A DNA stretch of 64,000 nt, taken from the NCBI GenBank assembly GCA_964460365.1, contig CAYWPL010000002.1, positions 90,349 through 154,348 on the forward strand, in the 5' to 3' direction. Shown here piece by piece: positions 1 to 64,000 of the stretch (positions are counted from its first letter, which is position 1; each line of letters starts with the position of its first letter). Source of the stretch: an uncultured Candidatus Peribacteria bacterium. GTDB taxonomy: Bacteria; Patescibacteriota; Gracilibacteria; Peribacterales; Peribacteraceae. Under the pieces are notes generated by a model. That model worked only from the letters and a program-made list of their open reading frames with translations, was not told the origin of the DNA and ran no database searches. The position numbers and the translations under genes are program-made.

Positions 1-879
1 GATCGCTTCCTGCGGGACTTTCTCCATGCATCCCTGGACGCGCTTATGGACGCGGGGTTCCGCTTCCACCGGATCGCCCGACACCGTCCCGTCCAGGATA
101 TCACCGATCCGTTGGAGTGTCTGCACGCCGGTCATGTAGAGCGTCACGGCCTCCTGCACCTCTTCAAGTGCATCGCGCTCGACCTCCGTTGACCTGCGCA
201 GCGCGTCGTTCACGCGGCCGGGGAAGTTCTGGAGGATGTCTTCCATCGCTTCGATGTCGCAACCGTAGCCTTCGGGGCTCGGCGGCAGATAGTTGGTATC
301 GAAGTAGCACACGGGCTCGGTGTCGTCGGGTGCGGATGAGGACGATGCGAATGCATCGGCTTCCTCTTGGTCCTGCAGTTTCTTGGTGCCCTCGGGCTCG
401 AAGAGCCGCGGCTCATCCCACCCCGGATCGTCATACGTCGGGTCCGTCGATCCTGTATCCAGCGCGTCGATGCGGTCGCGGAGGAACGAGAACAGGTCCG
501 TCAGGCGCACGACAGCCGTCACATTGCGTTCATCAAGCGCGCGGTTCAGTTCGGAGCGCACTTCTTCCATTTTGGCTTCAATAAGCGCCGCATCCATGCG
601 CAGACAGGCGGTCTGGTCCTGCAGGCTCTGGCTGCGGGCGAGTGCCGTCTGCGTGTTGTCCGAGGGAGCCATGATCGCCGAGAGCACGTCGCGCGACCAC
701 TCACCGATTTGATTGAGGAAGAAATTCAGGAGCATGTTGCCTTCCCACGCGTACTCGATGCCGGCGTCGGCGCGTTCCAGCACCGCCGCGACCGCGGGCG
801 TGCCGGCATATGTCTGCGCGGATGCGGGGGGTGCGAGCAGGAGCAGGATGCCGATGACCGGGGCGAGGAGACGTTTCAT
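1..879 (-). CDS. Secreted hypothetical protein, operon A gene 5 (start in window, 3' end beyond left edge)
   Basis: Absent from the ORF track because the frame is open to position 1. Manual minus-strand translation from ATG 879-877 gives MKRLLAPVIGILLLLAPPASAQTYAGTPAVAAVLERADAG... I checked all 293 codons to position 1 and found no stop. Strong GC3 bias. Its ATG overlaps the TGA of the upstream gene (ATGA at 876-879). Confidence 0.65.
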   Translation of the reverse strand, partial: MKRLLAPVIGILLLLAPPASAQTYAGTPAVAAVLERADAGIEYAWEGNMLLNFFLNQIGEWSRDVLSAIMAPSDNTQTALARSQSLQDQTACLRMDAALIEAKMEEVRSELNRALDERNVTAVVRLTDLFSFLRDRIDALDTGSTDPTYDDPGWDEPRLFEPEGTKKLQDQEEADAFASSSSAPDDTEPVCYFDTNYLPPSPEGYGCDIEAMEDILQNFPGRVNDALRRSTEVERDALEEVQEAVTLYMTGVQTLQRIGDILDGTVSGDPVEAEPRVHKRVQGCMEKVPQEAI

Positions 880-3380
880 TGGGCGGGGCATTGGGCATTG
901 ATGAGACCGTTGCCTTCGAAATCGTTGAACGGGCACATGACGGTCGGGAATTCGATTGTCGTGAAGCCCGTCAGCAGCGCCGCGGCGTTCTCGGTCATGT
1001 CGGCGAGCGCGAGCGTGGCCTGGGTGAGGTAGTCCACGTAGAGTCGAGTGCCGATGCGCGCTCCGAGCGCCGGGATGGCGGCCAGGGCGGCTTCATTCTC
1101 ATCGTCACGCGACTGGGTTTCGGCACCGATATCCAGCGAGATCGCCGGGAGTGTGCCGCCCAGACGGATGCTCTTCTGGGGGTCGAATGCGCAGAGGATC
1201 GGCAGGCCCTGCGGCGTCGAGCCCGTGCACAGCGCGTTCTCCACCTGGCGGATGACGAGAGCGGGACGATAGGCGGGAATCGCGGCGTCGGGCGGCTGGA
1301 TCTGGTGTTTCACGATGAGCCCACCCGGCTGGGGATCGGGCACGAGACACACGTCGTGCGGGGCGGTGGCGTCGCCTACGGTGTACGTGTTGCGGCCGGC
1401 GACGGCGCGGTACCGGAACGATTCTTCCAGGCACCGGTCGAAGTAGCAGACGTTGTTGCCGATCGTGTTCTCGTAGCTCACGGTCTGGTTCGGGTCGCAC
1501 GTCTCGCGGCCCAGCTGTTCGGCGGCGCGCAGCTGTCCGGCCACGCGGGAGTCAGCTTCCTTCCCGTCGGGCGGATCCATCTGATCGGCGCACGTGAGAG
1601 GCATCCAATCGGGTGCACGGTCGAAGGACAGCGCGAGCACGTCCTTCGCAAATGCAAATTGCTGGTCCAACGGGACCGTCTCGTAGCTGAACGCCGAGGG
1701 GCAGGAGCCGTAGCCGCGCTCCTGGCAGGAGGCATCCACGAAGATCTGCCAGCAGGTTTCGGCGTTCATCGGGATGCCCGTCGACGGCGAGATGGGATTG
1801 CCCTCGAAGACGCCGTCCGCGGCCATCGCTTCACACTGGGCTTTATACGCCTCGCCTTCCGTGTAGCAGCAGGCGTCGCGCTTCTGCATCAGAGTCTTTG
1901 CGTCGTCGCCCCCGCCCGGAGGCGAGTAGAGCATTGTGCCGGGGGGCTGACCGCACAGCTGCCGGGCGTGCACGAGCTCGTGGATCAGAATATAGGGGGC
2001 GGGCGTGTCAGGAGCGGTTTTGATGCGCACCTTCACCGTGCCGTCGGGCATCTTGGGTGACGTCTGGCCAGTGAGCGGCGTTCCGTCGTCGCACGTCACT
2101 TCGACGCGGCACTGCTTTATCGGATTGAAGGCCTCGGCATGCCAGTCGATATTCATGCACGCTTCGGGGCCGGCGGTCGTGATCTCCCGGGGAAGCTTGG
2201 AGGTGCAGGCCGTCAGGATGATCGTGCCCGCCTCAGGTTCCACCTCTTCTTCGCACTCGTCGGTGTTCTCGGTCGGGAGCGGGCGGCACAGATAGCCCAA
2301 ACGCGCGTAGGGTCCAGTGCAGAGGCCTCCCCCGTCCTGGGGCGGCGGCGGGTACGCTCCGCCGGGAATTGCTTCACAGTCGGTGCCGTCCTCGCAAAGC
2401 GACGGCAGCACGGGCTCCAACGCGGGATTCCAGGCGACGCCGGCATCGCCGCCGATCTCGTCCCCTTCCCGCTCCAGATAGACCCAGAGCCGGATGTCTG
2501 CATCGAGCCCGGCGCGGATGGAATCGGGAATGTTGAAGACGAGCAGTTCGCGCTGGCGCAGCGGCTCCGGGTCATCCGCCATGTCGCGTGCCGATTCGTG
2601 GATCGCCTGCAGCGCGGCCTCCACGTCCGGCCACCGCTTGAAGAGATACTGGCGCTCCGTGCCGTCGGGATCGCTGGGGTCCTCAAGTGGCGGCGCGAAC
2701 TGCGGCACGCGCTGGCCGCTCACGTAGTGGTAGCCGCCCTCCGTATAGCGCCAGACAGCGGCCACGCGCTCTTCCGGCGACAGGGCATCGAGGGCCGACA
2801 TGAGGTTTGACACGTTCTGCATCATTCCGCCGTCCTCGGGCAGATCGCGCATGCGGATGAGCGTAGCATTCGCGTCTGCATCGATGTCGCCGGCGCCGGC
2901 GCGCCAGATCCTGGCCAGCGCCCGCGCGCGGTTCTGGAGACTGTCAGGGGTATCGGTATTCACCGGAGCGTTCAGTTCGTTGCCGGCCGCGACGATCTGC
3001 AGGTCGACGGCGAAGGTCCGCGTGTCCATCTCGCGCTGCGCGAGGATCTGGATGGTCTCCTGCGCGGCGAGACAACCGCCGAAGATGTCCAGATCGGCTT
3101 CGGCCGCGTCCTCCTCGGTATCGGTCGGCAGTCCGCAGAAGAGCGGATTATTCTCCAGCGCGAGCGGGATGTCCTCCTCCGTTAGGTCCTTCCCCTCGGG
3201 CTCGTAAGAACCGAGGATGAACGCCGTCACCTCCGGGTCGATCGTCTTGGCGCCCTCATTGTCGATCAGCAGGTCGCGCCGCGTGGCATCGAGCATCCGC
3301 AGATAGAGGTCGGCTTCTGCCGCGTGGGCCGCCATCGGCAGCACGATCAGCATGCCGACGAGGAGGTGTTTAATGCGCAT
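876..3380 (-). CDS. Large Cys-rich secreted protein with one HExxH motif, operon A gene 4
   Basis: 834-aa ORF with signal-peptide-like N-terminus MRIKHLLVGMLIVLPMAAHAAEA. Motif YILIHELVHARQ. 27 Cys by my count. No other family motif recognised. The start overlaps the upstream stop by 11 nt. Confidence 0.85.
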   Translation of the reverse strand: MRIKHLLVGMLIVLPMAAHAAEADLYLRMLDATRRDLLIDNEGAKTIDPEVTAFILGSYEPEGKDLTEEDIPLALENNPLFCGLPTDTEEDAAEADLDIFGGCLAAQETIQILAQREMDTRTFAVDLQIVAAGNELNAPVNTDTPDSLQNRARALARIWRAGAGDIDADANATLIRMRDLPEDGGMMQNVSNLMSALDALSPEERVAAVWRYTEGGYHYVSGQRVPQFAPPLEDPSDPDGTERQYLFKRWPDVEAALQAIHESARDMADDPEPLRQRELLVFNIPDSIRAGLDADIRLWVYLEREGDEIGGDAGVAWNPALEPVLPSLCEDGTDCEAIPGGAYPPPPQDGGGLCTGPYARLGYLCRPLPTENTDECEEEVEPEAGTIILTACTSKLPREITTAGPEACMNIDWHAEAFNPIKQCRVEVTCDDGTPLTGQTSPKMPDGTVKVRIKTAPDTPAPYILIHELVHARQLCGQPPGTMLYSPPGGGDDAKTLMQKRDACCYTEGEAYKAQCEAMAADGVFEGNPISPSTGIPMNAETCWQIFVDASCQERGYGSCPSAFSYETVPLDQQFAFAKDVLALSFDRAPDWMPLTCADQMDPPDGKEADSRVAGQLRAAEQLGRETCDPNQTVSYENTIGNNVCYFDRCLEESFRYRAVAGRNTYTVGDATAPHDVCLVPDPQPGGLIVKHQIQPPDAAIPAYRPALVIRQVENALCTGSTPQGLPILCAFDPQKSIRLGGTLPAISLDIGAETQSRDDENEAALAAIPALGARIGTRLYVDYLTQATLALADMTENAAALLTGFTTIEFPTVMCPFNDFEGNGLINAQCPAQ

Positions 3381-4272
3381 CGTAGGTACGGAGGGAACCG
3401 CGGGCGTTGCGGATGCGGACCATGCAGGCGCTCGTCTCCGCGGCGAGTGACATGAGGTTGCGGATCTCGAGGGAGATGTCCTCCAGACAGGTGACGTTGC
3501 TGGCGAGCGGGCGCATATGGTCTGCGGCGGCGATGTAGATGAGCGTGCGGCGCATCGCCTGCTCGGCGAGGGTCAGTTCTTCCCCGATCACCAGATGTTC
3601 GCGCATCGCGCGGGCGAGGACCGGTATCACGAAGATGCTGTTATCGTCGTTGAACTCGTCTTCGTCCTTAGTCGGATACTCAAAGCTCGGGTCGCCCGGT
3701 TCAGCCTCGTAGGCGTCGAGCGCGTTTTGGTAGTAGAGGTCGCCGGCGCGGAACTGGAGCGCACAGCGGTACGTGCGCAGGAATTCCAGCAGGATCGACG
3801 GGGCTTCTTCTTCCGTAAAGGGCACGCCGCTCTTCCACGGTTCCACCAACGCGGCGATGGCCTTGAGTGGTTCTGAGGCAGGTACGAACGGCTCGGCGCG
3901 GCAGATGGCCGACGGCTGGTTCATGTGCGCCCGGATGATCGCGTCCACGGCGGCGTGGTAGAAATCGCGCCACTCTTCCACGGTCGTGCGCGCGGCCTCT
4001 TCCTCCTCCTCGTCATCCGACGAGGACGACGAATCGGCGAATTCGATCGGGAACGTGAACGGGAACGCGGATTCCTCGTAATCTTCTTCGATCGGGAAGA
4101 GATCCTCGTTCATCTCGCACGCGGGCATGTCGGTCGGCACGTCGTCCGTGGCCACCTGGGCGCGGAGGTCGGCCGAGCTCTGCAGCAGCAGGCCGACGGA
4201 CAGGACCGCACCGAGGGCGAGTCCGGAGGCGATCCAGCGTCTGCCGGCGAGGGAACGCGCGTCATTCGCCAT
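3370..4272 (-). CDS. Secreted or membrane-anchored hypothetical protein, operon A gene 3
   Basis: ORF 3370-4311. I prefer the internal ATG at 4272: MANDARSLAGRRWIASGLALGAVLSVGLLLQSSA has a charged n-region followed by an h-region. That start gives an 11-nt overlap with the upstream stop (4262-4264). Contains an acidic run SSSSSDDEEEEEAA. No family recognised. Confidence 0.75.
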   Translation of the reverse strand: MANDARSLAGRRWIASGLALGAVLSVGLLLQSSADLRAQVATDDVPTDMPACEMNEDLFPIEEDYEESAFPFTFPIEFADSSSSSDDEEEEEAARTTVEEWRDFYHAAVDAIIRAHMNQPSAICRAEPFVPASEPLKAIAALVEPWKSGVPFTEEEAPSILLEFLRTYRCALQFRAGDLYYQNALDAYEAEPGDPSFEYPTKDEDEFNDDNSIFVIPVLARAMREHLVIGEELTLAEQAMRRTLIYIAAADHMRPLASNVTCLEDISLEIRNLMSLAAETSACMVRIRNARGSLRTYDAH

Positions 4273-5179
4273 TGCACTGGGAGAGGAAGCACGGCATGCG
4301 GCCGAGTTCACCGAGCAGCGACATGGATTGCTCGATGGGCGTCAGCATGTCGTCATGGAACGCGATGAGGAATTCGTCGAAGTTGCCGGCAAACTGCAAC
4401 AGGCTGCGATACGACGCGTCGTAGAAGCCCGCCAGCAGGTACATCTGCTTCTCGCGCTCGACGAGCTGCTCGATGAGCGGCCGGCAGTTCTCGCGGACGA
4501 TCGTGTCGCTGTACGCCTCGATGTTGCGCTGCTTCTCGGCGTCATCCTCCTCGTCATCTTCAATCAGTTCGTCGTTGTCGAAATGACACTGCGAATAGGG
4601 TTTCATCTGCAGATCCATGCAGCCCGGCGTCTCGATGGGCTTGTAGTCGTCGGGGTTCTCGCCGTCGTCCAGATACGAGGCACGGACGTTTCCGCAGACC
4701 ATCTCCAGGCGGCACTTGTAGCCCCGCAGCATCTGTGCGAGGGCAGGCACGATATCCGAGGTGAGCGCGCCCCTCCGGTCCAGCTGCCCCAGACGCGGCT
4801 CGCGCGGTGACGGGTTCTCGATCTCGTTCATGCCCTCCCACTCGGTCTGCCGGTTCATCTGCAGGTCCGACCAGGTGGTGTTCTCGTAGCCGGGCGACGT
4901 GGAGCGCCAGGTATTGTCATCGGTCTTGATCCAGGCGCTGCCGTCCTCGCCGTAGCGCGTGTTGCCCTTGGGCTCATCCTTGGCGTCCGGCCGGCCGAGC
5001 AGGATCTGACGCGCGATGCGCTGCTGCTGCACGGCGGCGGCCTGCACCTGGGCAACGCAGGAGTCCGCGGCCGTCGCTTCGGGCTCGATCAGTTTCGTCG
5101 GATCGATCTCCGCGGCGCGGGATGGCGCGGATGACGCGACAAGCGTGATAAGTGCAAGGAGGGAGAGCAGGCGCTTCAT
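4262..5179 (-). CDS. Secreted hypothetical protein, operon A gene 2
   Basis: ORF 4262-5434, but the first 85 codons are Arg/His/Pro-rich and overlap the upstream gene. Internal ATG at 5179 gives MKRLLSLLALITLVASSAPSRAAE (signal peptide) and an ATGA overlap with the upstream stop (5176-5178). Product 305 aa, with an acidic EDDEEDDAEKQ run and several Cys. Confidence 0.8.
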   Translation of the reverse strand: MKRLLSLLALITLVASSAPSRAAEIDPTKLIEPEATAADSCVAQVQAAAVQQQRIARQILLGRPDAKDEPKGNTRYGEDGSAWIKTDDNTWRSTSPGYENTTWSDLQMNRQTEWEGMNEIENPSPREPRLGQLDRRGALTSDIVPALAQMLRGYKCRLEMVCGNVRASYLDDGENPDDYKPIETPGCMDLQMKPYSQCHFDNDELIEDDEEDDAEKQRNIEAYSDTIVRENCRPLIEQLVEREKQMYLLAGFYDASYRSLLQFAGNFDEFLIAFHDDMLTPIEQSMSLLGELGRMPCFLSQCNGE

Positions 5180-8100
5180 GGATTCTGGGGAATGAGCGGC
5201 GTGTCGGGCGGAAGGCCGAAGATCGGATACAGGTCCTCGGTGCGGCCGGGGTACGGATACTGCTGGCCGGTGGCGGGGTCCGTCGCGGTCTTGCCTTCTG
5301 GGGTGATGGTCAGTTCGCGCGTCATCGTGCGCAGCTCGTCGATAAGTTCGTTCTGCTGCACGTCGGTATCCGATGGCCCGATGATCTGCCAGCCGTTGCC
5401 CGCGTTGCGGCGTTCGGCGCGCATGCGACGACACGTCTCATCCGCCGGGTTGCATGTTTCGGTGCGGATGCCCACGGGCCCATACGCGTCCTCCAGCAGC
5501 AGAATCTGCGGGCGGGCCGTCAGGCGGGTGAAGATCTGGATGAGTTCGGTCTCCACGTAGCTGCACGGCTTCTTGTCGAACTTGGGGCACTCGTATCCGC
5601 GCGTCTCCTCGGACGGCTCCATGTCCTCCCAGAAACGTTTGTACGCGGCGCGCATCTTCGTGAGGATCTCAATCGCCCGGTCCATGGCCCTCTCCTGCTC
5701 GGTCGTGTCCAGCGGCGGCGGTTCCGGTAGCGAAACAGGTTCTTCGCCCTGTTTGATGGCTTCTGCCAGGCGCGGCGCCACGATGTTCTCGGCGTCGAAG
5801 GTCGGCACGGGCGGCAGATCGGGCAGAGATGTCAGCGCGTCGAGATCCTCCACTTCCTCGTCCGCCGGGGGCGGCGTGGGCAGCGTGAGTTCGATCTGTA
5901 CCACGTAAGGCACCGGCACGATCACGGCCGAACTCCCCGGGAAGAAGAAGCGCATGAGATCGAGATCGAAATGGATGTCCTCGTCGCGGGTGTTCTCGCA
6001 GAGGATCGGGAAACTGTTCCCGTCCGCCTCGCAGCTCGGTATGCCGCCCTGCAGCGAAGGGCGTCCCGGATACCATCCCTCGTAATCGAGTAGCGAGTAG
6101 ATCGACGTGGTGAAGTAATCCGAGCGGCACCAGGGCACGGCGTCTTCCCCGTCATGCACGTCCGCGAGCGCCTGCTGCACCTGGCGCACTTTGCCCTGCA
6201 GGAGCAGCCGCTTGTCACGGTTCTCAAGCCAGGCGATGTAGCGCTCCAGGTTCTGCTGCGCCCACTGGTTGATGCCGAGCAGTAGTTCGCGCTGGCGCTG
6301 GAGCAGCACACCGATATATCCCGGCAGCTCGCCGCGCAGTTCGCGATACTCGTCGATCTCGTCCGCGTATTCCAGCAGCGTCTCGATGACGTCATCCACT
6401 TCGTCAGGCACCTCCAGCCCCAGCGACTCGCGCTGGCGGCGATAGTCCTCCCAGCGCTGTGCGAGTGCTTCATACGTCAACGGAGGGCCCAGCGGAATCA
6501 CCACCGGGACCGGCACGGGCTTGAGGAGCAGAAACCTCTCCAGCAGTCCGGAGACGATGCCCAGCAGGTCGTCACGCGCTTGCAGTTGCACTTCGACGGT
6601 GCGCCACCGCGTTGCCTCTCCGCCATCCGTTACCACCGGCTGCGATGCCAGCGGCATGTCCTCCAGGCCGGGTGCCCACGCGGCGGGAAGGCGCAGTCGG
6701 ACGACCGGCGGCGAGATCAGCTTGGCCATGTCGGTCGTGAATTTCTGAATCCAGTTGGTGAAGATCCGCGCCGCGCCGGTGTCGCTGCGGATCGTGTCAT
6801 CGATCGCGCGCTGCAGATACGTTGGTGCCATCGTTCGCTCGTCGGTGTTCTGGGTGTAGGCCGTCATCCGTGCGAAATCGAGATCGAAGAACGTCGTGTG
6901 CATGATGCCGTCGTAGTCCTCCGTGAAGACCGGTTCGGACAGGAACGAAATGCCGTCGCCCAGGTTCGGATACCACAGATCGTTTTCCTCGTCGTAGCTC
7001 GGGTTGCGCGGCTGGAACGGCTTGTCGGGAACCTCGGCCCGGTAGTGGCCCACGCCTTGCTGAGAGGTTTTGAGCCCCAGCCCCGAATCGGCGAACGGGT
7101 TGCCGTCTTTTTTGGAGTACGGGAAGCGGATGACGCACTGTGGAACGACGACGGTGTCTTTCGGGTCGATTTCTTTGTACAGGCCGTAGCAGGCGACTTC
7201 CGCCGAAACACGCTTCAGCTGGTCGCGCGGCACCTGCGTGAGGCCGGCGCGCTCCGTCTCCGCCGAATAGAACCGGAAGAACGACTGGTAGCTCTGGCCG
7301 CGCGGATCCTGCTCGCACCCCGGGCCGGGACAACGGCACTCTTCGCCCTGACAGGGCATGATGCAGTTGGGGAACCCCTCCTCAGCCGTCCGGCGCGAGC
7401 AACGGAATTTTTCCACCCACACGGCGCAGCGCTGTCCGATGATCACGGCGCCCTCGGGAGGCGGGACATTGTCGCCGCCCGGTCCGCCCTTTTCCGAGGC
7501 TTTGCTGCTTGCCGCCGGGAAACTGAATGTCGAAAACGACGAACTGGGAAAATCCACCGGACCAAAGGACGATGTCGGATCCGATGTGGGCTCGAGTCCG
7601 GGAAATAACGACAGGTTCGGATCGGGGTCGGTGGTGATGGCGGTGGGGAACGACGACGGTCCGGGCGTTTGCGCCAGCAGGCTTGCCGTCATCGGGTTGC
7701 GCTGCGCGACGACGCGCGCGGGGGGTGCCTGGCGCGCGGGGGCGCGGGCGATTCCGGGCACGCCGTCATCCGGCGTGGGCTGCACTTCCGACGGCGCCTC
7801 GCCGACGATGTTGCCGTCCTTGTCGACGTAGACATCATTGAATGCCGCGCAGTCCTCGTAGGTAAATGTATTGAGCCATTCGCAGAACAGCACGCATTGC
7901 TCGGGCGTCTGTGGCCCGTCCTCCTCGTCTCCGCGGTTCGTCGCGGGGTCGCCGGCCCAGCGGCACGGTGGGTTCTCGAAGTACGGCATCGTGAAGTCTT
8001 TCGCCACGTAGCCTCCTGGCTGCCCGTCGGGTCCGTCCTCCCACACGCGGATCGTATCGTCGCCGCCGCGGCTGAACGCGCAGTCCGTCGTCAGGCCCAG

Positions 8101-8442
8101 GGCCGTCTCGGGGAACAGATATCCATCATCCAGAATGCCGCCCTGTTCAATGCGCTTCGCGAGTCCCGATCCGGGATTGCCCAGCGGCTCGCCCTCGCGT
8201 CCCGGCAGACCCGTCACTTTGGAGATGCGCCACGGCTTACCGAGTTCCTCGCCCACTTTCTGCTCCCCGGAGAGATCCCAGCCGCCGCACTGCGCGCCCT
8301 TCGCGATTGCTGCGGGGATCTCGTCCTTCACGATGGTGACAATGTCCTGATACGTTTTGGGCGGGTACAAATCCGGCGGGATCACATACGAGGGTTCCGC
8401 GTGCACGCGGATCGACGCGAGCGTCAGGAGGACGCCGAGCAA
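5176..8442 (-). CDS. Giant secreted hypothetical protein, operon A gene 1
   Basis: 1088-aa ORF with hydrophobic N-terminus LGVLLTLASIRVHA/EP. The track start is TTG 8442. The frame stays open upstream to 8541 and encodes ...AHTFRRLPRI, a proper charged n-region, but without ATG/GTG/TTG. The true start may therefore be non-canonical (CTG 8523 or ATT 8481). A roughly 110-aa Pro/Ser/Thr-rich linker follows the N-terminal domain. Many Cys. No family recognised. Confidence 0.85.
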   Translation of the reverse strand: MLGVLLTLASIRVHAEPSYVIPPDLYPPKTYQDIVTIVKDEIPAAIAKGAQCGGWDLSGEQKVGEELGKPWRISKVTGLPGREGEPLGNPGSGLAKRIEQGGILDDGYLFPETALGLTTDCAFSRGGDDTIRVWEDGPDGQPGGYVAKDFTMPYFENPPCRWAGDPATNRGDEEDGPQTPEQCVLFCEWLNTFTYEDCAAFNDVYVDKDGNIVGEAPSEVQPTPDDGVPGIARAPARQAPPARVVAQRNPMTASLLAQTPGPSSFPTAITTDPDPNLSLFPGLEPTSDPTSSFGPVDFPSSSFSTFSFPAASSKASEKGGPGGDNVPPPEGAVIIGQRCAVWVEKFRCSRRTAEEGFPNCIMPCQGEECRCPGPGCEQDPRGQSYQSFFRFYSAETERAGLTQVPRDQLKRVSAEVACYGLYKEIDPKDTVVVPQCVIRFPYSKKDGNPFADSGLGLKTSQQGVGHYRAEVPDKPFQPRNPSYDEENDLWYPNLGDGISFLSEPVFTEDYDGIMHTTFFDLDFARMTAYTQNTDERTMAPTYLQRAIDDTIRSDTGAARIFTNWIQKFTTDMAKLISPPVVRLRLPAAWAPGLEDMPLASQPVVTDGGEATRWRTVEVQLQARDDLLGIVSGLLERFLLLKPVPVPVVIPLGPPLTYEALAQRWEDYRRQRESLGLEVPDEVDDVIETLLEYADEIDEYRELRGELPGYIGVLLQRQRELLLGINQWAQQNLERYIAWLENRDKRLLLQGKVRQVQQALADVHDGEDAVPWCRSDYFTTSIYSLLDYEGWYPGRPSLQGGIPSCEADGNSFPILCENTRDEDIHFDLDLMRFFFPGSSAVIVPVPYVVQIELTLPTPPPADEEVEDLDALTSLPDLPPVPTFDAENIVAPRLAEAIKQGEEPVSLPEPPPLDTTEQERAMDRAIEILTKMRAAYKRFWEDMEPSEETRGYECPKFDKKPCSYVETELIQIFTRLTARPQILLLEDAYGPVGIRTETCNPADETCRRMRAERRNAGNGWQIIGPSDTDVQQNELIDELRTMTRELTITPEGKTATDPATGQQYPYPGRTEDLYPIFGLPPDTPLIPQNP

Positions 8443-8758
8443 GATGCGCGGGAGCCGGCGGAAGGTGTGTGCGAGGGAAATCTTCTGATTGTACCAGAAA
8501 AACGTTTCACTTACAGCTTCCAGAAGCCATTTCCCCCAGTCTTATACTTGACGGAAAAAACGCATGATGGCTTGCACATACTTTGTAACAGCAAATGTGG
8601 GCATTTCGCGGCTGGAACAAGATACTAGAAAATATTTTTTGAAATAATCCACGTACAAGTTCTTGTCCTCGTCCGCATGCCAGGTGTACAACCGTTCACG
8701 TCCAGAGACAGGTACGCACTGCTCGCGGCATCCTCTACTTCCATTCCCCCCTCGGGTT

Positions 8759-9631
8759 ATGTTCTCCTTCAATCGCGTACACATCATCGGCTATCAGACG
8801 CAGCCCCTCAGCGTCCGTTCGACGCCCGGCGGCACGAGCGTCACCGACCTCAATTTGGTCGTGCCGTACAAATTCAAAACCGAGAGCGGCGAGATGCTCG
8901 ACGGCAAAGGTTTCCACACGATTACCCTCTGGGGCCCGATGTCGGAAGTCGCCGGACGTTTCGTGAAACCTGGAAGCCAGCTCTTCATCTCTGGTCGCCT
9001 CCAGACGGACAGCTGGGAGGATGAAAAGACGGGCGAGAAGCGCACCAGGACAAAAATCGTCGGCGTCGACATGATCCTGCTCGATCCCAAAGACGGCCAG
9101 ATCGCGATCCCGGAGGGCGCCAACATGGTCTCGCAGTGCCTCAACCGCGCCGATGTCATCGGCAACGTGACGCGCGAGCCCGAGATGCGCACCACCACGA
9201 ACGGTCAGCAGGTGCTGACGCTCGGTGTGGCCACCAACGAGCGCTGGAAGGACCGCCAGAGCGGACAGGACAAGGAGCGCACCGAGTTCCACAACATCGT
9301 CGTGTGGGGCGCGCTCGCCGAAGAGGTCGCCAAGACCATCCACAAGGGCAACCGCGTCTTCGTCACCGGCCGCGTGCAGACGCGCAGCTGGGAGACGAAG
9401 GAAGGCGCCAAGCGTTACACCACCGAGATCATCGCCGAGACCGTCGCGCTGCTCGGCGCGAAGAATCCAAAAGTGACGGACAACATCCAGATGGACGGCG
9501 CCCCGCAGGCGCGCGGATCGAACCAGGACGAGTCCTTCAGCCAGGACGTGCCCGCGCGTTCCAATCCGTCGGTCGAAGTCCCGCAGATCGCCTATGCCTC
9601 CGAGATCAAGCCGGAGGATCTGCCGTTCTGA
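8759..9631 (+). CDS. ssb: Single-stranded DNA-binding protein with two tandem OB folds
   Basis: ORF 8663-9631; internal ATG 8759 gives MFSFNRVHIIGYQTQ..., a typical SSB N-terminus. A second SSB-like module starts at LNRADVIGNVTREPEMRTTTNGQQVLTLGVATNERW...HNIVVWGALAEEV...VFVTGRVQTRSWE. A disordered tail ends in the acidic tip EDLPF. Confidence 0.9.
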   Translation: MFSFNRVHIIGYQTQPLSVRSTPGGTSVTDLNLVVPYKFKTESGEMLDGKGFHTITLWGPMSEVAGRFVKPGSQLFISGRLQTDSWEDEKTGEKRTRTKIVGVDMILLDPKDGQIAIPEGANMVSQCLNRADVIGNVTREPEMRTTTNGQQVLTLGVATNERWKDRQSGQDKERTEFHNIVVWGALAEEVAKTIHKGNRVFVTGRVQTRSWETKEGAKRYTTEIIAETVALLGAKNPKVTDNIQMDGAPQARGSNQDESFSQDVPARSNPSVEVPQIAYASEIKPEDLPF

Positions 9632-9649
9632 TCGTCCTTTCCATCAGCC

Positions 9650-9682
9650 AAAAAGAAGAGCCGCCCTCCGGAGCGGTTTTTC
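9650..9682. terminator. Possible bidirectional terminator between ssb and the convergent small ORF
   Basis: aaaaagaagaGCCGCcctccggaGCGGtttttcg: a short GC stem flanked by an A-run and a T-run. The stem is weak. Confidence 0.35.
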
Positions 9683-9684
9683 GT

Positions 9685-9951
9685 TCACATCCAATCGTTT
9701 CGGTTCACGTTCATGCCCGCGATTGCGCCCCATTCTATTGCCGCCAGCTTCGCGCGGAAGTCTTCCAGCAGTCCCGGGATGTCCTCACGCGCGTGCGGCG
9801 ATCCTCCTTCGACATGATACACGCCCGTCATCGCGTCGAAGACGATCATGTGCCGTGCGGGCGCGCAGTTGGGCAGCGCGCCGGGTGATGGCGGAATTTC
9901 CACGATAACCGCGTTGTCACCCGCCTCCGCGACGGGAAAATGCGACGGCAC
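9685..9951 (-). CDS. Small hypothetical protein
   Basis: 88-aa ORF (GTG start) with clear GC3 bias. The same frame looks coding for about 35 more codons upstream (...LSEAGIAPDSPAILRVEAQTGDTTVAARIAALRNRFN) but has no ATG/GTG/TTG there. No family recognised. Confidence 0.45.
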   Translation of the reverse strand: MPSHFPVAEAGDNAVIVEIPPSPGALPNCAPARHMIVFDAMTGVYHVEGGSPHAREDIPGLLEDFRAKLAAIEWGAIAGMNVNRNDWM

Positions 9952-10135
9952 GTTGAAACGATTCCGAAGCGCGGCGATCCGGGCGGCGACCGTAGTGTCG
10001 CCTGTCTGCGCCTCAACGCGTAGGATCGCGGGTGAGTCTGGAGCGATGCCGGCTTCCGACAGAGGAGGAGTGACGGGATCGGGGGATTTCTCCCCACGAT
10101 ACCCTCGGGCGTTCCGGGCGCAATTGCGCTTTACA

Positions 10136-11005
10136 TCACTCCGTCAGTTTTCCATCGTTGCCGTACAGGCGCATCTCGATCCCGGCGATCTGCGGAACGT
10201 TCTTTTTGATGAGTGTTGTCATGCGGATCAAGTCGTCGAACGTCGCGTTGCCGACGTTGAGTAGAAAGTTTGCGTGCTTCTTTGCGATCTGCACGCCGCC
10301 TTCGGTATGGCCGCGCAGACCCGCCGCTTCGATCAATTTCCACGCGGGCGTGCCGTCGGGCAGTGCCTTGAAGCATGAGCCAGCGGTCTTGATGTGCGGC
10401 TGCGTCTCGAATCTTTTTTTGAGCAGCCGTTCGATCTCGGCTTTCACCTCCGCTTCGGGCCGCGAGGGCACTTCCAGCTCGGCTTCCCAGATGATCGGGG
10501 GCGTGTCGGTATCCTTGAATAAGCTCTCACGGTAGCGAAAATCACACTCCTCCCTCGTCAGCGTCCGCCACTGGCCGTCGAGCAGCACCGTGACGTGCCG
10601 CACGTAGGTATTCAGCCAGATACCCAGCGGACCCTGACCCGCATTGCCGAAGAGCGCGCCGCCGAGCGTGCCGGGGATGCCGGTGAGCGTCGAGAGATCC
10701 AAATTTGCTTTTGCGAGATCGTTGAGCAGGCTCGCAAGGATCTTCCCCGCCTCCACGCGCACGAGGTTTCCATCAACAGTCATCTTGTCGTTTTTCAGCC
10801 GGATGACGAGCGCGTTGATCTCGCCGTCAGCGAACACGGTGTTCGATCCCCCGCCGAGGACGATGAGCGGGACGTTCTTTTCCTTCGCAAATTGCACGGC
10901 CTCCTCTGCATCCGCCTGTGTCACAACATCTGCATACCAGCGCGCCTTGCCGCCGATGCGCATGGTCGTCTTTCCGCCGACGGAGACGAGTTCCTGGATC
11001 TGCAT
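10136..11005 (-). CDS. murB: UDP-N-acetylenolpyruvoylglucosamine reductase
   Basis: 289 aa. Typical MurB N-terminus (TTMRIGGKARWYADV), FAD-binding PLIVLGGGSNTVF, and a MurB C-terminal domain (KTAGSCFKALPDG..AWKLIEAAGLRG..GG). Confidence 0.9.
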   Translation of the reverse strand: MQIQELVSVGGKTTMRIGGKARWYADVVTQADAEEAVQFAKEKNVPLIVLGGGSNTVFADGEINALVIRLKNDKMTVDGNLVRVEAGKILASLLNDLAKANLDLSTLTGIPGTLGGALFGNAGQGPLGIWLNTYVRHVTVLLDGQWRTLTREECDFRYRESLFKDTDTPPIIWEAELEVPSRPEAEVKAEIERLLKKRFETQPHIKTAGSCFKALPDGTPAWKLIEAAGLRGHTEGGVQIAKKHANFLLNVGNATFDDLIRMTTLIKKNVPQIAGIEMRLYGNDGKLTE

Positions 11006-11051
11006 AACGACAGTTTACCTCACTTGGTGTTTTGTTTGCTGACGCTGAGTC

Positions 11052-11081
11052 TCTCTTTTCTTGTGGCGACAAGAAAAGAGA
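11052..11081. repeat. Perfect 13-bp-stem palindrome in the murB upstream spacer
   Basis: tctcttttcttgt-ggcg-acaagaaaagaga. It shares the core TTGT-GCGACAA with the palindrome at 11425-11448. Confidence 0.8.
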
Positions 11082-11424
11082 CAAAAGAAGCGCTCCGCGC
11101 GCCAAGCCCCGGCGGCTCCAACGGAAGCCAAGGTATGTGCCACTGGTGCCAACCTATTTTGGTCATGATGGACGCCGCCGGCCACTAACCGGCAGTGGCG
11201 CGCGGAAAACCCCGTACAGGTCAGCACGACCAGCGGAAGCAAAACAAAACATCACACACCTATTTCCGGAACCCGGCACCTTACACGGAGGTTGAGCATG
11301 CGAGCGCTTCTCGTAAGAAGCGTGAATCATGCGAATGCGCTTTCTTGCTCCCAGCGGCAAGCTCTCGAGCGCAAGCCAAGAGGCGATGCGCGAGTGGCTT
11401 GCTGCGCAGTCCCTTTAGGGAGGC

Positions 11425-11448
11425 ACTTCTTTGTCGCGACAAAGAAGT
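11425..11448 (-). terminator. 24-nt perfect palindrome just downstream of the gltX stop (hairpin terminator candidate, no U-tract)
   Basis: acttctttgtcg/cgacaaagaagt, lying 22 nt after the gltX TAG (11470-11472) on the minus strand. Confidence 0.45.
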
Positions 11449-11469
11449 ACCGACCCGGCGTCAGCCGCA

Positions 11470-12936
11470 CTACACCAGTTTCGCCGCAGCCTTGAGCCGT
11501 TTCACCGTCTCTTCTTTTCCGAGGCCATCAGCCACCTCAAACGCTCCGGGACTGTACGGAAGTCCTGTCAGCGCCGCGCGCATCGGCCACAGCACCTGGC
11601 CGTTTTTGAATCCGCGCTCCTTGATTTCAGGAATCAGAATGTCCTCCAGATACTGCGCGCCCCAGTCGTCGTCCCGATCATCATCCAGCATGTCGAGCAG
11701 CAGCTCGAATACCTTGGGGAGGATCTCGCGCGTCGCTTTCTGCTTCTCGTTCACCAGCAGATCGACGTTGATCGCGGGTGTCTCGTAGAAGTAGCCCATC
11801 ATGTCCGGCGCTTCCTTGAGGAACGTGATGCGCTCGTGGATCAATCCGGCTTTGTGGATGAAACACTCGTCATTTTTGGCCTCGGGATAGCGTGCGAAGA
11901 CGAGATCCTGGATGCGGGACGCGAAGTCCGTGATCGGCATTTTCCTGATCCACTGGCCCTGCAGCCAGTCGAGCTTCTCCGTATCAAACACCGCGCCGGA
12001 CTTCTGCACGCGATCCAGCGAGAACTGCTCTACGAGTTCGTCCATCGTGAAAATTTCTTGGGTCGTGCCCGGGTTCCATCCGAGCAGCGCAAGGAAGTTC
12101 AGCAGTGCTTCGGGCAGGTAGCCCTTCTCGATGTACTCGCCGACGGAGACCGAGTTCTGGCGCTTGCTCAGCTTGGACTTATCTTTATTGAGCAGCAGCG
12201 GAACGTGCGCGTAGCGCGGCAGCGGCCAGCCGAAATATTCGAAGAGCAGCAGGTGCTTGGGCAGCGAGCTCAGCCACTCCTCGCCGCGCATCACCAAATC
12301 AATCTCCATCAGGTGATCATCCACAACATGCGCAAGATGATACGTGGGGAAGCCGTCGCTCTTCAGCAGCACCTGGTCGTCCACCGTATGGCCCTGGAAG
12401 CTCACTTTGCCGCGGATGTCGTCCTCGAACGTGAGTGTGCGCTCGTGCGGCACGTTCATGCGGATCACGTGCGGCGCGCCCTCGGCGAGCTTTGCGTCGA
12501 CCTGCTCTTTTGTCAGCTTCTTGCAGAGCCGGTCGTACATCGGCGCTTGCTTGCGCTCCTCCTGTCCTTTGCGCATCTCATCCAGACGCTGCGACGTGCA
12601 GAAGCAGTGGTACGCATGGCCCTTGGCTAGCAGCTCGTCGGCGTACTTGCGGTAGAGCGGCAGGCGCTCGGACTGGAAATACGGCCCGTGGCGGCCCTGC
12701 TGCGAAACGATGCCGTTATCCAGCACTACGCCCTCCTGCGGATCAAGGCCGGCCCAATGCAGGGCTTCCAGGATGTTCTCCACGGCGCCCGCGACGCTGC
12801 GTGCCTGATCGGTGTCTTCGATGCGCAGCAGAAACGTGCCTTTGGTCTGGCGGGCGAGCAGGACGTTATACAGCGCGGTGCGCAGTCCTCCGATGTGGAG
12901 GAAGCCGGTGGGCGACGGAGGAAAGCGGGTGCGCAT
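11470..12936 (-). CDS. gltX: Glutamyl-tRNA synthetase
   Basis: ORF 11470-12966; ATG 12936 gives MRTRFPPSPTGFLHIGGLRTALYN (HIGH motif). KLSKR (KMSKS-like) is present and the full-length class I GluRS pattern is recognisable. Confidence 0.92.
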   Translation of the reverse strand: MRTRFPPSPTGFLHIGGLRTALYNVLLARQTKGTFLLRIEDTDQARSVAGAVENILEALHWAGLDPQEGVVLDNGIVSQQGRHGPYFQSERLPLYRKYADELLAKGHAYHCFCTSQRLDEMRKGQEERKQAPMYDRLCKKLTKEQVDAKLAEGAPHVIRMNVPHERTLTFEDDIRGKVSFQGHTVDDQVLLKSDGFPTYHLAHVVDDHLMEIDLVMRGEEWLSSLPKHLLLFEYFGWPLPRYAHVPLLLNKDKSKLSKRQNSVSVGEYIEKGYLPEALLNFLALLGWNPGTTQEIFTMDELVEQFSLDRVQKSGAVFDTEKLDWLQGQWIRKMPITDFASRIQDLVFARYPEAKNDECFIHKAGLIHERITFLKEAPDMMGYFYETPAINVDLLVNEKQKATREILPKVFELLLDMLDDDRDDDWGAQYLEDILIPEIKERGFKNGQVLWPMRAALTGLPYSPGAFEVADGLGKEETVKRLKAAAKLV

Positions 12937-13005
12937 TGGCAGGCAGGATAGCGCCTCGCACCGCAAAAAGCAGCGGGTAACGGAGGCTCAGCAACGGTTC
13001 CCGGC

Positions 13006-13815
13006 TCAGTTCTGGACCTTCATCGTGAAGGTGACCTTCTCCTCGGGGTAATCCGACGCGTCGCGCGGCAGGCGGGCGATGCTCTCGACGACGTCGAGGC
13101 CGCTGATCACCTTGCCGAAGACCGTGTGCTTGCCCTCCAGCCAGGGCGTCCCCTCGGGAGCCTGGATCAGGAAGAACTGGCTGCCGTTCGTATCCGGGCC
13201 GCGGTTCGCCATGGCGATCGCGCCGCGGGACATGGGCAGGGAGTTAAGCTTGTCGTTGTACTTGTAGTTCTGCTGCTCGTAGAACGCCTTGAGCGTCATG
13301 TTCTCGATTTCATCCGGCAGCTCATCTGGGTTCGCGACGTCCTTGAGGATCTTCTTGTCGAGGCCATAGCTGTTGGCGTTCATCTCATCCTCGAAGTTGG
13401 GACCGAAGACGCTCTCGCCGCCCGAGCCGCTTCCCAGCGGGTCGCCGCCCTGGATCATGAAATCGGGGATGATGCGGTGGAACGTGAGGCCGTCGTAGAA
13501 ACCGGCCTTGGCCAGCGCGACGAAGTTCGTGACGGTCTTGGGCGCGGCGTCGGCATCCAGCTCCAGGGCGATGTCGCCCTTGGTCGTCTTCATGATCACG
13601 ACGTGCTTGCCCGAGAGCATCGTGCCGTCGAAGTCGGCGCGCGCCTTGGCCAAAGCCGCCTGCGTCTTCGCGGCGTTGTCATCGGCGGTGGGGGTGTCGG
13701 CGGCGGACAACGTCGCTCCCGCGGAGCTGGTCGAATCGGTGGTCGGAGTCGCGGGAGCGCTGCAGCTCACGAGAAGAAAAGCCAGCGCGAAAAGCGGGAT
13801 GATGAATTTATACAT
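13006..13815 (-). CDS. Cyclophilin-type peptidyl-prolyl isomerase, lipoprotein
   Basis: 269 aa. Lipobox MYKFIIPLFALAFLLVSC. Cyclophilin core FHRIIPDFMIQGGDP...GSQFFL. Confidence 0.9.
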   Translation of the reverse strand: MYKFIIPLFALAFLLVSCSAPATPTTDSTSSAGATLSAADTPTADDNAAKTQAALAKARADFDGTMLSGKHVVIMKTTKGDIALELDADAAPKTVTNFVALAKAGFYDGLTFHRIIPDFMIQGGDPLGSGSGGESVFGPNFEDEMNANSYGLDKKILKDVANPDELPDEIENMTLKAFYEQQNYKYNDKLNSLPMSRGAIAMANRGPDTNGSQFFLIQAPEGTPWLEGKHTVFGKVISGLDVVESIARLPRDASDYPEEKVTFTMKVQN

Positions 13816-13891
13816 AGCTGAGGAAGAGTACTGACGCGCCCCGTCCCGCGCAACAGAGCAGACATCATTTCACATAGTTTGGCGACTCGCG

Positions 13892-14992
13892 TCACCGGGT
13901 CATTTTTTTCGCCGCTTCGGCGATGGCGGCAGCGATGCGCTCCGCCGCATCGGGCATCGCGAGTGTGAATGCTTTCTTGCCCATCGTCGCGCGGCGATCG
14001 CGGTCCTGCGCGAGCGACGTCACCGCGGCCACCAGTGTGCGGTCGAGTTCGGTCTGATGCAGCATCACGCAGCCGCCCGTGCGGCACGCCGCGAGCGCGT
14101 TACACAACTGATGATCCTGCGCGAGTCCCCTTAGGGGCACGAGCAGCGCGGGGATGCCGCAGCGCGCGAGTTCGCTCAGCGTTCCCGCGCCCGCGCGGCT
14201 CAGCGCGAAGTCGCTCAGCGCGTACAGATCGGCCAGCTGGTCCTGCACGAACTCCCGCGCCCAGTAGCCGGGACGTCCGGCGATGCCGCCTTTGCCGCGT
14301 CCCGTCAGATGGATGATGTCGGCGTGTTCCAGCAGCGCTTCGAGATGCTTCGTCACGGCGTCGTTGATCGCCTGCGCGCCCTGGCTGCCGCCGAGCACGA
14401 TCAGCACCGGACGTTTGCCAGAGAATCCCGTGATCGCCATGCCGCGTCCGCGCGCGCCGTTGCCGATGGACGGCCGTACCGGATTCCCGGTGAAGACGCA
14501 CTGCGCATTCGAGAGCGGATAGCCGCTGACGAGCCGCATCGTTCCTCCCGTCAGCGGAGTGCCGTCGCGTTTGTGCTGGGGAAAACCCAGACACACGGTG
14601 TGCGCCCAGCGGGCGATCAGCTTGTTGGCGCGTCCGCTCACGGCGTCGGACTCGTGCAGCACCACGGGGAGGCCGAGCGACCGCGCGGCGAGCGTCACGG
14701 GCACGCTCAGCAGGCCGCCTTTGCCGAAGACGACATCCGGCTTCCACTGTTTCATCAGCGCGCGCGATTGCCAGATGGCCTTGAGCATCCGGAGGAACGA
14801 CATCCGCCTGTCCGCGAGCGGCGTGAACGCCACCTTCTCTTTGCGCAGGAACTCGGCCTCTTCGTCCTGGTTCGTGCAGATGAAGTGCGCGGCTGCGTCC
14901 GGGTGACTCGCCTGCGCCGCGCGCCACACCGACACGCAGGGCGCGACATGCCCGATCGATCCTCCGCCGACGAAGAGTATGCGGAGTCTCAT
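13892..14992 (-). CDS. murG: Lipid II synthase MurG (UDP-GlcNAc transferase)
   Basis: ORF to 15013; ATG 14992 gives [18 protein letters not shown] (G-loop). LGGSQGA motif present. The start shares one nucleotide with the ftsW stop (TGATG). Confidence 0.88.
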   Translation of the reverse strand: MRLRILFVGGGSIGHVAPCVSVWRAAQASHPDAAAHFICTNQDEEAEFLRKEKVAFTPLADRRMSFLRMLKAIWQSRALMKQWKPDVVFGKGGLLSVPVTLAARSLGLPVVLHESDAVSGRANKLIARWAHTVCLGFPQHKRDGTPLTGGTMRLVSGYPLSNAQCVFTGNPVRPSIGNGARGRGMAITGFSGKRPVLIVLGGSQGAQAINDAVTKHLEALLEHADIIHLTGRGKGGIAGRPGYWAREFVQDQLADLYALSDFALSRAGAGTLSELARCGIPALLVPLRGLAQDHQLCNALAACRTGGCVMLHQTELDRTLVAAVTSLAQDRDRRATMGKKAFTLAMPDAAERIAAAIAEAAKKMTR

Positions 14993-16179
14993 CAGGCGTG
15001 GCGGAGAAGCCACCCGCCCGTCCTCCTCTTATTGCGCCGTGCGAGGCTCGCCTCTTCTGTCGAGTGCGCGGAGATGTTCAGCAGGATGCCGACGCCCGCG
15101 AGCAGCGTCATCAGCGATGACCCGCCGTAGCTGATGAACGGCAGCGTGAGGCCCGTGAGCGGAAAGATGCCGAGGTTGACCATGATGTTCACCATCGTCT
15201 GCGCTGCGATCCAGGTGGTGATGCCCGCGGCCAGCAGGAAGCCGAAGCGGTCGGGCGCATTCTGCGCGATGCGGTATCCGCGGAACACCAGGATGCCGTA
15301 CATAAAGAGGATGATGAGCAGGCGCATGAATCCGAGTTCCTCCGCCATCACCGCGAAGATCATGTCGCCTTGCACTTCCGGCAGATACCCGAACTTCTGG
15401 ATGGATTTGCCGTATCCCACGCCGAAGAATCCGCCGCTGCCGATGGAGAGCAGCGCCTGGCAGATCTGATACCCCGCCGTCTCGCAGATCTTCGTGTCTT
15501 CCGGATGCAGCAGGATCGCAAGGAACGCGACGAAGCGCGCGCGGACATACTGCTTCTGCAAAATGATCGGCAGGCCGAAGGCGCCCGCAAGCCCGCCGCC
15601 GAGGCCGAGGTGCAGGATATTCCCGCCCGCGATGTAGAACATCACGCCCGCGATGATCGAGAGTACAAGGAAGGAGCCGAGGTCCGGCTGGATGGCGACG
15701 AGGATCGTGCTGACCATCAGCAGCGATACGAACGGGATGAAGCCGTCTTTGAACGTGCCGATCAGCTGTTCGCGCTTTTGCAGCCACACCGACAGATAGA
15801 AGATGAACGTCAGCTTGAGCACCTCCGACGGCTGGAGCGAGAACGGGCCCAGGCGCAGCCAGCTGCGCGACGTGCCCCAGTTGGCGCCGAAGCCCGGGAT
15901 GAGCGTCATGATGAGCAGGACAATCGTGCACAGATACAGCGGGCGCGCGAAGCGCTCCCACACGCGGTATGGGATCGCGGCCGTCACCAACATCAACGTC
16001 ATGCCGAGCGTGACGTGAATGAACGTGCGCCACAGATAGAAGGAGTTGCTCCCGAAGCCCGTGAGCTGGAGGGTCAACTGATAGCTCTCGAAGACGCTCA
16101 CGCTCGCGATCATGGCGAGCCCGAACAGCGTGAGCACCACCGTGATGCCGAGCAGGAGAAGGTCAATGCGGCGGAACAT
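14992..16179 (-). CDS. ftsW: SEDS-family peptidoglycan polymerase (FtsW/RodA)
   Basis: 395 aa, about 10 TM segments, conserved LQPSEVLK and SYGGSS motifs, directly upstream of murG. Confidence 0.88.
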
Positions 16180-16205
16180 GGCAAGGAAGTATAGACTGCA
16201 CCGGC

Positions 16206-16649
16206 ATGTCCGTCCTCTGGATCACCGCCGGGCTTTCCTTTGCCGCTTCCTTCGCGGGGAAGCTGCTCGCCGACCGGTTCCTGCACGGGCGGTTTCCCAT
16301 TATCGGCTCGTTCGCCGGCCTGGAATACTCGCTCAACCCGGGCGTGGCGTTCAGCATCATGCTTCCTCCCGCCATTCAGATACCAGTCATCCTCGCGGCG
16401 CTGGCGCTGCTCTCCGTCGTGGCACTGCGCACGGCGAAGACGCGGCTCAACCGCACCGGTTTCGGGCTCATCATCGGGGGGGCGCTGGGCAATATCGCGG
16501 ACCGGCTCGTCGATGGAAAAGTGACGGATTTTTTCCAGGTTGGGACGTTCCCCATCTTCAACGTTGCCGACAGCTGTATCACGATCGGCGTGTGCGTTTT
16601 GCTTGCCGAAATGATTCTCCAGCGTCTCGCGGCCCGAGCGAAGCTCTGA
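16206..16649 (+). CDS. lspA: Lipoprotein signal peptidase II
   Basis: 147 aa. Motifs [32 protein letters not shown]. Confidence 0.9.
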
Positions 16650-16739
16650 GAGGGCTTGTGTGGGGCTTGCGGCAGCGCCGCGGGGGAGATGGACTTTGTC
16701 CATGTAATCCGGGCCTGTTTGCGCTACACTCGTAGCTCT

Positions 16740-18008
16740 ATGGATGTCCGCTACCGCGTAACGGGGGGAATCCCTCTTGTCGGTGACGTCACGATCGGCG
16801 GCTCGAAAAACGCGGCGCTCCCACTGATCGCGGGCGCCCTCCTCGCTGAGGGCGAGACCGTGTTCCATAACGTGCCGTGCCTGCGCGACACGGTGGCGAT
16901 GCTCAAGATTCTGGATTTCCTCGGAGCGGAGACGAGCTTCGAGAACGGTACCATGCGTATCCGTGCCGAGAAGCTCCGCAGCCAGCCCATCCCCGCCGAG
17001 TACGTTTCCTCGCTGCGCGGGTCCATCGTTCTGCTCGGTCCGCTGCTCGCGCGCTTCGGCGTCGTCGAGATGGCCTATCCCGGTGGCTGCGTGCTGGGCA
17101 AGCGCCCGGTGCAGGCGCATATCGCCGCCTTCGAGCAGATGGGCGCACAGAATATGAGCACGGATGAAGTCCTGCACCTGCAGGGCACGCTCAAGCCGGC
17201 GCACGTCGTCCTGCCGGAATTCTCCGTCACTGCCACCGAGAACGTCATCCTCGCCGCCGCGCTGTTGCCGGGCGAGACGCGCATCGACCTCGCCGCTGGC
17301 GAGCCGCACGTGCAGGACGTCGAAATGCTCGTGACGCAGATGGGCGCGGAGGTGGACGGCATCGGCTCGCATACGGTCATCGTGCGCGGCAAGAAGCCGC
17401 TCAAGGGCGTCGAGCACACCGTCATCTCCGATTATCTGGAAGCGGGCGTCATGATCCTCGCCGCCATCGTCACGCACGGCAAACTGCGTCTCCACGGCGT
17501 CGACCCCGAACACCTGCTCTCGTTCCTGGACGCGCTGCGCCGCTTCGGCTGTGTCTGGAAGTACGATGCTGCCGAGCACACTCTTCTCGTCGACGGCGAA
17601 CTGTCGTCCATCCAGGCGATGAACGTGCGCACCAATATCTTCCCGGGCTTTCCCACCGACCTCCAGGCTCCTATGGGCGTCACAATGACGCAGGCCAAGG
17701 GCGTTAGCCGCATGTTCGAGCGTCTCTACGAGGGACGGCTCGCGTACCTGTATGAACTGGAAAAAATGGGCGCGCACATCGAGGTGCTCAACGCGCATCA
17801 GGCGCTGATCATCGGACCCACGCCGCTCAAGGGACGCATCGTGGCGAGCAACGACATCCGCGCCGGCGCCGCGATGGTGCTGGCTGCTCTCTGCGCCGAA
17901 GGCGAGACGACCATCACCGATGTCCGCTACATCGAGCGGGGCTACGACCGTCTGGACGAGAAGCTGCGGGCCCTCGGGGCCAGAATGGAGCGCATTGAAG
18001 TGGCGTGA
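16740..18008 (+). CDS. murA: UDP-N-acetylglucosamine 1-carboxyvinyltransferase
   Basis: ORF from 16656; ATG 16740 gives MDVRYRVTGGIPLVGDVTIGGSKNAALPL. Active-site region PGGCVLGKRPV. Full-length MurA pattern. Confidence 0.92.
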   Translation: MDVRYRVTGGIPLVGDVTIGGSKNAALPLIAGALLAEGETVFHNVPCLRDTVAMLKILDFLGAETSFENGTMRIRAEKLRSQPIPAEYVSSLRGSIVLLGPLLARFGVVEMAYPGGCVLGKRPVQAHIAAFEQMGAQNMSTDEVLHLQGTLKPAHVVLPEFSVTATENVILAAALLPGETRIDLAAGEPHVQDVEMLVTQMGAEVDGIGSHTVIVRGKKPLKGVEHTVISDYLEAGVMILAAIVTHGKLRLHGVDPEHLLSFLDALRRFGCVWKYDAAEHTLLVDGELSSIQAMNVRTNIFPGFPTDLQAPMGVTMTQAKGVSRMFERLYEGRLAYLYELEKMGAHIEVLNAHQALIIGPTPLKGRIVASNDIRAGAAMVLAALCAEGETTITDVRYIERGYDRLDEKLRALGARMERIEVA

Positions 18009-18126
18009 GGGCAGAGGGCATTTTGAAGTAGCAGAAAACCTCGTATTGGCTACTGCCATCTGCCATCTGATCTCTTGCCGGTTCTATCTTTTCGTTTCTC
18101 CCTATCTGTTCTATCATAGCTGACGA

Positions 18127-18651
18127 ATGCTTACCTTTACTCCTCTCGGCGACGCCGCCTTTCGTCTATCCGGCCCCCAGAAAGACCTGATCGTGTTCCC
18201 GGCCAAGACCGGAACCAAAGACGCGATCACGATGCTCCCCGTACCCGAGGAAGTCGCCACGCCCGGCACGATCTCCTGGCCCGGCGAATACAACGTCGCA
18301 GGCGTCTCCATCCGCGGCGTGGGCCACGGCGATGGCCAGCAGGTGTCATTCGTGGTCGAGGTCGACAACGTCCGCATGGCCTTCATCTCCGCCCCGCTCC
18401 AGGAGTGGACCGACAAGCAGATGGAACTCGTGGGCGATATTGACGTGATCGTCGCACCCGCCGTCGACGCCAAACAGATGCAGAAGATCGTCGACGACTT
18501 CGATCCGCGCATCGTGTTGCTGCTCCCCACCAAGGATAAAGACGCTCTCGCCGCGATCTCCAAGAGCATCGGGGCCAAAGAGACCATGGGTGAGTACAAG
18601 CTCAAGGGCAGCCTGCCGGCCGAGGGCCGCGAGGTGATCGTCCTGGCGTAA
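18127..18651 (+). CDS. Small MBL-fold-like protein, no HxHxDH motif evident
   Basis: 174 aa. The N-terminus MLTFTPLGDAAFRL resembles UPF0173/MBL-fold hydrolases (usually ..W.GH..F.I), but I find no HxHxDH metal ligands. Confidence 0.65.
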   Translation: MLTFTPLGDAAFRLSGPQKDLIVFPAKTGTKDAITMLPVPEEVATPGTISWPGEYNVAGVSIRGVGHGDGQQVSFVVEVDNVRMAFISAPLQEWTDKQMELVGDIDVIVAPAVDAKQMQKIVDDFDPRIVLLLPTKDKDALAAISKSIGAKETMGEYKLKGSLPAEGREVIVLA

Positions 18652-18700
18652 GCCAAATCCGATAGAGACGCAGGGTGGCTTTGCTCTACTCTTTGGACGT

Positions 18701-18775
18701 GCTCCCGTAGTTCAATGGATAGAACGACCCTCTCCTAAGGGGTAAATGCAGGTTCGATTCCTGCCGGGAGCACCA
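18701..18775 (+). tRNA. tRNA-Arg (anticodon CCT), CCA encoded
   Basis: Manual cloverleaf: acceptor gctcccg/cgggagc; D arm gttc-aatggata-gaac; anticodon arm accct-CTCCTAA-ggggt; T arm gcagg-ttcgatt-cctgc; discriminator A; then CCA. Confidence 0.9.
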
Positions 18776-18812
18776 TTCAGTCAAGTTTTGAACCTTTTGA
18801 ACCTTTGGACTT

Positions 18813-19256
18813 TTGAAAGAACTGCCCTGGAAACTTCCCGGCGGCTACACGCATCCCCGCGCGCTGGAATCCCTCATCCAAAAGCAGGGAGTGGCGACGC
18901 AAGTGTTTGATGCCGGCTCGCTGAATGACGAGGAAAAAATCCGGTTTCTGCAGCAGCAGATCTCCGCGGGCTCCCCCGTTATCCTGCTCACGTACATGTA
19001 CGACTACCAGCACTACATCACGTTGCTCGGATACGACGCGGCTCAGGGCGCATTTTCGATCTACGACCCGGTGTTCACGCGCGGCGAGACGGGCATGACC
19101 GTAGATGAGAACGGAGCTTTGCCTGGCAACAGGACGATTGCCAACGACCGGCTGCTCACGGATTGGTCCAGGGGCGGCATCGCGGGGTTGTACACCTGGT
19201 ACGCACTAGGGATCGCTTCGGCTGCCGACGCCTTCCATAAACCCTCCGCGCTTTAG
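18813..19256 (+). CDS. Peptidase C39-like domain protein, apparently N-terminally truncated
   Basis: 147 aa with a TTG start; an in-frame stop lies 5 codons upstream, right after the tRNA. SPVILLTYMYDYQHYITLLGYDAAQGAFSIYDP matches the His/Asp half of C39-like papain-fold peptidases. The upstream catalytic Cys segment is missing. Confidence 0.55.
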   Translation: MKELPWKLPGGYTHPRALESLIQKQGVATQVFDAGSLNDEEKIRFLQQQISAGSPVILLTYMYDYQHYITLLGYDAAQGAFSIYDPVFTRGETGMTVDENGALPGNRTIANDRLLTDWSRGGIAGLYTWYALGIASAADAFHKPSAL

Positions 19257-19272
19257 ACGTCATCAATTCCAC

Positions 19273-19521
19273 ATGCCCAAGACCTTCGTCCGCTACGTCG
19301 CCCTGCTCCGCGGCATCAATGTCGGCGGCAACAAGAAAGTTCCCTGTTCTTCGCCCGACGGCGGCCTGCGCATCCTGCGCGCGACTCCCGGTGACGTCTG
19401 CAGCGTCGTCACGCTCTCGCCCCAGAAAGGCACCATCGACCTGATGAGTGCCGTGGGCAAAGAATTCGGCAAGAACGTCACGACGCGTAGCTGGAACACC
19501 GTGGTGAAGCTCCTCGCCTGA
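19273..19521 (+). pseudogene. DUF1697-family remnant (internal deletion)
   Basis: 82 aa. The N-terminus YVALLRGINVGGNKKV and C-terminus TTRSWNTVVKLLA match the two ends of DUF1697 proteins (about 180 aa as I recall), but the middle roughly 100 aa are absent. The 3' end overlaps the convergent RSH gene by 44 nt. Confidence 0.5.
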
Positions 19522-20686
19522 ATGCGATAGCGTCACCATCCTGCAGGAGCTGATCGGCCGCGCATCGCACGCCGTTCACTTTGGCGGATAGCGCCGATGC
19601 TTCCGGTAGACCGAGGGCGCGGGCCGCTTGGGCGACGGTGGCAGGCAATGGGAGCTGCAATAGTCGTCTATCAAAGAGACAGTAGACGTGCCGCTTCCCG
19701 GTGACGCGAGAGAGCGACAGCGTGTGTTCGAGTAGCGCGCGTTGGCTTCCGGTCAGCGTACGTCCGGAGCCCTTCTTCTTGTACAGCCAGTGCGACGACA
19801 GGCCGGTCTGTGAGAAATCGTGCATGAAGCGTGTGCGGATCTGCACCTCGGTCGGTAAGTCTAGATCGGGGATAATGCGATTGAGCGCGGTGTGCAGGCT
19901 CTGATAGCCGTTACTCTTGGGCGTGCGAATATAATCCTTGAAGTGTCTGGCGAGCGGCACGAAGCGCTTGTGGAGCGTGTCCAGCACCTCAAAGCACAAG
20001 CGGTCGTCGTTCGAATCCAGGATGATGCGGAAGGCAAAAATATCGCGCAGTTCCAGCATGTGCCGGTACCGCTTGTCGCGGAATTTCAAGTACACGCTGT
20101 ATGGTTCCTTGAAGCGCCCGTAGATGACGCACTTGTACTGCGGATGCAGTGCTGAGCGCAGAGCGCGCGTGATCCGTCCCAGATAGCGTGAGGATTCCCT
20201 CTTGTACTTCTCGAGAGTGCGTTCGACCTCGGCGCTCTCGCGCGGATGGGCGATGCTGAAGCACAGAGCGTCCAGCCGCCGCTTGCGACGGAACATGCCG
20301 AAGTGTTCCGCGAGCGGCGAGAGCACGTCCAGATACTGCGTCGCCAGATCTTTTTCGCGCCGGTCGCGAAGCGACTGCGCAATCTTGTGCAGAAAATTCT
20401 CGAACGCGTCGGGCTTCTCCGAAAAACGTTCCAAGAGAAAATGCGTCAGCACGTCCTTGTCCGCAGCTCCGGCTTTGGCGAGCTTCCGGAGAATACCCAG
20501 GCACAAAGAGAACGCTATATTGTCGCTCTGGCGTGCCGCTGGCACCTGCGCGCTCACGCGTGCAGGATAAAGAAGACAATGGGCCTGCTCAAGAATAATT
20601 GACACTACTGGACGGAGATACAGTTCGATGAGCCCGTTGAGCCGCTCCTCTTTGTCGAATCGGCGTCGGATGTCATCAATTGCCAT
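19478..20686 (-). CDS. RelA/SpoT homologue: HD-like region lacking an HD motif + (p)ppGpp synthetase + TGS, ends after TGS
   Basis: ORF to 20866; ATG 20686 gives MAIDDIRRRF. Synthetase core GRFKEPYSVYLKF...FAFRIIL...KDYIRTPKSNGYQSLHTAL...EVQIRTRFMHDFSQTGLSSHWLYKKK. TGS-like VYCLFDRRLLQLPLPATVAQAARALG...AKVNGVRCAADQLLQDGDAIAF. No HD dipeptide in the N-terminal ~190 aa. The protein ends about 15 aa after TGS. Confidence 0.8.
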   Translation of the reverse strand: MAIDDIRRRFDKEERLNGLIELYLRPVVSIILEQAHCLLYPARVSAQVPAARQSDNIAFSLCLGILRKLAKAGAADKDVLTHFLLERFSEKPDAFENFLHKIAQSLRDRREKDLATQYLDVLSPLAEHFGMFRRKRRLDALCFSIAHPRESAEVERTLEKYKRESSRYLGRITRALRSALHPQYKCVIYGRFKEPYSVYLKFRDKRYRHMLELRDIFAFRIILDSNDDRLCFEVLDTLHKRFVPLARHFKDYIRTPKSNGYQSLHTALNRIIPDLDLPTEVQIRTRFMHDFSQTGLSSHWLYKKKGSGRTLTGSQRALLEHTLSLSRVTGKRHVYCLFDRRLLQLPLPATVAQAARALGLPEASALSAKVNGVRCAADQLLQDGDAIAFRRGASPRCSSYAS

Positions 20687-20884
20687 ACCAGCTCCCTTCA
20701 AAGTAGTACTCGGACGATTACGATGGGGCGGTCTGTGCCCCCCCCCCGCTGATTTCCGCATGCGGACGCCAGGGGGGAGAGGGATGAACAAATCGTGAAG
20801 GAGCATCCGCAACTCCCGGAGGAGCCGCGTTATGTCGATATAACATGACATCGCCCGGGGCACCAAATCGTGTTTTTCCGCGTG

Positions 20885-21415
20885 TTACTTCGGCATCGGC
20901 CGGCTGTGGTTGGTGATGACGCCGTTGCTCAGAATGCCGTTGGGGATGATGACGAGCCGTCCGTCCGCGCCGCGCACGTGCGTCGTGACGATCTCGATCT
21001 TCTCCACCATGCCTTTCTGCGTCTGTGCCTCGATCTCCTCGCCGATCTTGAACGGCTTGAAGAGGAGAATCAGGATGCCGCCCGCGACGTTGCTCAGGCT
21101 GCCCTGCAACGAGAGGCCGACCGCGAGGCCCGCGGCGCCGAGAAGCGCCACGAACGAGGTCATCTGCACGCCGATCATCATCGCCACCGTGATGAGCAGC
21201 ATGATTTTCAGCACGATGGCGCTGGCGCTCTCCAGGAAACTTGCCAGCGAGCGGTCCATCCGCTGGATCTGGAAGGCTTTGCGCATGGCCTTTGTGGCGA
21301 TGCGCACCAGCCAGAAACCTATGACGAGCGTGACCAGCGCGAGCAGCAGCTGGGGCAGATACGAGAGGCTCATGGTCATGCCGAGATCGACATATTTCTG
21401 AAGCTGGAGGTTCAT
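20885..21415 (-). CDS. Short MscS-family mechanosensitive channel
   Basis: 176 aa. TM helices plus the pore-helix/beta-domain signature LLGAAGLAVGLSLQGSLSNVAGGILILLFKPFKIGEEIE...GRLVIIPNG. No C-terminal alpha-beta domain. Confidence 0.8.
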   Translation of the reverse strand: MNLQLQKYVDLGMTMSLSYLPQLLLALVTLVIGFWLVRIATKAMRKAFQIQRMDRSLASFLESASAIVLKIMLLITVAMMIGVQMTSFVALLGAAGLAVGLSLQGSLSNVAGGILILLFKPFKIGEEIEAQTQKGMVEKIEIVTTHVRGADGRLVIIPNGILSNGVITNHSRPMPK

Positions 21416-21475
21416 AGGAGAAGCAGGAAAGAATCCCGACTACTAAACAGCTCTGCCCGTCCACTGGCAAGGGCC

Positions 21476-22828
21476 TCAGAGGAACGACGTTACGGCCATC
21501 AGAACCGCCGCCGCCAGCATCACGCCCGTCGTCAGCCAGCCAGCCAGGCGCATCGGGAGCGGCAGGACATAGCGGCCCATCACCTTCTTGTCGCAGGCGA
21601 GGACCATCAGCACCACCATCAGCGGGACGGCGAGCACGCCGTTGATGACCGCGCACCAGAAGAGCGCGCGGATGGGATCGACGTGGAAGAAATTGAGCGC
21701 GAGACCGAGCAGCACCGCCGCGGTCATCACGCCGTAGAAGCCCTTGGCTTCGTGCGGCTTGCGCTCCAGTCCGACCTGCCACTGCATCGCCTCCCCTACC
21801 GCGTATGCCGCCGAACCCGAGAGCACGGGCACTGCGAGCAGGCCGGTGCCGATGATGCCGATGGCGAAACACAGCTTGGCGAACGGTCCGGCGATCGGTT
21901 CGAGCGCTTTCGCGGCGTCCGCCGCCGTCGTGATATCGGTGAGGCCGTGAACATGGAGCGTGACCGCGGCCGTGAGAATGATGAAGAACATAATGAGGTT
22001 TGAGAATCCCATGCCGATCACGGTGTCGACATCGATGCGCAGCAGTTCGCCCGTGCCCATGCGTGATCCGCCCTTGAGCGCGGGGTTGTTGTGCCGTTCT
22101 TTCTCCTCCACCTCGCCAGACGCCTGCCAGAAAAACAGGTACGGGCTGATCGTCGTGCCCATGATGGCGACGAAGCCCGTGATGTATTCCCGACTGAAGG
22201 AAAAGGACGGCGTGATGGTAGCCAGTAGCGCCTCGCCCCACGGGATCTGCACCGCGAAGATCACGGCGACGTAGGCAAAAAGCGCCAGCGTCAGCCACTT
22301 GAGGATGTTCACGTATTGCGAGTACGGCAGGAAGATCTCCAGCACCAGCGAGAGCAGGCCCATTGCCACGATGGAAGGCAGCACCGGTGCACCGGTGATC
22401 AGCTCCAGCGCGGCGCCCATCGCGCCCAGGTCCGCGCCGAGGTTGAGCACATTGGCGATGACGAGCAATCCGACCGCTCCGCGCAGCAGCCAGGCCGGCG
22501 CGTGCATGCGCAGATTGCCCGCGATGCCGTGCCCCGTCACGCAGCCGATGCGCGCGGCGATCCGCTGGATCGAGACCATCAGCGGGAACGAAAACAACGC
22601 CGTCCACAGCATGCCGAAGCCGAACTGCGCGCCCATCTGCGAGTACGTGGCGATGCCGCTCGGGTCATCGTCGGAGGCGCCGGTGATGATGCCGGGGCCG
22701 AGGCGGCCGAACATCCTGAGCAGTCGTTTGCGGCGGATGCGCTCCTTCAGGTGCGGTCCGGGCGGCGTGGCGTTGTCGGGTGCGGGAGGTATGCCCGTAG
22801 GGTACCACGGTGGGGTTTCATAATTCAT
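21476..22828 (-). CDS. NRAMP/SLC11-family transporter with non-canonical metal-site motifs
   Basis: 450 aa, polytopic. GPGIITGASDDDPSGIATYSQMGAQFGFGMLW aligns to the Nramp TM1 region; AIMGTTISPYLFFWQAS aligns to TM6. Confidence 0.85.
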   Translation of the reverse strand: MNYETPPWYPTGIPPAPDNATPPGPHLKERIRRKRLLRMFGRLGPGIITGASDDDPSGIATYSQMGAQFGFGMLWTALFSFPLMVSIQRIAARIGCVTGHGIAGNLRMHAPAWLLRGAVGLLVIANVLNLGADLGAMGAALELITGAPVLPSIVAMGLLSLVLEIFLPYSQYVNILKWLTLALFAYVAVIFAVQIPWGEALLATITPSFSFSREYITGFVAIMGTTISPYLFFWQASGEVEEKERHNNPALKGGSRMGTGELLRIDVDTVIGMGFSNLIMFFIILTAAVTLHVHGLTDITTAADAAKALEPIAGPFAKLCFAIGIIGTGLLAVPVLSGSAAYAVGEAMQWQVGLERKPHEAKGFYGVMTAAVLLGLALNFFHVDPIRALFWCAVINGVLAVPLMVVLMVLACDKKVMGRYVLPLPMRLAGWLTTGVMLAAAVLMAVTSFL

Positions 22829-22844
22829 CCGCAGGCATGACGTG

Positions 22845-22874
22845 GCCCCCTGTACGTGTGACGGTACAGGGGGC
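22845..22874. other. 11-bp GC-rich inverted repeat between the 341-aa gene and the NRAMP gene
   Basis: gccccctgtac-gtgtgacg-gtacagggggc. It lies 15 nt after the upstream stop and 17 nt before the NRAMP ATG. No U-tract, so it could be a terminator or an operator. Confidence 0.5.
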
Positions 22875-22888
22875 GGGCGAGCAGGCGG

Positions 22889-23914
22889 TCAGTCCTTCTT
22901 GGGGGCCACGATGCGGAGGGGGGCCGCCTCGATGGTGTAGGTCTTCGAGTCGATGGGGCTGACGACCATCTTGTCGCCGCCCCCGACCCGGGTCTTCATG
23001 TAGTAGAGCAGGCCGCTGATGGCCTGCTGCGCTTCGATGACATCGTCGTCATCGGGGAGTTCCGCGCGGAAGACCACGGTGACTTTCGTCTCCGTGATCT
23101 CCAGCTTGAGAATGCGCTGCGCGACCTTGCGGTCGCTGCCCTTCAGGAACATGCCGCTCTTGGCCTGGCGGTACGGCTCGGGGTCGGTGAGCTTGCCGCC
23201 GCCGTAGTTCCCGATCTGCAGTACCGCAGACTGGAACTTCGGCAGCCCGACGATCTGGCTCGCCTTGGGGTGCTCCACCCCGTAGGCGACGTACGTCTCC
23301 GAGACGTAGTCGTTGGTCCGGAAGACCAACGTCATATTGCCCCGGTACTTGTTCACGCGGCCGCCCTTCCCCCAAATCTTCTCCTCAGCCGTCAGCTCCG
23401 GCTCCTTCTCCTCCGGCTCCCCCTTGGCCGTGGCGTCCTTGCTGTCCTTGGCCGTCTCCCCCTTGGCCTTCTTGGCCTTGGCGGCGGCGGCCTCCTTCTC
23501 CTCCTCCGCCTTGGTCTCGGCGGCGATCTCCTTCTGCCGCGTGTTGTACTTCTCCACGTTGAGACCGATGGCGGAGATGACCATCATCAACGCGGTGGGG
23601 AGGACCACCGCGAACCCATTGACCTTGGCGGCACCCGCGAAGGTGCTGTCCGTCGCCTTCCACACGCCCGAGAGCGTGAAGAACTGCAAGAGCGCGGTCA
23701 ACGGCGCGCTCCACAGGACGACGGACGACTGGTTCTCGACGGGGGTCAGGGCCGAGATGGTGGCGATGGTGGTCGCCGGGACGAGGCCGGTGAGGGCCGC
23801 GATCAGGGACGACAGCCACCAGCTGCCATCGTGGGTCTTGTAGCGGATCGCGGACGTGAGTCCGGCCGCCAGGTTGCCGCCCACCAGCAACCAGATCATG
23901 GACGTGTTCAACAT
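22889..23914 (-). CDS. Hypothetical membrane protein with Lys/Glu/Ala-rich linker and soluble C-terminal domain
   Basis: 341 aa. About four N-terminal TM segments, the linker EIAAETKAEEEKEAAAAKAKKAKGETAKDSKDATAKGEPEEKEPE, then a ~170-aa beta-rich domain. No family recognised. Confidence 0.75.
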   Translation of the reverse strand: MLNTSMIWLLVGGNLAAGLTSAIRYKTHDGSWWLSSLIAALTGLVPATTIATISALTPVENQSSVVLWSAPLTALLQFFTLSGVWKATDSTFAGAAKVNGFAVVLPTALMMVISAIGLNVEKYNTRQKEIAAETKAEEEKEAAAAKAKKAKGETAKDSKDATAKGEPEEKEPELTAEEKIWGKGGRVNKYRGNMTLVFRTNDYVSETYVAYGVEHPKASQIVGLPKFQSAVLQIGNYGGGKLTDPEPYRQAKSGMFLKGSDRKVAQRILKLEITETKVTVVFRAELPDDDDVIEAQQAISGLLYYMKTRVGGGDKMVVSPIDSKTYTIEAAPLRIVAPKKD

Positions 23915-24000
23915 CGTAACCTTTCTGCCCCACTGAAGGGGTCTCTAGAGGACTGAGTCTGTGCCTGCTTGCCAATGATCGGCCCAAGAATGTTGAGTTC

Positions 24001-24070
24001 CTGGGTTAATTATGATTATATAACTATAACTAAGTATAGTCAAATAGAAGAAAGCTGATTATTTGGCTTG
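24001..24070. promoter_or_regulatory. AT-rich island in the divergent promoter region (SLH gene / 341-aa gene)
   Basis: ctgggttaattatgattatataactataactaagtatagtcaaatagaagaaagctgattatttggcttg is far more AT-rich than its surroundings and holds several -10-like hexamers (tataac, tatagt). A TTGACA lies at 24090-24095. Confidence 0.3.
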
Positions 24071-24340
24071 CAGAAGAGCAAAACCTCACTTGACAGCTTT
24101 CGCTGAACACGGCCATTTTCACGGGTCGATCAGGGGCTGCGCCCTCTATAGGGCTTTGAAACACGATTCTAGGCAACGACATCCATTCCGGCTTCCCGCC
24201 CGAGGGCGGTGAGACGGAGCGGACCAGAGACTCGGATGGATGGGGGTTTCGTTCGTCTGAAAAAACACCGGAGCGCATCGCACATGCTTTTCCGGACTTG
24301 ATGAGTAACATTCCCGGGCGCGCCGCGTTATAGTTCCCGT

Positions 24341-25978
24341 ATGCGCAAACTCCTCTCGATCATTGTCGGCCTCTCCCTGCCTCTCGCCGTCCTCGCTCTC
24401 GATTACTCGGACGCGACAGGACGCTACACCGACCCGTCCTTCACGCGCAGCGAAGCCGCGGCGATCAGTGTCCTGACGAACGCGGGCGTAGTGAGCGGCA
24501 ATGACGACGGCAGCTTCCTCCCCCGCCGCACCCTCAACCGTGCGGAATTCGCCAAGATCGCCGTCCTCAGTGCCGGCATCGAGGTAAGCGTTGCCGGCAA
24601 CTGCTTCCCCGATGTCCGTAACGAATGGTTCGCCCGCTACGTCTGCACGGCTAAGAAGCGCGGGATCGTCCAGGGCAACCCAGACGGCTTGTATCATCCC
24701 GAACGCAACGTGAACTACGCCGAAGCCGTGAAGATCCTCGCGGGTCTGTACGGATACGACGTGTCCATGCAGCTGGGCGATGCCTGGTTCGCGCCTTTCC
24801 TCCGCGCCGCCGATGAACGCGGTGTGCTGCTGCCCGTCGCCCTCGATCCCGGCGCGCTCCTCACGCGCGGCCAGATGGCCCGCCTGACGGCCGCCGTCAT
24901 GGCCGAGGCCGCAGGTGAACTCGACCTCTACCGCGCGGCGGAGAACGGCGAGACGGTGGCGTCCTCGTCGTCTTCTTCCAGCAGCAGTTCGAGCATCTCA
25001 TCTTCTTCCTCGTCTTCTTCGACATCCTCGTCTTCGTCGTTTTCCTCCACTTCCACGGTCCTTGATCTGCCGGTGCGCAGCCGCTTCCTCGTCCTCGGCG
25101 AGCGGACCAAGCCGATCGCGGCCCTGACGTTCTTTGCCGACAAAGAGGCGATCTTCGTCCGCAGCGTGGAGATCAAACTGGAGCGCAAAGTCCTCTCGTT
25201 CGACACGATGTATCTGGTGGATGAGAACGGCGTGCAGATCGGCCAGGTCTCGCTGGATCGTCTCTTCGACAGCACGGACAAGACCTGGAGGGCCAGCTTC
25301 TCCGGTGGTACGTATCGCATCCCGAAGGGGACGGAGCGTCAGCTTGCCATCGAAGCGCTGCTCAAAGAGCGCGACAAGGGCGGCGGCTCGGACGAGCTCG
25401 TAAAAGTCGAAGACTTCCGCATGACGGCCCAGGGCGAGGACAGTGGCTCTAACTACAACGCCATCAAGCCCGACAGCCTTGTCTTCCCCAAGCACCAGAC
25501 GGCGCAGGGGCGCATCACCTCCGTGGTGAACGCGCTCTCGGAGACGGATTCCCTTCCGCTCGGTACCAACCAGGTCATCGGCGCCTTCACGTTCCGTGGC
25601 ACGCACGTGAGCGGTGCGGAGCTCCGCGTGGAGAACCTCGAGTTCCAGATCAGCAAGTCGTCCTCGGTGACGGTGACGAACTGGCAGCTGGGTACCGGCG
25701 AATCCTCGCTGCGCACCCCCTGCACGGTGAACGAGCTGATCGTCAGCTGTTACACGATTCCCGCCGAGATCGGCACGATCCCCAATGAGCCGCGCACGCT
25801 GCGCCTCTACGGCGATGTCGCGCTGGAGGCGGGCGCACAGGATTACTTCCTGCAGGTCAGCCTGAATCAGCCCGGCAATCCCGAAACGATCGGCGCCGTG
25901 CAGTGGACAGACGGCTCCGGCCATTTCCGCTGGACCGAGCTCTCATCGCCCGTCGCGCGGAGCGCGCGCTTCAATTAG
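24341..25978 (+). CDS. SLH-domain cell-surface (S-layer-like) protein with poly-Ser linker
   Basis: 545 aa. Signal peptide MRKLLSIIVGLSLPLAVLA. Three SLH-like repeats (..GVVSGNDDGSFLPRRTLNRAEFAKI; FPDVRNEWFARYVCTAKKRGIVQGNPDGLYHPERNVNYAEAVKIL; DAWFAPFLRAADERGVL...LTRGQMARL). A ~30-aa Ser run, then a beta-rich C-terminal domain. Confidence 0.88.
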   Translation: MRKLLSIIVGLSLPLAVLALDYSDATGRYTDPSFTRSEAAAISVLTNAGVVSGNDDGSFLPRRTLNRAEFAKIAVLSAGIEVSVAGNCFPDVRNEWFARYVCTAKKRGIVQGNPDGLYHPERNVNYAEAVKILAGLYGYDVSMQLGDAWFAPFLRAADERGVLLPVALDPGALLTRGQMARLTAAVMAEAAGELDLYRAAENGETVASSSSSSSSSSSISSSSSSSSTSSSSSFSSTSTVLDLPVRSRFLVLGERTKPIAALTFFADKEAIFVRSVEIKLERKVLSFDTMYLVDENGVQIGQVSLDRLFDSTDKTWRASFSGGTYRIPKGTERQLAIEALLKERDKGGGSDELVKVEDFRMTAQGEDSGSNYNAIKPDSLVFPKHQTAQGRITSVVNALSETDSLPLGTNQVIGAFTFRGTHVSGAELRVENLEFQISKSSSVTVTNWQLGTGESSLRTPCTVNELIVSCYTIPAEIGTIPNEPRTLRLYGDVALEAGAQDYFLQVSLNQPGNPETIGAVQWTDGSGHFRWTELSSPVARSARFN

Positions 25979-25981
25979 ACG

Positions 25982-26851
25982 TCAGCGCTTCAGTGCTGCC
26001 GCGATCTCGTTCGCCATCGTCTGCGCGGCCGATCGCGCGGTGCTTGCCCAGTCCTTCCTCGTGCTGGCGTAGATGATGCTGCGTGACGCGTTCACGATGG
26101 CCCCGGTCCCGTCCGGGATGAAGCCGTACTTCACGTCCTGCGCGGTGCCGCCCTGGGCGCCGTAGCCGGGGATCAAAAACGGCACGTGCGGCATGAGCGT
26201 GCGGAGATATTTGAGTTCCTCGGGATACGTCGCGCCGACCACGGCGCCGACGCAGGAGAGATTCGTCTCGGGGCCGATGCACGTCGAGGCCCAGCTTTCC
26301 ACGAGCTGCGCCATGTGCTCGTGCACCACTTCGTCGCCGATCGGCAGATCCTGCAGCTCGCCCGAGCTGGCGTTGCTCGTCTTCACCAGCACAAAGATGC
26401 CTTTGTCGTTCTTCACGGCGCGGTCGATGAACGGCTTGATACCGTCGCCGCCGAGGTACGGCGAGACGGTGAGGAAATCCACGGGGCTCGACGCATGCAG
26501 ATATGCGTCCGCGTAGGCGTCGCAGGTCGAACCGATGTCATTGCGCTTGCCGTCGGCGATGACGACGAGGCCCTTGGAGTGCGCGTGCGCGCAGATGTCC
26601 CAGAAGACTTTCATCCCCTCCCAGCCGAGCAACTCGAAGTACGCGAGCTGCGGTTTCACGCACGAGGCGACTTCCGCCACTGCGTCGATGATGCCGTTGC
26701 AGAATGTCGCGATGCCGGAGACGTCGCGGGTGACGCCCTCCGGGAGTTTCTCCATCTGTGGGTCGAGGCCCACGCAGACGGGGGACGTGCGGCTGATGCG
26801 GTCAGTCAGGCGGTCGAGAGCGTGCATGTTTCCATCGTAGCGGAGGTTCAT
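25982..26851 (-). CDS. pyrF: Orotidine 5'-phosphate decarboxylase (type 2)
   Basis: 289 aa. PVCVGLDP, ADGKRNDIGST and PGYGAQGG motifs. Alternative start ATG 26827 (MHALDRL), because the 26851 ATG sits at the centre of a 32-bp palindrome. Confidence 0.88.
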   Translation of the reverse strand: MNLRYDGNMHALDRLTDRISRTSPVCVGLDPQMEKLPEGVTRDVSGIATFCNGIIDAVAEVASCVKPQLAYFELLGWEGMKVFWDICAHAHSKGLVVIADGKRNDIGSTCDAYADAYLHASSPVDFLTVSPYLGGDGIKPFIDRAVKNDKGIFVLVKTSNASSGELQDLPIGDEVVHEHMAQLVESWASTCIGPETNLSCVGAVVGATYPEELKYLRTLMPHVPFLIPGYGAQGGTAQDVKYGFIPDGTGAIVNASRSIIYASTRKDWASTARSAAQTMANEIAAALKR

Positions 26852-26866
26852 GAACCTCCGCTACGA
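26835..26866. repeat. 32-bp perfect palindrome spanning the annotated pyrF start codon
   Basis: tcgtagcggaggttca|tgaacctccgctacga; I verified all 16 base pairs. It contains GGAGG, ATG and the complementary CCTCC. Confidence 0.95.
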
Positions 26867-26880
26867 CACGCGCGGTAGCG

Positions 26881-26913
26881 AAACACCAAAACGGGCGGCC
26901 CGGAGGCCGCCCG
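26881..26913 (-). terminator. Intrinsic terminator of the 357-aa secreted-protein gene
   Basis: Minus strand reads CGGGCGGCC-UCCG-GGCCGCCCG followed by UUUUGGUGUUU, beginning about 20 nt after the stop at 26935. Confidence 0.75.
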
Positions 26914-26934
26914 CAGTTCGCAAATGTGCGGAAA

Positions 26935-28008
26935 TCAGAGCTGGGGCTGGAGCGAGCGCCGGGACGGGCGCTGCATGCCGCAATCGCCGCGGCGGGCGGC
27001 GGCCAGCTGTTCGGCCTCCGTCTCGCCGGGACATCTGGACGTGGCGGCAGCGGGAGGGTTAACAGGCCACTCGTCTTCCGTCCATTCTTCCTCGTTCCAC
27101 TCCGGCTCGGGGACCACTTCCCATTCGGATGGGGAATCCTGGTACTCGCTGAAGGCGCCGGATGGCCAGGCGCCGAGTTTCCTCATAGCCTCCTGCAGAT
27201 CCTGGGCGCCGCGCGGGATCTCCACGACGAGCGGAGCGCTGCGCACTGCGGCGGTGCCCTGCAGCACGACCTCGACTCCCTCCTGGCTGCTCGAGACGTA
27301 GTATTTGACCGAGGCCGGGAGATTGGCGGCGTTCGTCTGCACCTTGAGGTGCACATTCGTCTGCGCGAGGAGCGCGCGCAGATCCATCATGTCGCTTTCG
27401 CTCATCCCCGGCATTTCGCCGTCGCCGCGGGCGGCCATGTCGTTGAGTGCGGTGCGCAAGAACTCGGCACCGTCGGGACGGAGCGTGAGCGAGTAGGTGT
27501 TGCCGGTCTTCTCCATCACCAGGAGGGCGTCGATGACCGTGACCGCGAGATCGCGCATTGTGGCCTCGTCGCCCATGCCGTGCAGTTTCTGCACGTCGGT
27601 CAGCGGGACGGAGAACCAGTTCTTGCCCGCGATCTTGCCCGTGAGCGTGGCGAGCTCGTGATCCGTCACGCCGTCCACGCCGTCGAGGTAGACATAAAAC
27701 ACGCCGTTGACGACGCGCATCTGCATCTTGGCGCGGATCGTCGTCTTGGCTTCCGGCATGACGAGATCAAACGTCATCTTCATGTCGGCTTTGGCGGTCT
27801 CGGGCGTGGAGCTTTCGGCTGATCCTTTCAGCCACACGGATGCGTACATCTCGGGTGCGTGCGTCACGTGGGCTTCGTAGGCGATATCCATCGGCTTGTT
27901 GTGAAACTTCAGCGCGAGCAGCAGATCGCTCGGAGCGGCGTAGGCCGCGAGTGCGATTGTTGGCACCGCGAGGGCCAGTAGCGCGGAAAAGAGAGAGCGA
28001 CGACGCAT
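26935..28008 (-). CDS. Secreted hypothetical protein with Trp/Glu-rich C-terminus
   Basis: 357 aa. Signal peptide MRRRSLFSALLALAVPTIALAAYA. C-terminal SEWEVVPEPEWNEEEWTEDEWP. No family recognised. Confidence 0.8.
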   Translation of the reverse strand: MRRRSLFSALLALAVPTIALAAYAAPSDLLLALKFHNKPMDIAYEAHVTHAPEMYASVWLKGSAESSTPETAKADMKMTFDLVMPEAKTTIRAKMQMRVVNGVFYVYLDGVDGVTDHELATLTGKIAGKNWFSVPLTDVQKLHGMGDEATMRDLAVTVIDALLVMEKTGNTYSLTLRPDGAEFLRTALNDMAARGDGEMPGMSESDMMDLRALLAQTNVHLKVQTNAANLPASVKYYVSSSQEGVEVVLQGTAAVRSAPLVVEIPRGAQDLQEAMRKLGAWPSGAFSEYQDSPSEWEVVPEPEWNEEEWTEDEWPVNPPAAATSRCPGETEAEQLAAARRGDCGMQRPSRRSLQPQL

Positions 28009-28064
28009 GGGCGTGGGAGAGGAATGTGGCCGGATGGTACGACAGACGGCCCCGTCAAACCAGC

Positions 28065-29570
28065 CTATCCGCGGATGCTTTGGCGGTATTGGAGGGCTTC
28101 CGCGACGTGGACGGCCCGAATGGACTCCTCTCCCCCGAGGTCGGCGATGGTGCGCGCTACCTTGATGGTGCGGTGGTAGCTGCGTGCCGACAGGCCAAGC
28201 CGCTCGACAGCCTGCCTGAGCAATTTCTCCGAGTCAGCATCGAGGGGACAGAGTTCGTCGATCTGCTTTACGCTCATCTCCTTATTGGTGCCGATGCTCA
28301 TTCCTGTGAAGCGCTTTGCCTGACGTGCCCGTGCGCCCGCGACCCGTTTGGCGATCGTGGCCGAGTTTTCGGCCCGTGCCTCGGCGCGGCGCTGCAGATC
28401 TCCGATGGGCACCGGCTGCACGTCGATCGTCAGATCGATGCGGTCGAGGAGCGGCGCCGAGATGCGACGTTCGATCTTTTGTGCCGTGCCCGCGCTGTAT
28501 TGCGGCGGATTCATCGCGGCGACCATGATGAAATCCGCCGGGAACGTAATGCTCCCCTGCGCGCGGGTGATGGTGATCTGCCGGTCCTCAAGTGGCTGGC
28601 GCAGCACTTCCAGCACCTGTGCGGGAAATTCGGCGAGTTCATCTAGGAACAAGACGCCGCGGTGCGCGAGGCTGATCTCGCCCGGGCCCGGGATCTGTCC
28701 GCCACCCACGATGGAGACGCCGCTGGCGGTGTGATGCACCAGGCGGAAGGGGCGGCTGCGGAGGAGCGGCGAATCTTTGGGCAGTAAATTGGCGACCGAG
28801 TAAATCTGTGTCACCTCGATGGATTCTTCAGGTGTGAGCGGCGGTAAAATGCCCCGAAATGCCCGTGCGAGTAGCGTTTTTCCCGATCCAGGTGCTCCGG
28901 AGAGCAGCACGTTGTGCCCGCCAGCGGCAGCGATCTCCAGCGCGCGCTTGGCCTGCTCTTGGCCGCGGACGTCCTCGAAGTCCGTCAGTTCCATCGCGCC
29001 GCGTTCCGGAATCACGACCGTTTCTCGGGCGATGATGGCATCCGGCTGGCGCCTGCCCGCGAGAATATCCACCAGTTCCTGCAGGCTCGCCACCGCGATG
29101 ATGTCGAGGCCCGGGATCAGTGCGGCTTCGGGGCCGTTCACGGCGGGAACGACGAGCGTCTTGATGCCGCACCGCTGGCACGCGACGGCGGCCGGGAGCA
29201 CGCCCGAGATATGCCGCAGCGATCCGTCCAGCGCGAGCTCGCCGACGAATGCGATCTCCGCAAGGCGCTCCGTGGGGATCTCGATGATGTCATGCGCGAG
29301 AAGGATGCCAAGCGCGATCGGCAGGTCGTAGCGCGGGCCGACCTTGCGGATGTCCGCGGGTGCGAGGTTCACGGTGATGACGCGGCCGGTGGGAAACTTG
29401 AACCCGCTGTGGCGGAGTGCCATGCGTACGCGCTGCTTGCTCTCCTGCACGGCGGCGTCGCCGAGGCCGACGATGTGGATCTTCGCTTCACCGGGAATGG
29501 AGCCCACCTCGACGGTGATGCGCTCGCTCTTGAGTCCGATGTTCGCAAAGGAGGTCAACTGGGTGAGCAT
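28065..29570 (-). CDS. comM: Mg-chelatase-like AAA+ protein YifB/ComM
   Basis: ORF to 29612 (GTG); ATG 29570 gives MLTQLTSFANIG. Lon-like N-domain, Walker A LLSGAPGSGKT, GVLFLDEL, and a ChlI-type C-terminus. Confidence 0.9.
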   Translation of the reverse strand: MLTQLTSFANIGLKSERITVEVGSIPGEAKIHIVGLGDAAVQESKQRVRMALRHSGFKFPTGRVITVNLAPADIRKVGPRYDLPIALGILLAHDIIEIPTERLAEIAFVGELALDGSLRHISGVLPAAVACQRCGIKTLVVPAVNGPEAALIPGLDIIAVASLQELVDILAGRRQPDAIIARETVVIPERGAMELTDFEDVRGQEQAKRALEIAAAGGHNVLLSGAPGSGKTLLARAFRGILPPLTPEESIEVTQIYSVANLLPKDSPLLRSRPFRLVHHTASGVSIVGGGQIPGPGEISLAHRGVLFLDELAEFPAQVLEVLRQPLEDRQITITRAQGSITFPADFIMVAAMNPPQYSAGTAQKIERRISAPLLDRIDLTIDVQPVPIGDLQRRAEARAENSATIAKRVAGARARQAKRFTGMSIGTNKEMSVKQIDELCPLDADSEKLLRQAVERLGLSARSYHRTIKVARTIADLGGEESIRAVHVAEALQYRQSIRG

Positions 29571-29780
29571 GTGGCTAAGGAAAACAACACCGATGACTGT
29601 ACGGACGTACACCTATTTTTCGCAAGTCATAAAGGGTAGACATTCGTACACCTTGATGGTCTCTGCGAGTCATCGTGCGTTGCCTGCGCGGTGCCGCGCG
29701 TGGGACGATGTTCAGACAAACGGACATCGCGCATGACCCGCTTTCCACCTCCTCCTCCGGCGTCTTCGTCCTCCGCCACC

Positions 29781-30128
29781 ATGAAGACGGGCATGACTGG
29801 CGAGCGCTCCGCGGAGGCGTATCTCGTGTCGCTCGGGTACGACATCCGCGGACGCAACGTGCGCGTGGGCAAAGGCGAGATTGACCTGCTCGCGTACGAC
29901 CACGGTGACGGCGTGCTGGTCTTTGCCGAAGTGAAATCTCGGTCGCGCGGCGACGATGACTACCGTCCGGATCTCAATCTCACGCCCACAAAGAGGCGGG
30001 CTATGGCATCGGCCGCGCGGGCATGGGTCGCCAGGCACTCCTACGACGACGGCTACCGACTGGACCTGCTCTGTGTTGTCGATGGACTGGTGACGGACCA
30101 TCTGCGGGAGATCGCGTGGGGTGACTGA
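29781..30128 (+). CDS. yraN: YraN-family (UPF0102) endonuclease-like protein
   Basis: ORF from 29691; ATG 29781 gives MKTGMTGERSAEAYLVSLGYDIRGRNVRVGKGEIDLLAYD...VFAEVKSR, the YraN signature. Confidence 0.85.
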   Translation: MKTGMTGERSAEAYLVSLGYDIRGRNVRVGKGEIDLLAYDHGDGVLVFAEVKSRSRGDDDYRPDLNLTPTKRRAMASAARAWVARHSYDDGYRLDLLCVVDGLVTDHLREIAWGD

Positions 30129-30132
30129 CCGC

Positions 30133-30840
30133 TCACGCGTGCAGCAGCACCGTCAGGTTTCCTCCCGGGAAGAGTGTTTTGAGCGGCCAGCGTTTTTCGT
30201 CTTCGGCGCTCGCGGTCATGGCATCGAGGGTTTTGCGCTTCTTGTCGCCCTTCAGGAGCAGCAGGCTCTTGGCCGCGCTTGTGAGCACCGGCACGGTCAC
30301 CGTGATGCGGTCGCGCACGGCGAAACGCTCCGTGACGGTGTGTGCGGCGAGCGCGGGGCCGTATACGAGATCGCTCAGCGGCGGAAAGAGTGATGCGATA
30401 TGGCCGTCATCGCCGAGCCCGAGCGTGACGATATCGGCGTGGCCGTGCTCGTCGAACAGCCGCTTGAGGTCGCGGTCGTAGGTCAGCACGCACTCGCCGA
30501 TATCCAGATCCGTCTTGGGCGCGACAACGTGCTCGGCCTCGTAGACGCCCGCGTCGTGCAAGAGCGTTTCGCGGATCATGCACAGGTTGCTCTCGGGGCT
30601 CTCGTCCGAAATATGGCGCTCATCCACCAGAAACATCCACACGCGGTTCCATTCGATATCCGTTTCCTTCCCCAGCGCCTCAAACACGGGTCGTGGCGTG
30701 GAACCGCCGGAGAGACCGATCACGCATTCGCCCCGTTCGTCGAAGGCAGTCTCAATGGCGTCGCGCAGTAGCGTGACGGCGCGCGCGATGAAGGCTTCGT
30801 CGGAGGGCGACTCAATGTAGGTGTAAGGCAGAGCGGTCAT
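30133..30840 (-). CDS. pgl: 6-phosphogluconolactonase
   Basis: 235 aa. CVIGLSGGSTPRPVFEAL, VDERHI, LGLGDDGHIASLFP. Confidence 0.88.
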   Translation of the reverse strand: MTALPYTYIESPSDEAFIARAVTLLRDAIETAFDERGECVIGLSGGSTPRPVFEALGKETDIEWNRVWMFLVDERHISDESPESNLCMIRETLLHDAGVYEAEHVVAPKTDLDIGECVLTYDRDLKRLFDEHGHADIVTLGLGDDGHIASLFPPLSDLVYGPALAAHTVTERFAVRDRITVTVPVLTSAAKSLLLLKGDKKRKTLDAMTASAEDEKRWPLKTLFPGGNLTVLLHA

Positions 30841-30867
30841 TGCCTCAGCCTACCAGAGCGCACAGTC

Positions 30868-32313
30868 TCAAAACCACTTCACGCCGTCCCGGGCGATCCA
30901 CGCGTCTGCTTCCTCTGGTCCGCTGGAACCGGCGGGATAGGTGTACAGCGGAGTCGTCGCCTTTTCCAGATGCGCCTGCACCGGATCGATCAGCCGCCAG
31001 GACGTGCGCACTTCCTCCGGTTGTAGGAACCAGTGACGCTTGCCGTGAATGGCTTCCAGGAGAAGTCCCCCGTGTTCGGGGAGGCAGTCGCCCATGCACA
31101 CGAGCGGGTCTTCCAGCACGAGCGGGCGGAACGACGGCTCCGTGCCGCCGAGCTTGGTCTGCAAAAAGATGCGCATGCCGGCCTCGCCTTGCAGGATGAT
31201 ATCCACGCGGTTCGGTCCGCTGCCCGGTCCCACCACGCGCGGTTCCTGGAACTGCACAGAGATGCGCGTTTCCTTTTTACCGAGGCGCTTGCCCGACCGC
31301 AGGTAGAACGGCACGCCCTGCCAGCGCGATTCCTTGTTGAAGAGCCGCATCGCCGCGAACGTGTTCGTGCGCGAGCCCGGCGCCACTCCTTCTTCGTGCA
31401 GATAACCCGTCACCGTCTCGCCGCGCACGTTGCCCTCGGTGTACTGGGCCTGCATGACGATATCGTCAAGGTTGGCGGCCGGCGGCAGGTAGAACTGGTC
31501 CAGTGCGTTGAAGCGGCTCTCGCGCAATCCCTCGTTCGTATCCTTAATGTGCATTGTCAGGAGCGAGGCGATCATCAGCAGATGGCTCTGGAACATGTCG
31601 CGGAACGTGCCCGTGGATTCGAAGTAGCCCGCGCGTCCTTCCAGTCCCATGGACTCCGACGCGGTGATCTCCACGTGATGGATGAGCGTGTTTTTGAACA
31701 GGCGTTCGAGGATGGGGTTGGCGAAGCGCAGGTAGTAGACGTTGCGCACGGCCTCTTTTCCCAGGTAATGATCGAGGAGGTAGATCTCCTCCTCCGAAAA
31801 GCAGCTCATGAGCTCTTTGCGCAACGACTCGAAACTGGCGAGGTCGTGGCCGACCGGCTTTTCCACGATGCAGCGGAAGTCTTTGTCTTTCGCGTGGATG
31901 CCGCCGAGGCAGATATTCTTCAGCACGGCGGAGAAGGCGCTCGGCGGGATCGAGAGGTACGCCAAGCGCACAGTCTGCTCCCAGCCTTTTTCGATCTCCT
32001 TGAGCGAGGTGCCCAGTGCGCGGAAGTCTTCGGTCTTGTCGTACTGGCCGGTGCGGTAGTGGACGTGCGTCAGGAATTCCTCCAGGGTCTTGCGGTTCAC
32101 TTCCGGCATCTGCGCACGCACGGAAGTCTCCACGAGCTTGCGGAATTCGGCGTCGGTCATCGGCGAACGCGCGTATCCGATGATCGCGTAATCGCGCGGG
32201 AAACGCTTCTTGAGTGCCAGCACGTAGAGCGCGGGATAGATCTTCAGCTTGGCCAGGTTTCCCGAGGCCCCGAAGAGGATGAAGCTGAACGGCGAGGATG
32301 TGGAGAGCGCCAT
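30868..32313 (-). CDS. zwf: Glucose-6-phosphate 1-dehydrogenase
   Basis: ORF to 32682, but the first 123 codons are Arg/Ser/Pro-rich. ATG 32313 gives MALSTSSPFSFILFGASGNLAKLKIYPAL (NADP-binding GASGDLA-like). EKPVGHDL and RIDHYLGKE-like (LLDHYLGKEAVRN) motifs. Confidence 0.9.
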   Translation of the reverse strand: MALSTSSPFSFILFGASGNLAKLKIYPALYVLALKKRFPRDYAIIGYARSPMTDAEFRKLVETSVRAQMPEVNRKTLEEFLTHVHYRTGQYDKTEDFRALGTSLKEIEKGWEQTVRLAYLSIPPSAFSAVLKNICLGGIHAKDKDFRCIVEKPVGHDLASFESLRKELMSCFSEEEIYLLDHYLGKEAVRNVYYLRFANPILERLFKNTLIHHVEITASESMGLEGRAGYFESTGTFRDMFQSHLLMIASLLTMHIKDTNEGLRESRFNALDQFYLPPAANLDDIVMQAQYTEGNVRGETVTGYLHEEGVAPGSRTNTFAAMRLFNKESRWQGVPFYLRSGKRLGKKETRISVQFQEPRVVGPGSGPNRVDIILQGEAGMRIFLQTKLGGTEPSFRPLVLEDPLVCMGDCLPEHGGLLLEAIHGKRHWFLQPEEVRTSWRLIDPVQAHLEKATTPLYTYPAGSSGPEEADAWIARDGVKWF

Positions 32314-32347
32314 GAGAAGCCTTATTGTAGACGAGCGCGTTCCGTCA

Positions 32348-33175
32348 TCAATCGATTCCGGACATGAGCGGATCGGGCACGACGCCAGGCACCGCATCAT
32401 CGGTGCGGGCGTAGGTGAGCGCGATGTGCTCCAGTTCCTCCGGCGTGAGCGGTGCGGGTGATGCGCAACGGTCGAGCAGCTTCTCCCAGTGATACATCTC
32501 GCCCGGCTTGCGGTCGGGGTTGGCGAGGTGGCGCGCCCAGCCCTGCGCGATCTTCGACGCGAACTGCCTGGAATTGCGCACGGGGAAGTGTGCGAGAGCA
32601 AGAGACGTCGAGAACACCGATCGGCATGCGGGCCCGCTCGTTCCATCATACAGCAGATGGCTGCCGAGCGAGAGCGACGCATCGGGCAGGCGGGCGAGTG
32701 GGCCGGGAACGAGGGCTTTGTGGAATTGCGGCGATTCTTCGTCGCGTCGGTAGCGGATGCGCCGGGGCGGCGAGGGTTCGGATGCGCTGTCGCTGGGCCG
32801 GGGGACGTAGGTTTTCCACGGCAGGAGCGTCACGGCGTCGCGCGGTGCAGCATTGAGCGCAGCATCCAACGTCGTGCTCCCGTGCACCGCAAGAAACTCA
32901 TCCGCGTCCAATGGCAGAATCCAGTCGGCATCGAGCGCGGCGGCTTCGCGGAGCAGGGCGGTGAGCGCTTTGGACTGATGATGCACGGGCGTCGGATCGC
33001 CGCGCAGATCGAGCGGAAGCCCTTCATCGTTGAGAGAAGCGAGGATCGCGGGCGTGTCGTCGGTGCTGCCATTATCGATGATGATCATCCGGTCCGCGAA
33101 CGGCGCGTGGTGCCGGACGAACGCCTCGATGATGTCCGCTTCGTTGCGGACCCAGCTGATCGTGACGAGGCGCAT
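32348..33175 (-). CDS. Glycosyltransferase family 2-like protein
   Basis: 275 aa. MRLVTISWVRNEADIIEAFVRHHAPFADRMIIIDNGSTDDT and LPLDADEF (DxD-like). Confidence 0.7.
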   Translation of the reverse strand: MRLVTISWVRNEADIIEAFVRHHAPFADRMIIIDNGSTDDTPAILASLNDEGLPLDLRGDPTPVHHQSKALTALLREAAALDADWILPLDADEFLAVHGSTTLDAALNAAPRDAVTLLPWKTYVPRPSDSASEPSPPRRIRYRRDEESPQFHKALVPGPLARLPDASLSLGSHLLYDGTSGPACRSVFSTSLALAHFPVRNSRQFASKIAQGWARHLANPDRKPGEMYHWEKLLDRCASPAPLTPEELEHIALTYARTDDAVPGVVPDPLMSGID

Positions 33176-33206
33176 AGCGACTGCATGCTACCATCCGTCT
33201 TATCCC

Positions 33207-33926
33207 ATGCAGAGCTACGAACAGTTCATCGCGTCGATCTCCTTCCGGTTCATCCGGCCGTGGATGCCGTTGCCCGTGGCGTTCGCGTGCTGGATGCAGC
33301 GCGGCCACGAGGCGTGGCGCGAGGCGTATAACCTGCGGGTCAAAGGCGATTACCGCAACGTCCGCTGTCAGATCCGCCCACTGTGTATCCTGCCGCGCAT
33401 GTCGACCATCGCCATCGGCTGCCTGCTCAACGAGGCGGTGCACCGCATGGACCCCGCGCACGCGTACGTGAATGTCGGCGTATGGTACGGGTTCAGTTTC
33501 TTCTGCGGCGCGTGCGGCAACCCGCGCAAGACGTGTATAGCCGTCGACAACTTCTCGCAGTTCGGCGCCCCGCGCGAAGACTTCCTCCGCGAGTTCGCGG
33601 ATCGCACAAGCGAATGCCAGCAGTTCCACGACATGGACTATCGCGGGTACTTCGCGCGCACGCATCGCGGGCCGATCGGCGTCTATTTCTACGACGGCGA
33701 GCACACCTACGTTCACCAGATGGAAGGCCTGCGCCTCGCGGAACCGCACTTCGCGCCCGGGTGCATCATCTTCGTCGACGATACCAACTGGGACGAGCCG
33801 CGCCGCGCGACGGAGGATTTCCTCGCACGGCATCCCGGCGAATACGAGACGCTGCTCAATGTCCGCACGTCCGGTAACCGCCATCCTACCTGGTGGAACG
33901 GGCTGATGGTGCTGCGGAAAATATGA
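33207..33926 (+). CDS. Class I SAM-dependent methyltransferase (TylF/Methyltransf_24-like)
   Basis: ORF from 33030 overlaps the divergent GT2 gene; ATG 33207 gives MQSYEQF. VNVGVWYGFSF, CIAVDNFSQF, YFYDGEHTY, IIFVDDTNWDEPR. Confidence 0.7.
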   Translation: MQSYEQFIASISFRFIRPWMPLPVAFACWMQRGHEAWREAYNLRVKGDYRNVRCQIRPLCILPRMSTIAIGCLLNEAVHRMDPAHAYVNVGVWYGFSFFCGACGNPRKTCIAVDNFSQFGAPREDFLREFADRTSECQQFHDMDYRGYFARTHRGPIGVYFYDGEHTYVHQMEGLRLAEPHFAPGCIIFVDDTNWDEPRRATEDFLARHPGEYETLLNVRTSGNRHPTWWNGLMVLRKI

Positions 33927-33974
33927 GAGTCTTGCGCGACGGCGCGTCGCTGGTACGCTGTGCGCACATCATCG

Positions 33975-34076
33975 CCTATCCAGAGTGATGCGAAGGGAAC
34001 TGGCCCGTCAGACGCATCCCCCAACTTGCCCCGTGCGGCGTAGTGGGAACTCCAGCCCCTCTGGGGGAGAGATATG
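33975..34076 (+). promoter_or_regulatory. SAM-I-type riboswitch aptamer upstream of metK
   Basis: CCUAUC-CAGAG-UGAUGC-GAAGGGAACUGGCCCGUCAGACGCAUCCCCCAAC...GUGGGAACUCCAGC...GGAGAGAUAUG. P1 is UAUC/GAUA, with the AGAG junction, GGGA..CUGGCCC core and UCCAGC element in the consensus order of SAM-I as I remember it. Located 67 nt before the metK ATG. Confidence 0.75.
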
Positions 34077-34084
34077 TCCATATC

Positions 34085-34111
34085 ACTCTTCTGCACAGGG
34101 AGAGTTCTTTT
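34085..34111 (+). terminator. Riboswitch expression-platform terminator
   Basis: ACUCUUC-UGCACAG-GGAGAGU followed by UCUUUU. The segment AUAUCACUCUUC can alternatively pair with the P1 3' strand GAGAGAUAU. Confidence 0.6.
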
Positions 34112-34142
34112 GGGTCTTCATCATTCATTCTTCTTCCTCTTT

Positions 34143-35297
34143 ATGTCCCGCTTCTTCACCTCCGAGTCGGTCACCGAAGGCCACCCCGATAAGATCTGCG
34201 ACCAGATCAGCGATGCCATCCTCGACGATGCGCTGTCCCGCGATCCGCACGCGCACGTTGCCGCCGAGTGCCTCGTCACCACGGGGCTCGTGGTCGTGGC
34301 CGGCGAGATCAAGACCAGCGGCTACATTCCCATCGCCGACGTCGCGCGCGAGACGATCCGCCAGATCGGCTACGACGACGCCGTGTATGGCTTCGACCAC
34401 AAGGCGTGCGCCGTGATGGTCTGCGTGGGCGAGCAAAGTTCCGATATCGACATGGGCGTGGCGGAACAGAAGAAAAAAGAGGAGCAGGGCGCGGGCGACC
34501 AGGGCCTGATGTTCGGCTACGCCTGCGACGAGACGCCGGAACTGATGCCGCTGCCGATCTCGCTGGCGCACCAGCTCACGCGCAAGCTCGCGGACGTCCG
34601 CAAGCAGAAGGATCTGACATGGCTCCGTCCCGACGGCAAGAGTCAGGTGACCGTGCAGTACTCTGACGACGGCACGCCCGAGCGCGTCGATTGCGTCGTG
34701 CTCAGCACGCAGCACGCCGACACCGTCACGCACGAGCAAATTTGTAAAGATATCAAGGCGCTCGTGATCGAGCCGGTGTGCGGCAAGTACCTCGATGCGC
34801 GCACTAAGTACCACATCAACCCGACGGGCCGCTTTGTCATCGGCGGACCGCCGGGCGACTGCGGACTGACAGGTCGCAAGATCATCGTCGATACCTACGG
34901 CGGATACAGCCGCCACGGCGGCGGTGCCTTCTCGGGCAAAGACCCGAGCAAGGTCGACCGCTCGGCCGCGTATGCCGCGCGCTGGGTCGCCAAGCACATC
35001 GTCAAAGCGGGACTCGCCCGCAAGTGCGAGGTGCAGGTGGCATACGCCATCGGCGTCGCCGCGCCGGTCTCCATTCGCGTGGATACGTTTGGCACGGGCA
35101 CCGTCCCTGACGCGAAACTCGAAAATGCGATCACGCAGGTGTTCGATCTCCGTCCCGCCGCGATCATCCGCGATCTCGACCTCCTCCGCCCGCAGTATCG
35201 GGCGCTCGCCGCCTACGGCCACCTCGGCCGCGAGGATCTGGGCGTGAAATGGGAGATCTGCGACCGCGTGGATGCACTCAAGAAAGCAGTTGCCTGA
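34143..35297 (+). CDS. metK: S-adenosylmethionine synthetase
   Basis: ORF from 34074; ATG 34143 gives [60 protein letters not shown]. Confidence 0.95.
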
Positions 35298-35366
35298 TCG
35301 TGCTGCCCGCGTCGAACCTCGCGTTCTGCGACAAGTAAACCTCCCGGATGGCGCTATACTGCCGTC

Positions 35367-35768
35367 ATGCCGTTCCCCGATGACCTCTCCGAGACGGTCC
35401 GCGTCGACGCGGCCGCTCTCGGCGTGCGTGCGGAGGATATCGACGAGCGGTTCATCCGCGGCGGCGGACACGGCGGCCAGAAGATCAACAAGACGGCGAG
35501 TTGCGTGCAGCTCGTGCATCGCCCCACGGGCATCGAGGTCCGCTGTCAGAAGTACCGTGAGCAAAGCAAGAACCGTCTCTCGGCGTACAAGCTTCTCCTG
35601 TTAAAGATCGACGAGCGCGTGCGGGGCGCGCAATCACAGCGCGCGCAGGTGGTCTTCAAGCTGCGCAAGCAGAAGCAGCGCCGCAGCCGGAAGGAGCAGC
35701 GCAAAGTTCTGGAAGGCAAGCGCCGTCGCGCGGAAACGAAGGCGCTCCGACGCGTTTCGGGGGAGTGA
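35367..35768 (+). CDS. GGQ-domain peptidyl-tRNA hydrolase, ArfB-like ribosome rescue factor
   Basis: 133 aa. RGGGHGGQKINKTASCVQL (GGQ motif) plus a strongly basic C-terminal tail KLRKQKQRRSRKEQRKVLEGKRRRAETKALRR. Confidence 0.75.
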   Translation: MPFPDDLSETVRVDAAALGVRAEDIDERFIRGGGHGGQKINKTASCVQLVHRPTGIEVRCQKYREQSKNRLSAYKLLLLKIDERVRGAQSQRAQVVFKLRKQKQRRSRKEQRKVLEGKRRRAETKALRRVSGE

Positions 35769-35808
35769 CAATTGAGATTGGGCGCGCGTTGCCTCACACT
35801 ATACCGTA

Positions 35809-36390
35809 ATGTGCGTCTTCCGTTTCAAGCCGCTCGTTCTGGCACTCTGTTCTCTGGCGCTTCTGACGAGCTGCAGTGCCCGGACCGAAGAGGAGATCGC
35901 CATGGAGCCAGAGCAGCTGCCCGTGCAGGAGGAGACCTCGTCCGCCTCGTCCGAAGATCCGGGGTACAACAAGGTGGAGGATCCATGGACGCTCTCGGTG
36001 TCCATGGTGCGCAAGGCGACTGTGGACGCGAACGGCGAACCGCACACGCTGGCGTCCGTCCGTCTTCGCGGCGCGACCGACAAAGACATTGTCGTCTACA
36101 ACGCGCCGGGGGATTTCCAGTTCGTCGATCCTTCAACCTATCGCACGCCGGGCGCGATCGCGCTCTTCAGCGTCTGGTGGGACGGCACGGGCAACGAAGT
36201 GATGCTTCGTCTCGACCGCGTGACGCATAATCTGCTGATCGAACGCCGGACCGGCGGAGAGGAAAGCGAGCGGTGTTCACCCTGGTCGCTGATTGACGAA
36301 GTTCCGGTGCCGCCGGGCGTCGATCTGAAACTGCTCAGCATGGGCGAGTCCACCGACGAATCCGTCCTGCAATACTGCAACGTGCAGTGA
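35809..36390 (+). CDS. Hypothetical lipoprotein
   Basis: 193 aa. Lipobox LVLALCSLALLTSC. Good GC3 bias. No family recognised. Confidence 0.7.
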   Translation: MCVFRFKPLVLALCSLALLTSCSARTEEEIAMEPEQLPVQEETSSASSEDPGYNKVEDPWTLSVSMVRKATVDANGEPHTLASVRLRGATDKDIVVYNAPGDFQFVDPSTYRTPGAIALFSVWWDGTGNEVMLRLDRVTHNLLIERRTGGEESERCSPWSLIDEVPVPPGVDLKLLSMGESTDESVLQYCNVQ

Positions 36391-36662
36391 GTGAGGGTGA
36401 CGCGGGTGGGGGTTTTGCGGTACACCTGTGTCATGCAACTTCTTCCAGCCCTGCTCCCCCGCCCCGGACAGCGCTACAACCCGGTTCCGCTGCCCGTTGG
36501 CATCTTCGCGGGTCTCGTCATTTATTCGACGGTTGCGCGATCAAGCACAGCACCCGCGGCCCGGGGCAGGAACATCATGAGGGCTATTACGACTACGAAA
36601 AATATCGGTGAGACGGTTCGTTGCGTCCGGAGTATGATGCGCGCGGATTTACCCCGTATCGC

Positions 36663-37496
36663 ATGCACCGCCTTTTTTCGCTCCTCCTCGTCCCGCTCCT
36701 CCTCTTCGCCGCCTGCGGGCGGCCCACGAGCTCCGATGTCCGCAAGATGCTCAACAAGAAAGGGGCTGTGAGCGCGGTGCCGGCAACGATCGGCGTGAAC
36801 GGCGGAGAAATCACCTACGGCAGGAAAGGCTCCGGGGATCTGCACGGCTATCTCGCGCTCCCTGCGACCTCCGGGCCGCATCCGGCCGTTGTTTTGGTGC
36901 ATGAGCGGTGGGGTCTCGATGACTATATGCGCGAGAATGCCCGCAAGTTCGCCAAACTCGGCTACGTGGCGCTGGCGGTGGATCTGTACAGCGAGTCGAC
37001 GACGGACCCCGCCGTGGCCCAGTGGCTGGCCGCGGGCGTGCAGAGGGACGCGCCGGGAGCGCTCGATAATCTCGAGCAGGCCGTCACGTACCTCAAGAAT
37101 CGCTCCGATGTGGATGACGATCGCGTCGCGTCCGTCGGGTGGGATTTCGGGGGCGCCTGGGCGTACCAGATGGCGAAAAACGATCTCGGCGTGAAGGCGA
37201 CGGTCATGTACTACGGGCAGTTCGGCGTGGATGACGACGTGAGCCAGATGAAGGCGGACATCCTCGGTCACTTCGGCGAGGCTGATCGCACTATCACGAT
37301 CGACGACGTGCACGAGTTCCAGGCGACGCTCCAGACGCGCAACGGCCTGCACGACGTCTACATCTACCCGAATGCGGACAACGGCTTCGCGAATCCGTCC
37401 AGCCCAGCCTATGACAAACAAGCAGCGAAGATTGCCTGGGAGCGCACGGTGAACTTCCTCACGACCTCGCTCGGTACGCCGCCTAATCCGCGCTGA
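36663..37496 (+). CDS. Dienelactone hydrolase family protein, lipoprotein
   Basis: ORF from 36621; ATG 36663 gives MHRLFSLLLVPLLLFAAC (lipobox). PAVVLVHERWGLDDYMRENARKFAKLGYVALAVDLY is typical of DLH. Confidence 0.82.
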   Translation: MHRLFSLLLVPLLLFAACGRPTSSDVRKMLNKKGAVSAVPATIGVNGGEITYGRKGSGDLHGYLALPATSGPHPAVVLVHERWGLDDYMRENARKFAKLGYVALAVDLYSESTTDPAVAQWLAAGVQRDAPGALDNLEQAVTYLKNRSDVDDDRVASVGWDFGGAWAYQMAKNDLGVKATVMYYGQFGVDDDVSQMKADILGHFGEADRTITIDDVHEFQATLQTRNGLHDVYIYPNADNGFANPSSPAYDKQAAKIAWERTVNFLTTSLGTPPNPR

Positions 37497-37509
37497 GACG
37501 CCTCAGCGC
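37490..37509. terminator. Hairpin whose stem contains both convergent stop codons
   Basis: gcgcTGAg-acgc-cTCAgcgc: an 8-bp stem. TGA of the DLH gene (37494-37496) pairs with the TCA (= TGA) of the amidase gene (37503-37505). Confidence 0.5.
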
Positions 37510-39938
37510 TTCTCGATCCGCGTCCCGGGGTAGTAGTATTTCAAAATCTGCTCGGCGGTCTTGCCTTCATTGGCCTGCGCTTCCGATCCGCAGCCCGACA
37601 TCCCCACGCCGTGACCGCGCAGCTCCATGCCTTCGCACCACGGGTCGGACTTGGAGGCGAACACCTCCGCATGCGGAAAGTCCTTCCATCCGGCTTCTGC
37701 GGGCGAGCGCGTCCGCCCGTCATCGGAGGAAAAGTACGGCGGCTTGATGGCGTCGCCGTTAACCGTCAGAATCTGCCCTGCGGTGGACCGCACGGCGCGG
37801 AGCCAGCCGGGATTATCCAGCTCGAAACCCACGCCGCTGTACACCTGGAATTCCGAGGGCAGGTCCGAGCCATCGTAGGGTTTGCCGGGGAATTTGCGGT
37901 GCGCGGAATCCATGTAGAAGGCGGCGTATGTGCGCGCGGCGATGGCGAAGGCGCGCTGCTTTTCGTAGGGCTCGGTGTCCGGCTCCTCGCCGAGACCAGC
38001 GAGGTAGGTATCCAACGGCAGTTCGTTGATCAATACCAACGCGCCGTCGATGACGCGGCACTCCAGCAGGCCACGGAAGCGCTTGTAGCCGCGCGCCCAC
38101 GACGTGACGATGGTCACGCCGTCGCCCGGATCAACGCGCACAGCGGATGATGTCACCTGTTTGCCGTCGCCGGAGGCTCTGCACCGGTCGCCGCTGCGCG
38201 TGAGGATGATTGCCGTGCCCATGGGCAGGCCGTTCACGTCCGTGGCCGTTGTCGACGAGAGCACAATGCGCTGGGCGTCGGGTTGCGTGTCATGCAGACG
38301 GATGCGGATGCCGGTCGTGGACGATTGTGATGGACGCCGGGCTGTCGACGACACCGAAGAGACCGACGAGGATGAGGCGGAAGAGATCGTTGGATAGGTC
38401 GTGTAGTCGCCGATGGTCGAGCGCGTGCGCACACGCCGGCCGGAGGTCTGGATGCGGAAGGTCACGTCCCCCACCGCGACCGTGTAGTTGCCGGAATCTG
38501 GCGGGAGCTGCACGCGGACGCGCACCATTACCGAGGCGTTCCTGGCCAGCCGGGAGGGCGCGTAGAGGGTTTTGCTCACACGGACGTAGGTTCCGTCGCG
38601 TTCCTGCATGAGGGCAATGCGCGGATGCGAGCGGGTGATGGCGCCGATGGCCGCTCCCTGCTTGTACGATGTGTCGCCTGCGCGGAAGAGCACGGGGATG
38701 ACGATCTCGCCGCCCGGCCGTGCCTGGATATCCATGCTGCCGAGTGCGCTGAAGCCGGCCGCCGTGCCGCCGCGTGCGGGGGTTGCCGGCTTGGATGTGC
38801 CCGCCTTCTGGAGCGCGGGAAAGACGACAGGTGCGTTGATATCGCCCGTGCGCGCGTGCGCGAGGATCTGATCCAGCGTGCGCCACACGTACTCGCCGGG
38901 GCAGTCCGTCGATACGAGCTGGCGGTGGCCGACGACGGGTGGCAGCGTTTCGCCGTGGAACGACACCTGGCGGTTCAGATCGATCTTGTACGTATCGGCC
39001 AGGGATTTCAGCAGCCACTGGAGGCTGCGCACCTGCCGCAGTGCGGGCTTTTCGGCGTCAAAATTGCCCATGAGCGCGATGCCGACCGTGCCGACGTTGT
39101 TGCAGTACGCGTGGCCGCCCACCACGAATTCGCCGCCGGATTTGCCCTCGTAGATCTGCCCGTCCTCGTCGATCACGTAGTGGTAGCCGATGTCGCCCCA
39201 CCCGCGGTTCACGGAATGGTACTGATAGAGCGCGCGCATGCGCTCCACGGCGGTCCGGCCGTCGTTGGCCGTCGAGAGCGCGGTGTGATGCACGGCGAGG
39301 AGCTTCACCGCCGTCGAGTATTCGCGCGTCCACAGCAGCGTGCGGCCCTGCGCGTCTTTGTTCGTACGGTTCACGGTGTGGAATTCGGCGGGATACAGCT
39401 CCTGATTACGTTCGCAGTCGCTCTCGCGGACGTTCGGCGTCGCTTGCTCGTTGTCCGCAGGTTCATCGGCCGGATCGACCGTCTCGGAACCAGAGGCCAA
39501 CAGGAATGAGTCATCCGCGCCCCACTCGTGGCGACTCAAAATGCGCGGCGTGGAAGTCGGCGCGGTTGCGGCAACCTGGTAGCGCGGCGGCTCGGTCGAA
39601 ACAACGATCGGATGAAATGCCGCCACGACGCTCGACCCGCGCACCTGCACGCGGCTCACGGCCTTTGGGAAGATCATCAGGTTGGATTCGCGCAGTGCGG
39701 GATCCTGCTCGTTCTCCAGCGTCAGCCGTTGCCACTCGCTCCACGCGCCGTCATATGAGCGCAGTTCCAGATCCATTGTCCCGCCGGCGACCTGCAGGCT
39801 CAGCGCATCAGCCGGGAGCGTAAACACCTCCTCGCGCAGCGCGGAGGGGTGGGGTGCCAGGCGCGCATGTTCTCCGCTGGAGGCCAGAAAGACCATCAGC
39901 AGGTACGGCAGGAGAGAGGCGAGCGCGAAACGGCGCAT
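37503..39938 (-). CDS. Secreted peptidoglycan hydrolase: Amidase_2 (PGRP-type) domain fused to a SpoIID/LytB domain
   Basis: 811 aa with N-terminal hydrophobic MRRFALASLLPYLLMVFLASSG. Amidase_2: LLAVHHTA...YQYHSVNRGWGDIGYHYVIDEDGQIYEG...GGHAYCNNVGTVGIALMGNF. SpoIID: LINELPLDTYLAGLGEEP...EKQRAFAIAARTYA...FQVYSGV...ILTVNGDAIKPPYFSSDDGRTRS. Confidence 0.85.
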   Translation of the reverse strand: MRRFALASLLPYLLMVFLASSGEHARLAPHPSALREEVFTLPADALSLQVAGGTMDLELRSYDGAWSEWQRLTLENEQDPALRESNLMIFPKAVSRVQVRGSSVVAAFHPIVVSTEPPRYQVAATAPTSTPRILSRHEWGADDSFLLASGSETVDPADEPADNEQATPNVRESDCERNQELYPAEFHTVNRTNKDAQGRTLLWTREYSTAVKLLAVHHTALSTANDGRTAVERMRALYQYHSVNRGWGDIGYHYVIDEDGQIYEGKSGGEFVVGGHAYCNNVGTVGIALMGNFDAEKPALRQVRSLQWLLKSLADTYKIDLNRQVSFHGETLPPVVGHRQLVSTDCPGEYVWRTLDQILAHARTGDINAPVVFPALQKAGTSKPATPARGGTAAGFSALGSMDIQARPGGEIVIPVLFRAGDTSYKQGAAIGAITRSHPRIALMQERDGTYVRVSKTLYAPSRLARNASVMVRVRVQLPPDSGNYTVAVGDVTFRIQTSGRRVRTRSTIGDYTTYPTISSASSSSVSSVSSTARRPSQSSTTGIRIRLHDTQPDAQRIVLSSTTATDVNGLPMGTAIILTRSGDRCRASGDGKQVTSSAVRVDPGDGVTIVTSWARGYKRFRGLLECRVIDGALVLINELPLDTYLAGLGEEPDTEPYEKQRAFAIAARTYAAFYMDSAHRKFPGKPYDGSDLPSEFQVYSGVGFELDNPGWLRAVRSTAGQILTVNGDAIKPPYFSSDDGRTRSPAEAGWKDFPHAEVFASKSDPWCEGMELRGHGVGMSGCGSEAQANEGKTAEQILKYYYPGTRIEKR

Positions 39939-40143
39939 ATGAGCCAGTGTAGTGTGCGACGTGTCCGTCCGTCAGCGGAAAAACGATCTTTTCCAGCTCG
40001 TATCACGTTGCGATTGAAAGGCAACTATTCCAGAGAACCAAGAACCTCTTCCTCTCGTATCGCCGTAGCGAGACCGACGTTTTCCCGAAGCGGACACCGG
40101 AGAAAGAATGCGTTCTGTGTTCATTGTGAAGGCGTATCGTCAT

Positions 40144-41259
40144 TTATGCCGCCGAAAGTAGCTGTTCGTACGCGTCCGTCATGGCTTCCAGCGTGAAGCG
40201 CGTGCACACGGTGGCCGATCCGCTCTTTCCCAGTCGCGTGCGCAGTGCAGGATCGCGCATGCGCTCCAGGGCAGCTCTCAGCGCTTCGGCGTCATCGGCG
40301 GGTACGATCAATGCATCCAGTCCGTTCTGCAAATAACCCGCGATGCCACAGACGTCCGTGACGATCGTCGGTACCCCAAGCACCATGGCCTCCGCCGCGG
40401 TCAGCCCGAACGGATCGTGCTCGCGCGAGGGCAGCACGAGGCAATCGAGCGAATGATACAACTCGCCGAGATCCTCCACTGACGTCCAGATCCGGATACG
40501 TGGAACCTCCTGCATTTCGCGGCGCGCAATGCTTTCGGCGAAGTTGCGTAAGAATGCCTCCTCTCGGCCCGTGCCGACGATGTCGAGCTGTGTATCGGGC
40601 ATCCCGGCGATCGCTTCCACCAACACGTCGACGCCCTTATCGTGGCTGAGTCTGGCCACGCAGCCGATGCGCAACGGCCCGCCGTCCCGACGGGGACGTA
40701 CAATATCCGCGCCGAAGCGCAGGACATCGATGCCGTTGGGGATCGTGACGGTCTTTTCCGCTGGCCAGCCGAGCTCCAGGTAGATCGCGCGGCTCAATGC
40801 CGAGACGCACACCGTCATCGCGGACGTGCTCAGACGGCGCAGCGCGGGCAGCCAGGGATTTTTGCGCAGCCAGCGTCCGACGCGGTCATGTTCGATCCAC
40901 AGGACAGGCACGCCCCGCGATGCGAGCGTTCCGGTGAGGAGCAGCTTCTCGCTCAGGCTCAGCATGCACACGGCCTCGACATCTTTGAATTCGGCCATCG
41001 CCGCGATCAGCCGCGTGCGCATCGCGTTGCGCCTCCACAAAAAACTCACCGCGCCGATTTTGGTCACGGGCGGCGGACCGATGTCCAACCGCGTCACCTT
41101 CGCGCCGATCCGCGCCGCGGCCTCCAGGAGCACGGAGCAGCTGCCGAGGAATTCCACGACGTGCCCCCGCGCGATGAGCGCGCGCATGAGCGACAGCGTC
41201 TGGACCTCCGCGCCGCCATGATTGCTCTCCAGCGGGAAACGGGTGAAGAGGATCCGCAT
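40144..41259 (-). CDS. Glycosyltransferase family 4 (GT-B, Glycos_transf_1)
   Basis: 371 aa. MRILFTRFPLESNHGGAEV and CLVLPSREHDPFGLTAAEAMVLGVPTIVTDVCG (EX7E-type region). Confidence 0.85.
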   Translation of the reverse strand: MRILFTRFPLESNHGGAEVQTLSLMRALIARGHVVEFLGSCSVLLEAAARIGAKVTRLDIGPPPVTKIGAVSFLWRRNAMRTRLIAAMAEFKDVEAVCMLSLSEKLLLTGTLASRGVPVLWIEHDRVGRWLRKNPWLPALRRLSTSAMTVCVSALSRAIYLELGWPAEKTVTIPNGIDVLRFGADIVRPRRDGGPLRIGCVARLSHDKGVDVLVEAIAGMPDTQLDIVGTGREEAFLRNFAESIARREMQEVPRIRIWTSVEDLGELYHSLDCLVLPSREHDPFGLTAAEAMVLGVPTIVTDVCGIAGYLQNGLDALIVPADDAEALRAALERMRDPALRTRLGKSGSATVCTRFTLEAMTDAYEQLLSAA

Positions 41260-41320
41260 GCTTGCAGTCTAGCGTATCCGGCCGTTGCGGGGGGCTCGGG
41301 GCCTCTCTACGCTATGGCGA

Positions 41321-42787
41321 GTGCGCTTCCCCGCCCGCCGTCTTCCGCTCATCCTCTCCTGCGTCCTGGCTCTGACGGCCTTGGCCGCGTTCCTGCCGTC
41401 GCTGCAAAACGGTTTCGTGGCCCTGGATGACGACGGTCTCGTCTACGAGAACCAGGACGTCTTGCAGCCGTCGCTCCCGGCGATTGTCCGCGTCTGGACC
41501 TCGTACGACGCGCAGAAGCTCTACAAGCCGCTCACGATGATGACCTACCAGGTCGATGTCCTGCTGGGCGGAGCCGGTCCCGTGCAATTCCACCTGACCA
41601 ATATCCTCCTGCATGCACTCTGCGTGGTGCTCGCGTTCGCGCTCCTGCGCCGCCTGCTCGGCGGACTCTGGATGGCCTTCGCGCTCTCGCTTCTGTTCTG
41701 CCTCCATCCCATCCAGGTCGAAACCGTCGCGTGGATCAGCTCTCGCAAAGATCTCCTCTCCACGGCGTTTCTGCTCGGAAGTGCGCTGACGTGGCTCTAC
41801 AGGAGAGACACGGCGCGCGGCCGGTTCGTCAGCCTGATGCTCTTTCTCTGCGCCCTACTCAGCAAAGGCTCGTCGCTCTTCTTCCCATTGATGCTCATGC
41901 TCCTCGATGCGCGAGACAGCCGCCGCTTCATGACCTCGCTTTGCCAGGGGCTGCCGATGCTCATCCTTGGCGCGGGCTTCGCCGCCATCGGCTCGCTGCC
42001 GTACCTTGGCGAGCGTATCGGCGCAGGAGGCATGGAGGCATGGTTCGTGACGCTGCGCGGCATCACGCTCACGATGCGCCATCTCCTCTATCCCTCCGGT
42101 CTTTCGGCGCTCTACCCATATCCCCAGCTGGTGCTCCCGGCAGCCTTTCCGTATCTCAGTTCCGGGCTTCTGCTCCTGGCGGTCAGTACCGTCTGTCTGG
42201 TCATGCGCAAAAGCGTGCCGGATGCCGGATTCGGCTGGCTGTTCTTCCTGTGCGGATTGCTGCCCGTGCTGTGGAACGGTGCGACGCTCGGGCTCATCGT
42301 CACCGCCGACCGCTACGCGTATCTGCCGCTCATCGGGTTTTTCCTGGCGCTGCTTATGCCGCTGCGCGCGCTGTGGACGCGCCTTTCCCGGGGCACGCCC
42401 GCGTGGATTCCGGTGCTGCCCGCGCTCGTGATGGCCGCCATCCTCTTCTGTCTCGTCTATGACCGCACCGCCGTCTGGCGCGACAGCATCACGCTCTACA
42501 CGAATATCCTCCAAAACCAGTCCAACGCCTGGGTGGCGCGCGCGAATCTCGGAGTCCTGCTCTACCGTTCCGGCAAAGCCGAGGCTGGTGCCCAGCAGCA
42601 GCGCTCTGCGCTCGCGATCAATCCGCGCTTCGATACGGCATACTTCAATCTCGGCGTCATTCGTATGGCGCAGGGGCGGATGCGCGACGCGCGCGGAGCG
42701 TTTCGCATGGCGGTGTCGCTCAATCCCTCCGGGCTCAACCGCGCGGGACTGCGGCAGGCCGGCGGCACCGACGAGCTCCAGTTTTAA
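41321..42787 (+). CDS. Polytopic membrane protein with C-terminal TPR repeats (TMTC/PMT-like GT-C candidate)
   Basis: ORF from 41285 (TTG) would leave only 25 bp to the divergent GT4 start. GTG 41321 gives (M)RFPARRLPLILSCVLALTALAAFL. FVALDDDGLVYEN motif, about 10 TM segments, TPR-like tail (NAWVARANLGVLLYRSGKAEAGAQQQRSALAINPRFDTAYFNLGVI). Confidence 0.75.
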   Translation: MRFPARRLPLILSCVLALTALAAFLPSLQNGFVALDDDGLVYENQDVLQPSLPAIVRVWTSYDAQKLYKPLTMMTYQVDVLLGGAGPVQFHLTNILLHALCVVLAFALLRRLLGGLWMAFALSLLFCLHPIQVETVAWISSRKDLLSTAFLLGSALTWLYRRDTARGRFVSLMLFLCALLSKGSSLFFPLMLMLLDARDSRRFMTSLCQGLPMLILGAGFAAIGSLPYLGERIGAGGMEAWFVTLRGITLTMRHLLYPSGLSALYPYPQLVLPAAFPYLSSGLLLLAVSTVCLVMRKSVPDAGFGWLFFLCGLLPVLWNGATLGLIVTADRYAYLPLIGFFLALLMPLRALWTRLSRGTPAWIPVLPALVMAAILFCLVYDRTAVWRDSITLYTNILQNQSNAWVARANLGVLLYRSGKAEAGAQQQRSALAINPRFDTAYFNLGVIRMAQGRMRDARGAFRMAVSLNPSGLNRAGLRQAGGTDELQF

Positions 42788-44094
42788 CGATCCTTCCGCG
42801 GTACGATCTCCTCCTGCCCGCCCATGTACGAGCGCAGCACTTTGGGGATCATCACCGAGCCGTCCTTCTGCTGATACATCTCGAGGATCGGAATCAGGAT
42901 GCGCGGGCTGGCGATGCAGGTGTTGTTGAGCGTGTGAACGAATTTCCGCTCGCCGTCCCTCGTGGTGTACTTCATATCCAGGCGGCGCGACTGAAAATCG
43001 TGGAACGTCGAGCAACTGTGCGTCTCACCATAGCCGCCACGGCTGGGCATCCACGTCTCGATGTCGTTCTTGTAGACCTGTCCGCGGCCCATGTCGCCCG
43101 TGCAGACATCCACCACGCGGTACGGCAGCTCCAGTGCCTGCAGCACCTCCTCCGCGTTCTGGAGCAGTTCGCGGTGCATCTCGGCGCTGATGAGATCGTC
43201 GTTCTCGCAGAGTACCACCTGTTCCACTTTCTGGAATTGATGGATGCGGTAGAGGCCTTTCGTGTCCTTGCCATACGTGCCGGCCTCGCGGCGGAAGCAG
43301 TTGCTGATGCCGCAGTAGCGCTTGGGCAGTTCATCGATGCTCAATGTCTCGCCCTGGTGGTAGCTTGTCACGGCCACCTCGGATGTGCCGATCAAGAACG
43401 CTCCGTCCCCTTCCACCGGACCGCCCTTTTCCTTCTGCACGCCGACTGCGTAGGCCTGTTCCTCGCCGCCCGGGAAGTAGCTCGTGCCCATCATCGCCGG
43501 GTAGTGGACCAGTAGCGGGGGCAGGAACGGCGTGTAGCCCTTCTTCACCAAATGATCGAGCGTGTAGAGCAGCACCGCGTATTCCAGCCGGACGCCGTCG
43601 CCCTTCAAAAAGTATGTGCGCGATCCGGCCATCTTCACGGCGCGGGGAATGTCGATGATGTCCAGATTCTCGCCGAGCGTGACATGGTCCAGGGGATCAA
43701 ACGTGAACGTCGGCACCTTGCCCCACGTGCGGATCTCACGGTTCTCACTGTCGTCTTTGCCCACTGGCACCGACGCCAAAGGGATGCCCGGCACGAGCAG
43801 CACCAGCGCTTCCCACCGTTTGTCCACCTCGGCGAGTCGCTCTTCTTTCGTTTTCAGGTCATCCGAGAGCGTCTTCATGCGGGCGATCGTCTTGGCCTTC
43901 TCGTCGCCCTTGAATGTCGGCACGGCCTTGCTCACGGCGTTCTTCTCGCCGCGCATCTTCTCCGTCGCGGTCATCAGCTCGCGGCGCTCGGTGTCCAGCG
44001 CGAGCAGTTCGTCGATATCGACGTTCACACGCTTTTTCTTCGCCGCGTCCTTGTACGCGTCGGGCCGTTTGCGGAGGTCATGGATATCGATCAT
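42784..44094 (-). CDS. serS: Seryl-tRNA synthetase
   Basis: ORF to 44232; ATG 44094 gives MIDIHDLRKRPDAYKDAAKKK. Class II motifs (FRREAG, GRGQVYK...GYGETHSCS, NNTCIASPR). Its stop shares the TTAA at 42784-42787 with the convergent gene. Confidence 0.92.
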   Translation of the reverse strand: MIDIHDLRKRPDAYKDAAKKKRVNVDIDELLALDTERRELMTATEKMRGEKNAVSKAVPTFKGDEKAKTIARMKTLSDDLKTKEERLAEVDKRWEALVLLVPGIPLASVPVGKDDSENREIRTWGKVPTFTFDPLDHVTLGENLDIIDIPRAVKMAGSRTYFLKGDGVRLEYAVLLYTLDHLVKKGYTPFLPPLLVHYPAMMGTSYFPGGEEQAYAVGVQKEKGGPVEGDGAFLIGTSEVAVTSYHQGETLSIDELPKRYCGISNCFRREAGTYGKDTKGLYRIHQFQKVEQVVLCENDDLISAEMHRELLQNAEEVLQALELPYRVVDVCTGDMGRGQVYKNDIETWMPSRGGYGETHSCSTFHDFQSRRLDMKYTTRDGERKFVHTLNNTCIASPRILIPILEMYQQKDGSVMIPKVLRSYMGGQEEIVPRKDR

Positions 44095-44258
44095 GGCGCA
44101 TAGAGTACGGGAGAGCGCGCCCTCCGGCCAGCCCGGAATACGGTTCCGCGTATGACAATTTGACGGCCAAATGTACTTCAATAGCCTGAAAAAAATAGGG
44201 GTTTTCCCAAGGTCCTCCCCTGTCCCGGGCACTTCTTTCTGCTACGATGTCCTGACGC

Positions 44259-46247
44259 ATGCCCTACTCCCCGAACCAGAAGCCCTTCAAGCTCGTCTCG
44301 CCGTTCCAGCCGACCGGCGACCAGCCAGCGGCGATCGAAAAACTCGTCAAAGGCGTGAACGCCGGCGAGAAACACCAGACGCTCCTTGGCGCCACGGGCA
44401 CGGGCAAAACCTTCACCATCGCCAATATCGTCCAGCAGGTCCAGCGTCCGACCCTGGTGCTCGCGCATAATAAGACGTTGGCCGCGCAGCTCTGCTCCGA
44501 GTTCCAGGGCTTCTTTCCGGAGAACGCCATCTCGTACTTCGTCTCGTACTACGATTACTACCAGCCCGAGGCATACGTTCCCACCACCGATACCTACATC
44601 GAGAAAGACGCGAGCATCAACGAGGAGATCGAGAAGTTCCGCCACGCTGCTACGTTCAATCTCCTCACCCGCCGCGACGTGCTGATCGTCGCGTCCGTGT
44701 CCTGTATCTACGGTCTCGGCAACGTGCAGGACTACGAGGCGCTGGCCATCAAAGTCACGCGCGGCGATCCGGTGAAGCGCGATACGTTCCTCCGCCGCCT
44801 GACCGACATCCAGTACCGCCGTTCGGGCGCGGATTTCAAGCAGGGCATGTACCACGTGCTCGGCGACACGGTCGAAGTCTTCCCGCCGGGAGGCGACACC
44901 GTCATCCGCATCGAATGTCCGTTTGATGAAGTGGAGACGATCCAGGAAGTCGACAGCTTCACGGGCGAGCTGATCAGCGAATTGCAGGAGATCATGATCT
45001 TCCCGGCCGCGCACAATGTGACGACCAAAGAGAAGATCGACCAGGCCGTGGATGGCATCAAGACCGAACTGAACGCACGCGAGAAAGAACTCCTCGCCGC
45101 CCACGAACTCGTCAAAGCCGAGCGCATTCGCCAGCGCACCGAATACGACATCGAGATGCTCAAGGAAACCGGCTACACGACCGGCATTGAGAACTACGTG
45201 CGGTATCTCAACAATCAGCCGCCCGGCACGCCGCCCTCCACGCTGCTCGATTACTTCCCCGACGATTTCCTGCTCGTGGTCGACGAGTCGCACATCTCCA
45301 TCCCGCAGGTCGGCGGCATGAGCGAGGGCAACAAGTCGCGCAAGCAGACGCTCATTGATTACGGCTTTCGTCTGCCGAGCAGCCACGACAACCGCCCGCT
45401 GCGGTTCGACGAGTTCGAGGCGCACTGCGGCCAGCGCATCTACGTGTCGGCCACGCCCGCCAAGTACGAGTACGCGCATACGGAGAAGAAGAACATCGTC
45501 GAGCAGATCATCCGCCCGACGGGCCTGATCGATCCGATCGTGACGGTCAAACCCACCAAACATCAGATCGACGACATCACGGAGGAAGTGAAGAAAACCA
45601 TCGCCGGCGGCGAGCGCGTGCTCATCACGACGCTCACCAAGAAGATGGCCGAGGACCTCACCAAGTATCTCGACGAGGCCGGCCACAAGGTCCGCTACCT
45701 GCACAGCGACGTCGAAACGCTGGAGCGCATCGAGATTCTCCGCCAGCTTCGCACGGGCGAGATCGACATCATCGTCGGTATCAACCTGCTGCGCGAAGGC
45801 CTCGACCTGCCGGAAGTGAGCTTTATCGCCATTCTCGACGCCGACAAGCAGGGCTTCCTGCGCAGCCGCGACTCGCTGATCCAGACCATCGGCCGCGCCG
45901 CCCGCAACGTCAACGGCCACGTCACGCTCTACGCCGACAAGATGAGCGATGCCATGAAGGCCGCCATGGGCGAGACGGAGCGCCGCCGCGCGATCCAGGA
46001 GGCCTACAACAAGAAGCACGGCATCACGCCCAAAACGATCATCAAGGCCGTGCATGACATCGCTGAAGAAGGCCGAAAACTGGAGCTGCGCCGTCCCAAG
46101 TACGATCACACGAAGATCCCCAGGGATGAGAAGAAACGCCTCATGGAGGAACTGGAGAAGCAGATGGAAATCGCCGCGCAGAACCTCGAATTTGAGAAGG
46201 CCGCTGACCTGCGGGATGAGGTCGAATTGCTGCGCAGGGAGCTCTGA
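44259..46247 (+). CDS. uvrB: Excinuclease ABC subunit B
   Basis: 662 aa. FKLVSPFQPTGDQPAAI, GATGTGKTFT, DESH, and a C-terminal UVR domain (FEKAADLRDE). Confidence 0.95.
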   Translation: MPYSPNQKPFKLVSPFQPTGDQPAAIEKLVKGVNAGEKHQTLLGATGTGKTFTIANIVQQVQRPTLVLAHNKTLAAQLCSEFQGFFPENAISYFVSYYDYYQPEAYVPTTDTYIEKDASINEEIEKFRHAATFNLLTRRDVLIVASVSCIYGLGNVQDYEALAIKVTRGDPVKRDTFLRRLTDIQYRRSGADFKQGMYHVLGDTVEVFPPGGDTVIRIECPFDEVETIQEVDSFTGELISELQEIMIFPAAHNVTTKEKIDQAVDGIKTELNAREKELLAAHELVKAERIRQRTEYDIEMLKETGYTTGIENYVRYLNNQPPGTPPSTLLDYFPDDFLLVVDESHISIPQVGGMSEGNKSRKQTLIDYGFRLPSSHDNRPLRFDEFEAHCGQRIYVSATPAKYEYAHTEKKNIVEQIIRPTGLIDPIVTVKPTKHQIDDITEEVKKTIAGGERVLITTLTKKMAEDLTKYLDEAGHKVRYLHSDVETLERIEILRQLRTGEIDIIVGINLLREGLDLPEVSFIAILDADKQGFLRSRDSLIQTIGRAARNVNGHVTLYADKMSDAMKAAMGETERRRAIQEAYNKKHGITPKTIIKAVHDIAEEGRKLELRRPKYDHTKIPRDEKKRLMEELEKQMEIAAQNLEFEKAADLRDEVELLRREL

Positions 46248-46274
46248 TCGCTCCGGGAATCTGTGAGATGCATC

Positions 46275-46305
46275 AAAAAGAGCATGGCCGGGTCCGCCTC
46301 TTTTT
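46275..46305. terminator. Bidirectional terminator between uvrB and galU
   Basis: aaaaagag-catggccgggtccgc-ctcttttt: a hairpin with an A-run on one side and a T-run on the other, between the two convergent stops. Confidence 0.55.
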
Positions 46306-46353
46306 GTTCCCCGTGTCGGCCTCCTTCGCATCCATCCCGTGTTGTGGCCTGCT

Positions 46354-47190
46354 TTAACCGAGAACTTTCACCGCGTGTTTGTAGCCTTCGGGCGTGCCGG
46401 TATCCAGACGCTCGCCGGTGAAGACGCAGCCGTAGATCTCCAGATGCTTGCGTTCGGCGATCAGCGCGTCGATCAGGCGCACCTCTCCGTCCTTGGTGCC
46501 CTTTTCGATTTTTTCGAGCGAGGCGAACAGAGATTTGGGGATCAGATACTTTCCGACGATGCCCAGGTTGCTCGGTGCGTCCTCGGGCTTGGGCTTTTCC
46601 ACCAACCCCTTCACGCGGCGCACGTCGGATGTCTTCCCCTTATGCGTCCAGGTCTTATCCAGTTCCACGATGCCGTACTTATGGATGAGCGAGCGTTCGA
46701 TCTCCTGCAGGCAGAGCATCGCCGCCTTGCCGCCGCGCGTCGTGTCGCGCATCGCCGCGGTCAGCTGTTGCAGGCCGTTCTGCTTTCCCACAATCAGATC
46801 ATCACCGAAAAGGATCGCCACCATCTCGCTCTCCACCCACTCGCGCGCCTGCAGCAGCGCGTGCCCGTCGCCTTTCATCTCCTCCTGATACGCGACATGG
46901 AAATTCACGGTGCCGTAGCGCGACAATTCCTCCAGCATGTGGAGCTTGCCGCGGGTCGCCAGTTCTTTCTCCAGTTCCGGCATTTCGTAAAAATACTGGG
47001 GAATCGCCTCCTTTCCACGGCTGATGACGAAGCAGATATCCTTGATGCCCACCGAGAGACATTCGTCTACGAGCAGGGCGATGATGGGCTGATTACCAAT
47101 CGGGAGCAGTTCCTTGGGAACCACCTTGGTCCACGGCAGGAAGCGCGTTCCAAGGCCGGCGACGGGCAAAATTGCCTGGGTGAGCTGCAT
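46354..47190 (-). CDS. galU: UTP-glucose-1-phosphate uridylyltransferase
   Basis: ORF to 47298; ATG 47190 gives MQLTQAILPVAGLGTRFLPWTKVVPKELLPI, the GalU signature. Confidence 0.9.
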   Translation of the reverse strand: MQLTQAILPVAGLGTRFLPWTKVVPKELLPIGNQPIIALLVDECLSVGIKDICFVISRGKEAIPQYFYEMPELEKELATRGKLHMLEELSRYGTVNFHVAYQEEMKGDGHALLQAREWVESEMVAILFGDDLIVGKQNGLQQLTAAMRDTTRGGKAAMLCLQEIERSLIHKYGIVELDKTWTHKGKTSDVRRVKGLVEKPKPEDAPSNLGIVGKYLIPKSLFASLEKIEKGTKDGEVRLIDALIAERKHLEIYGCVFTGERLDTGTPEGYKHAVKVLG

Positions 47191-47303
47191 GTGGGGAAAG
47201 TGGGACGGGAAAGCGGTTTCCGCAGTATACGGACAGGGGTCTTTTTTGACAAACGATTCAGAATTTACTACAATACAGGCGAAACACTTTCCCAACACAC
47301 ACC

Positions 47304-47666
47304 ATGAGTCGCGCGAACAACGCCCTCGCCAGGGTCCAGAATCTGTATGTGATGCAAAGCAAATTGCTGCATCTTCTGGAGAGCGAACTCGATCTCAGCA
47401 ACCCCGATGTGCGCCGCGAGGTGCGGGGCAGCATGAAAGAATTTGAGGAGCTCCTCTCCAAGGCCGACTGGCGGTACATGGGCGGCATGGACGTGTGGGA
47501 GACGCTGAAGAGTCTCCCAGCCGAGATGAGCCAGAAGCTCAAGGCCAGCGCGACCGCACTGCCGAAGCGCCGCCTCAAGGCCGCAGTCTCTTCCAAGCGC
47601 GCCGTGGTGAAGGCGAAGAAATCGAAACCAGTGAAGAAGGCGGGCGGCAAAAAGAAAAAGAAGTGA
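47304..47666 (+). CDS. Small hypothetical protein with Lys-rich (histone H1-like) tail
   Basis: 120 aa. Helical N-part; the tail KRRLKAAVSSKRAVVKAKKSKPVKKAGGKKKKK. Confidence 0.6.
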   Translation: MSRANNALARVQNLYVMQSKLLHLLESELDLSNPDVRREVRGSMKEFEELLSKADWRYMGGMDVWETLKSLPAEMSQKLKASATALPKRRLKAAVSSKRAVVKAKKSKPVKKAGGKKKKK

Positions 47667-47742
47667 CGAGTGAAAGAACTCAAAGAGCGGAAGCGCTGAA
47701 AAGTATCAGGCTCCCTTGGGTTCTTTGACTTTTCGTCGCCCC

Positions 47743-48153
47743 TCAGGCGTCGTTGATTTTCACGATCTTCACTTTCTCTTCCTTCGGGATGATCACCTTG
47801 AGGATGCATTCTTTGTTGAAGGTCGCGCGGACTTTTTTGGGATCGATCGAGACGGGCAGTGTGACGCTGCGGGAGAACGGACCCCAGAAACACTCCTGCA
47901 GATAATACTGCTGCGAGGGGATCATATCGGTCTGACGGCGCGAGCCGCGGATCGTGAGCACGTTGTCGCTCACCTCGATATCCAGGTCGCTCAGGCGCAC
48001 GCCGGCGATGGGTGCCTTGATGATGTAGTACTCGTCCTGCTCGTAGATATCGACGGCCACGCGGCCGATCTGCGAGCCCGTCTGCTGCTGCGCGCCCGCC
48101 GGCGGGGGAACGGATGCCGGACCGTTGGAGTCATCCTGGTTGAACGCGAACAT
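47743..48153 (-). CDS. Hsp20/alpha-crystallin small heat-shock protein
   Basis: ORF to 48357, but its N-terminal third is not coding-like. ATG 48153 (MFAFNQDD) is preceded by AGGAGGGGAAGGG; alternative ATG at 48216. ACD: VAVDIYEQDEYYIIKAPIAGVRLSDLDIEVSDNVLTIRG...FSRSVTLPVSID...ATFNKECILKVIIPK. Confidence 0.85.
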   Translation of the reverse strand: MFAFNQDDSNGPASVPPPAGAQQQTGSQIGRVAVDIYEQDEYYIIKAPIAGVRLSDLDIEVSDNVLTIRGSRRQTDMIPSQQYYLQECFWGPFSRSVTLPVSIDPKKVRATFNKECILKVIIPKEEKVKIVKINDA

Positions 48154-48560
48154 GTTCTTACCCTTCCCCTCCTGGTTCAGAGCGCTGAAGATGCCGTGGA
48201 ATGGTGATCCACCCATGGACAAAAGTGTACAAAAATGGCTTTGATCCTGCAAAAAGTCGATGTGGCGTCCCGTGGGAATGATTGCCTGCTGGTTCTTTCG
48301 TTGTTCTGGCCGTACTTCTCCCTGTGGCCGCTTGCGCGGACATGATTTCCGCAGCATTTATCAGGGGTCGCAAGTGGCAAGGCGCCGACCTTCCTCCGGG
48401 AGACTTGCCCGGTTCAAACAAGTGAGTACAATGCCTCCCGCCTGCAAGGAACCGTTGAGCGGCACCCCCACAGCGGACTCCGGTTCGCGGGCCTCGTCAC
48501 TCTACTTCTCACACCCTTCGCCAGGGAGAGCGCGGGGTAAGCACTTCCACTCCATCCGTT

Positions 48561-48785
48561 ATGTCCACCGCCCAGCTGAAGAACGCGATCCGCCGCCTGC
48601 GGTTCGAGCGCAATATGACGCAGGAAGAACTCGCGCTCCGTACCGGAGTCAGCCGCCAGACGATCATGTCGATCGAGCGCGGCCGCACGAATCCGTCAGT
48701 CCTCCTCGCCTACAAAATCGCTGCTGCCCTGGAGTCCGAAGTCACGGAGGTCTTCATGATGGAAGGAAAGCTGGCCCCGGTCTGA
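48561..48785 (+). CDS. XRE-family helix-turn-helix transcriptional regulator
   Basis: 74 aa. RFERNMTQEELALRTGVSRQTIMSIERGRTNPSVLLAYKIAAAL. Confidence 0.85.
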   Translation: MSTAQLKNAIRRLRFERNMTQEELALRTGVSRQTIMSIERGRTNPSVLLAYKIAAALESEVTEVFMMEGKLAPV

Positions 48786-48823
48786 AGCCGCGTCCGTGAT
48801 CCTTGCGCCCGCCGCACACGGTC

Positions 48824-50572
48824 TTACGCCGAGGCCTTCTCTGGCGATGCTGTGCCGACGGGTTTCTTCTCCGGAACCGCGATGCGGATATCGTCAATCA
48901 CAATCTGGACTTGCCGCGCGTCGCGCCAGGTGTCGATGCCAAGGTGGCACGCGATATCCACCAGGGCGTTCAGATGTGTCAGCAGATGACCGAGACGGAA
49001 GCCGATGGCTTTGCTGCGGCCGACACGCGCCTGCAGATGCGAGGCGTCGCGTCCCACCGCGCGCGGCTCATCGAGGCGGGTATTCCGTAGTAGGAAGCGC
49101 GGAGCGGGGTTCCCCTGCCCCACGGGCTCCAGTTCCAGCAGGCGTTCGCACAGCGGGAGCGTGAGGTGCGCGATATCCACGCATGCGTCGATGGCCAGGC
49201 GCGGGAGCAGATCATCTTCATCCACCGACGCCTCCACGTCGGTGGCGAGGCGGTCGCGCAGGGCGTCGAACGCGGCGACGGGGAATGTGCAGCCTGCAGC
49301 CATCGCGTGCCCGCCGAAGGATGTGAGCAAATCGGCGGCACGGCGGAGTCCCGTGGTGACGTTGTACGAGGGAATCCCGCGCAGCGATGCCGTGCACTGT
49401 CCGCCGCGTTCATGCGCGATGAGCACGGGACGTCCCGTCTTCTCGCAGAGTTTCCCGGCGATGAGTCCGCAGATGCCGGGCTGATAGCGTTCATCGCGCA
49501 GACACACGAATGCCGACGGCAATGCCGCAGCGCGAGCGAGCGCCTCGTCCATCAGCGCCGCCACTGTGTCCTGCCGCTCGCGGTTGAGTTGTTCCAGGTG
49601 CGCGGCAGCCGCCTGATCGCCAAGCAGCGCGTTGAGCGCGATCGCGGGTTCGGCCATCCGGCCTGCGGCGTTGAGGCGCGGAGCCAGACGAAACGCAACG
49701 TCCTGGCTGGACACGGGTCCGGCTGGGATCTCGGCTTGCATGCGCAGGAAGCCGAGCGGTCCGCGATCCAGCCGCGAGAGACTGATGAGCCCGCGATGCA
49801 CCAGCGTTCTGTTCGGGCCTTGCAGCGGCACGAGGTCCGCGATCGTCCCGATGGCGGCCAGCGCGAGATCCGTCTCGCGGTCCTCCCAGTCATCGCCGTG
49901 CTCCAGCGTCTCCAGTGCCCGCACAACGCTCCAGGCGATGCCTGCCGCCGCTGGATGCGGCTCGGGGAAACCCGGCGCCAGCGCGGGATGCAGCAGCGCG
50001 TGCGCGACCGGCAATTCCGCGGGCACCGTGTGGTGGTCGAGTACGATGACGTCGATGCCGAGTGTCGCGGCTTCGGCGATCTCGCGCTCCGCGGTGATGC
50101 CCGTGTCCACGGTGATCAGCAGGGTCACGCCCGCTTTTTTGAAATCATGGACGGCGCCGCTCTTCAATCCGTAGCCGTCATGCAGGCGATGGGGCAGGCG
50201 CACGACCGGCTCGATTCCCCGCCGCCGGAGCATGCGCATGAGGAGCGCCGCGCCGGTGATACCATCGCAGTCGTAATCGCCGAAGACGCCGATCGTTTCC
50301 TTCGTCTTCACCGCCGCGCGGATGCGTGTCAGCGCGCGGTCCAGATCGGGGAAGAGCGACGCGTCGGGGCCGAACTCTTCCGGGATCAGGCCGACCGGGA
50401 GCGCATCGATCCCGCGCTGGTCCAGCAGGTGATTCAGCAGTGCCTCGTCGCGGTCGCGCGCCGCCATGGGCAGCGCTCCACGCAGGTCCGCGCCGAGCAC
50501 CCAGCGCTTGCCGGTGAGCGATAACGTATGCACCGGGCTACGGTACCAGACCGGCTTGGCACCCACGATCAA
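48824..50572 (-). CDS. recJ: Single-stranded-DNA-specific exonuclease RecJ
   Basis: 582 aa. DHH family motifs: GVFGDYDCDGITGAALL, VDTGI, VLDHH, FGGHAMAAG. The start is uncertain. Confidence 0.9.
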   Translation of the reverse strand: MIVGAKPVWYRSPVHTLSLTGKRWVLGADLRGALPMAARDRDEALLNHLLDQRGIDALPVGLIPEEFGPDASLFPDLDRALTRIRAAVKTKETIGVFGDYDCDGITGAALLMRMLRRRGIEPVVRLPHRLHDGYGLKSGAVHDFKKAGVTLLITVDTGITAEREIAEAATLGIDVIVLDHHTVPAELPVAHALLHPALAPGFPEPHPAAAGIAWSVVRALETLEHGDDWEDRETDLALAAIGTIADLVPLQGPNRTLVHRGLISLSRLDRGPLGFLRMQAEIPAGPVSSQDVAFRLAPRLNAAGRMAEPAIALNALLGDQAAAAHLEQLNRERQDTVAALMDEALARAAALPSAFVCLRDERYQPGICGLIAGKLCEKTGRPVLIAHERGGQCTASLRGIPSYNVTTGLRRAADLLTSFGGHAMAAGCTFPVAAFDALRDRLATDVEASVDEDDLLPRLAIDACVDIAHLTLPLCERLLELEPVGQGNPAPRFLLRNTRLDEPRAVGRDASHLQARVGRSKAIGFRLGHLLTHLNALVDIACHLGIDTWRDARQVQIVIDDIRIAVPEKKPVGTASPEKASA

Positions 50573-50649
50573 GAAGGCCGCCGCGTCGGCGCATCAGTCA
50601 TCCAGGGGCTTCCGTCAGCGCTTTAGGTGGTTCCGTGCCTGTCCGGGAC

Positions 50650-51222
50650 TCAGCCGATGCGCAGGATCGTGATCAGGCGGTCGCGCCGCGCGCGCCAGAT
50701 CGTCCAGCCCACCGCGCCGAGCATCACGAGAATAGTGGCGGACTCAGCTGGTCCGGTGCCCGACAGGGGCGCGCCGGAGTGGAGAGCGGTCGATTGCAGA
50801 ATCTGTTGCCGGGCGGCGAGCTGGTAGGCCTGCTCAGCCCGTGCGTTCTGAAGGCGCCGTAGGAAGCGGGCCGTTGCAGGGTCCATGTCCACGCTCCAGA
50901 GAATCTTGTCGGCCGTGGCAGGACTGTCATCGCCGGGAGCCGAGCCGTGCAGGGTATCGTTATCGGTGCCCGCCGGCGTTCCCGCCGTGGAACTCGACGA
51001 ACCGGCTGTGCCATAGTCCGCGATCGTGGATGGGTGGTTCTGCTCGTTCTGCTGATGTTGCTGCCGTGCCGTCTCCTGCGCCGCACGGGGGCTGCGGGGG
51101 ACAAGCTGGGCGTTCTGATCGCGCAGCAGCACGTCCTCAGGTTGCAGATACTGCGCGCCTGCCGTCAGTGGAGTGAGGCTGATGATGAGGGCCAGAGCGG
51201 AGAATGTGAGACGACGCATCAT
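50650..51222 (-). CDS. Secreted protein with C-terminal TM anchor and basic tail, operon B gene 4
   Basis: ORF to 51348; ATG 51222 gives MMRRLTFSALALIISLTPLTAGA (signal peptide). Gln/Ser/Thr-rich low-complexity middle. C-terminus PLSGTGPAESATILVMLGAVGWTIWRARRD. Confidence 0.7.
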   Translation of the reverse strand: MMRRLTFSALALIISLTPLTAGAQYLQPEDVLLRDQNAQLVPRSPRAAQETARQQHQQNEQNHPSTIADYGTAGSSSSTAGTPAGTDNDTLHGSAPGDDSPATADKILWSVDMDPATARFLRRLQNARAEQAYQLAARQQILQSTALHSGAPLSGTGPAESATILVMLGAVGWTIWRARRDRLITILRIG

Positions 51223-51247
51223 GACATTATACAGAAAAAATTGACTG

Positions 51248-52276
51248 TTAACAAGTCGCCTTCTCCGAGAGGAGGCAGTCGTAGTACTCCTGGTGATCCA
51301 GAACGCCGTCCTCATCCGTGTCGATTTTCCGCGGGTCGGTTTCGCCATTGTCGACGCTGCCGCTCAGGTTGCGGTCCTCGCCCTCCCAACGCTTGAAGGG
51401 CAGGTTGAGACACGTGTTACCCGTGTTGTCGGAACAGATGCGCTGCGTGCTTCGCACTTCGCAGTAGCCGTCGCAGAGGCCGTCGCTGTCGCTGTCTTTC
51501 TTGGTCGGATCTGTTTCGCCGACATTGAGGATGCCGTTGCGGTTCTTGTCCTCAATGCCGTCGATCAGGCCGTCGTGGTCGGTGTCGCGGACGCGCGGGT
51601 CGCTGTGCAGGCTGAAAATCTCGTAGTCATCACGCACGCCGTCCCGGTCCGTATCAGCTCGCAGCGGGTTGGTCCGGTGCCGCTTCTCCAGCTGATCGTT
51701 CAATCCGTCGCCGTCCGGATCCAGGCCGACGGCGAGCGGCAATTCGCTCATCACGTAGCACGTCATGCCCGGCTTGAAGATTTCCAGCTGATGACGGATG
51801 ACGCCGCTGACGGGGCGCTGGTCCAGTTCCGCCTGCGTGGGCGGATTGAAAATCGTGAACGGTGTCTCGGCCAGGATTTTGGCGCGGAGACGCGCGGCGC
51901 GCTCACCTTCGGACAGGAAGACTTTGCCGGGCAGCGTGCCGCTCTGCGGCGGATTGGTCGGATCATCCGATGCGAAGCAATACCCCCAGTACCGCACGGT
52001 CCTCGCCGGGCGTCCGAACAGCGTCTCACGCGTGACGGGAGCCATGGTGCCCGGCAGATGGAGGAACACATGGGTCTTGGCGGGGATCGTCGCTCCGGTG
52101 GAGACCATATCCGCTGTGACCGTCTTCCACATTTCCTGCTCCTGGGGCTTCGGAATGACGATGGCCGTGAGGCCCGCCCCGTCTCCGGGCGCGTATGTCG
52201 CCACCATCATCCACGCGTAGGCCGCGGAGAGAAGAGTGAACGCGCAGTGGAGGAACGTGGAGCGACGCGTATGCAT
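51248..52276 (-). CDS. Membrane-anchored protein with thrombospondin type-3-like calcium-binding repeats, operon B gene 3
   Basis: ORF to 52375; ATG 52276 gives MHTRRSTFLHCAFTLLSAAYAWMMVA. Five DxDxDG-type repeats (DPDGDGLND, DTDRDGVRDD, DTDHDGLIDG, DSDSDGLCDG, DTDEDGVLD). Confidence 0.8.
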   Translation of the reverse strand: MHTRRSTFLHCAFTLLSAAYAWMMVATYAPGDGAGLTAIVIPKPQEQEMWKTVTADMVSTGATIPAKTHVFLHLPGTMAPVTRETLFGRPARTVRYWGYCFASDDPTNPPQSGTLPGKVFLSEGERAARLRAKILAETPFTIFNPPTQAELDQRPVSGVIRHQLEIFKPGMTCYVMSELPLAVGLDPDGDGLNDQLEKRHRTNPLRADTDRDGVRDDYEIFSLHSDPRVRDTDHDGLIDGIEDKNRNGILNVGETDPTKKDSDSDGLCDGYCEVRSTQRICSDNTGNTCLNLPFKRWEGEDRNLSGSVDNGETDPRKIDTDEDGVLDHQEYYDCLLSEKATC

Positions 52277-52304
52277 GGAATCAGGAACAAGGAATCGATC
52301 CCGC

Positions 52305-54851
52305 TCAAGATTTCCCCTGGATCGCGCCCTGGAGGATGATGCGCGGAATTTCGCCGCCCTCGATTTCCCGCTCAATCATCTGGTGGCCGTTGTAGAAATA
52401 GACCTTGATCGTGCGATAATTCGCATTGGGCGTCGTGTCCCGGACGTTCAGCACGCCGTTGACGAACGTCAGGCCGAAGCCGTTCTGTATGACCTCAGCG
52501 GCGCCGACTGCGCCGGCTGGGGCTTCCGTGTAGGGGGGTCTTCCGGCAAGGCGGGTGAGGCTGACGAACGTGGGATGGCCCTGGTTCGCCATGACCTCCA
52601 GCGGATTGACCGTGAACATCGGGCGCAACACGCTTTCGCGTGCGCGGAGCGAGTTCCCCGGCGTGACCGTGATGTTCTTCACCTCCACGTTCACGTCGAT
52701 GGTGTTGCCGGTCGTGCCGGCACCGCCACGGAATTTCAGCGGGATCATGCACTCAAGGTCGTTGGTGCTAGCCACCGTCACGTTGCCGTCGGCGTCGCGC
52801 ACGATGGTCACGCCGTCGCGGGTGAACGTCTCTCCCACGGCGATGGGCTGATCGTTGTACTCGACGACGGTCGCGCGGCGGCGTTCGGCGGACATGCCGC
52901 GCGGGCCGATCTCGACGCGGCGGCGGTGTCCGGTGTACATGGGCTCGGGCTGATTCACTTCGATCGTCTCCGGTGCGCGCGTCACTTCGATCGTGCGCAT
53001 GATGCGCTGGTTGCCGTGGTAGAAGTACACGTTGACCGTTTCGGCCTTGTCTCCGCGGGCCGTCAGGATGCCGTTCTCGTAGCTCAGGCGGATGTTATTG
53101 CTAGGCGTCGTTACCGGTGCGGCGCCGATGGGGCCGGGAATGGCGGCCGGATCGTACGGCGTGGTGGCGTTCAGGCGATTGACGGAGCTGAGGCTGACGA
53201 TGGTGCTACCGCCTTCCGTGAGGGGATTGACGCTGATGGTGCGGCTCTCGCCCTCCGGCATCGTCACGTTGGGCGTGGCACCGATGGCGAGGATCCGGGC
53301 CTGACGCTCGATGGGAGCCTGGCCAGTGCGGGTGAATCGGATCGGCACAGTGACGGCTTCATCATTGATGCTATCGGCGGTGATGCGGTAGGCATTCCCT
53401 GCCAGCACGCGCCGGAACCGCACGCCGTTTACGCGCGTGGGGACGGCGAGGGCATCGCCAAGCACAACGTTCGTGTCCCCGATGGTGATGGTGGTGTTCG
53501 CGAGAGCCTCAGTCTCAGATTCGTCGCTGCCGGTGCCCGTCACCGAAACGTCAAAATTCATACTTCGGCCGGTGTAGACCGCATCCGGCTGGTTCACTTC
53601 GATGTTGCGTGTCACCTCGCGCGCGGCTTCAAACGTGAAGATCAGGTTGTTGAGCCCGTCGCTGCTGCGCGAGACGGTCGCAACGCTGTTGATGCCGCCT
53701 TCGGTGAATGTCGAGCCGCCGCGGGTCAGGCGCAGGCGGGTGCTGCTGGTATTGAGGTTCCGGGCGACGCTCTGAGGGATGCGGTAATACTTCACGCCGC
53801 CGCTGACGAGAATCGGCGTGCCGACTTCTTCGTTGATTTCTCCTCTGGCCCGCGAGAATTCGGCGGTGGTATCCGCATCCACGCGAAGCAATTTATAGAC
53901 CTGTGCCTCCCCGATCGTGTCGAACGGGCGGCTGTACATGTCGAGACTGATGGTCTGGAGCTTCGCGGCGTCATCGCGCGCCTGCATCTGCGCGGCGAGG
54001 GTTGCTTTGCGCGCCTGGAGCATCCGCTGGTCCAGCGTTTCCTGGCCGTCGCGCGGCGAGCCGTTCGGCGCGCGGACGCCCGCGTCGATTTCCAGCTGAC
54101 GGATGAGGCGTTCACAGGCGAGATAGTGGCGCTCGAGTTGTACGACATTCCAGTAGACACGCGACACGCGCTCGGACCCGTAGGGCACGCCGCCCGTCGC
54201 GCTGTAGCGGTTGATCGCGTCATAGCGGTAGGTGTTCGCCGTCTTGCTGAACGCCTCGCCTCCGCGCCGGGCCCAGCGGGCGTATGTCGGACTGTACTCC
54301 AGATAGTTCTGTTCGGGAGACACCGCGATGCCGTTGTTCTGGACGACGATGGCATTCCGGTAAAAGAGCTCGGCGTTCACGGCGTAAGGCTGCCACTGCG
54401 CACCCGATCTGTTGGTCTGTAGCGAAAGGAACCGGCCGTCAGTTGTCCGGGCGAAGAGGAAATTGGGAAACTGGTCCACGCGGAAGCGCAACTGCTGCTC
54501 GCGGGGCTCCCGCATCAGATCAGTTGTTACCTGTCCGATGGTGCGGCTGTCCGCGGCCGCGTCGAGCGGAGCCCGGATGGTGCCGATGGTGTCGCGTCCG
54601 CGTTTCTTGCCGATCTGGCCGAGCGTCGTCAGGAGCGCCGTCGCCCGGGTCTGGTATTCCCGGACGCGATCCTGGACGGTGTCGTATGCGTACTGGTTCT
54701 TCGTCACTTCATCGCCCTCGACGGATTCGCGCATGAACAGATTGTTGATGTGATTCAGATTCGAACTTGGTGCCTGCTGGTACGCCAGACGCCGCTCGCC
54801 GTGAGAGACGGAGGAGCGGGGGAAGAGCCGGGGGAGAGAGGTGTGTGTCAT
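52305..54851 (-). CDS. 848-aa hypothetical repeat protein without signal peptide, operon B gene 2
   Basis: The long ORF has native codon bias and Asn/Thr/Tyr/Ile-rich composition, whereas the 728-aa antisense ORF is Arg/Ala/Gly/His-rich. Two tandem ~200-aa repeats each start IEVNQP..YTG and end ..VYFY.G.Q.I.R.IE. No family recognised. Confidence 0.85.
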   Translation of the reverse strand: MTHTSLPRLFPRSSVSHGERRLAYQQAPSSNLNHINNLFMRESVEGDEVTKNQYAYDTVQDRVREYQTRATALLTTLGQIGKKRGRDTIGTIRAPLDAAADSRTIGQVTTDLMREPREQQLRFRVDQFPNFLFARTTDGRFLSLQTNRSGAQWQPYAVNAELFYRNAIVVQNNGIAVSPEQNYLEYSPTYARWARRGGEAFSKTANTYRYDAINRYSATGGVPYGSERVSRVYWNVVQLERHYLACERLIRQLEIDAGVRAPNGSPRDGQETLDQRMLQARKATLAAQMQARDDAAKLQTISLDMYSRPFDTIGEAQVYKLLRVDADTTAEFSRARGEINEEVGTPILVSGGVKYYRIPQSVARNLNTSSTRLRLTRGGSTFTEGGINSVATVSRSSDGLNNLIFTFEAAREVTRNIEVNQPDAVYTGRSMNFDVSVTGTGSDESETEALANTTITIGDTNVVLGDALAVPTRVNGVRFRRVLAGNAYRITADSINDEAVTVPIRFTRTGQAPIERQARILAIGATPNVTMPEGESRTISVNPLTEGGSTIVSLSSVNRLNATTPYDPAAIPGPIGAAPVTTPSNNIRLSYENGILTARGDKAETVNVYFYHGNQRIMRTIEVTRAPETIEVNQPEPMYTGHRRRVEIGPRGMSAERRRATVVEYNDQPIAVGETFTRDGVTIVRDADGNVTVASTNDLECMIPLKFRGGAGTTGNTIDVNVEVKNITVTPGNSLRARESVLRPMFTVNPLEVMANQGHPTFVSLTRLAGRPPYTEAPAGAVGAAEVIQNGFGLTFVNGVLNVRDTTPNANYRTIKVYFYNGHQMIEREIEGGEIPRIILQGAIQGKS

Positions 54852-54878
54852 GTGTGTTTGTGGAAGGCGGAGGAAGGA

Positions 54879-55193
54879 TCAGGCGGGAACGTTGGAAGCA
54901 TCATCATCCAAAATGTGTTCGGCGCCAGCGCGCTCGTCGGCTTCGACTTCGCCGTGAATCTTCGGCAGTTCCGTGCGGCGGAAGGCGGTGATTTCCTTCA
55001 TGCCTTCATCGACGCTGGCGAGAATTGCTCTGCTCTCCGTCAGAATCTCGCCGTGCTCCTTCTGGAGTTCGGCCATCGCCTCGGCGCGACGCTTGTCGGA
55101 AAGCTTCGGCGCGAGTGCGACGAGCTGCTCGATCATCACTGGGGGCAGGCCGGTCAGCGTGCGCACGGCGGCGATGAAGTCTTCGGCGGTCAT
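54879..55193 (-). CDS. Small acidic helical hypothetical protein, operon B gene 1
   Basis: 104 aa with no signal peptide: MTAEDFIAAVRTLTGLPPVMIEQLVALAPKLSDKRRAEAMAELQKEHGE... Acidic C-terminus. 27 nt upstream of the 848-aa gene. Confidence 0.65.
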   Translation of the reverse strand: MTAEDFIAAVRTLTGLPPVMIEQLVALAPKLSDKRRAEAMAELQKEHGEILTESRAILASVDEGMKEITAFRRTELPKIHGEVEADERAGAEHILDDDASNVPA

Positions 55194-55306
55194 AGCGAGA
55201 GGAGGGAAATCCGCTCAGTATACCAGATACATCGTCTCTTTTAAAGCAGTTTTCCGCGTCCCGGGGCATGGCGGGTTTCGGCTCCAGCCGCTATCCTCGG
55301 CTTCAC

Positions 55307-56407
55307 ATGGCCAAGGATTTCTATCAACAGCTCGGGCTCGGACGGGACGCCTCCCCGGACGATATCAAAAAGGCGTACCGCAAACTGAGCAAAGAGCTCC
55401 ATCCCGATAAACATAAGGGTGATAAGGCCGCGGAAACGCGCTTCAAAGAGGTCAACGAAGCCTACGAGACCCTCGCCAGCCCCGAGAAAAAGCGCATGTA
55501 CGACCAGTTCGGCTCGGCGTCGGGTCCGGGCGGGGGCGGCGCGGGATTCGGCGGGTTCGGCGGAGGCGCGGGAGGCTTTGATTTTTCGTCGTTCAGCGGT
55601 ACCGAGGGCATGAACTTCAGCGATTTGTTCGAGGGATTTTTCGGCGGGCAGGCAGGCCGCGGACGCGGGGGCCGCCCGGAACGCGGTGACGATCATCAGG
55701 TGCAGCTCGCCATTCCGTTTTCCGAGGTGGTGACGGGAGGCGCCAAGACCATCCGCATCCGGCGCCTCGGGACGTGCGACCGTTGCGGCGGCGACGGAGC
55801 GGAACCGGGTTCCAAACAGATCACATGCATCGAGTGCGGCGGCACGGGACAGGTAACACGCACCGCGCAGTCGCTCTTTGGGACGATGCGGCAGCGCATG
55901 GTGTGTCCCAAGTGCAAAGGTTCCGGCAAGGTGCCCGAAAAAACGTGTTCCCGCTGCGACGGAGAGGGCAGGCGCGCCACGGACGCCGAGGTGAAATTCG
56001 AGGTGCCCGCCGGCATCGAAGACGGCCAGACGCTGCGCGTGCGCGGCGAAGGCGACGCAGGCCCGCGCGGGACGACTGCGGGGGACCTCTACGTGCGCAT
56101 TGTCGTGACGCACGACGATAGATTCGAGCGCGACGGTCCGGATATCCGCACGACGCTTCCGATTCACGTCGTCGATGTCGTGCTCGGCACCGAGGCAGAG
56201 GTCGAAACGGTGCGCGGTCCCGTGAAGCTCCGCATCCCCGCCGGTACGCAGCCGGGCCAGGTTTTTCGTCTCAAGGACAAAGGCCTGCCGGTCCTTGGTA
56301 CGGGCCGCACAGGTGATCACTTCGTCACGGTGCAGGTCGACGTCCCGTCCAAGCTTTCACGCGAAGAGAAGAAACTGATGGACGAGTGGAAGAAGCTGCA
56401 GAAGTGA
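55307..56407 (+). CDS. dnaJ: Chaperone DnaJ
   Basis: ORF from 55268; ATG 55307 gives MAKDFYQQLGLGRDASPDDIKKAYRKLSKELHPDKH (J domain, HPD). G/F region. Four CxxCxGxG zinc-finger repeats. Confidence 0.95.
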   Translation: MAKDFYQQLGLGRDASPDDIKKAYRKLSKELHPDKHKGDKAAETRFKEVNEAYETLASPEKKRMYDQFGSASGPGGGGAGFGGFGGGAGGFDFSSFSGTEGMNFSDLFEGFFGGQAGRGRGGRPERGDDHQVQLAIPFSEVVTGGAKTIRIRRLGTCDRCGGDGAEPGSKQITCIECGGTGQVTRTAQSLFGTMRQRMVCPKCKGSGKVPEKTCSRCDGEGRRATDAEVKFEVPAGIEDGQTLRVRGEGDAGPRGTTAGDLYVRIVVTHDDRFERDGPDIRTTLPIHVVDVVLGTEAEVETVRGPVKLRIPAGTQPGQVFRLKDKGLPVLGTGRTGDHFVTVQVDVPSKLSREEKKLMDEWKKLQK

Positions 56408-56417
56408 TCATAAAAAG

Positions 56418-56456
56418 CCCTTCGTTACGAAACTGCTTCGCAGTTTCTACTCAGGG
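56418..56456 (+). repeat. Structured 3'-UTR element, copy 1 (after dnaJ)
   Basis: ccct-t-CGTTACGAAA-CTGC-ttc-GCAG-TTTCTACTC-aggg, starting 11 nt after the dnaJ stop. Confidence 0.7.
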
Positions 56457-56509
56457 TGACGATGATTGATAGCGGGCAACAGGGCTTTCTTGCTACAAAA
56501 AATATGTCA

Positions 56510-56550
56510 TCCCGAGTAGAAATCCGTGGAACGGATTTCGTAACGAGGGA
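56510..56550 (-). repeat. Structured 3'-UTR element, copy 2 (after jag, opposite strand)
   Basis: The reverse complement reads tccct-CGTTACGAAA-TCCG-ttcca-CGGA-TTTCTACTC-ggga. The flanks match copy 1 and the inner 4 bp of the stem covary. Confidence 0.7.
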
Positions 56551-56555
56551 CCGTA

Positions 56556-57098
56556 TCAGACATCCAGGTTCTCCAGTCCGTCATCCTTGGAGAAGACCGG
56601 CGAAAGCTCTTCGCTGCCACCGCCTTCTTTCTCTTCTTTCAGACGCATGACGATCTGGCGATACTCGCCCTCTCCCGCGCTCTCGGTCGTCAGGTCCTGC
56701 AGGGCGGGCGTGTTGGCGACGTAGAGGTGCACCACGCGGCGGAAGTACGGCGACATGGGCGCGAGCGCAATGCGGTTGCCCGTGCGGCGCACGAAGTCGG
56801 CCTTCTGGTCGGCGATGCGGCAGACTTTGTCCTCCTGGGTGCGGCGGTAACCGTCGATATCCACCACGATGAACGGGCTCCGGTCGAGCTTCTCCTGCGT
56901 GCGGACGATGGATTTTACGAGGTGCTGGATGGCGTTGAGCGTTTCGCCGTGCCAGCCGATGATGCGGCTCGGTTCGGGCGAGGCGATGTCCACCCGCGTG
57001 ATGCCGCCCTGCTCCTCCGTGACCGTCACGGCCGCGAAGGGGAGAGACAGGTGCTTGAGGATGTCGCCGAGGGAGTCCTTGATCAATTGCGCGTTCAT
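56556..57098 (-). CDS. jag: Jag-like RNA-binding protein (KH + R3H domains)
   Basis: ORF to 57134; ATG 57098 gives MNAQLIKDSLGDIL. IIGWHGETLNAIQHLV (KH) and MSPYFRRVVHLYV (R3H). Confidence 0.8.
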   Translation of the reverse strand: MNAQLIKDSLGDILKHLSLPFAAVTVTEEQGGITRVDIASPEPSRIIGWHGETLNAIQHLVKSIVRTQEKLDRSPFIVVDIDGYRRTQEDKVCRIADQKADFVRRTGNRIALAPMSPYFRRVVHLYVANTPALQDLTTESAGEGEYRQIVMRLKEEKEGGGSEELSPVFSKDDGLENLDV

Positions 57099-57138
57099 GC
57101 CGGGGGAGGATAGCAACAAAACGCGGAGGCACAAAGGC

Positions 57139-57168
57139 GCAAAAAAGGCCTCCGGGTTACGGAGGCCT
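57139..57168 (-). terminator. Intrinsic terminator of hup
   Basis: Minus strand reads AGGCCUCCG-UAACC-CGGAGGCCU followed by UUUUUUGCGCC, starting about 23 nt after the hup stop. Confidence 0.8.
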
Positions 57169-57190
57169 CTTGAATTTCTCGTGTAGGCGA

Positions 57191-57466
57191 TCAGCGGACG
57201 GCGTCCTTGAGGGTCTTGCCGGCCTTGAACGACGGGACCTTCATCGCGGGGATGGAGATCTTCTGCGTCGGGTTGCGCGGGTTGACGCCCATGCGCGCCG
57301 CGCGGTGGCTGAGCTTGAAGGTGCCGAAGCCCGTGATCGTGACAGGCTGTCCCTTCTTCAGGTTCTTCACGACGATGTTGATGACGGCCTGGAGGGCGTC
57401 AGCAGCAGCGCGCTTGGTGATTCCGGCGGCATCCGCGATGGCCGCGATCAGATCCTGCTTGGACAT
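57191..57466 (-). CDS. hup: HU-family DNA-binding protein
   Basis: 91 aa. MSKQDLIAAIADAAGITKRAAADALQAV...ITGFGTFKLSHRAARMGVNPRNPTQKISIPAMKVPSFKAGKTLKDAV. Confidence 0.95.
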   Translation of the reverse strand: MSKQDLIAAIADAAGITKRAAADALQAVINIVVKNLKKGQPVTITGFGTFKLSHRAARMGVNPRNPTQKISIPAMKVPSFKAGKTLKDAVR

Positions 57467-57792
57467 AGAGGGGATAGGGGGAATAAATAGACTGCAACCC
57501 GAAGTCTACGCGCAGATTTTCCGCATACGCAAGCCATGGGGGTCGACTTTTTGGCTTGCCCAAGGGGCGCAGGCATGACAATGGCTTTTCTAAGCCAAGA
57601 GACATGAATACCAAAAATGAACGTCAAATGCTCCCGACACGCGAAATTCTGCTACATGAAGACAAAAAAACGACCAGTCAATCTTTACTCACACGTTCTT
57701 GGCCCCCTTCTTCGGACTGGTCCAGCCCATCCGCAGCATCGTCTCCGCGGCTTCGGCGTGCCGCTCAGGAACCATTCACGGCGTCCATCTCT

Positions 57793-57822
57793 TTGACACA
57801 CCGCCCGCCTCCTCTCTACGCT
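57793..57822 (+). promoter_or_regulatory. Sigma-70-like promoter candidate for topA
   Basis: TTGACA (57793-57798), an 18-nt spacer, then TACGCT (57817-57822), about 50 nt before the GTG at 57874. Confidence 0.35.
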
Positions 57823-57873
57823 GCCGCTTCGATACACACGCGTTCCTCCTTACTCTCTTTTTCTCGTTCGTCC

Positions 57874-60222
57874 GTGCCCAAGCACCTCGTCATCGTGGAG
57901 AGCCCGGCAAAGGCCAAGACCATCAAGCGCTTCCTGGGGAAGGATTATGATGTGGAAGCGAGCATGGGACACGTCCGTGATCTGCCCAGCTCCACCATCG
58001 CCGTCGATGTCGATGGCGACTTCGAGCCGGAGTACGAGGTACCCAAAGAAAAGCAGACCGTCGTCAAAAAACTGAAGGCTGCGCTCAAAGAGGCTGATGA
58101 TCTGTGGATCGCGACTGATGAAGACCGCGAAGGGGAGGCGATCGGCTGGCATCTGTGCCAAGTGTTGAAAGAAGATCCGAAAATCGTGAAGCGCATCGCG
58201 TTCCACGAAATCACCGAGACCGCGATCAAGGCCGCGATCCAGAGCCCGCGCGTCCTCGATATGAAGCTCGTCGACGCGCAGCAGGCCCGCCGTGTGCTCG
58301 ACCGTCTCGTGGGCTACACGCTCTCACCGTTCCTCTGGAAAAAAGTTTACCGCGGCCTCTCCGCCGGACGCGTGCAGTCCGTCGCCGTCAAAATTATCGT
58401 CGATCGCGAGCGCGAGATCAAAGCGTTCAAGCCGGTCGAATACTGGACGATGGACGCGGTGCTGGAGACCGGCGAGAAATCCGCCTTCACGGCGTCGCTG
58501 TCGAAGAAAGACAGCAAGAAGATCGAACTGACCTCGGAATCCGATGTGAAGAACGTCCTCAAGGATCTGGAAGGCGCGTCGTACAACGTCGCGTCCATCG
58601 ACGAGAAAGAACTCCAGCGCACGCCGCCGGCGCCATTCACCACCTCGACGCTCCAACAGGAGGGCGCCCGAAAACTCGGCTTCTCCGTACGTCAGACGAT
58701 GGCTGTCGCGCAGCAGTTGTACGAAGGCGTCAGTCTCGGCCGCGGCGAGGGCATGATGGGTCTTATCACCTACATGCGCACCGATTCCGTGAATCTCAGT
58801 CAGAAGGCGCTCGACGACTGCAGGGCGACGGTCGAGAAGCTCTATGGCCGCGAGTACGTTTTGGCCACGCCACGCACCTACAAGACGAAGAGCAAGGGCG
58901 CGCAGGAGGCACATGAGGCCATTCGTCCCACCGAGGTGGAGCGCACACCCGCCTCGCTCGCCGGCGTTCTCGATCATCAGCAGCTCAAGCTCTACACGCT
59001 CATCTGGAACCGCACTGTCGCCACGCAGATGGCCGCCGCGGAACTCAAGCGCGTCGGTGCCGACATCCAGGCTGCGGACTACACGTTCCGTGCCACGGGG
59101 CAGACCATCGTCTTCGACGGCTTTCTTCGGGCTTATCAAGAGGGCCGCGACGAGGGCGATGAGAAGAAAGAGGACGACGTCGAGCCGGGCGAGAAGCTCC
59201 TGCCCCCGCTGCACGAGGGCGACGTCCTCGATCTGACCGAGCCGCTCAAGACCGAACAGCATTTCACCAAGCCGCCCCCCCGCTACACGGAAGCGAGCCT
59301 CGTCAAAAAGATGGAAGAGGCAGGCATCGGCCGCCCGAGCACCTATGCGCCGACCATCTCCACCATCCAGGCGCGCGGCTACATCGTCAAAGAGGGCAAA
59401 CAGCTTGTGCCGCAGGATATTGCCTTCATGGTCACCGACCTCCTCACAGAGCATTTCTCCGACATCGTCGACCTCGCCTTTACCGCGCATATGGAAAAGT
59501 CGCTCGATGACATCGCGGACGGCGAGACGACGAGCCTGAAGTTCCTCCGTGCGTTCTTCAAGCCGTTCCAGGCGCGCGTCGTGGAGAAGACCATCGAGAT
59601 CCAGAAAAAAGACATCCTGAAAGAACACATCCTCGGCACCGATCCCACCACCGGCCTCGAGGTTGTCGCGCGCACGGGACGCTTCGGCCCCTATGTGCAG
59701 CTCGGCCGCCCCGAGAGTCTTCCGGAGAAGAAAAAGGGCGAGAAGAAGATCAAGCTGAAGAGCGCGTCGCTGCCTAAGAACATGTCCCCGGATGATGTGA
59801 CGTTCGACTACGCGATGGCGCTGCTGAGCTTCCCGCGCGAGGTGGGCTTAAGCGAGGGCAGCATGATCACCGTGTCGCTGGGACGCTTCGGTCCGTACAT
59901 CAAATGGGGGGAGCTGTCGGTGAGCCTCCCGATGGAGAAGAACCCCGTGCATGTCACGCTGGACGAATGCGTCGAACTCATCAAGGTCGCCGCGGAGCGC
60001 AAGAAGAAAGCCGCCGAACCGCTCCGGGTGCTCGGCCAGAACCCCGAGGGCGCGACGGTTGCCATCAAGGACGGACGCTTCGGCCCGTACATCACGGACG
60101 GCACGACCAACGTGTCGCTCGGCAAGAAGCGCGATCCGCAGACGACCACGCTGGAAGAGGCTATGGACATGCTGGCCAAGAAAAAAGAGCGTGGTCCGAG
60201 CAAGTGGCGAAAGAGGGGCTGA
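57874..60222 (+). CDS. topA: DNA topoisomerase I (no zinc ribbons; three GRFGPY C-terminal repeats)
   Basis: The ORF opens at 57556, but the first 106 codons are Ser/Pro/Arg-rich and cross an AT-rich stretch. GTG 57874 gives (M)PKHLVIVESPAKAKTIKRFLG (Toprim). Active-site region ITYMRTDS. C-terminal repeats GRFGPYVQLG, GRFGPYIKWG, GRFGPYITDG with no Cys clusters. Confidence 0.9.
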   Translation: MPKHLVIVESPAKAKTIKRFLGKDYDVEASMGHVRDLPSSTIAVDVDGDFEPEYEVPKEKQTVVKKLKAALKEADDLWIATDEDREGEAIGWHLCQVLKEDPKIVKRIAFHEITETAIKAAIQSPRVLDMKLVDAQQARRVLDRLVGYTLSPFLWKKVYRGLSAGRVQSVAVKIIVDREREIKAFKPVEYWTMDAVLETGEKSAFTASLSKKDSKKIELTSESDVKNVLKDLEGASYNVASIDEKELQRTPPAPFTTSTLQQEGARKLGFSVRQTMAVAQQLYEGVSLGRGEGMMGLITYMRTDSVNLSQKALDDCRATVEKLYGREYVLATPRTYKTKSKGAQEAHEAIRPTEVERTPASLAGVLDHQQLKLYTLIWNRTVATQMAAAELKRVGADIQAADYTFRATGQTIVFDGFLRAYQEGRDEGDEKKEDDVEPGEKLLPPLHEGDVLDLTEPLKTEQHFTKPPPRYTEASLVKKMEEAGIGRPSTYAPTISTIQARGYIVKEGKQLVPQDIAFMVTDLLTEHFSDIVDLAFTAHMEKSLDDIADGETTSLKFLRAFFKPFQARVVEKTIEIQKKDILKEHILGTDPTTGLEVVARTGRFGPYVQLGRPESLPEKKKGEKKIKLKSASLPKNMSPDDVTFDYAMALLSFPREVGLSEGSMITVSLGRFGPYIKWGELSVSLPMEKNPVHVTLDECVELIKVAAERKKKAAEPLRVLGQNPEGATVAIKDGRFGPYITDGTTNVSLGKKRDPQTTTLEEAMDMLAKKKERGPSKWRKRG

Positions 60223-60515
60223 GACGATTAGGCGCCGGTACGTTATTCAGGGCGGCTTGCAGGCGGATAGCCGCCATCGCCGTGACGTTCTGGACGGTGG
60301 AGTGCAGCGGCAGCAACTCCCCCTCCGCCGCCGCCATCGCGCGCAGTGTCCCCGCCACGGCGCGATCCGTGCGCCTGCGAATGCCGTCCTCCAGCATGCC
60401 CGCAGTCACCGTCTCCGTCTGCCGCTTGACCGACATTGTCCGCGATGGTGTTGCCGTCGAGGCGGACCTGCTCTGCGACAACACGGAAGATGTAGTTTCT
60501 GTTTGGTGTGTCCAT
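60161..60515 (-). pseudogene. Possible frameshifted small gene downstream of topA
   Basis: Two overlapping minus-strand ORFs each look coding only in part. MDTPNRNYIFRVVAEQVRLDGNTIADNV (frame of 60243-60515) continues best in the frame of 60161-60484 (KRQTETVTAGMLEDGIRRRTDRAVAGTLRAMAAAEGELLPLHSTVQNVTAMAAIRLQAALN). The tail overlaps the topA 3' end. No family recognised. Confidence 0.3.
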
Positions 60516-60607
60516 AATGAATATTATAACACAAAAATGATTATATGTCTGTGTGGCTGAGGATGGCTGTTTATCGGTATCTATCCGAGGTAAAATAGAG
60601 AACGTCT

Positions 60608-60625
60608 AGGCGCGTAGCTCAGTTG
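60608..60625 (+). other. Orphan copy of the first 18 nt of tRNA-Trp
   Basis: aggcgcgtagctcagttg is identical to 60701-60718. The rest of a tRNA does not follow it. Confidence 0.85.
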
Positions 60626-60700
60626 CCTAGCTCTGCGAAGCAGGGCGTCAGAAAATAATGAGCTCGATCCTTCTTCTTTCTTTTATCGCCGTCAGTCCGT

Positions 60701-60776
60701 AGGCGCGTAGCTCAGTTGGTAGAGCACAGGTCTCCAAAACCTGGGGTCGCAGGTTCGATCCCTGCCGCGCCTGCCA
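60701..60776 (+). tRNA. tRNA-Trp (anticodon CCA), CCA encoded
   Basis: Manual cloverleaf: acceptor aggcgcg/cgcgcct; D arm gctc-agttggta-gagc; anticodon arm caggt-CTCCAAA-acctg; variable gggtc; T arm gcagg-ttcgatc-cctgc; discriminator G; then CCA. Confidence 0.92.
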
Positions 60777-60834
60777 AGGTTATCACATCCACGGAAGAAC
60801 GCTCAGACGTGCGGAGCACGGAGGAAAAAAAATC

Positions 60835-61025
60835 AGCGCGAAGCACACAGGTCTCTCGTTTGGATTCGAGGTGAGCACAAGTCCGGAGGACGCCGTGCGA
60901 ACCCGAAGCCACGCGATGCCCCGGAGCGAGCCGCAGCGAGCGCAGTGGGTACAAAACCTGGGGTCGCAGGCGAGCGAAGCGAGGCTTGTCCTGAGCGTCG
61001 CCGAAGGGGTCCCTGCCGCCTGCCA
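60835..61025 (+). pseudogene. Degenerate, interrupted second copy of tRNA-Trp
   Basis: agcgcg-a-agcacacaggtctc, then a 96-nt insert (60856-60951), then caaaacctggggtcgcagg (19/19 identical to the tRNA), then a 39-nt insert replacing ttcga (60971-61009), then tccctgccgc-ctgcca. The D arm is deleted and the acceptor 3' strand is 2 nt short. Confidence 0.7.
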
Positions 61026-61027
61026 GA

Positions 61028-62347
61028 TCACTCACCCTCAGGTTGTCCCGGTAAGCGCATCCGTCCGTTTTGTACGGCGTCGATGTACGGCGCCCACTGT
61101 TCCTGCGCGTTGCGGTACGGCACGCCGTAGTCGCCGTTGAGTTGTTCAGGATGTCCGGTGATGACGGAGAGGAAGCTGATGATCAACGCGAAGAAGACGC
61201 CCATGACGAGCACCAGGAGCGCCGTGCCTTCCGCGCGGAATTTTTGTGGCAACTCTGTCACGGCGATGGCGCAGAGCAGTGGCACGAGCGGCAGGAAGAC
61301 CAGATGATAAAACGGCAGCGACGGAACCCCGAGTGCGATATAGCCCGCGAATGACAGGAACGTGGTGCACAGAAGGAACAGTACGTACTGATTGCGTGCG
61401 GAGAGGTGCTGCGGCGCGCGCAACGATGCCGACTGGCCCAGAATGTTGCGCACCACGAGGATGACACCCGCGAGGGCTCCGGCGGCGATGAGCCACGTTC
61501 CCCCTTCCGCCACGCCGAGCAGCCACGCCGGTATCGCGGCGGGCCGTACCGGGCCCCACACGTAGTCCAGACCTACGGCACCGTTGATGCCAACGAGCCA
61601 GCGCAGTTGTTCGAAAATATTTCCGGCGTTCCGCGTCGTCGCGTGCGTCAGGTTCTGGAAACCATCCTGGATATGAAAGGCGATGTACGGTGCGTAGCAG
61701 ACGAGAAAGACGCAGGCGGCGATGACCATGTCGCGCCAGCGGGGTCGCACGCGCAGCAGCGCGAGCCAGAGGATCGTGGCGACGGGCATGGCCCACGCGC
61801 TCATGTGCAGCTGCGTCAGCAGGGCCATGCTCGCCGTGGCTCCCCAGAGCCTCCAGGAGCGTCTGTCCCCGACGTAGGAGACCAGGAGCCATCCCGTGAG
61901 GACAAGGAACGGCAGGAGGGCATCCTGGGCCCAGATTTTGCGTGACAGCACGAAGAGCCACGGCGACATCGCCACGATGGCGCCGGTACACAGGGCGAGC
62001 AGTGTGCCGCCGATCCGGCGCAGAAAGAAAAACAATCCGATGATGCCCGCGGCGTTGAGCACGACGATCCATCTGGTCACGAACAGCGGGTCTGTTTTGA
62101 TGATGATCGCGGGCCAGAGGAGCAGCAGGAAGAACGGCGGATTGAAGAGTCCCGTGGAGGACTGCAATCCCACCAGCGGCAGCGTGCCTTTTTGCAGGTG
62201 CGCTGCTGCGAGGGCAAACGCCTTGAACTCATCGCCTTTGAATTCCATCGCATCCAGCGACACAAAGCGCAGCACGATGCCTGCGATGACCGCCAAACCC
62301 AACGCGGCGGCAAGAAGATGTCCGGGTGTGAAGCGCATGCTCTGCAC
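61028..62347 (-). CDS. Polytopic GT-C-like membrane glycosyltransferase (ArnT/PMT-like) candidate
   Basis: 439 aa with at least 10 TM segments. The N-terminal loop LDAMEFKGDEFKAF follows TM1, as in GT-C enzymes. No soluble domain. Confidence 0.7.
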   Translation of the reverse strand: MQSMRFTPGHLLAAALGLAVIAGIVLRFVSLDAMEFKGDEFKAFALAAAHLQKGTLPLVGLQSSTGLFNPPFFLLLLWPAIIIKTDPLFVTRWIVVLNAAGIIGLFFFLRRIGGTLLALCTGAIVAMSPWLFVLSRKIWAQDALLPFLVLTGWLLVSYVGDRRSWRLWGATASMALLTQLHMSAWAMPVATILWLALLRVRPRWRDMVIAACVFLVCYAPYIAFHIQDGFQNLTHATTRNAGNIFEQLRWLVGINGAVGLDYVWGPVRPAAIPAWLLGVAEGGTWLIAAGALAGVILVVRNILGQSASLRAPQHLSARNQYVLFLLCTTFLSFAGYIALGVPSLPFYHLVFLPLVPLLCAIAVTELPQKFRAEGTALLVLVMGVFFALIISFLSVITGHPEQLNGDYGVPYRNAQEQWAPYIDAVQNGRMRLPGQPEGE

Positions 62348-62365
62348 CGGCGCAGTGTACCGCGA

Positions 62366-64000
62366 TCAGTTCATCGCTTCCACGTAGCACTTTTCGCAGT
62401 AGATGATCTCGGGCCGGTCCGGTGCGTAGGTTGTCTGAATGTTTGCATCGCACTTGGCACAGGAGCGGTCCCACAGCTTACGCGGATTGCGCAGGGCGAG
62501 CCGGGCACGGAACCGGCAATCCGGACAGAGACGCGGCAGTGGCAGCGATGCCTCACGGCAAAATGCGAGTTCCTGAGGGATGATTTTGTAGTTCTTGCGA
62601 CAACGCGTGCAGGAGAGAATTTCTTTGGTGATTGCGTCCTGCACGTCGGCCGTGCGCGTGGGGACCGCGTCCCATCCGACGGTCTCTTTGCCCGTGGTCG
62701 AAGGCGTCTCTTCCTCCCACCGCCACCCACGCTTCCGGACCTCCTTCGGTGTCAGCGGATAATCCTGATGCGCCATCGATTCGTTGTACGGGAAGGGCGA
62801 GAGTGTCTCCGGAAAGAACAACCCCCATTCGCCTGTGCTTTCCATGTGTGCGCGGATCTTCGGAAGGAGCGCGAGATACTCGTTCTCGGAATACTGTGTG
62901 TTCAGGATGCAGTACTTCTTGTGTCGCAGCGAGATGCAGCCGAAGCAGTGCGAGCACGAGTGGCAGTTGTCCGAATAGAACATGTCGTCGCCCGTCCAGC
63001 ACTGGATCGTGAAGGCGCAGGCGCGCGCGGTCACCGAGGAATACGTTTCGTAGGTCAGCTCCGACCAGCCCGGGTGATAGCAATCCAGCGCGTCCCTGGA
63101 TTCCGCGTCCTGCACATTGATGCAGTCCTGCGACCGGTAGAGCTGAAAGCAGTTCACGCAGTCTTTGGACTCAAAGAGATAATCGCCTGTGCAGTCCTCG
63201 GTCTTGTCCTGGATGGAATACAGATGCGGGTGTTTCGCTCGCATCGCCTTTAGCTGGTCCTCCACCAGTCGCACATGGTGCGCGTTCTCAATATCCAGCT
63301 CTTTCTTGCGACGCAAATACTCCCCCTTCGTCAGCTGTTCGTTGAAAATGCAGTACGATTTGCGCCGCAGTCCGACGCAACCGATGCAGTCGCTGCATCC
63401 ACGGCAATCGTAGAGGAATGCGCAGTCGCGGCAGTTGTGCGAGAGATTGCAGGCATAGCAGTTGTACGCGTGGTTGCAATCCGTGCAGTCGACGCAACGC
63501 TGTGTTTGGAAACAGTAGCTGCAGTCGATGCAGTCCTTGCAGTCGAGAAGCCAATAGCAGTAGAGCAGCGATTCGGAGTTGTAGAGGCATTGGCTCAGGT
63601 ATGAATTGCGGCTGTCGAACGCGAAGTTGCAATAGTCGCAGTTCTCGGAATTGCTGATATTGAGTGCCTGCCGCGGCACCTTCCCGAGGAGTGCGGCGAA
63701 CTGATCGAAGAACGGTGTCGAAAAATCATAGTCGCGTCCGTACTCGAGTGCGTCCCATCCGTCGCCCCACCAGCAGCTCCGTTCGTAGACGGGGAACTGC
63801 GCGCCTGCGGGATACACCGAAAGCATGTCTGTGCGGCACGCGTCGCATGTGCGGCGATACAGGTGTCGCTCGTTGCGCCACACCATCTTCCGTTGCAGCC
63901 GACAGTCATGACAGAGTTGCGCGAGCGGGAAGGCGCCGGTCTCAAATGACTGCATGATTTTGGCATGCAGCGTCTGCTCCCCCGGTGAGATCGTGTAGCT
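62366..64000 (-). CDS. Cys-rich zinc-ribbon protein with duplicated CxxC-repeat modules (N-terminus probably beyond the right edge)
   Basis: The track ORF starts at ATG 63955, but I checked that the frame stays open to 64000 (..SYTISPGEQTLHAKI-MQSF..). The upstream residues fit the usual F-x-I-T..D..F..K....CP-CR-QR N-terminal pattern of this uncharacterised family as I remember it. Zinc-ribbon-like CxxC pairs occur at both ends. Two internal modules are dense in C-x2-C (CKDCIDCSYCFQTQRCVDCTDCNHAYNCYACNLSHNCRDCAFLYDCRGCSDCIGCVGLRRKSYCIFN; ...DNCHSCSHCFGCISLRHKKYCILN). Confidence 0.85.
   Translation of the reverse strand, partial: SYTISPGEQTLHAKIMQSFETGAFPLAQLCHDCRLQRKMVWRNERHLYRRTCDACRTDMLSVYPAGAQFPVYERSCWWGDGWDALEYGRDYDFSTPFFDQFAALLGKVPRQALNISNSENCDYCNFAFDSRNSYLSQCLYNSESLLYCYWLLDCKDCIDCSYCFQTQRCVDCTDCNHAYNCYACNLSHNCRDCAFLYDCRGCSDCIGCVGLRRKSYCIFNEQLTKGEYLRRKKELDIENAHHVRLVEDQLKAMRAKHPHLYSIQDKTEDCTGDYLFESKDCVNCFQLYRSQDCINVQDAESRDALDCYHPGWSELTYETYSSVTARACAFTIQCWTGDDMFYSDNCHSCSHCFGCISLRHKKYCILNTQYSENEYLALLPKIRAHMESTGEWGLFFPETLSPFPYNESMAHQDYPLTPKEVRKRGWRWEEETPSTTGKETVGWDAVPTRTADVQDAITKEILSCTRCRKNYKIIPQELAFCREASLPLPRLCPDCRFRARLALRNPRKLWDRSCAKCDANIQTTYAPDRPEIIYCEKCYVEAMN

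Follow-up and report, generated by a model that had tools for sequence, protein, structure and literature searches.

Five overlapping genes for exported proteins at one fixed site: a candidate clade-specific envelope complex of the Peribacteria

Introduction

What do five overlapping genes make, if every product is exported and none resembles a recognised family? This is the question raised by an operon at the left end of the window, as we call the whole stretch of 64,000 nucleotides that was analysed. Bacteria of the candidate phyla radiation (CPR) account for a large share of bacterial diversity, and little is known about the way in which their envelopes are built and their partners are held. 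To our knowledge, the Peribacteria, to which this DNA belongs, have no cultured representative.

A tightly overlapping operon

The operon consists of five minus-strand genes, here called A to E. Their models were taken from an open reading frame listing and cross-checked against genes called independently in three further assemblies of this locus:

5176..8481, minus strand: gene A, 1088 aa from TTG at 8442, probably 1101 aa from ATT at 8481
4262..5179, minus strand: gene B, 305 aa, secreted, with eight invariant cysteines; ATGA overlap with A
3370..4272, minus strand: gene C, 300 aa, putative membrane tether; 11-nt overlap with B
876..3380, minus strand: gene D, 834 aa, secreted; 11-nt overlap with C
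1..879, minus strand: gene E, the first 293 of 465 codons, the rest lying left of the window; ATGA overlap with D

An earlier sequence-only reading had described five minus-strand genes that overlap at every junction, and the listing and the three other assemblies agree on this: the overlaps of A/B, B/C, C/D and D/E measure 4, 11, 11 and 4 nt. Overlaps at most junctions are also present in 16 species-level genomes. The lengths given in that reading stand for B, C and D, while the start of A probably has to be moved from TTG 8442 to ATT 8481. The share of the window, put at about 13 percent, was computed as 13.2 %. Gene E had been thought to run off the left edge, and the contig retrieved further leftward (L001) completes it to 465 aa. 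The operon ends there; 79 nt further lies an ABC-ATPase gene, followed by dnaE. The GC content of the operon is that of its surroundings.

How could such a unit be expressed? Manual comparison points to one element immediately ahead of gene A:

8488..8496, minus strand: putative promoter of the operon, extended -10 element TGgTACAAT

Only 6 nt separate it from the in-frame ATT at 8481-8479, a leaderless geometry. The element is kept in a further genome (L007) as TGGTATGAT, and some nine further genes in the genome analysed here have a TAnnnT box 6-8 nt ahead of their start codon. Judged by these patterns, A probably starts at ATT 8481. A leaderless start at ATT is unusual. Scans with promoter and terminator consensus sequences gave no -35/-10 pair upstream of the operon and no match at either of its ends. 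None of the five starts has a Shine-Dalgarno-like sequence ahead of it, in a genome that is devoid of such sites, and the starts of B, C, D and E each fall inside the stop region of the preceding gene. Transcription would begin at the promoter abutting gene A, with leaderless geometry, and ribosomes ending one gene would re-initiate on the next, so that the five proteins would be made together in a fixed proportion.

One order and one chromosomal site

Another 21 distinct loci, genomic or metagenomic, all keep the order A-B-C-D-E, always between a divergent ssb and dnaE, as expected if homologues in relatives were syntenic rather than scattered. The cassette is single-copy and occupies this one site in every Peribacteria genome examined, beside murB and with ftsW, murG, murA and lspA just upstream. 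The gene order remains strict across about 70 % sequence divergence.

Comparison with the closest relative gives dN/dS values of 0.06-0.19 for the operon genes, and because of these values genes A to E are real; the neighbouring genes give 0.03. Across genomes, identities amount to 27-45 % for the operon proteins and mostly about 55-78 % for those of the neighbours. The operon is thus under purifying selection, yet evolves several times faster than the genes around it.

An origin as prophage or mobile cargo was considered and rejected: there are no PHROGs matches, the site is fixed, the GC content follows the surroundings, and no relative turned up in IMG/VR contigs.

Export and anchoring

A signal-peptide-like start had been proposed for every product. 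Sec-type signal peptides, called like the lipoboxes by eye and with a simple heuristic, are indeed present at all five N-termini and in every orthologue (14-17 per family). Throughout the orthologues these signals are of type I (AxA) or contain a lipobox, and the five products have no internal transmembrane segments. Protein C stands out as a candidate anchor: 8 of its 15 orthologues have a lipobox, and near the N-terminus of the window protein residues 12-32, a stretch of 21, are hydrophobic.

A second kind of anchor is seen in E. In two of the 17 orthologues (L008 and L009) the protein ends in a VirB2-like hairpin, the T4SS_pilin domain PF18895 (E = 4.9e-9), which is absent from E of the window and from everything else in the other loci. 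Could the five proteins then be the extracellular part, such as pilus base, tip or adhesin, of a type IV secretion system of Patescibacteria or of its filaments of VirB2-like pilin? Pilins of this type occur widely among Patescibacteria, where they can be essential and where no T4SS adhesin is known (Microb Genom 2025, PMC12102498). Against this, the domain is limited to those two proteins, and neither VirB4 nor VirB6 nor the coupling protein VirD4 is encoded within 10 kb in any of the annotated loci (L001, L004, L005, L024 and L025), whose flanks, according to precomputed Pfam annotation, hold housekeeping genes exclusively. The hairpin can be understood equally well as a borrowed membrane anchor, C of that lineage having no lipobox. 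We therefore regard a T4SS component as highly improbable; in this one lineage, E would rather add a two-helix anchor to the assembly.

A parity rule for cysteines

The products had been called Cys-rich. Their cysteines are nearly all conserved, but the content, 1.7-3.2 %, is just moderate. What sets them apart is the number of cysteines in the mature proteins. It is even in all orthologues of A (14/14, 22-46 cysteines), B (15/15) and E (17/17, 8-26) and odd in all orthologues of C (15/15, always 5) and D (17/17, 15-39), a rule kept in 78 of 78 proteins over the five families. Cytoplasmic neighbours show mixed parity; DnaE, for example, has an odd number in nine cases and an even number in six.

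This pattern argues for full disulfide bonding with one bond between C and D. After export, all cysteines would be oxidised, with A, B and E pairing theirs internally, and C and D would each be left with one unpaired cysteine, most simply joined in an intermolecular C-D disulfide; on the side of C, Cys52 is the candidate. C, as a lipoprotein or signal-anchored protein, would in this way hold the assembly on the membrane. The odd cysteine of C and that of D could also, each independently, be a free thiol that serves as a metal ligand or a catalytic residue. Counting cysteines in this manner offers a cheap general predictor of intersubunit disulfides in uncultured organisms.

The parity rule also bears on the simplest alternative, namely that no complex exists and that the operon serves only to co-regulate five separate secreted proteins, be they enzymes, toxins or nutrient binders. 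One peptidase-like module, described below, would suit such a set. The perfectly complementary parity of C and D speaks against it, as do translational coupling, the strict order across divergent genomes and a domain that has moved between A and D; in addition, there are zero matches to toxin, immunity or hydrolase families. Among the readings weighed here, this is the one to which we give the least credence.

A mobile module and probably exposed subunits

The single HExxH motif noted earlier in the unit was confirmed as HELVH at residues 467-471 of D (window positions 1968-1982). It lies in a distinct part of the protein:

1689..2189, minus strand: Cys-rich HExxH module of D, residues 398-564, a small metallopeptidase-like domain

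The module comprises about 130-180 aa with about 12 cysteines and has its HExxH in a helix. Its alignment (A8) shows the H, E and H as invariant, together with an invariant Glu 37 residues downstream. The best Pfam matches are Peptidase_M76 (4e-5) and Peptidase_M91 (7e-4), found for few members and below gathering scores; a profile search of the PDB with the module gave a best E of 1.4, the match to projannalysin being weak and sub-threshold. Most genomes have the module in D; in one lineage (L005 and L022) it lies in A instead. HExxH is intact in 12 of 15 module-bearing D orthologues and in the A-borne copy of L022, and it is not universal: 4 of 17 have lost the motif, and one more lacks the module altogether. 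We infer a mobile, dispensable metallopeptidase-like domain of A and D, and its movement between the two hints at their proximity.

Protein A, a multidomain protein, yielded a usable AlphaFold model (pLDDT 71). In it, the N-terminal domain is beta-rich and split, the C-terminal part is of the alpha/beta type, and a ferredoxin-like alpha/beta unit and a helical hairpin can be made out as well. Two regions can be placed on the window:

6151..6483, minus strand: predicted long helical hairpin of A, residues 654-764 (AlphaFold2, pLDDT about 75-90), in which a single helix of about 66 residues spans 681-746
7471..7764, minus strand: Pro/Ser/Thr-rich linker of A, predicted to be disordered, residues 227-324, roughly 100 aa (pLDDT <50)

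The linker is missing from 11 of 14 aligned orthologues and is thus a lineage-specific insertion. The same applies to the acidic runs of B and C, which had been listed beside the linker as features of the unit: they are present here, but most orthologues do without them. Homologues of A fall into 272 clusters, enough for a deep alignment. Those that are extra-long contain no informative extra domain, just a collagen-like repeat.

For D, a model could be built from four sequences only and is unusable (pLDDT 38); when homologues were sought again with a word index, these four proteins came back. D has an invariant GTERQYLF motif, and E is mostly helical by composition. Both A and D accept Pro/Ser/Thr-rich, collagen-like and Cys-knot insertions. 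Since such insertions and fast evolution are typical of exposed proteins, these two large proteins are probably the exposed subunits.

No match to described systems

That the products belong to no recognisable family was borne out at every level that was searched. Scans of all five against Pfam, NCBIfam and PHROGs gave no significant match. Pfam scans of every A, D and E orthologue were uninformative, except that two E proteins matched PF18895 and D gave weak matches to peptidases. Searches of the PDB, with the sequences of A and D and with profiles of the five families and of the HExxH module, returned nothing below E = 0.1. Foldseek with the A model found no match in the PDB (best E 1.4) or BFVD (0.32), the matches covering just ferredoxin-like fragments of about 60 residues. 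Profile-profile comparison revealed no paralogy among the five families apart from a doubtful match between the N-termini of D and E (86 %, 18 % identity).

Several system types were considered and rejected. Type IV pili and pseudopili do not agree with type I and lipobox signals, no class III signal being present, or with flanks that hold no pilus assembly genes. Sortase substrates do not agree with the lack of a C-terminal transmembrane segment; the sole LPxTG found by regular expression among all orthologues is a chance occurrence in the Pro/Ser/Thr-rich tail of one D (L022). S-layer proteins are set aside by the lack of any SLH or wall-binding Pfam match in the five families. The genome encodes a separate SLH protein at 24341-25978. 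A polymorphic toxin cassette is disfavoured by the absence of toxin and immunity families, a stable architecture and the class-wide syntenic distribution.

What the cassette may be for

Conserved stop/start overlaps without Shine-Dalgarno sites, the cysteine-parity rule, the domain transfer between A and D and the anchors of C and E together support the earlier proposal of an obligatorily co-produced extracellular complex. In its refined form we give it a probability of roughly 65 %: A to E would be subunits of one Peribacteria-specific, disulfide-stabilised extracellular complex that a tether keeps on the outside of the cytoplasmic membrane. We rate the cassette as an undescribed, clade-specific envelope complex.

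Its role can be put forward less firmly. A fixed cell-surface apparatus that contacts other cells or a host is a tentative suggestion, which we hold at clearly less than even odds. The boldest version, a five-subunit, disulfide-stitched machine hung covalently on a lipoprotein, universal and probably essential in Peribacteria, with new folds throughout and serving these reduced-genome CPR cells as the contact organ for partner cells, seems rather unlikely. The fixed position near murB, ftsW, murG and murA and the strict conservation as a single copy throughout the class agree with a housekeeping role in the envelope no less well than with host attachment.

Such a role could be that of a scaffold for envelope or cell-wall biogenesis and remodelling, placed between the membrane and an SLH-anchored S-layer, its HExxH module acting on peptidoglycan or envelope proteins. 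In favour of this, the cassette belongs to the core, occurs once per genome and keeps its place beside murB, with ftsW, murG, murA and lspA just upstream; its products appear membrane-tethered rather than wall-anchored; and the genome has its separate SLH surface proteins and, as the literature has it, type IV pili for contact. However, none of the domains resembles a known peptidoglycan enzyme or a component of divisome or elongasome, the HExxH motif is lost in four orthologues of D and the module absent in one more, A and D evolve fast and accept insertions as exposed proteins typically do, and the operon, divergent from ssb, shares no transcript with the mur genes. A scaffold in place of a contact organ is thus unlikely in our estimate, and the tethered complex is the reading that we prefer.

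In either case, the cassette supplies five exported proteins as a compact set that defines the clade. Should it prove to be the contact organ or the envelope organ of these bacteria, it would represent a bacterial surface machine of a new type and could serve to mark the lineage. The parity rule, the domain shuffling and the anchors are comparative signals strong enough for designing direct experiments.

Comparison with known systems

The closest setting is provided by the Peribacteria themselves. In the searched main-text parts of Anantharaman et al. (2016, PMC4736985), large Cys-rich extracellular proteins of about 1,655 aa and about 7 % Cys are described, including a 14-gene cluster and variation between strains, and proposed to serve attachment; the five operon proteins are not singled out in these parts. 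Shared with that description are the organisms, Sec export, cysteines and the lack of functional annotation. The operon products differ from it in their 1.7-3.2 % Cys and in that their five genes make up one cassette, present as a single copy and always at the same core site.

With the VirB2/TrbC-like T4SS pilins (PF18895; PMC12102498) the cassette shares the two-helix membrane hairpin that ends E in two genomes. Unlike in those pilins, 15 of 17 orthologues lack the hairpin, as does E of the window, and the rest of E has no pilin similarity.

The module of D resembles minimal HExxH zinc peptidases such as Peptidase_M76/Atp23, Peptidase_M91/NleD-like proteins and minigluzincins (for example projannalysin, 4jix) in its HExxH with a downstream Glu and in its size. 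In contrast to these, it is disulfide-rich and sits inside an 834-aa extracellular protein, and four lineages show a decayed motif.

Lipoprotein-tethered extracellular complexes of monoderm bacteria follow the same logic, in which a small lipid-anchored subunit holds soluble exported partners. There is no kinship of sequence or fold between them and the Peribacteria proteins, for which the tether would, in contrast, be a covalent disulfide.

A conserved five-gene cassette

At its left end the window holds five successive minus-strand ORFs, which together span 8.4 kb, and the opposite strand beyond them carries ssb.

Operon genes and immediate neighbours (A to D as in the ORF listing; SSB from precomputed Pfam)
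5176-8442, minus: A, 1088 aa
4262-5179, minus: B, 305 aa
3370-4272, minus: C, 300 aa
876-3380, minus: D, 834 aa
<1-879, minus: E, 465 aa in full, from the left flank of other assemblies
L001 13979-15436 (left of the window): ABC ATPase, 485 aa, two ABC domains, between E and dnaE
8663-9631, plus: SSB, ~290 aa, two tandem SSB/OB-fold domains, divergent from the operon

The overlaps of 4, 11, 11 and 4 nt from which the sequence-only reading had deduced a single unit are confirmed by the ORF listing, and the gene calls are identical in three other public assemblies of this locus (L001-L003). These assemblies also supplied the contig left of the window, which that reading had wanted retrieved: they complete E and show that the operon stops there, with the two-domain ABC ATPase following after 79 nt and then dnaE. 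The GC content of the operon matches its surroundings. Its products are acidic (pI 4.3-4.5), contain 1.7-3.2 % cysteine, and none of the five has an internal transmembrane segment.

Homologues of D and A occur only in metagenome-assembled genomes of Candidatus Peregrinibacteria/Peribacteria, all labelled 'hypothetical'. Scanning a single genome for each GTDB species gave 16 loci, all Peribacteria or Peribacteraceae (two are the same contigs as loci L004 and L005); a metagenome scan gave three further loci, and individual look-ups L006 and L024/L025. Conservation of gene order, proposed earlier as a check, is borne out: the order is A-B-C-D-E at every locus, as far as the contig extends. The constant frame is GluRS - MurB - ssb (opposite strand) - [A-E] - dnaE - sua5, with MurA, lspA, ftsW and murG further upstream, and the tandem-domain SSB is kept in all related genomes. 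The window lineage departs from this frame solely by the ABC ATPase, an insertion shared with its closest relative, L007; elsewhere dnaE directly follows E. An exhaustive HMM search with the A profile against 1.84 billion cluster representatives matched 272 clusters, 205 of them at E below 1e-30; the best 150 of the 272 are almost all near-full-length, and P0166, among the most distant matches listed, has the identical cassette layout. No paralogue of the cassette was found elsewhere in the window, and no relatives in viral contigs or PHROGs. Restricted hosts, fixed synteny and the lack of paralogues and viral relatives together indicate that the cassette belongs to the core of the whole class, is present in single copy and is inherited vertically.

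Expression from a putative leaderless start

No Shine-Dalgarno-like sequence precedes any of the five starts, nor was one seen before ~18 gene starts of this genome. About half of the latter have a TAnnnT box 6-8 nt ahead of the start codon (for example L001 445 and 2376; L023 543, 3378, 4699 and 9270), a spacing that matches leaderless mRNAs and suggests that these are widespread in this Peribacteria genome. Upstream of A we find:

8496-8488, minus: -10 box TGgTACAAT
8481-8479, minus: in-frame ATT, ~6-7 nt past the box, candidate non-canonical start of A

Read from ATT, A begins with ISLAHTFRRLPRILLGVLLTLASIRVHA, followed by EP, a canonical predicted signal peptide; read from the listed TTG at 8442, the signal peptide is truncated and has no charged n-region. 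In L007 (~2320-2345) the TTG is replaced by CTG, with box, spacer and ATT all kept. Gene A appears to start at ATT 8481, not at the TTG of the ORF finder. Transcription would begin at or beside this codon, and B to E would be translated by termination-reinitiation at the overlaps. These are found again at most junctions in other genomes, and junctions without them probably reflect start codons wrongly chosen in the analysis. A consensus scanner detected no promoter or terminator of the operon.

Export and membrane anchoring

The signal-peptide-like segments noted on all products hold up as predictions: a positively charged n-region, hydrophobic core and AxA-like site are present in every orthologue of every family. 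Beyond this, the means of anchoring vary. A lipobox L-[AST]-[GAS]-C is found in 8/15 C orthologues; the window C has none, but its hydrophobic segment (residues 12-32) is unusually long and may be an uncleaved signal anchor. At two other loci, L008 and L009, C has no lipobox and the 687-aa secreted E ends in a two-helix domain matching Pfam T4SS_pilin PF18895 (E = 4.9e-9):

L008 11117-11428: PF18895 hairpin, C-terminal end of E
L009 7398-7709: PF18895 hairpin, C-terminal end of E

No other PF18895 domain occurs in the loci. A link to the Patescibacteria T4SS, whose VirB2-like pilins are the subject of PMC12102498, rests only on these two fusions, and no ATPase or channel gene lies nearby. The hairpin is not a free-standing small pilin and would rather be a C-terminal anchor of E, a use that may bear on how the PF18895 family is deployed in CPR. 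The assembly would thus be membrane-held by differing means in differing lineages: lipobox in C, long segment in C, or hairpin in E.

Cysteine parity and probable subunit contacts

Cysteines after the signal peptide, whose boundary was set by alignment column
A: even in 14/14 orthologues (22, 24, 26, 46)
B: even in 15/15 (8 or 10)
C: odd in 15/15 (always 5)
D: odd in 17/17 (15, 21, 23, 25, 27, 29, 39)
E: even in 17/17 (8 to 26)

In contrast to this fixed parity, cytoplasmic neighbours are mixed (DnaE 9 odd, 6 even; MurB 4 and 6), which points to pairwise gain and loss of cysteines in A-E. We infer that this is what would be expected if all were disulfide-bonded outside the cell. In other genomes D and E carry Cys-rich inserts that also keep the rule: one of ~60-90 aa in most E orthologues (columns ~470-560 of their alignment, A6; absent from the window E), with repeated C-x-x-D-x-x-C-like spacing, and a 90-aa CC-rich insert in D of L017. 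One unpaired cysteine would remain in exactly two subunits, C and D, and the simplest reading of the parity is a C-D intermolecular disulfide that would hang D on the membrane tether.

A ~170-aa HExxH module lies in D of most genomes; in L005 and L022 it sits inside A, and their D has none. By tblastn, the A-borne module matches the window D at 1698-2111 (E = 2.6e-11). That the module has moved from one of these subunits to the other argues that A and D lie side by side in the same structure. The five proteins would probably form a single membrane-tethered hetero-oligomer, in which A and D are the outermost subunits.

Folds and the HExxH module

The sequence-only reading had recognised no family, and the libraries agree: single sequences and family profiles of all five proteins gave no match in Pfam, NCBIfam, PHROGs or PDB sequences. 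A was modelled with AlphaFold2 from 31 homologues, at moderate confidence (mean pLDDT 71, pTM 0.63; 659 residues at 70 or above). Its N-terminal domain is beta-rich and interrupted by the disordered Pro/Ser/Thr linker. The model further contains a ferredoxin-like unit (~residues 560-650), a helical hairpin including a 66-residue helix (681-746) and a mixed C-terminal region. The suggested Foldseek comparison, run for A, gave no match in PDB (best E = 1.4) or BFVD (best E = 0.32). The D model, from four sequences, is unusable (pLDDT 38).

In ten intact copies of the HExxH module, His-Glu-x-x-His is invariant, as is a Glu 37 residues downstream; its matches to Peptidase_M91, Peptidase_M76 and the minigluzincin projannalysin are weak and sub-threshold. 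Given that four genomes have a decayed motif and one more lacks the module altogether, any peptidase activity would be accessory.

Evolutionary rates

The five genes are under purifying selection, with dN/dS against L007 of 0.16 (A), 0.06 (B), 0.18 (C), 0.19 (D) and 0.10 (E), compared with 0.03 for the adjoining ABC ATPase and dnaE. Across the class the five proteins share 27-45 % identity, their neighbours mostly ~55-78 %. A and D tolerate lineage-specific insertions, and one A homologue has a collagen-like stretch. The Pro/Ser/Thr linker noted earlier in A does exist (residues 227-324) but is lineage-specific, being absent from 11/14 aligned orthologues; likewise, B and C do have acidic runs, but only as local insertions.

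Other genes in the window

24341-25978, plus: SLH protein, 545 aa, two SLH domains (E = 6e-21)
37503-39938, minus: Amidase_2 + SpoIID protein, 811 aa, large peptidoglycan-hydrolase-type
16113-18059, 20721-22607, 44181-46331 and 52308-54851, minus: four long ORFs, 629-848 aa

The Amidase_2/SpoIID gene adjoins a GT4 glycosyltransferase and a TPR protein. The four long ORFs have no Pfam match at E <= 1e-5, and some overlap long opposite-strand ORFs; they are either further orphan proteins or lie opposite the real genes. The SLH gene indicates that the organism has wall-anchored surface proteins of the SLH type outside the operon.

Function and comparison with known systems

The role we tentatively favour is contact with other cells through a fixed surface apparatus, since the large subunits are fast-evolving and insertion-tolerant, a symbiotic lifestyle has been inferred for the class, and PMC4736985 remarks on extracellular Cys-containing proteins. 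A function in the architecture or biogenesis of the envelope is a serious alternative: the cassette is core and single-copy in a mur/fts neighbourhood, and the genome also encodes the separate SLH surface protein.

Whether for contact or envelope, no description of the A-E cassette was found in the literature. The proteins in the portions of the Peribacteria genome paper (PMC4736985) considered here are larger and far more Cys-rich, and are accompanied by a 14-gene cluster, unlike A-E. All five families are orphans, the one subunit with a usable model has no fold match, and the whole can be assigned to no type of system, which suggests that the cassette is outside known kinds. Conserved hypotheticals are abundant in CPR genomes, so a cassette of this kind is no surprise in itself; its value is that it is compact, universal in a class, and makes testable structural predictions.

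Follow-up and report, generated by a model that had tools for sequence, protein, structure and literature searches.

What kind of system is encoded by four closely packed genes between dnaJ and recJ of an uncultured Candidatus Peribacteria bacterium (CPR), when the largest product has no signal peptide and is followed by two proteins of the cell envelope? The genes are located on the minus strand of the window, i.e., the whole 64-kb stretch of DNA analysed here, and code for 104, 848, 342, and 190 aa. The original prediction described four same-strand genes with gaps of 25–28 nt, divergent from dnaJ. The ORF coordinates and independent gene calls agree. Gene 1 (54879..55193), gene 2 (52305..54851), gene 3 (51248..52276; 342 aa from an internal ATG, longest ORF 375 aa) and gene 4 (50650..51222; 190 aa from an internal ATG, longest ORF 232 aa) are separated by 27, 28, and 25 nt. 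The start of dnaJ lies 74 nt away on the opposite strand, across a divergent spacer, and recJ starts 77–83 nt downstream of gene 4. Gene calls made independently on three public contigs agree in all four gene lengths.

The codon usage is native, as was claimed: GC3 of genes 1–4 is 0.73–0.82 and matches the rest of the window. Compared with the orthologous locus of a close relative (L007), dN/dS is 0.165 for gene 1, 0.31 for gene 2, 0.045 for gene 3, and 0.164 for gene 4. All four are therefore real coding genes and are under purifying selection. Gene 2 is the fastest evolving member of the cluster and gene 3 is nearly frozen. Two long ORFs on the plus strand, 52236–54422 and 51293–52339, were discarded as high-GC shadows opposite genes 2 and 3; the minus-strand frames are backed both by gene callers and by dN/dS. 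A seemingly longer gene 2 ORF in L007 is an artefact of a masked run of N and no real extension.

Unstranded, assembled RNA contigs (not raw reads) from four wastewater metatranscriptomes cover genes 1–4, and dnaJ and most of recJ are without RNA contigs; in the DNA runs, coverage is even over the whole region. The gene 2/gene 3 junction is spanned by an RNA contig, and contigs from gene 4 cross the gene 4/recJ junction into the first ~250 nt of recJ. In two runs the contigs stop at 55186/55187, just within the start of gene 1. A promoter-like site, recognised by consensus match, is present in the 74-nt spacer common to gene 1 and dnaJ (55217..55245, minus strand; TTTAAA, 17 nt spacer, TG-extended TATACT; 24 nt 5' of the gene 1 ATG). 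Contig depth dips at 51.2–51.8 kb and rises again across gene 4. A second consensus match with 10 of 12 positions (51226..51254, minus strand; TTGTTA, 17 nt spacer, TATAAT) ends 3 nt 5' of the gene 4 ATG and may be an internal promoter which gives rise to a leaderless gene 4 mRNA. The cassette is expressed in situ in activated sludge.

The product of gene 1 is a small acidic protein as predicted (104 aa by ORF length, pI 4.7) and has no hydrophobic segment. Conserved motifs are GLPP, LAPKLSD(E/Q)ER, a central (D/A)EG, and an acidic tail, AExI(L/F)DD; the net charge of residues 80–104 is -7. The family is small, with only 12 clusters among 5.8 billion sequences. Its composition, and the helical or largely helical nature of its weak hits, lead us to infer a helical fold.

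Gene 2 codes for a modular protein with a pI of 9.1. Hydrophobicity windows and motif scans bear out that its 848 aa lack a signal peptide, a TM segment, and nucleotide-binding or catalytic motifs; no hydrophobic window of 15 or 19 residues and no Walker A, HExxH or RTX motif was found. A Tat signal was considered and rejected: there is an RR, yet it is not followed by a hydrophobic h-region, and the regular expression found no match. The proposed division into an N-terminal part and two tandem repeats of ~200 aa is correct as well: residues 417–630 align to residues 630–840 with 31% identity (E = 1e-17). The N-terminal head (residues 1–85; 54597..54851, minus strand) comprises a basic arm with the motif E-x-R-L-(L/I/A), a linker, and a helix, YDxVQxRVxxYxxR. 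The charge of residues 1–30 is +3 plus 2 His. In gene 2 the motif reads ERRLA (residues 19–23; 54783–54797, minus strand); in the family alignment it occurs in 16 of 18 members, and within the window it is found on gene 2 alone. Residues 86–410 (53622..54596, minus strand) hold, according to alignment and AF2, a variable insertion (~93–198), two long helices (236–256 and 273–289) which are conserved in the family alignment, and a β-sandwich (317–408) ending in NNLIFTF. Repeat 1 (residues 417–630; 52962..53603, minus strand), which opens with IEVNQPxxxYTG, and repeat 2 (residues 631–840; 52332..52961, minus strand) are each modelled as a pair of Ig-like β-sandwich domains. Gene 2 as predicted is thus a helical and β-sandwich head followed by four Ig-like domains.

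The AF2 model used was computed with an 18-sequence alignment (pLDDT 58 overall, pTM 0.43; residues 200–540 at pLDDT 70–90); a model from the single sequence reached pLDDT 36 and was discarded. Foldseek matches (best 50 in each of two libraries) are tandem Ig-like arrays, typical of adhesins and cell-surface proteins. Within gene 2 the repeats evolve with a dN/dS of 0.44–0.45 versus 0.17–0.27 for the N-terminal part. Across the family the head is kept and the C-termini vary, i.e., Ig-like repeats, KE-rich coiled coils, Pro-rich linkers, and in some instances HEAT-like or coiled-coil regions; some members are 1100–2160 aa long. No Pfam domain and no toxin or enzymatic domain was detected in any family member.

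Does this protein belong to a described family? Of 1.84 billion representative proteins, searched exhaustively with HMMER, only 20 were relatives of gene 2 at E ≤ 1e-3. Genes 1 and 2 have no match in Pfam, NCBIfam, PHROGs, PADLOC, PDB sequences, phage genomes or IMG/VR. Gene 1 and six homologues remained without a Pfam or NCBIfam match, the Pfam scan of these seven members giving unrelated weak matches only. Sequence and profile searches with the gene 2 head against the PDB produced noise. A defence-system reading was dropped as PADLOC had no match, and scattered single PHROGs matches of 18 head domains (major head protein in 1 of 18, E = 0.28) were taken as noise. A known family to which the 848-aa protein is clearly homologous, which would have contradicted the original prediction, was looked for and not found, and the statement that no described system can be assigned stands after the Pfam, NCBIfam, PHROGs, PADLOC, PDB, Foldseek, phage and IMG/VR searches. 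By these comparisons the core of the cassette is unrelated to every described family.

Many structural proteins of phages are leaderless and have Ig-like domains. The pair might be a domesticated phage module in which gene 1 is a scaffolding protein like phi29 gp7 and gene 2 a structural protein assembled by it, comparable to a capsid protein or fibre protein which bears Ig-like decoration domains. The model for phi29-type head scaffolding proteins, phrog_10439, is matched by three of seven gene 1 members at sub-threshold E-values of 0.03–0.07. A gene 1 profile finds Gp7 fusion chains in the PDB with E = 0.02–0.04; here LPP...LAPKLSDEER aligns to the N-terminal helix of gp7, and 0 of 2000 shuffles of the gp7 segment reach the score. 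Foldseek, too, lists some phage tail and Ig proteins. Yet all scaffolding matches are below significance, next to the unrelated weak Pfam matches of the seven gene 1 members. A tblastn search with genes 1 and 2 against 50,697 phage genomes found nothing, and IMG/VR contains no relatives. Neither an HK97-like nor another capsid fold is among the best 50 Foldseek matches of either library, although residues 200–540 are modelled at pLDDT 70–90. Family members of 1100–2160 aa with coiled-coil or Pro-rich tails are unlike capsid proteins. No other phage genes are nearby, and the housekeeping genes around the locus (dnaJ, recJ, hsp20) are in synteny with L007. A phage origin of the pair is very improbable.

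The pairing of a small acidic with a large leaderless protein, part of the original prediction, is strict: a gene 1 homologue is positioned directly 5' of the large ORF in 12 of 12 loci examined. The spacing is -11 to +36 nt. Seven pairs overlap by 1–11 nt, i.e., stop and start codons often overlap, and this suggests that gene 1-type and gene 2-type ORFs are translationally coupled. So far the pair has been seen only in Peribacteria. The locus scan used a 5-sequence subset as the 18-sequence alignment was too diverse; a word-indexed homology search returned gene 2 itself when queried with gene 2, and just two known relatives when queried with the N-domain profile. The gene 1 homologues are paired with at least three non-homologous families of large proteins, and a gene 2 family profile misses the other types. 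Common to the partner types is E-x-R-[LI]-[LIVA] at residues 7–23, with a chance of occurrence which we estimate at ~0.005 per N-terminus, and two of them have a helix at residues 56–80 in common (hhalign). The motif is also found in four large proteins outside the gene 2 family, three of which are preceded by gene 1-like genes. L005 and L007 originate from one MAG, hence there are several paralogues per genome; L004 has up to three tandem cassettes.

The two remaining genes have the properties which were predicted. Gene 3 has an N-terminal hydrophobic anchor (residues 8–27), nine Cys and, in residues 186–324 (51305–51721, minus strand), five DxDxDG motifs at 186, 208, 231, 261, and 319. The repeats are calcium-binding repeats of the thrombospondin type-3: the score against Pfam TSP3_bac (PF18884) is 24.1 bits (E = 3e-5), just below the 25-bit cut-off. 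The domain of ~150 aa between anchor and repeats has no detectable relatives. The likeness to bacterial TSP3-repeat proteins (PF18884; Myxococcus CglD/MtsD-type) consists in the five DxDxDG repeats and the Cys between them. With E = 2.6e-22, the CglD model of NCBIfam aligns to these repeats; as an equivalog it scores 78.5 bits against a cut-off of 400, i.e., only the repeats match, and the second equivalog model of the CglD/MtsD pair stays at 16.9 bits with a cut-off of 800. Gene 3 further differs from this type by its unmatched N-terminal domain of ~150 aa and by a length of 342 aa versus about 1100. Gene 4 starts with an AxA-type signal peptide (residues 1–23; TAGA/Q), followed by a Gln/Ser/Thr-rich region and a helical segment. 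Its C-terminus (residues 153–190; 50653–50766, minus strand) consists of LSGTGPAES, a hydrophobic stretch of 15 residues, and the basic tail RARRDR. Set against a sortase signal (LPXTG), gene 4 has LSGTG at residue 153, then the hydrophobic stretch and RARRDR, with Ser at position 2 in place of Pro or Ala. None of the NCBIfam models was hit by gene 4, and no sortase was seen in the 64-kb window. Sortase A has been reported in Peribacteria (PMC4736985).

The four genes were expected to be conserved as a unit. This is not the case. Sequence homologues of genes 3 and 4 occur only in L007, in which gene 3 is 97% identical over 324 aligned residues and the C-terminus of gene 4 is identical as far as the basic tail. 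In L004, L005, L008, and L009 they are not kept with the pair, and the neighbours are unrelated. L015, where the gene 2 homologue is only 33% identical, has look-alikes: the pair is followed by a protein with signal peptide, low-complexity region, L[ST]G[ST]GPA and TM segment, and by an N-anchored Cys/Asp-rich repeat protein, i.e., the same architecture in swapped order. The gene 4 counterpart ends in LTGSGPAGP plus TM and has the common architecture and the short motif, nothing else, in common with gene 4; gene 3 bears a weak resemblance to its counterpart (pairwise E = 0.003 over 79 residues).

We propose, at a probability of roughly 0.4, that gene 1 is an adaptor or assembly chaperone and gene 2 a modular surface protein which is exported without a Sec signal and operates with the envelope genes 3 and 4. 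Gene 1 would act on the N-terminal head of gene 2, to which it presumably binds, as its dedicated adaptor or assembly chaperone; the opposite charges of the gene 1 tail (-7) and of gene 2 residues 1–30 (+3) would be in line with such a contact. Gene 2 would then be a structural protein built of modules, with a helical and β-sandwich base which is kept and a distal part which varies by lineage, here four Ig-like domains derived from tandem duplication, and its most likely place would be outside of the cell as a surface or adhesion protein. At this locus the pair would be co-transcribed with two Sec-dependent envelope proteins, the membrane-anchored, calcium-binding TSP3 protein of gene 3 and the product of gene 4, which is mucin-like and has an anchor or sorting signal at its C-terminus; the two plausibly provide the site at which gene 2 docks. 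For Peribacteria, a heavy investment in large extracellular proteins has been reported, as have sortase, an S-layer, and T2SS/T4P (PMC4736985). A precedent exists for a non-hydrophobic N-terminal motif, RRLxxExLExRxLLA, on cell-surface proteins of Planctomycetes (PMC8567305).

It speaks against export that gene 2 has neither a signal peptide nor a C-terminal secretion signal of a known kind, and that the vicinity of the locus and the ~40 window proteins scanned yielded neither a secretion ATPase nor a translocon. The original idea of a chaperone with a non-classically exported substrate is upheld with respect to the strict pairing and not fully supported beyond it: the four genes are not kept as a unit, gene 1 is a candidate chaperone, and gene 2 a putative export substrate. 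The same observations fit a cytoplasmic complex. Genes 1 and 2 would form an intracellular scaffold or cytoskeleton-like structure with a coiled-coil base and an Ig-like rod, gene 2 would never leave the cell, and genes 3 and 4 would be unrelated envelope genes which share a transcript in this lineage only. The missing TM segment of gene 2 and the long KE-rich coiled coils and helical repeats in family C-termini agree with this, as HEAT-like or coiled-coil C-termini would suit a cytoplasmic protein equally well. The promoter-like site and the depth dip ahead of gene 4 suggest that gene 4 can be separately expressed. Further, most loci with the pair, e.g., L004, L005, L008, and L009, lack genes 3 and 4, so that the envelope link may be a local coincidence. 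It speaks against a cytoplasmic location that the Ig-like arrays evolve at about double the rate of the head, as is more typical of exposed proteins, that Sec-dependent envelope proteins of like architecture directly follow the pair in two independent lineages, and that a short linear N-terminal motif on otherwise unrelated large proteins has the look of a targeting signal and not of a fold element. On balance we consider a purely intracellular pair somewhat doubtful.

The conserved head and the highly variable C-termini may also be viewed as trafficking region and payload of a polymorphic effector or toxin cassette. Head and gene 1 adaptor would load the C-terminal part onto a contact-dependent machine, e.g., the T4SS of Patescibacteria, for injection into the host bacterium. 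The several paralogues in one MAG (L005, L007) and up to three tandem cassettes in L004 would suit this, as would the small adaptor gene directly upstream; such a gene adjoins the substrate gene in LXG/Lap, Eag/prePAAR, and VirE1/VirE2. Against this, the payload is made up here of four Ig-like domains with a structural or adhesive look, no family member has a toxin or enzymatic domain, and an obvious immunity gene is missing. T4SS signals are usually C-terminal, and T4SS genes were not seen in the window. In favour of this reading, a T4SS is essential in epibiotic Patescibacteria and a review names no protein cargo for it (PMC12857230). An effector cassette is, in our opinion, quite unlikely.

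Returning to adaptor and surface protein, a broader and more speculative version may be formulated. The gene 1 family and the ExRL(L/I) head, with its helix in two partner families, could constitute an unrecognised Sec-independent route for targeting or export of large polymorphic surface or effector proteins in Peribacteria, with gene 1 as adaptor, and might feed the T4SS or an unknown translocon. We consider this unlikely. If motif and partner are a targeting device, the surface and effector repertoire of Peribacteria could be listed from sequence alone, and the two would point to the machine which handles these proteins. CPR/Patescibacteria probably live attached to other cells. The cassette may be a testable handle on how CPR bacteria build an attachment surface and how proteins leave the cell without a Sec signal. 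Should the pair be cytoplasmic, a lineage-specific structural system would remain, of note because multi-copy genes retained in very small genomes are likely important.

How does the cassette compare with known systems? The leaderless giant Ig-repeat adhesins of the T1SS (LapA/SiiE/MpIBP type) likewise combine a missing N-terminal signal peptide, tandem Ig-like domains, and calcium-binding sequences, the latter located here in the neighbouring gene 3. They differ in the RTX motif GGxGxD, which gene 2 does not have, in an adjacent gene for an ABC transporter or membrane-fusion protein (the neighbours here are dnaJ, gene 3, gene 4, and recJ), and in size, thousands of residues compared with 848. 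In the T7SSb, LXG toxins are accompanied by Lap1/Lap2 (WXG100-like), i.e., by a helical partner of ~100 aa encoded directly upstream; a conserved helical N-terminal domain, a polymorphic C-terminus, and several paralogous cassettes per genome complete the likeness, and the central conserved xEG of gene 1 could be a hairpin turn. Different are the C-termini of the gene 2 family, which are not toxin domains. Neither gene 1 nor gene 2 contains W-x-G or matches a WXG/LXG model, and an EssC/EccC FtsK-type ATPase is missing from the window as well as from the flanks of L004, L005, L008, L009, and L015.

In Planctomycetes a short non-hydrophobic motif of the E-x-R...L type (RRLxxExLExRxLLA / LxLExLExRxxP; PF07595) is positioned near the N-terminus of large proteins, often with Ig domains, and has been interpreted as an unconventional export signal (PMC8567305). 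The spacing differs, ExRxLL or ExRxxP versus ExRLL here, where the motif is E-x-R-L-[LI]-x-[FM], and a small partner gene has not been described for the Planctomycete proteins. Identity of the head motif with PF07595 was rejected; the character is similar, not the same, and no Pfam model was hit at E ≤ 10 by eight N-termini. A true LxFExLExRxxP example adjoins the pair in L009.

Finally, the class I chaperone-effector pairs of the T3SS, VirE1–VirE2 of the Agrobacterium T4SS, and Eag–prePAAR of the T6SS have to be compared. Gene 1 differs in that it matches no chaperone or adaptor family and appears to be all-helical with about 100 aa. A CesT/SycE-type α/β chaperone is not indicated: gene 1 and its six homologues are without a Pfam/NCBIfam match, and the weak hits are helical or largely helical proteins. 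Scanning of the window proteins and of the surroundings of the locus revealed no genes for T3SS, T4SS or T6SS, and no injectisome or flagellar export apparatus was among the ~40 window proteins scanned. The bacterium here is a CPR member of the monoderm type. What these systems and the Peribacteria cassette have in common is the arrangement: a gene for a small acidic protein 5' of that for a large leaderless protein, often translationally coupled, with the recognition determinant, a putative one in the cassette, in the first ~100 residues, an N-terminal motif which is kept, and a remainder which is variable.

Between dnaJ and recJ the minus strand carries four open reading frames, gene 1 (54879-55193, 104 aa), gene 2 (52305-54851, 848 aa), gene 3 (51248-52276, 342 aa) and gene 4 (50650-51222, 190 aa), separated in this order by 27, 28 and 25 nt. 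dnaJ lies on the opposite strand, 74 nt from gene 1; recJ is located 77-83 nt downstream of gene 4. These coordinates agree with the positions and strand of the original prediction, as do the gene calls on three independent public contigs which carry an identical gene 2 and the same four gene lengths. The properties read from the sequence at that time are likewise present. Gene 1 is acidic (pI 4.7) and has neither a signal peptide nor a hydrophobic segment. Gene 2 is devoid of a TM segment, signal peptide or catalytic motif (no hydrophobic window, Walker A, HExxH or RTX) and contains two tandem repeats (residues 417-630 and 630-840; 31% identity, E = 1e-17). Gene 3 has an N-terminal anchor, five calcium-binding DxDxDG motifs and 9 Cys. 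Gene 4 starts with an AxA-type signal peptide, continues with a low-complexity Q/S/T-rich region and ends in LSGTG, a 15-residue hydrophobic TM stretch and the basic tail RARRDR.

A GTDB scan placed the organism among uncultured Candidatus Peribacteria (CPR/Patescibacteria) and identified L007 as an orthologous locus, arranged dnaJ / genes 1 to 4 / recJ / xre / hsp20. Against L007 the dN/dS values are 0.165, 0.31, 0.045 and 0.164 for genes 1 through 4, 0.10 for recJ and 0.08 for dnaJ. Thus, all four genes are under purifying selection; gene 2 is the quickest-evolving of the cluster and gene 3 is almost frozen. Within gene 2 omega is 0.44-0.45 in the Ig repeats compared to 0.17-0.27 in the N-terminal part.

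The locus was found in wastewater and activated-sludge metagenomes. Assembled RNA contigs from four metatranscriptomes cover 50.3-55.19 kb and end at 55186/55187, just within the gene 1 start codon; dnaJ has zero depth. The RNA signal does not stem from DNA carry-over, since coverage in two DNA runs is even across all 10 kb. An RNA contig (51948-52909) bridges the junction of genes 2 and 3. Co-transcription of recJ, raised as a question earlier, is borne out for its 5' end, into which a contig bridging the gene 4/recJ junction (50328-51202) reads through; the rest of recJ has zero depth. A terminator-like hairpin between gene 4 and recJ was looked for and not found. Two promoter-like consensus matches exist on the minus strand, a TG-extended sigma-70-like one upstream of gene 1 (55245-55217) and TTGTTA-17-TATAAT, 3 nt before the gene 4 ATG. 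With a -10 box at this distance the gene 4 mRNA may be leaderless. Upstream of genes 2 and 1 (54852-54878 and 55194-55216, minus strand) no Shine-Dalgarno-like purine run is present; both leaders are pyrimidine-rich and contain CCTCC.

Within the 10 kb, RNA contigs of the four metatranscriptomes are deepest (~8-46 per bin; contigs at 31-62) over the gene of a 120-aa protein (47304-47666, plus strand) which has no Pfam match and whose C-terminal tail is rich in Lys. Inside the HU gene (57191-57466, minus strand) RNA contigs are joined at 57229-57317, with 87 nt missing in each of the four runs and 80 nt in one run; loose ends lie at 57209 and 57337. Probably a related HU gene, strongly expressed in another organism, has been assembled into chimeric contigs here.

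The situation changes when the four genes are followed into other genomes. Sequence homologues of genes 3 and 4 were found in L007 only (97% and 86% identity), and at other loci the pair of genes 1 and 2 is followed by unrelated neighbours (M23 peptidase; DEAD helicase; 88-aa membrane protein). As a set of four, the genes are not co-conserved. Gene 3 itself reaches 24.1 bits with the Pfam model TSP3_bac (cut-off 25), the NCBIfam CglD model matches its repeats only, and we class it as an ordinary TSP3-repeat-containing protein, not as a CglD or MtsD equivalog. In L015, a distant JGI metagenome locus with a 33% identical gene 2 homologue, two proteins with the same architecture as genes 3 and 4, but in reversed order, come after the pair. 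In one (175 aa) a signal peptide is combined with an S/T/A-rich region and LTGSGPAGP plus TM, comparable to LSGTGPAES plus TM in gene 4; the other (404 aa) is N-terminally anchored with a membrane-proximal domain and Cys/Asp-rich repeats, and aligns weakly with the gene 3 domain (pairwise E = 0.003). Therefore, the association with envelope proteins recurs once independently, not universally. The otherwise dissimilar proteins at L015 3375-3902 (plus strand) and window 50653-50766 (minus strand) have the same C-terminal layout: L[ST]G[ST]GPA, then a short hydrophobic segment and finally charged residues. This may be a C-terminal sorting signal not described before, whether of the sortase type or not.

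What is conserved as a unit is the gene 1-gene 2 pair. By tblastn a gene 1 homologue is positioned directly upstream of a gene 2 homologue in five of five loci (L004, L005, L007, L008, L009), and L015 contains an additional pair. The gene 1 family comprises 12 clusters among 5.8 billion sequences; in every other member a large ORF starts -4 to +11 nt from the stop of the small gene. Across 12 loci the spacing is -11 to +36 nt, with an overlap in seven of the pairs. At least two paralogues (L005, L007) come from one MAG, and L004 has three tandem cassettes of 101+2163, 112+722 and 121+700 aa between mfd and aspS (2815-14715, plus strand), in each of which the large protein opens with the E-x-R-L motif. 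Hydrophobic segments occur inside the 2163-aa protein.

Homology does not extend to all large partners. A profile of the gene 2 head, its N-terminal part, misses the 2163-aa type (L004, L012; L016 aligns with both of these at 49% identity) and an 826-aa type (L010). Non-homologous partners open with the same short motif, ExRL(L/I): ERRLL, EERLL, EQRLL, EKRIL, EARLI. In the window it occurs in gene 2 only. Profile-profile comparison of gene 2 and the 2163-aa type adds one element, a helix (DVQxRIxxxxxRLxxL) which occupies residues 56-80 of either type and is aligned with low probability (E = 0.012). Since a homologous small protein travels with non-homologous large proteins which share only this N-terminal module, gene 1 would act on the module; this is our strongest argument. 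Further, the charges are complementary, -7 in the gene 1 tail and +3 plus two His in gene 2 residues 1-30.

Genes 1, 2 and 4 have no match in Pfam, NCBIfam, PHROGs, PADLOC or PDB sequences, and the 848-aa protein thus stays outside any described family, as originally stated. Among 1.84 billion representative proteins, searched exhaustively with HMMER, only 20 gene 2 relatives were found at E <= 1e-3. The N-terminal ~300-410 aa are common to 18 aligned members, bar one truncated sequence, with E-x-R-L-(L/I)-x-(M/F) near residue 10-25, KNxYAYDxVQxR, long helices, LQTIHxDxY..PFT, YHLLRLP, LSGGAxY and NNLIFTF. The C-termini are mutually unrelated: IEVNxIxPMYTG beta-repeats (as in the window protein), KE-rich coiled coils, Pro-rich linkers and helical repeats. 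Pfam domains are absent from all eight large partners scanned (seven gene 2 family members and the L004 2163-aa protein). A polymorphic effector cassette would account for the conserved head, the variable tails and the occurrence of several cassettes, yet neither a toxin domain nor an immunity gene was found, and we consider this unlikely. Two family members, P0002 and P0012, share a C-terminal tail, DAGGQxR...WN(Y/H)(L/Y)RNGSQNDNQN(G/K), which is absent from the window protein.

An AF2 model of gene 2 with the family alignment, of moderate quality (pLDDT 58 overall, 70-90 for residues 200-540), predicts long helices at 59-84, 236-256 and 273-289, a beta-sandwich at 317-408 and more beta-sandwich domains. 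Foldseek matched it in PDB and BFVD to tandem Ig-like arrays only (E 1e-4 to 1e-6), e.g., titin, cell-adhesion molecules, SGBP-B, PorU, GhpA and some phage tail/Ig proteins; no enzyme or capsid fold is among the top 50 matches in either library. The latter bears on a phage origin, with gene 1 as scaffold and gene 2 as structural protein. The gene 1 family repeatedly shows sub-threshold matches to phi29 gp7-type scaffolding protein: phrog_10439 in three of seven members (best E = 0.03) and PDB Gp7 chimeras (E = 0.02-0.04) aligned to the gp7 N-terminal helix, a score reached by 0 of 2000 shuffles. However, a Pfam scan of the seven members gave unrelated weak matches only, genes 1 and 2 are without relative in 50,697 phage genomes or IMG/VR, and the locus resides in conserved housekeeping synteny. 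A phage derivation is thus very improbable.

Building on the observed pairing, common N-terminal motif, domain architecture, selection pattern and transcription, we propose as the most likely mechanism, with a probability of roughly 0.4, that gene 1 is a dedicated adaptor or assembly chaperone and gene 2 a surface-displayed modular structural protein. Gene 1 would bind the basic ExRL(L/I) arm and the first helix of gene 2. Gene 2 would combine a conserved base with a distal part that varies and that in this case is a rod of four Ig-like domains. Lacking a Sec signal, it is probably displayed on the outside of the cell. In this lineage genes 3 and 4 would cooperate as calcium-dependent and anchored docking partners. 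Alternatively, genes 1 and 2 might form a cytoplasmic scaffold: nothing shows export of gene 2, several C-termini of its family would be compatible with a cytoplasmic location and the pair mostly occurs without genes 3 and 4. We regard this as possible, if doubtful.

For surface display the biology of the group offers a background. Peribacteria reportedly invest in large, often Cys-rich extracellular proteins; sortase A, S-layer genes and T2SS/T4P are present in them as well (PMC4736985). The T4SS of Patescibacteria is essential for epibiotic growth; a review names no protein cargo for it (PMC12857230). If gene 2 is exported, T4SS and T4P/T2SS are the candidate machines known in Patescibacteria (PMC12857230); none was seen within the 64-kb window. 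A 545-aa protein (24341-25978, plus strand) has two S-layer homology (SLH) domains, hence this genome encodes cell-wall-anchored S-layer-type proteins. Four consecutive ORFs of ~834, 313, 300 and 1088 aa (876-8442, minus strand), presumably operon A of the original prediction, have Sec-type signal peptides, no Pfam match and no ExRLL motif. Next to these, a 322-aa SSB-family protein with two matched SSB stretches (8663-9631, plus strand) is unusually long for a bacterial SSB.

Planctomycete surface proteins carry a non-hydrophobic N-terminal motif, RRLxxExLExRxLLA or LxLExLExRxxP (PMC8567305), a precedent for such motifs on surface proteins. The spacing in ExRL(L/I) differs, and no Pfam model matched the eight N-termini tested at E <= 10. 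In L009, another Peribacteria MAG, a 912-aa beta-rich protein directly upstream of the pair (2288-5026, plus strand) begins with '...GLGFENLEDRINPAP', i.e., LxLExLExRxxP (PMC8567305), and its N-terminus matches no Pfam model at E <= 10. This suggests that the planctomycete cell-surface motif also occurs in CPR bacteria.

The nearest functional analogues are pairs of chaperone or adaptor and substrate: T3SS class I, VirE1/VirE2, Eag/prePAAR and LXG/Lap. Apart from the sub-threshold match of gene 1 to the phi29 scaffold (E = 0.02-0.07), the cassette displays none of the testable sequence-level membership features of known systems; the search for the machines themselves covered the window. The function of genes 1 and 2 we infer throughout, and the family is narrow. 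Judged by sequence, the cassette is new both in its protein families and in the logic of its gene pair, and its strict pairing and common N-terminal module are notable and directly testable for a CPR or secretion specialist.
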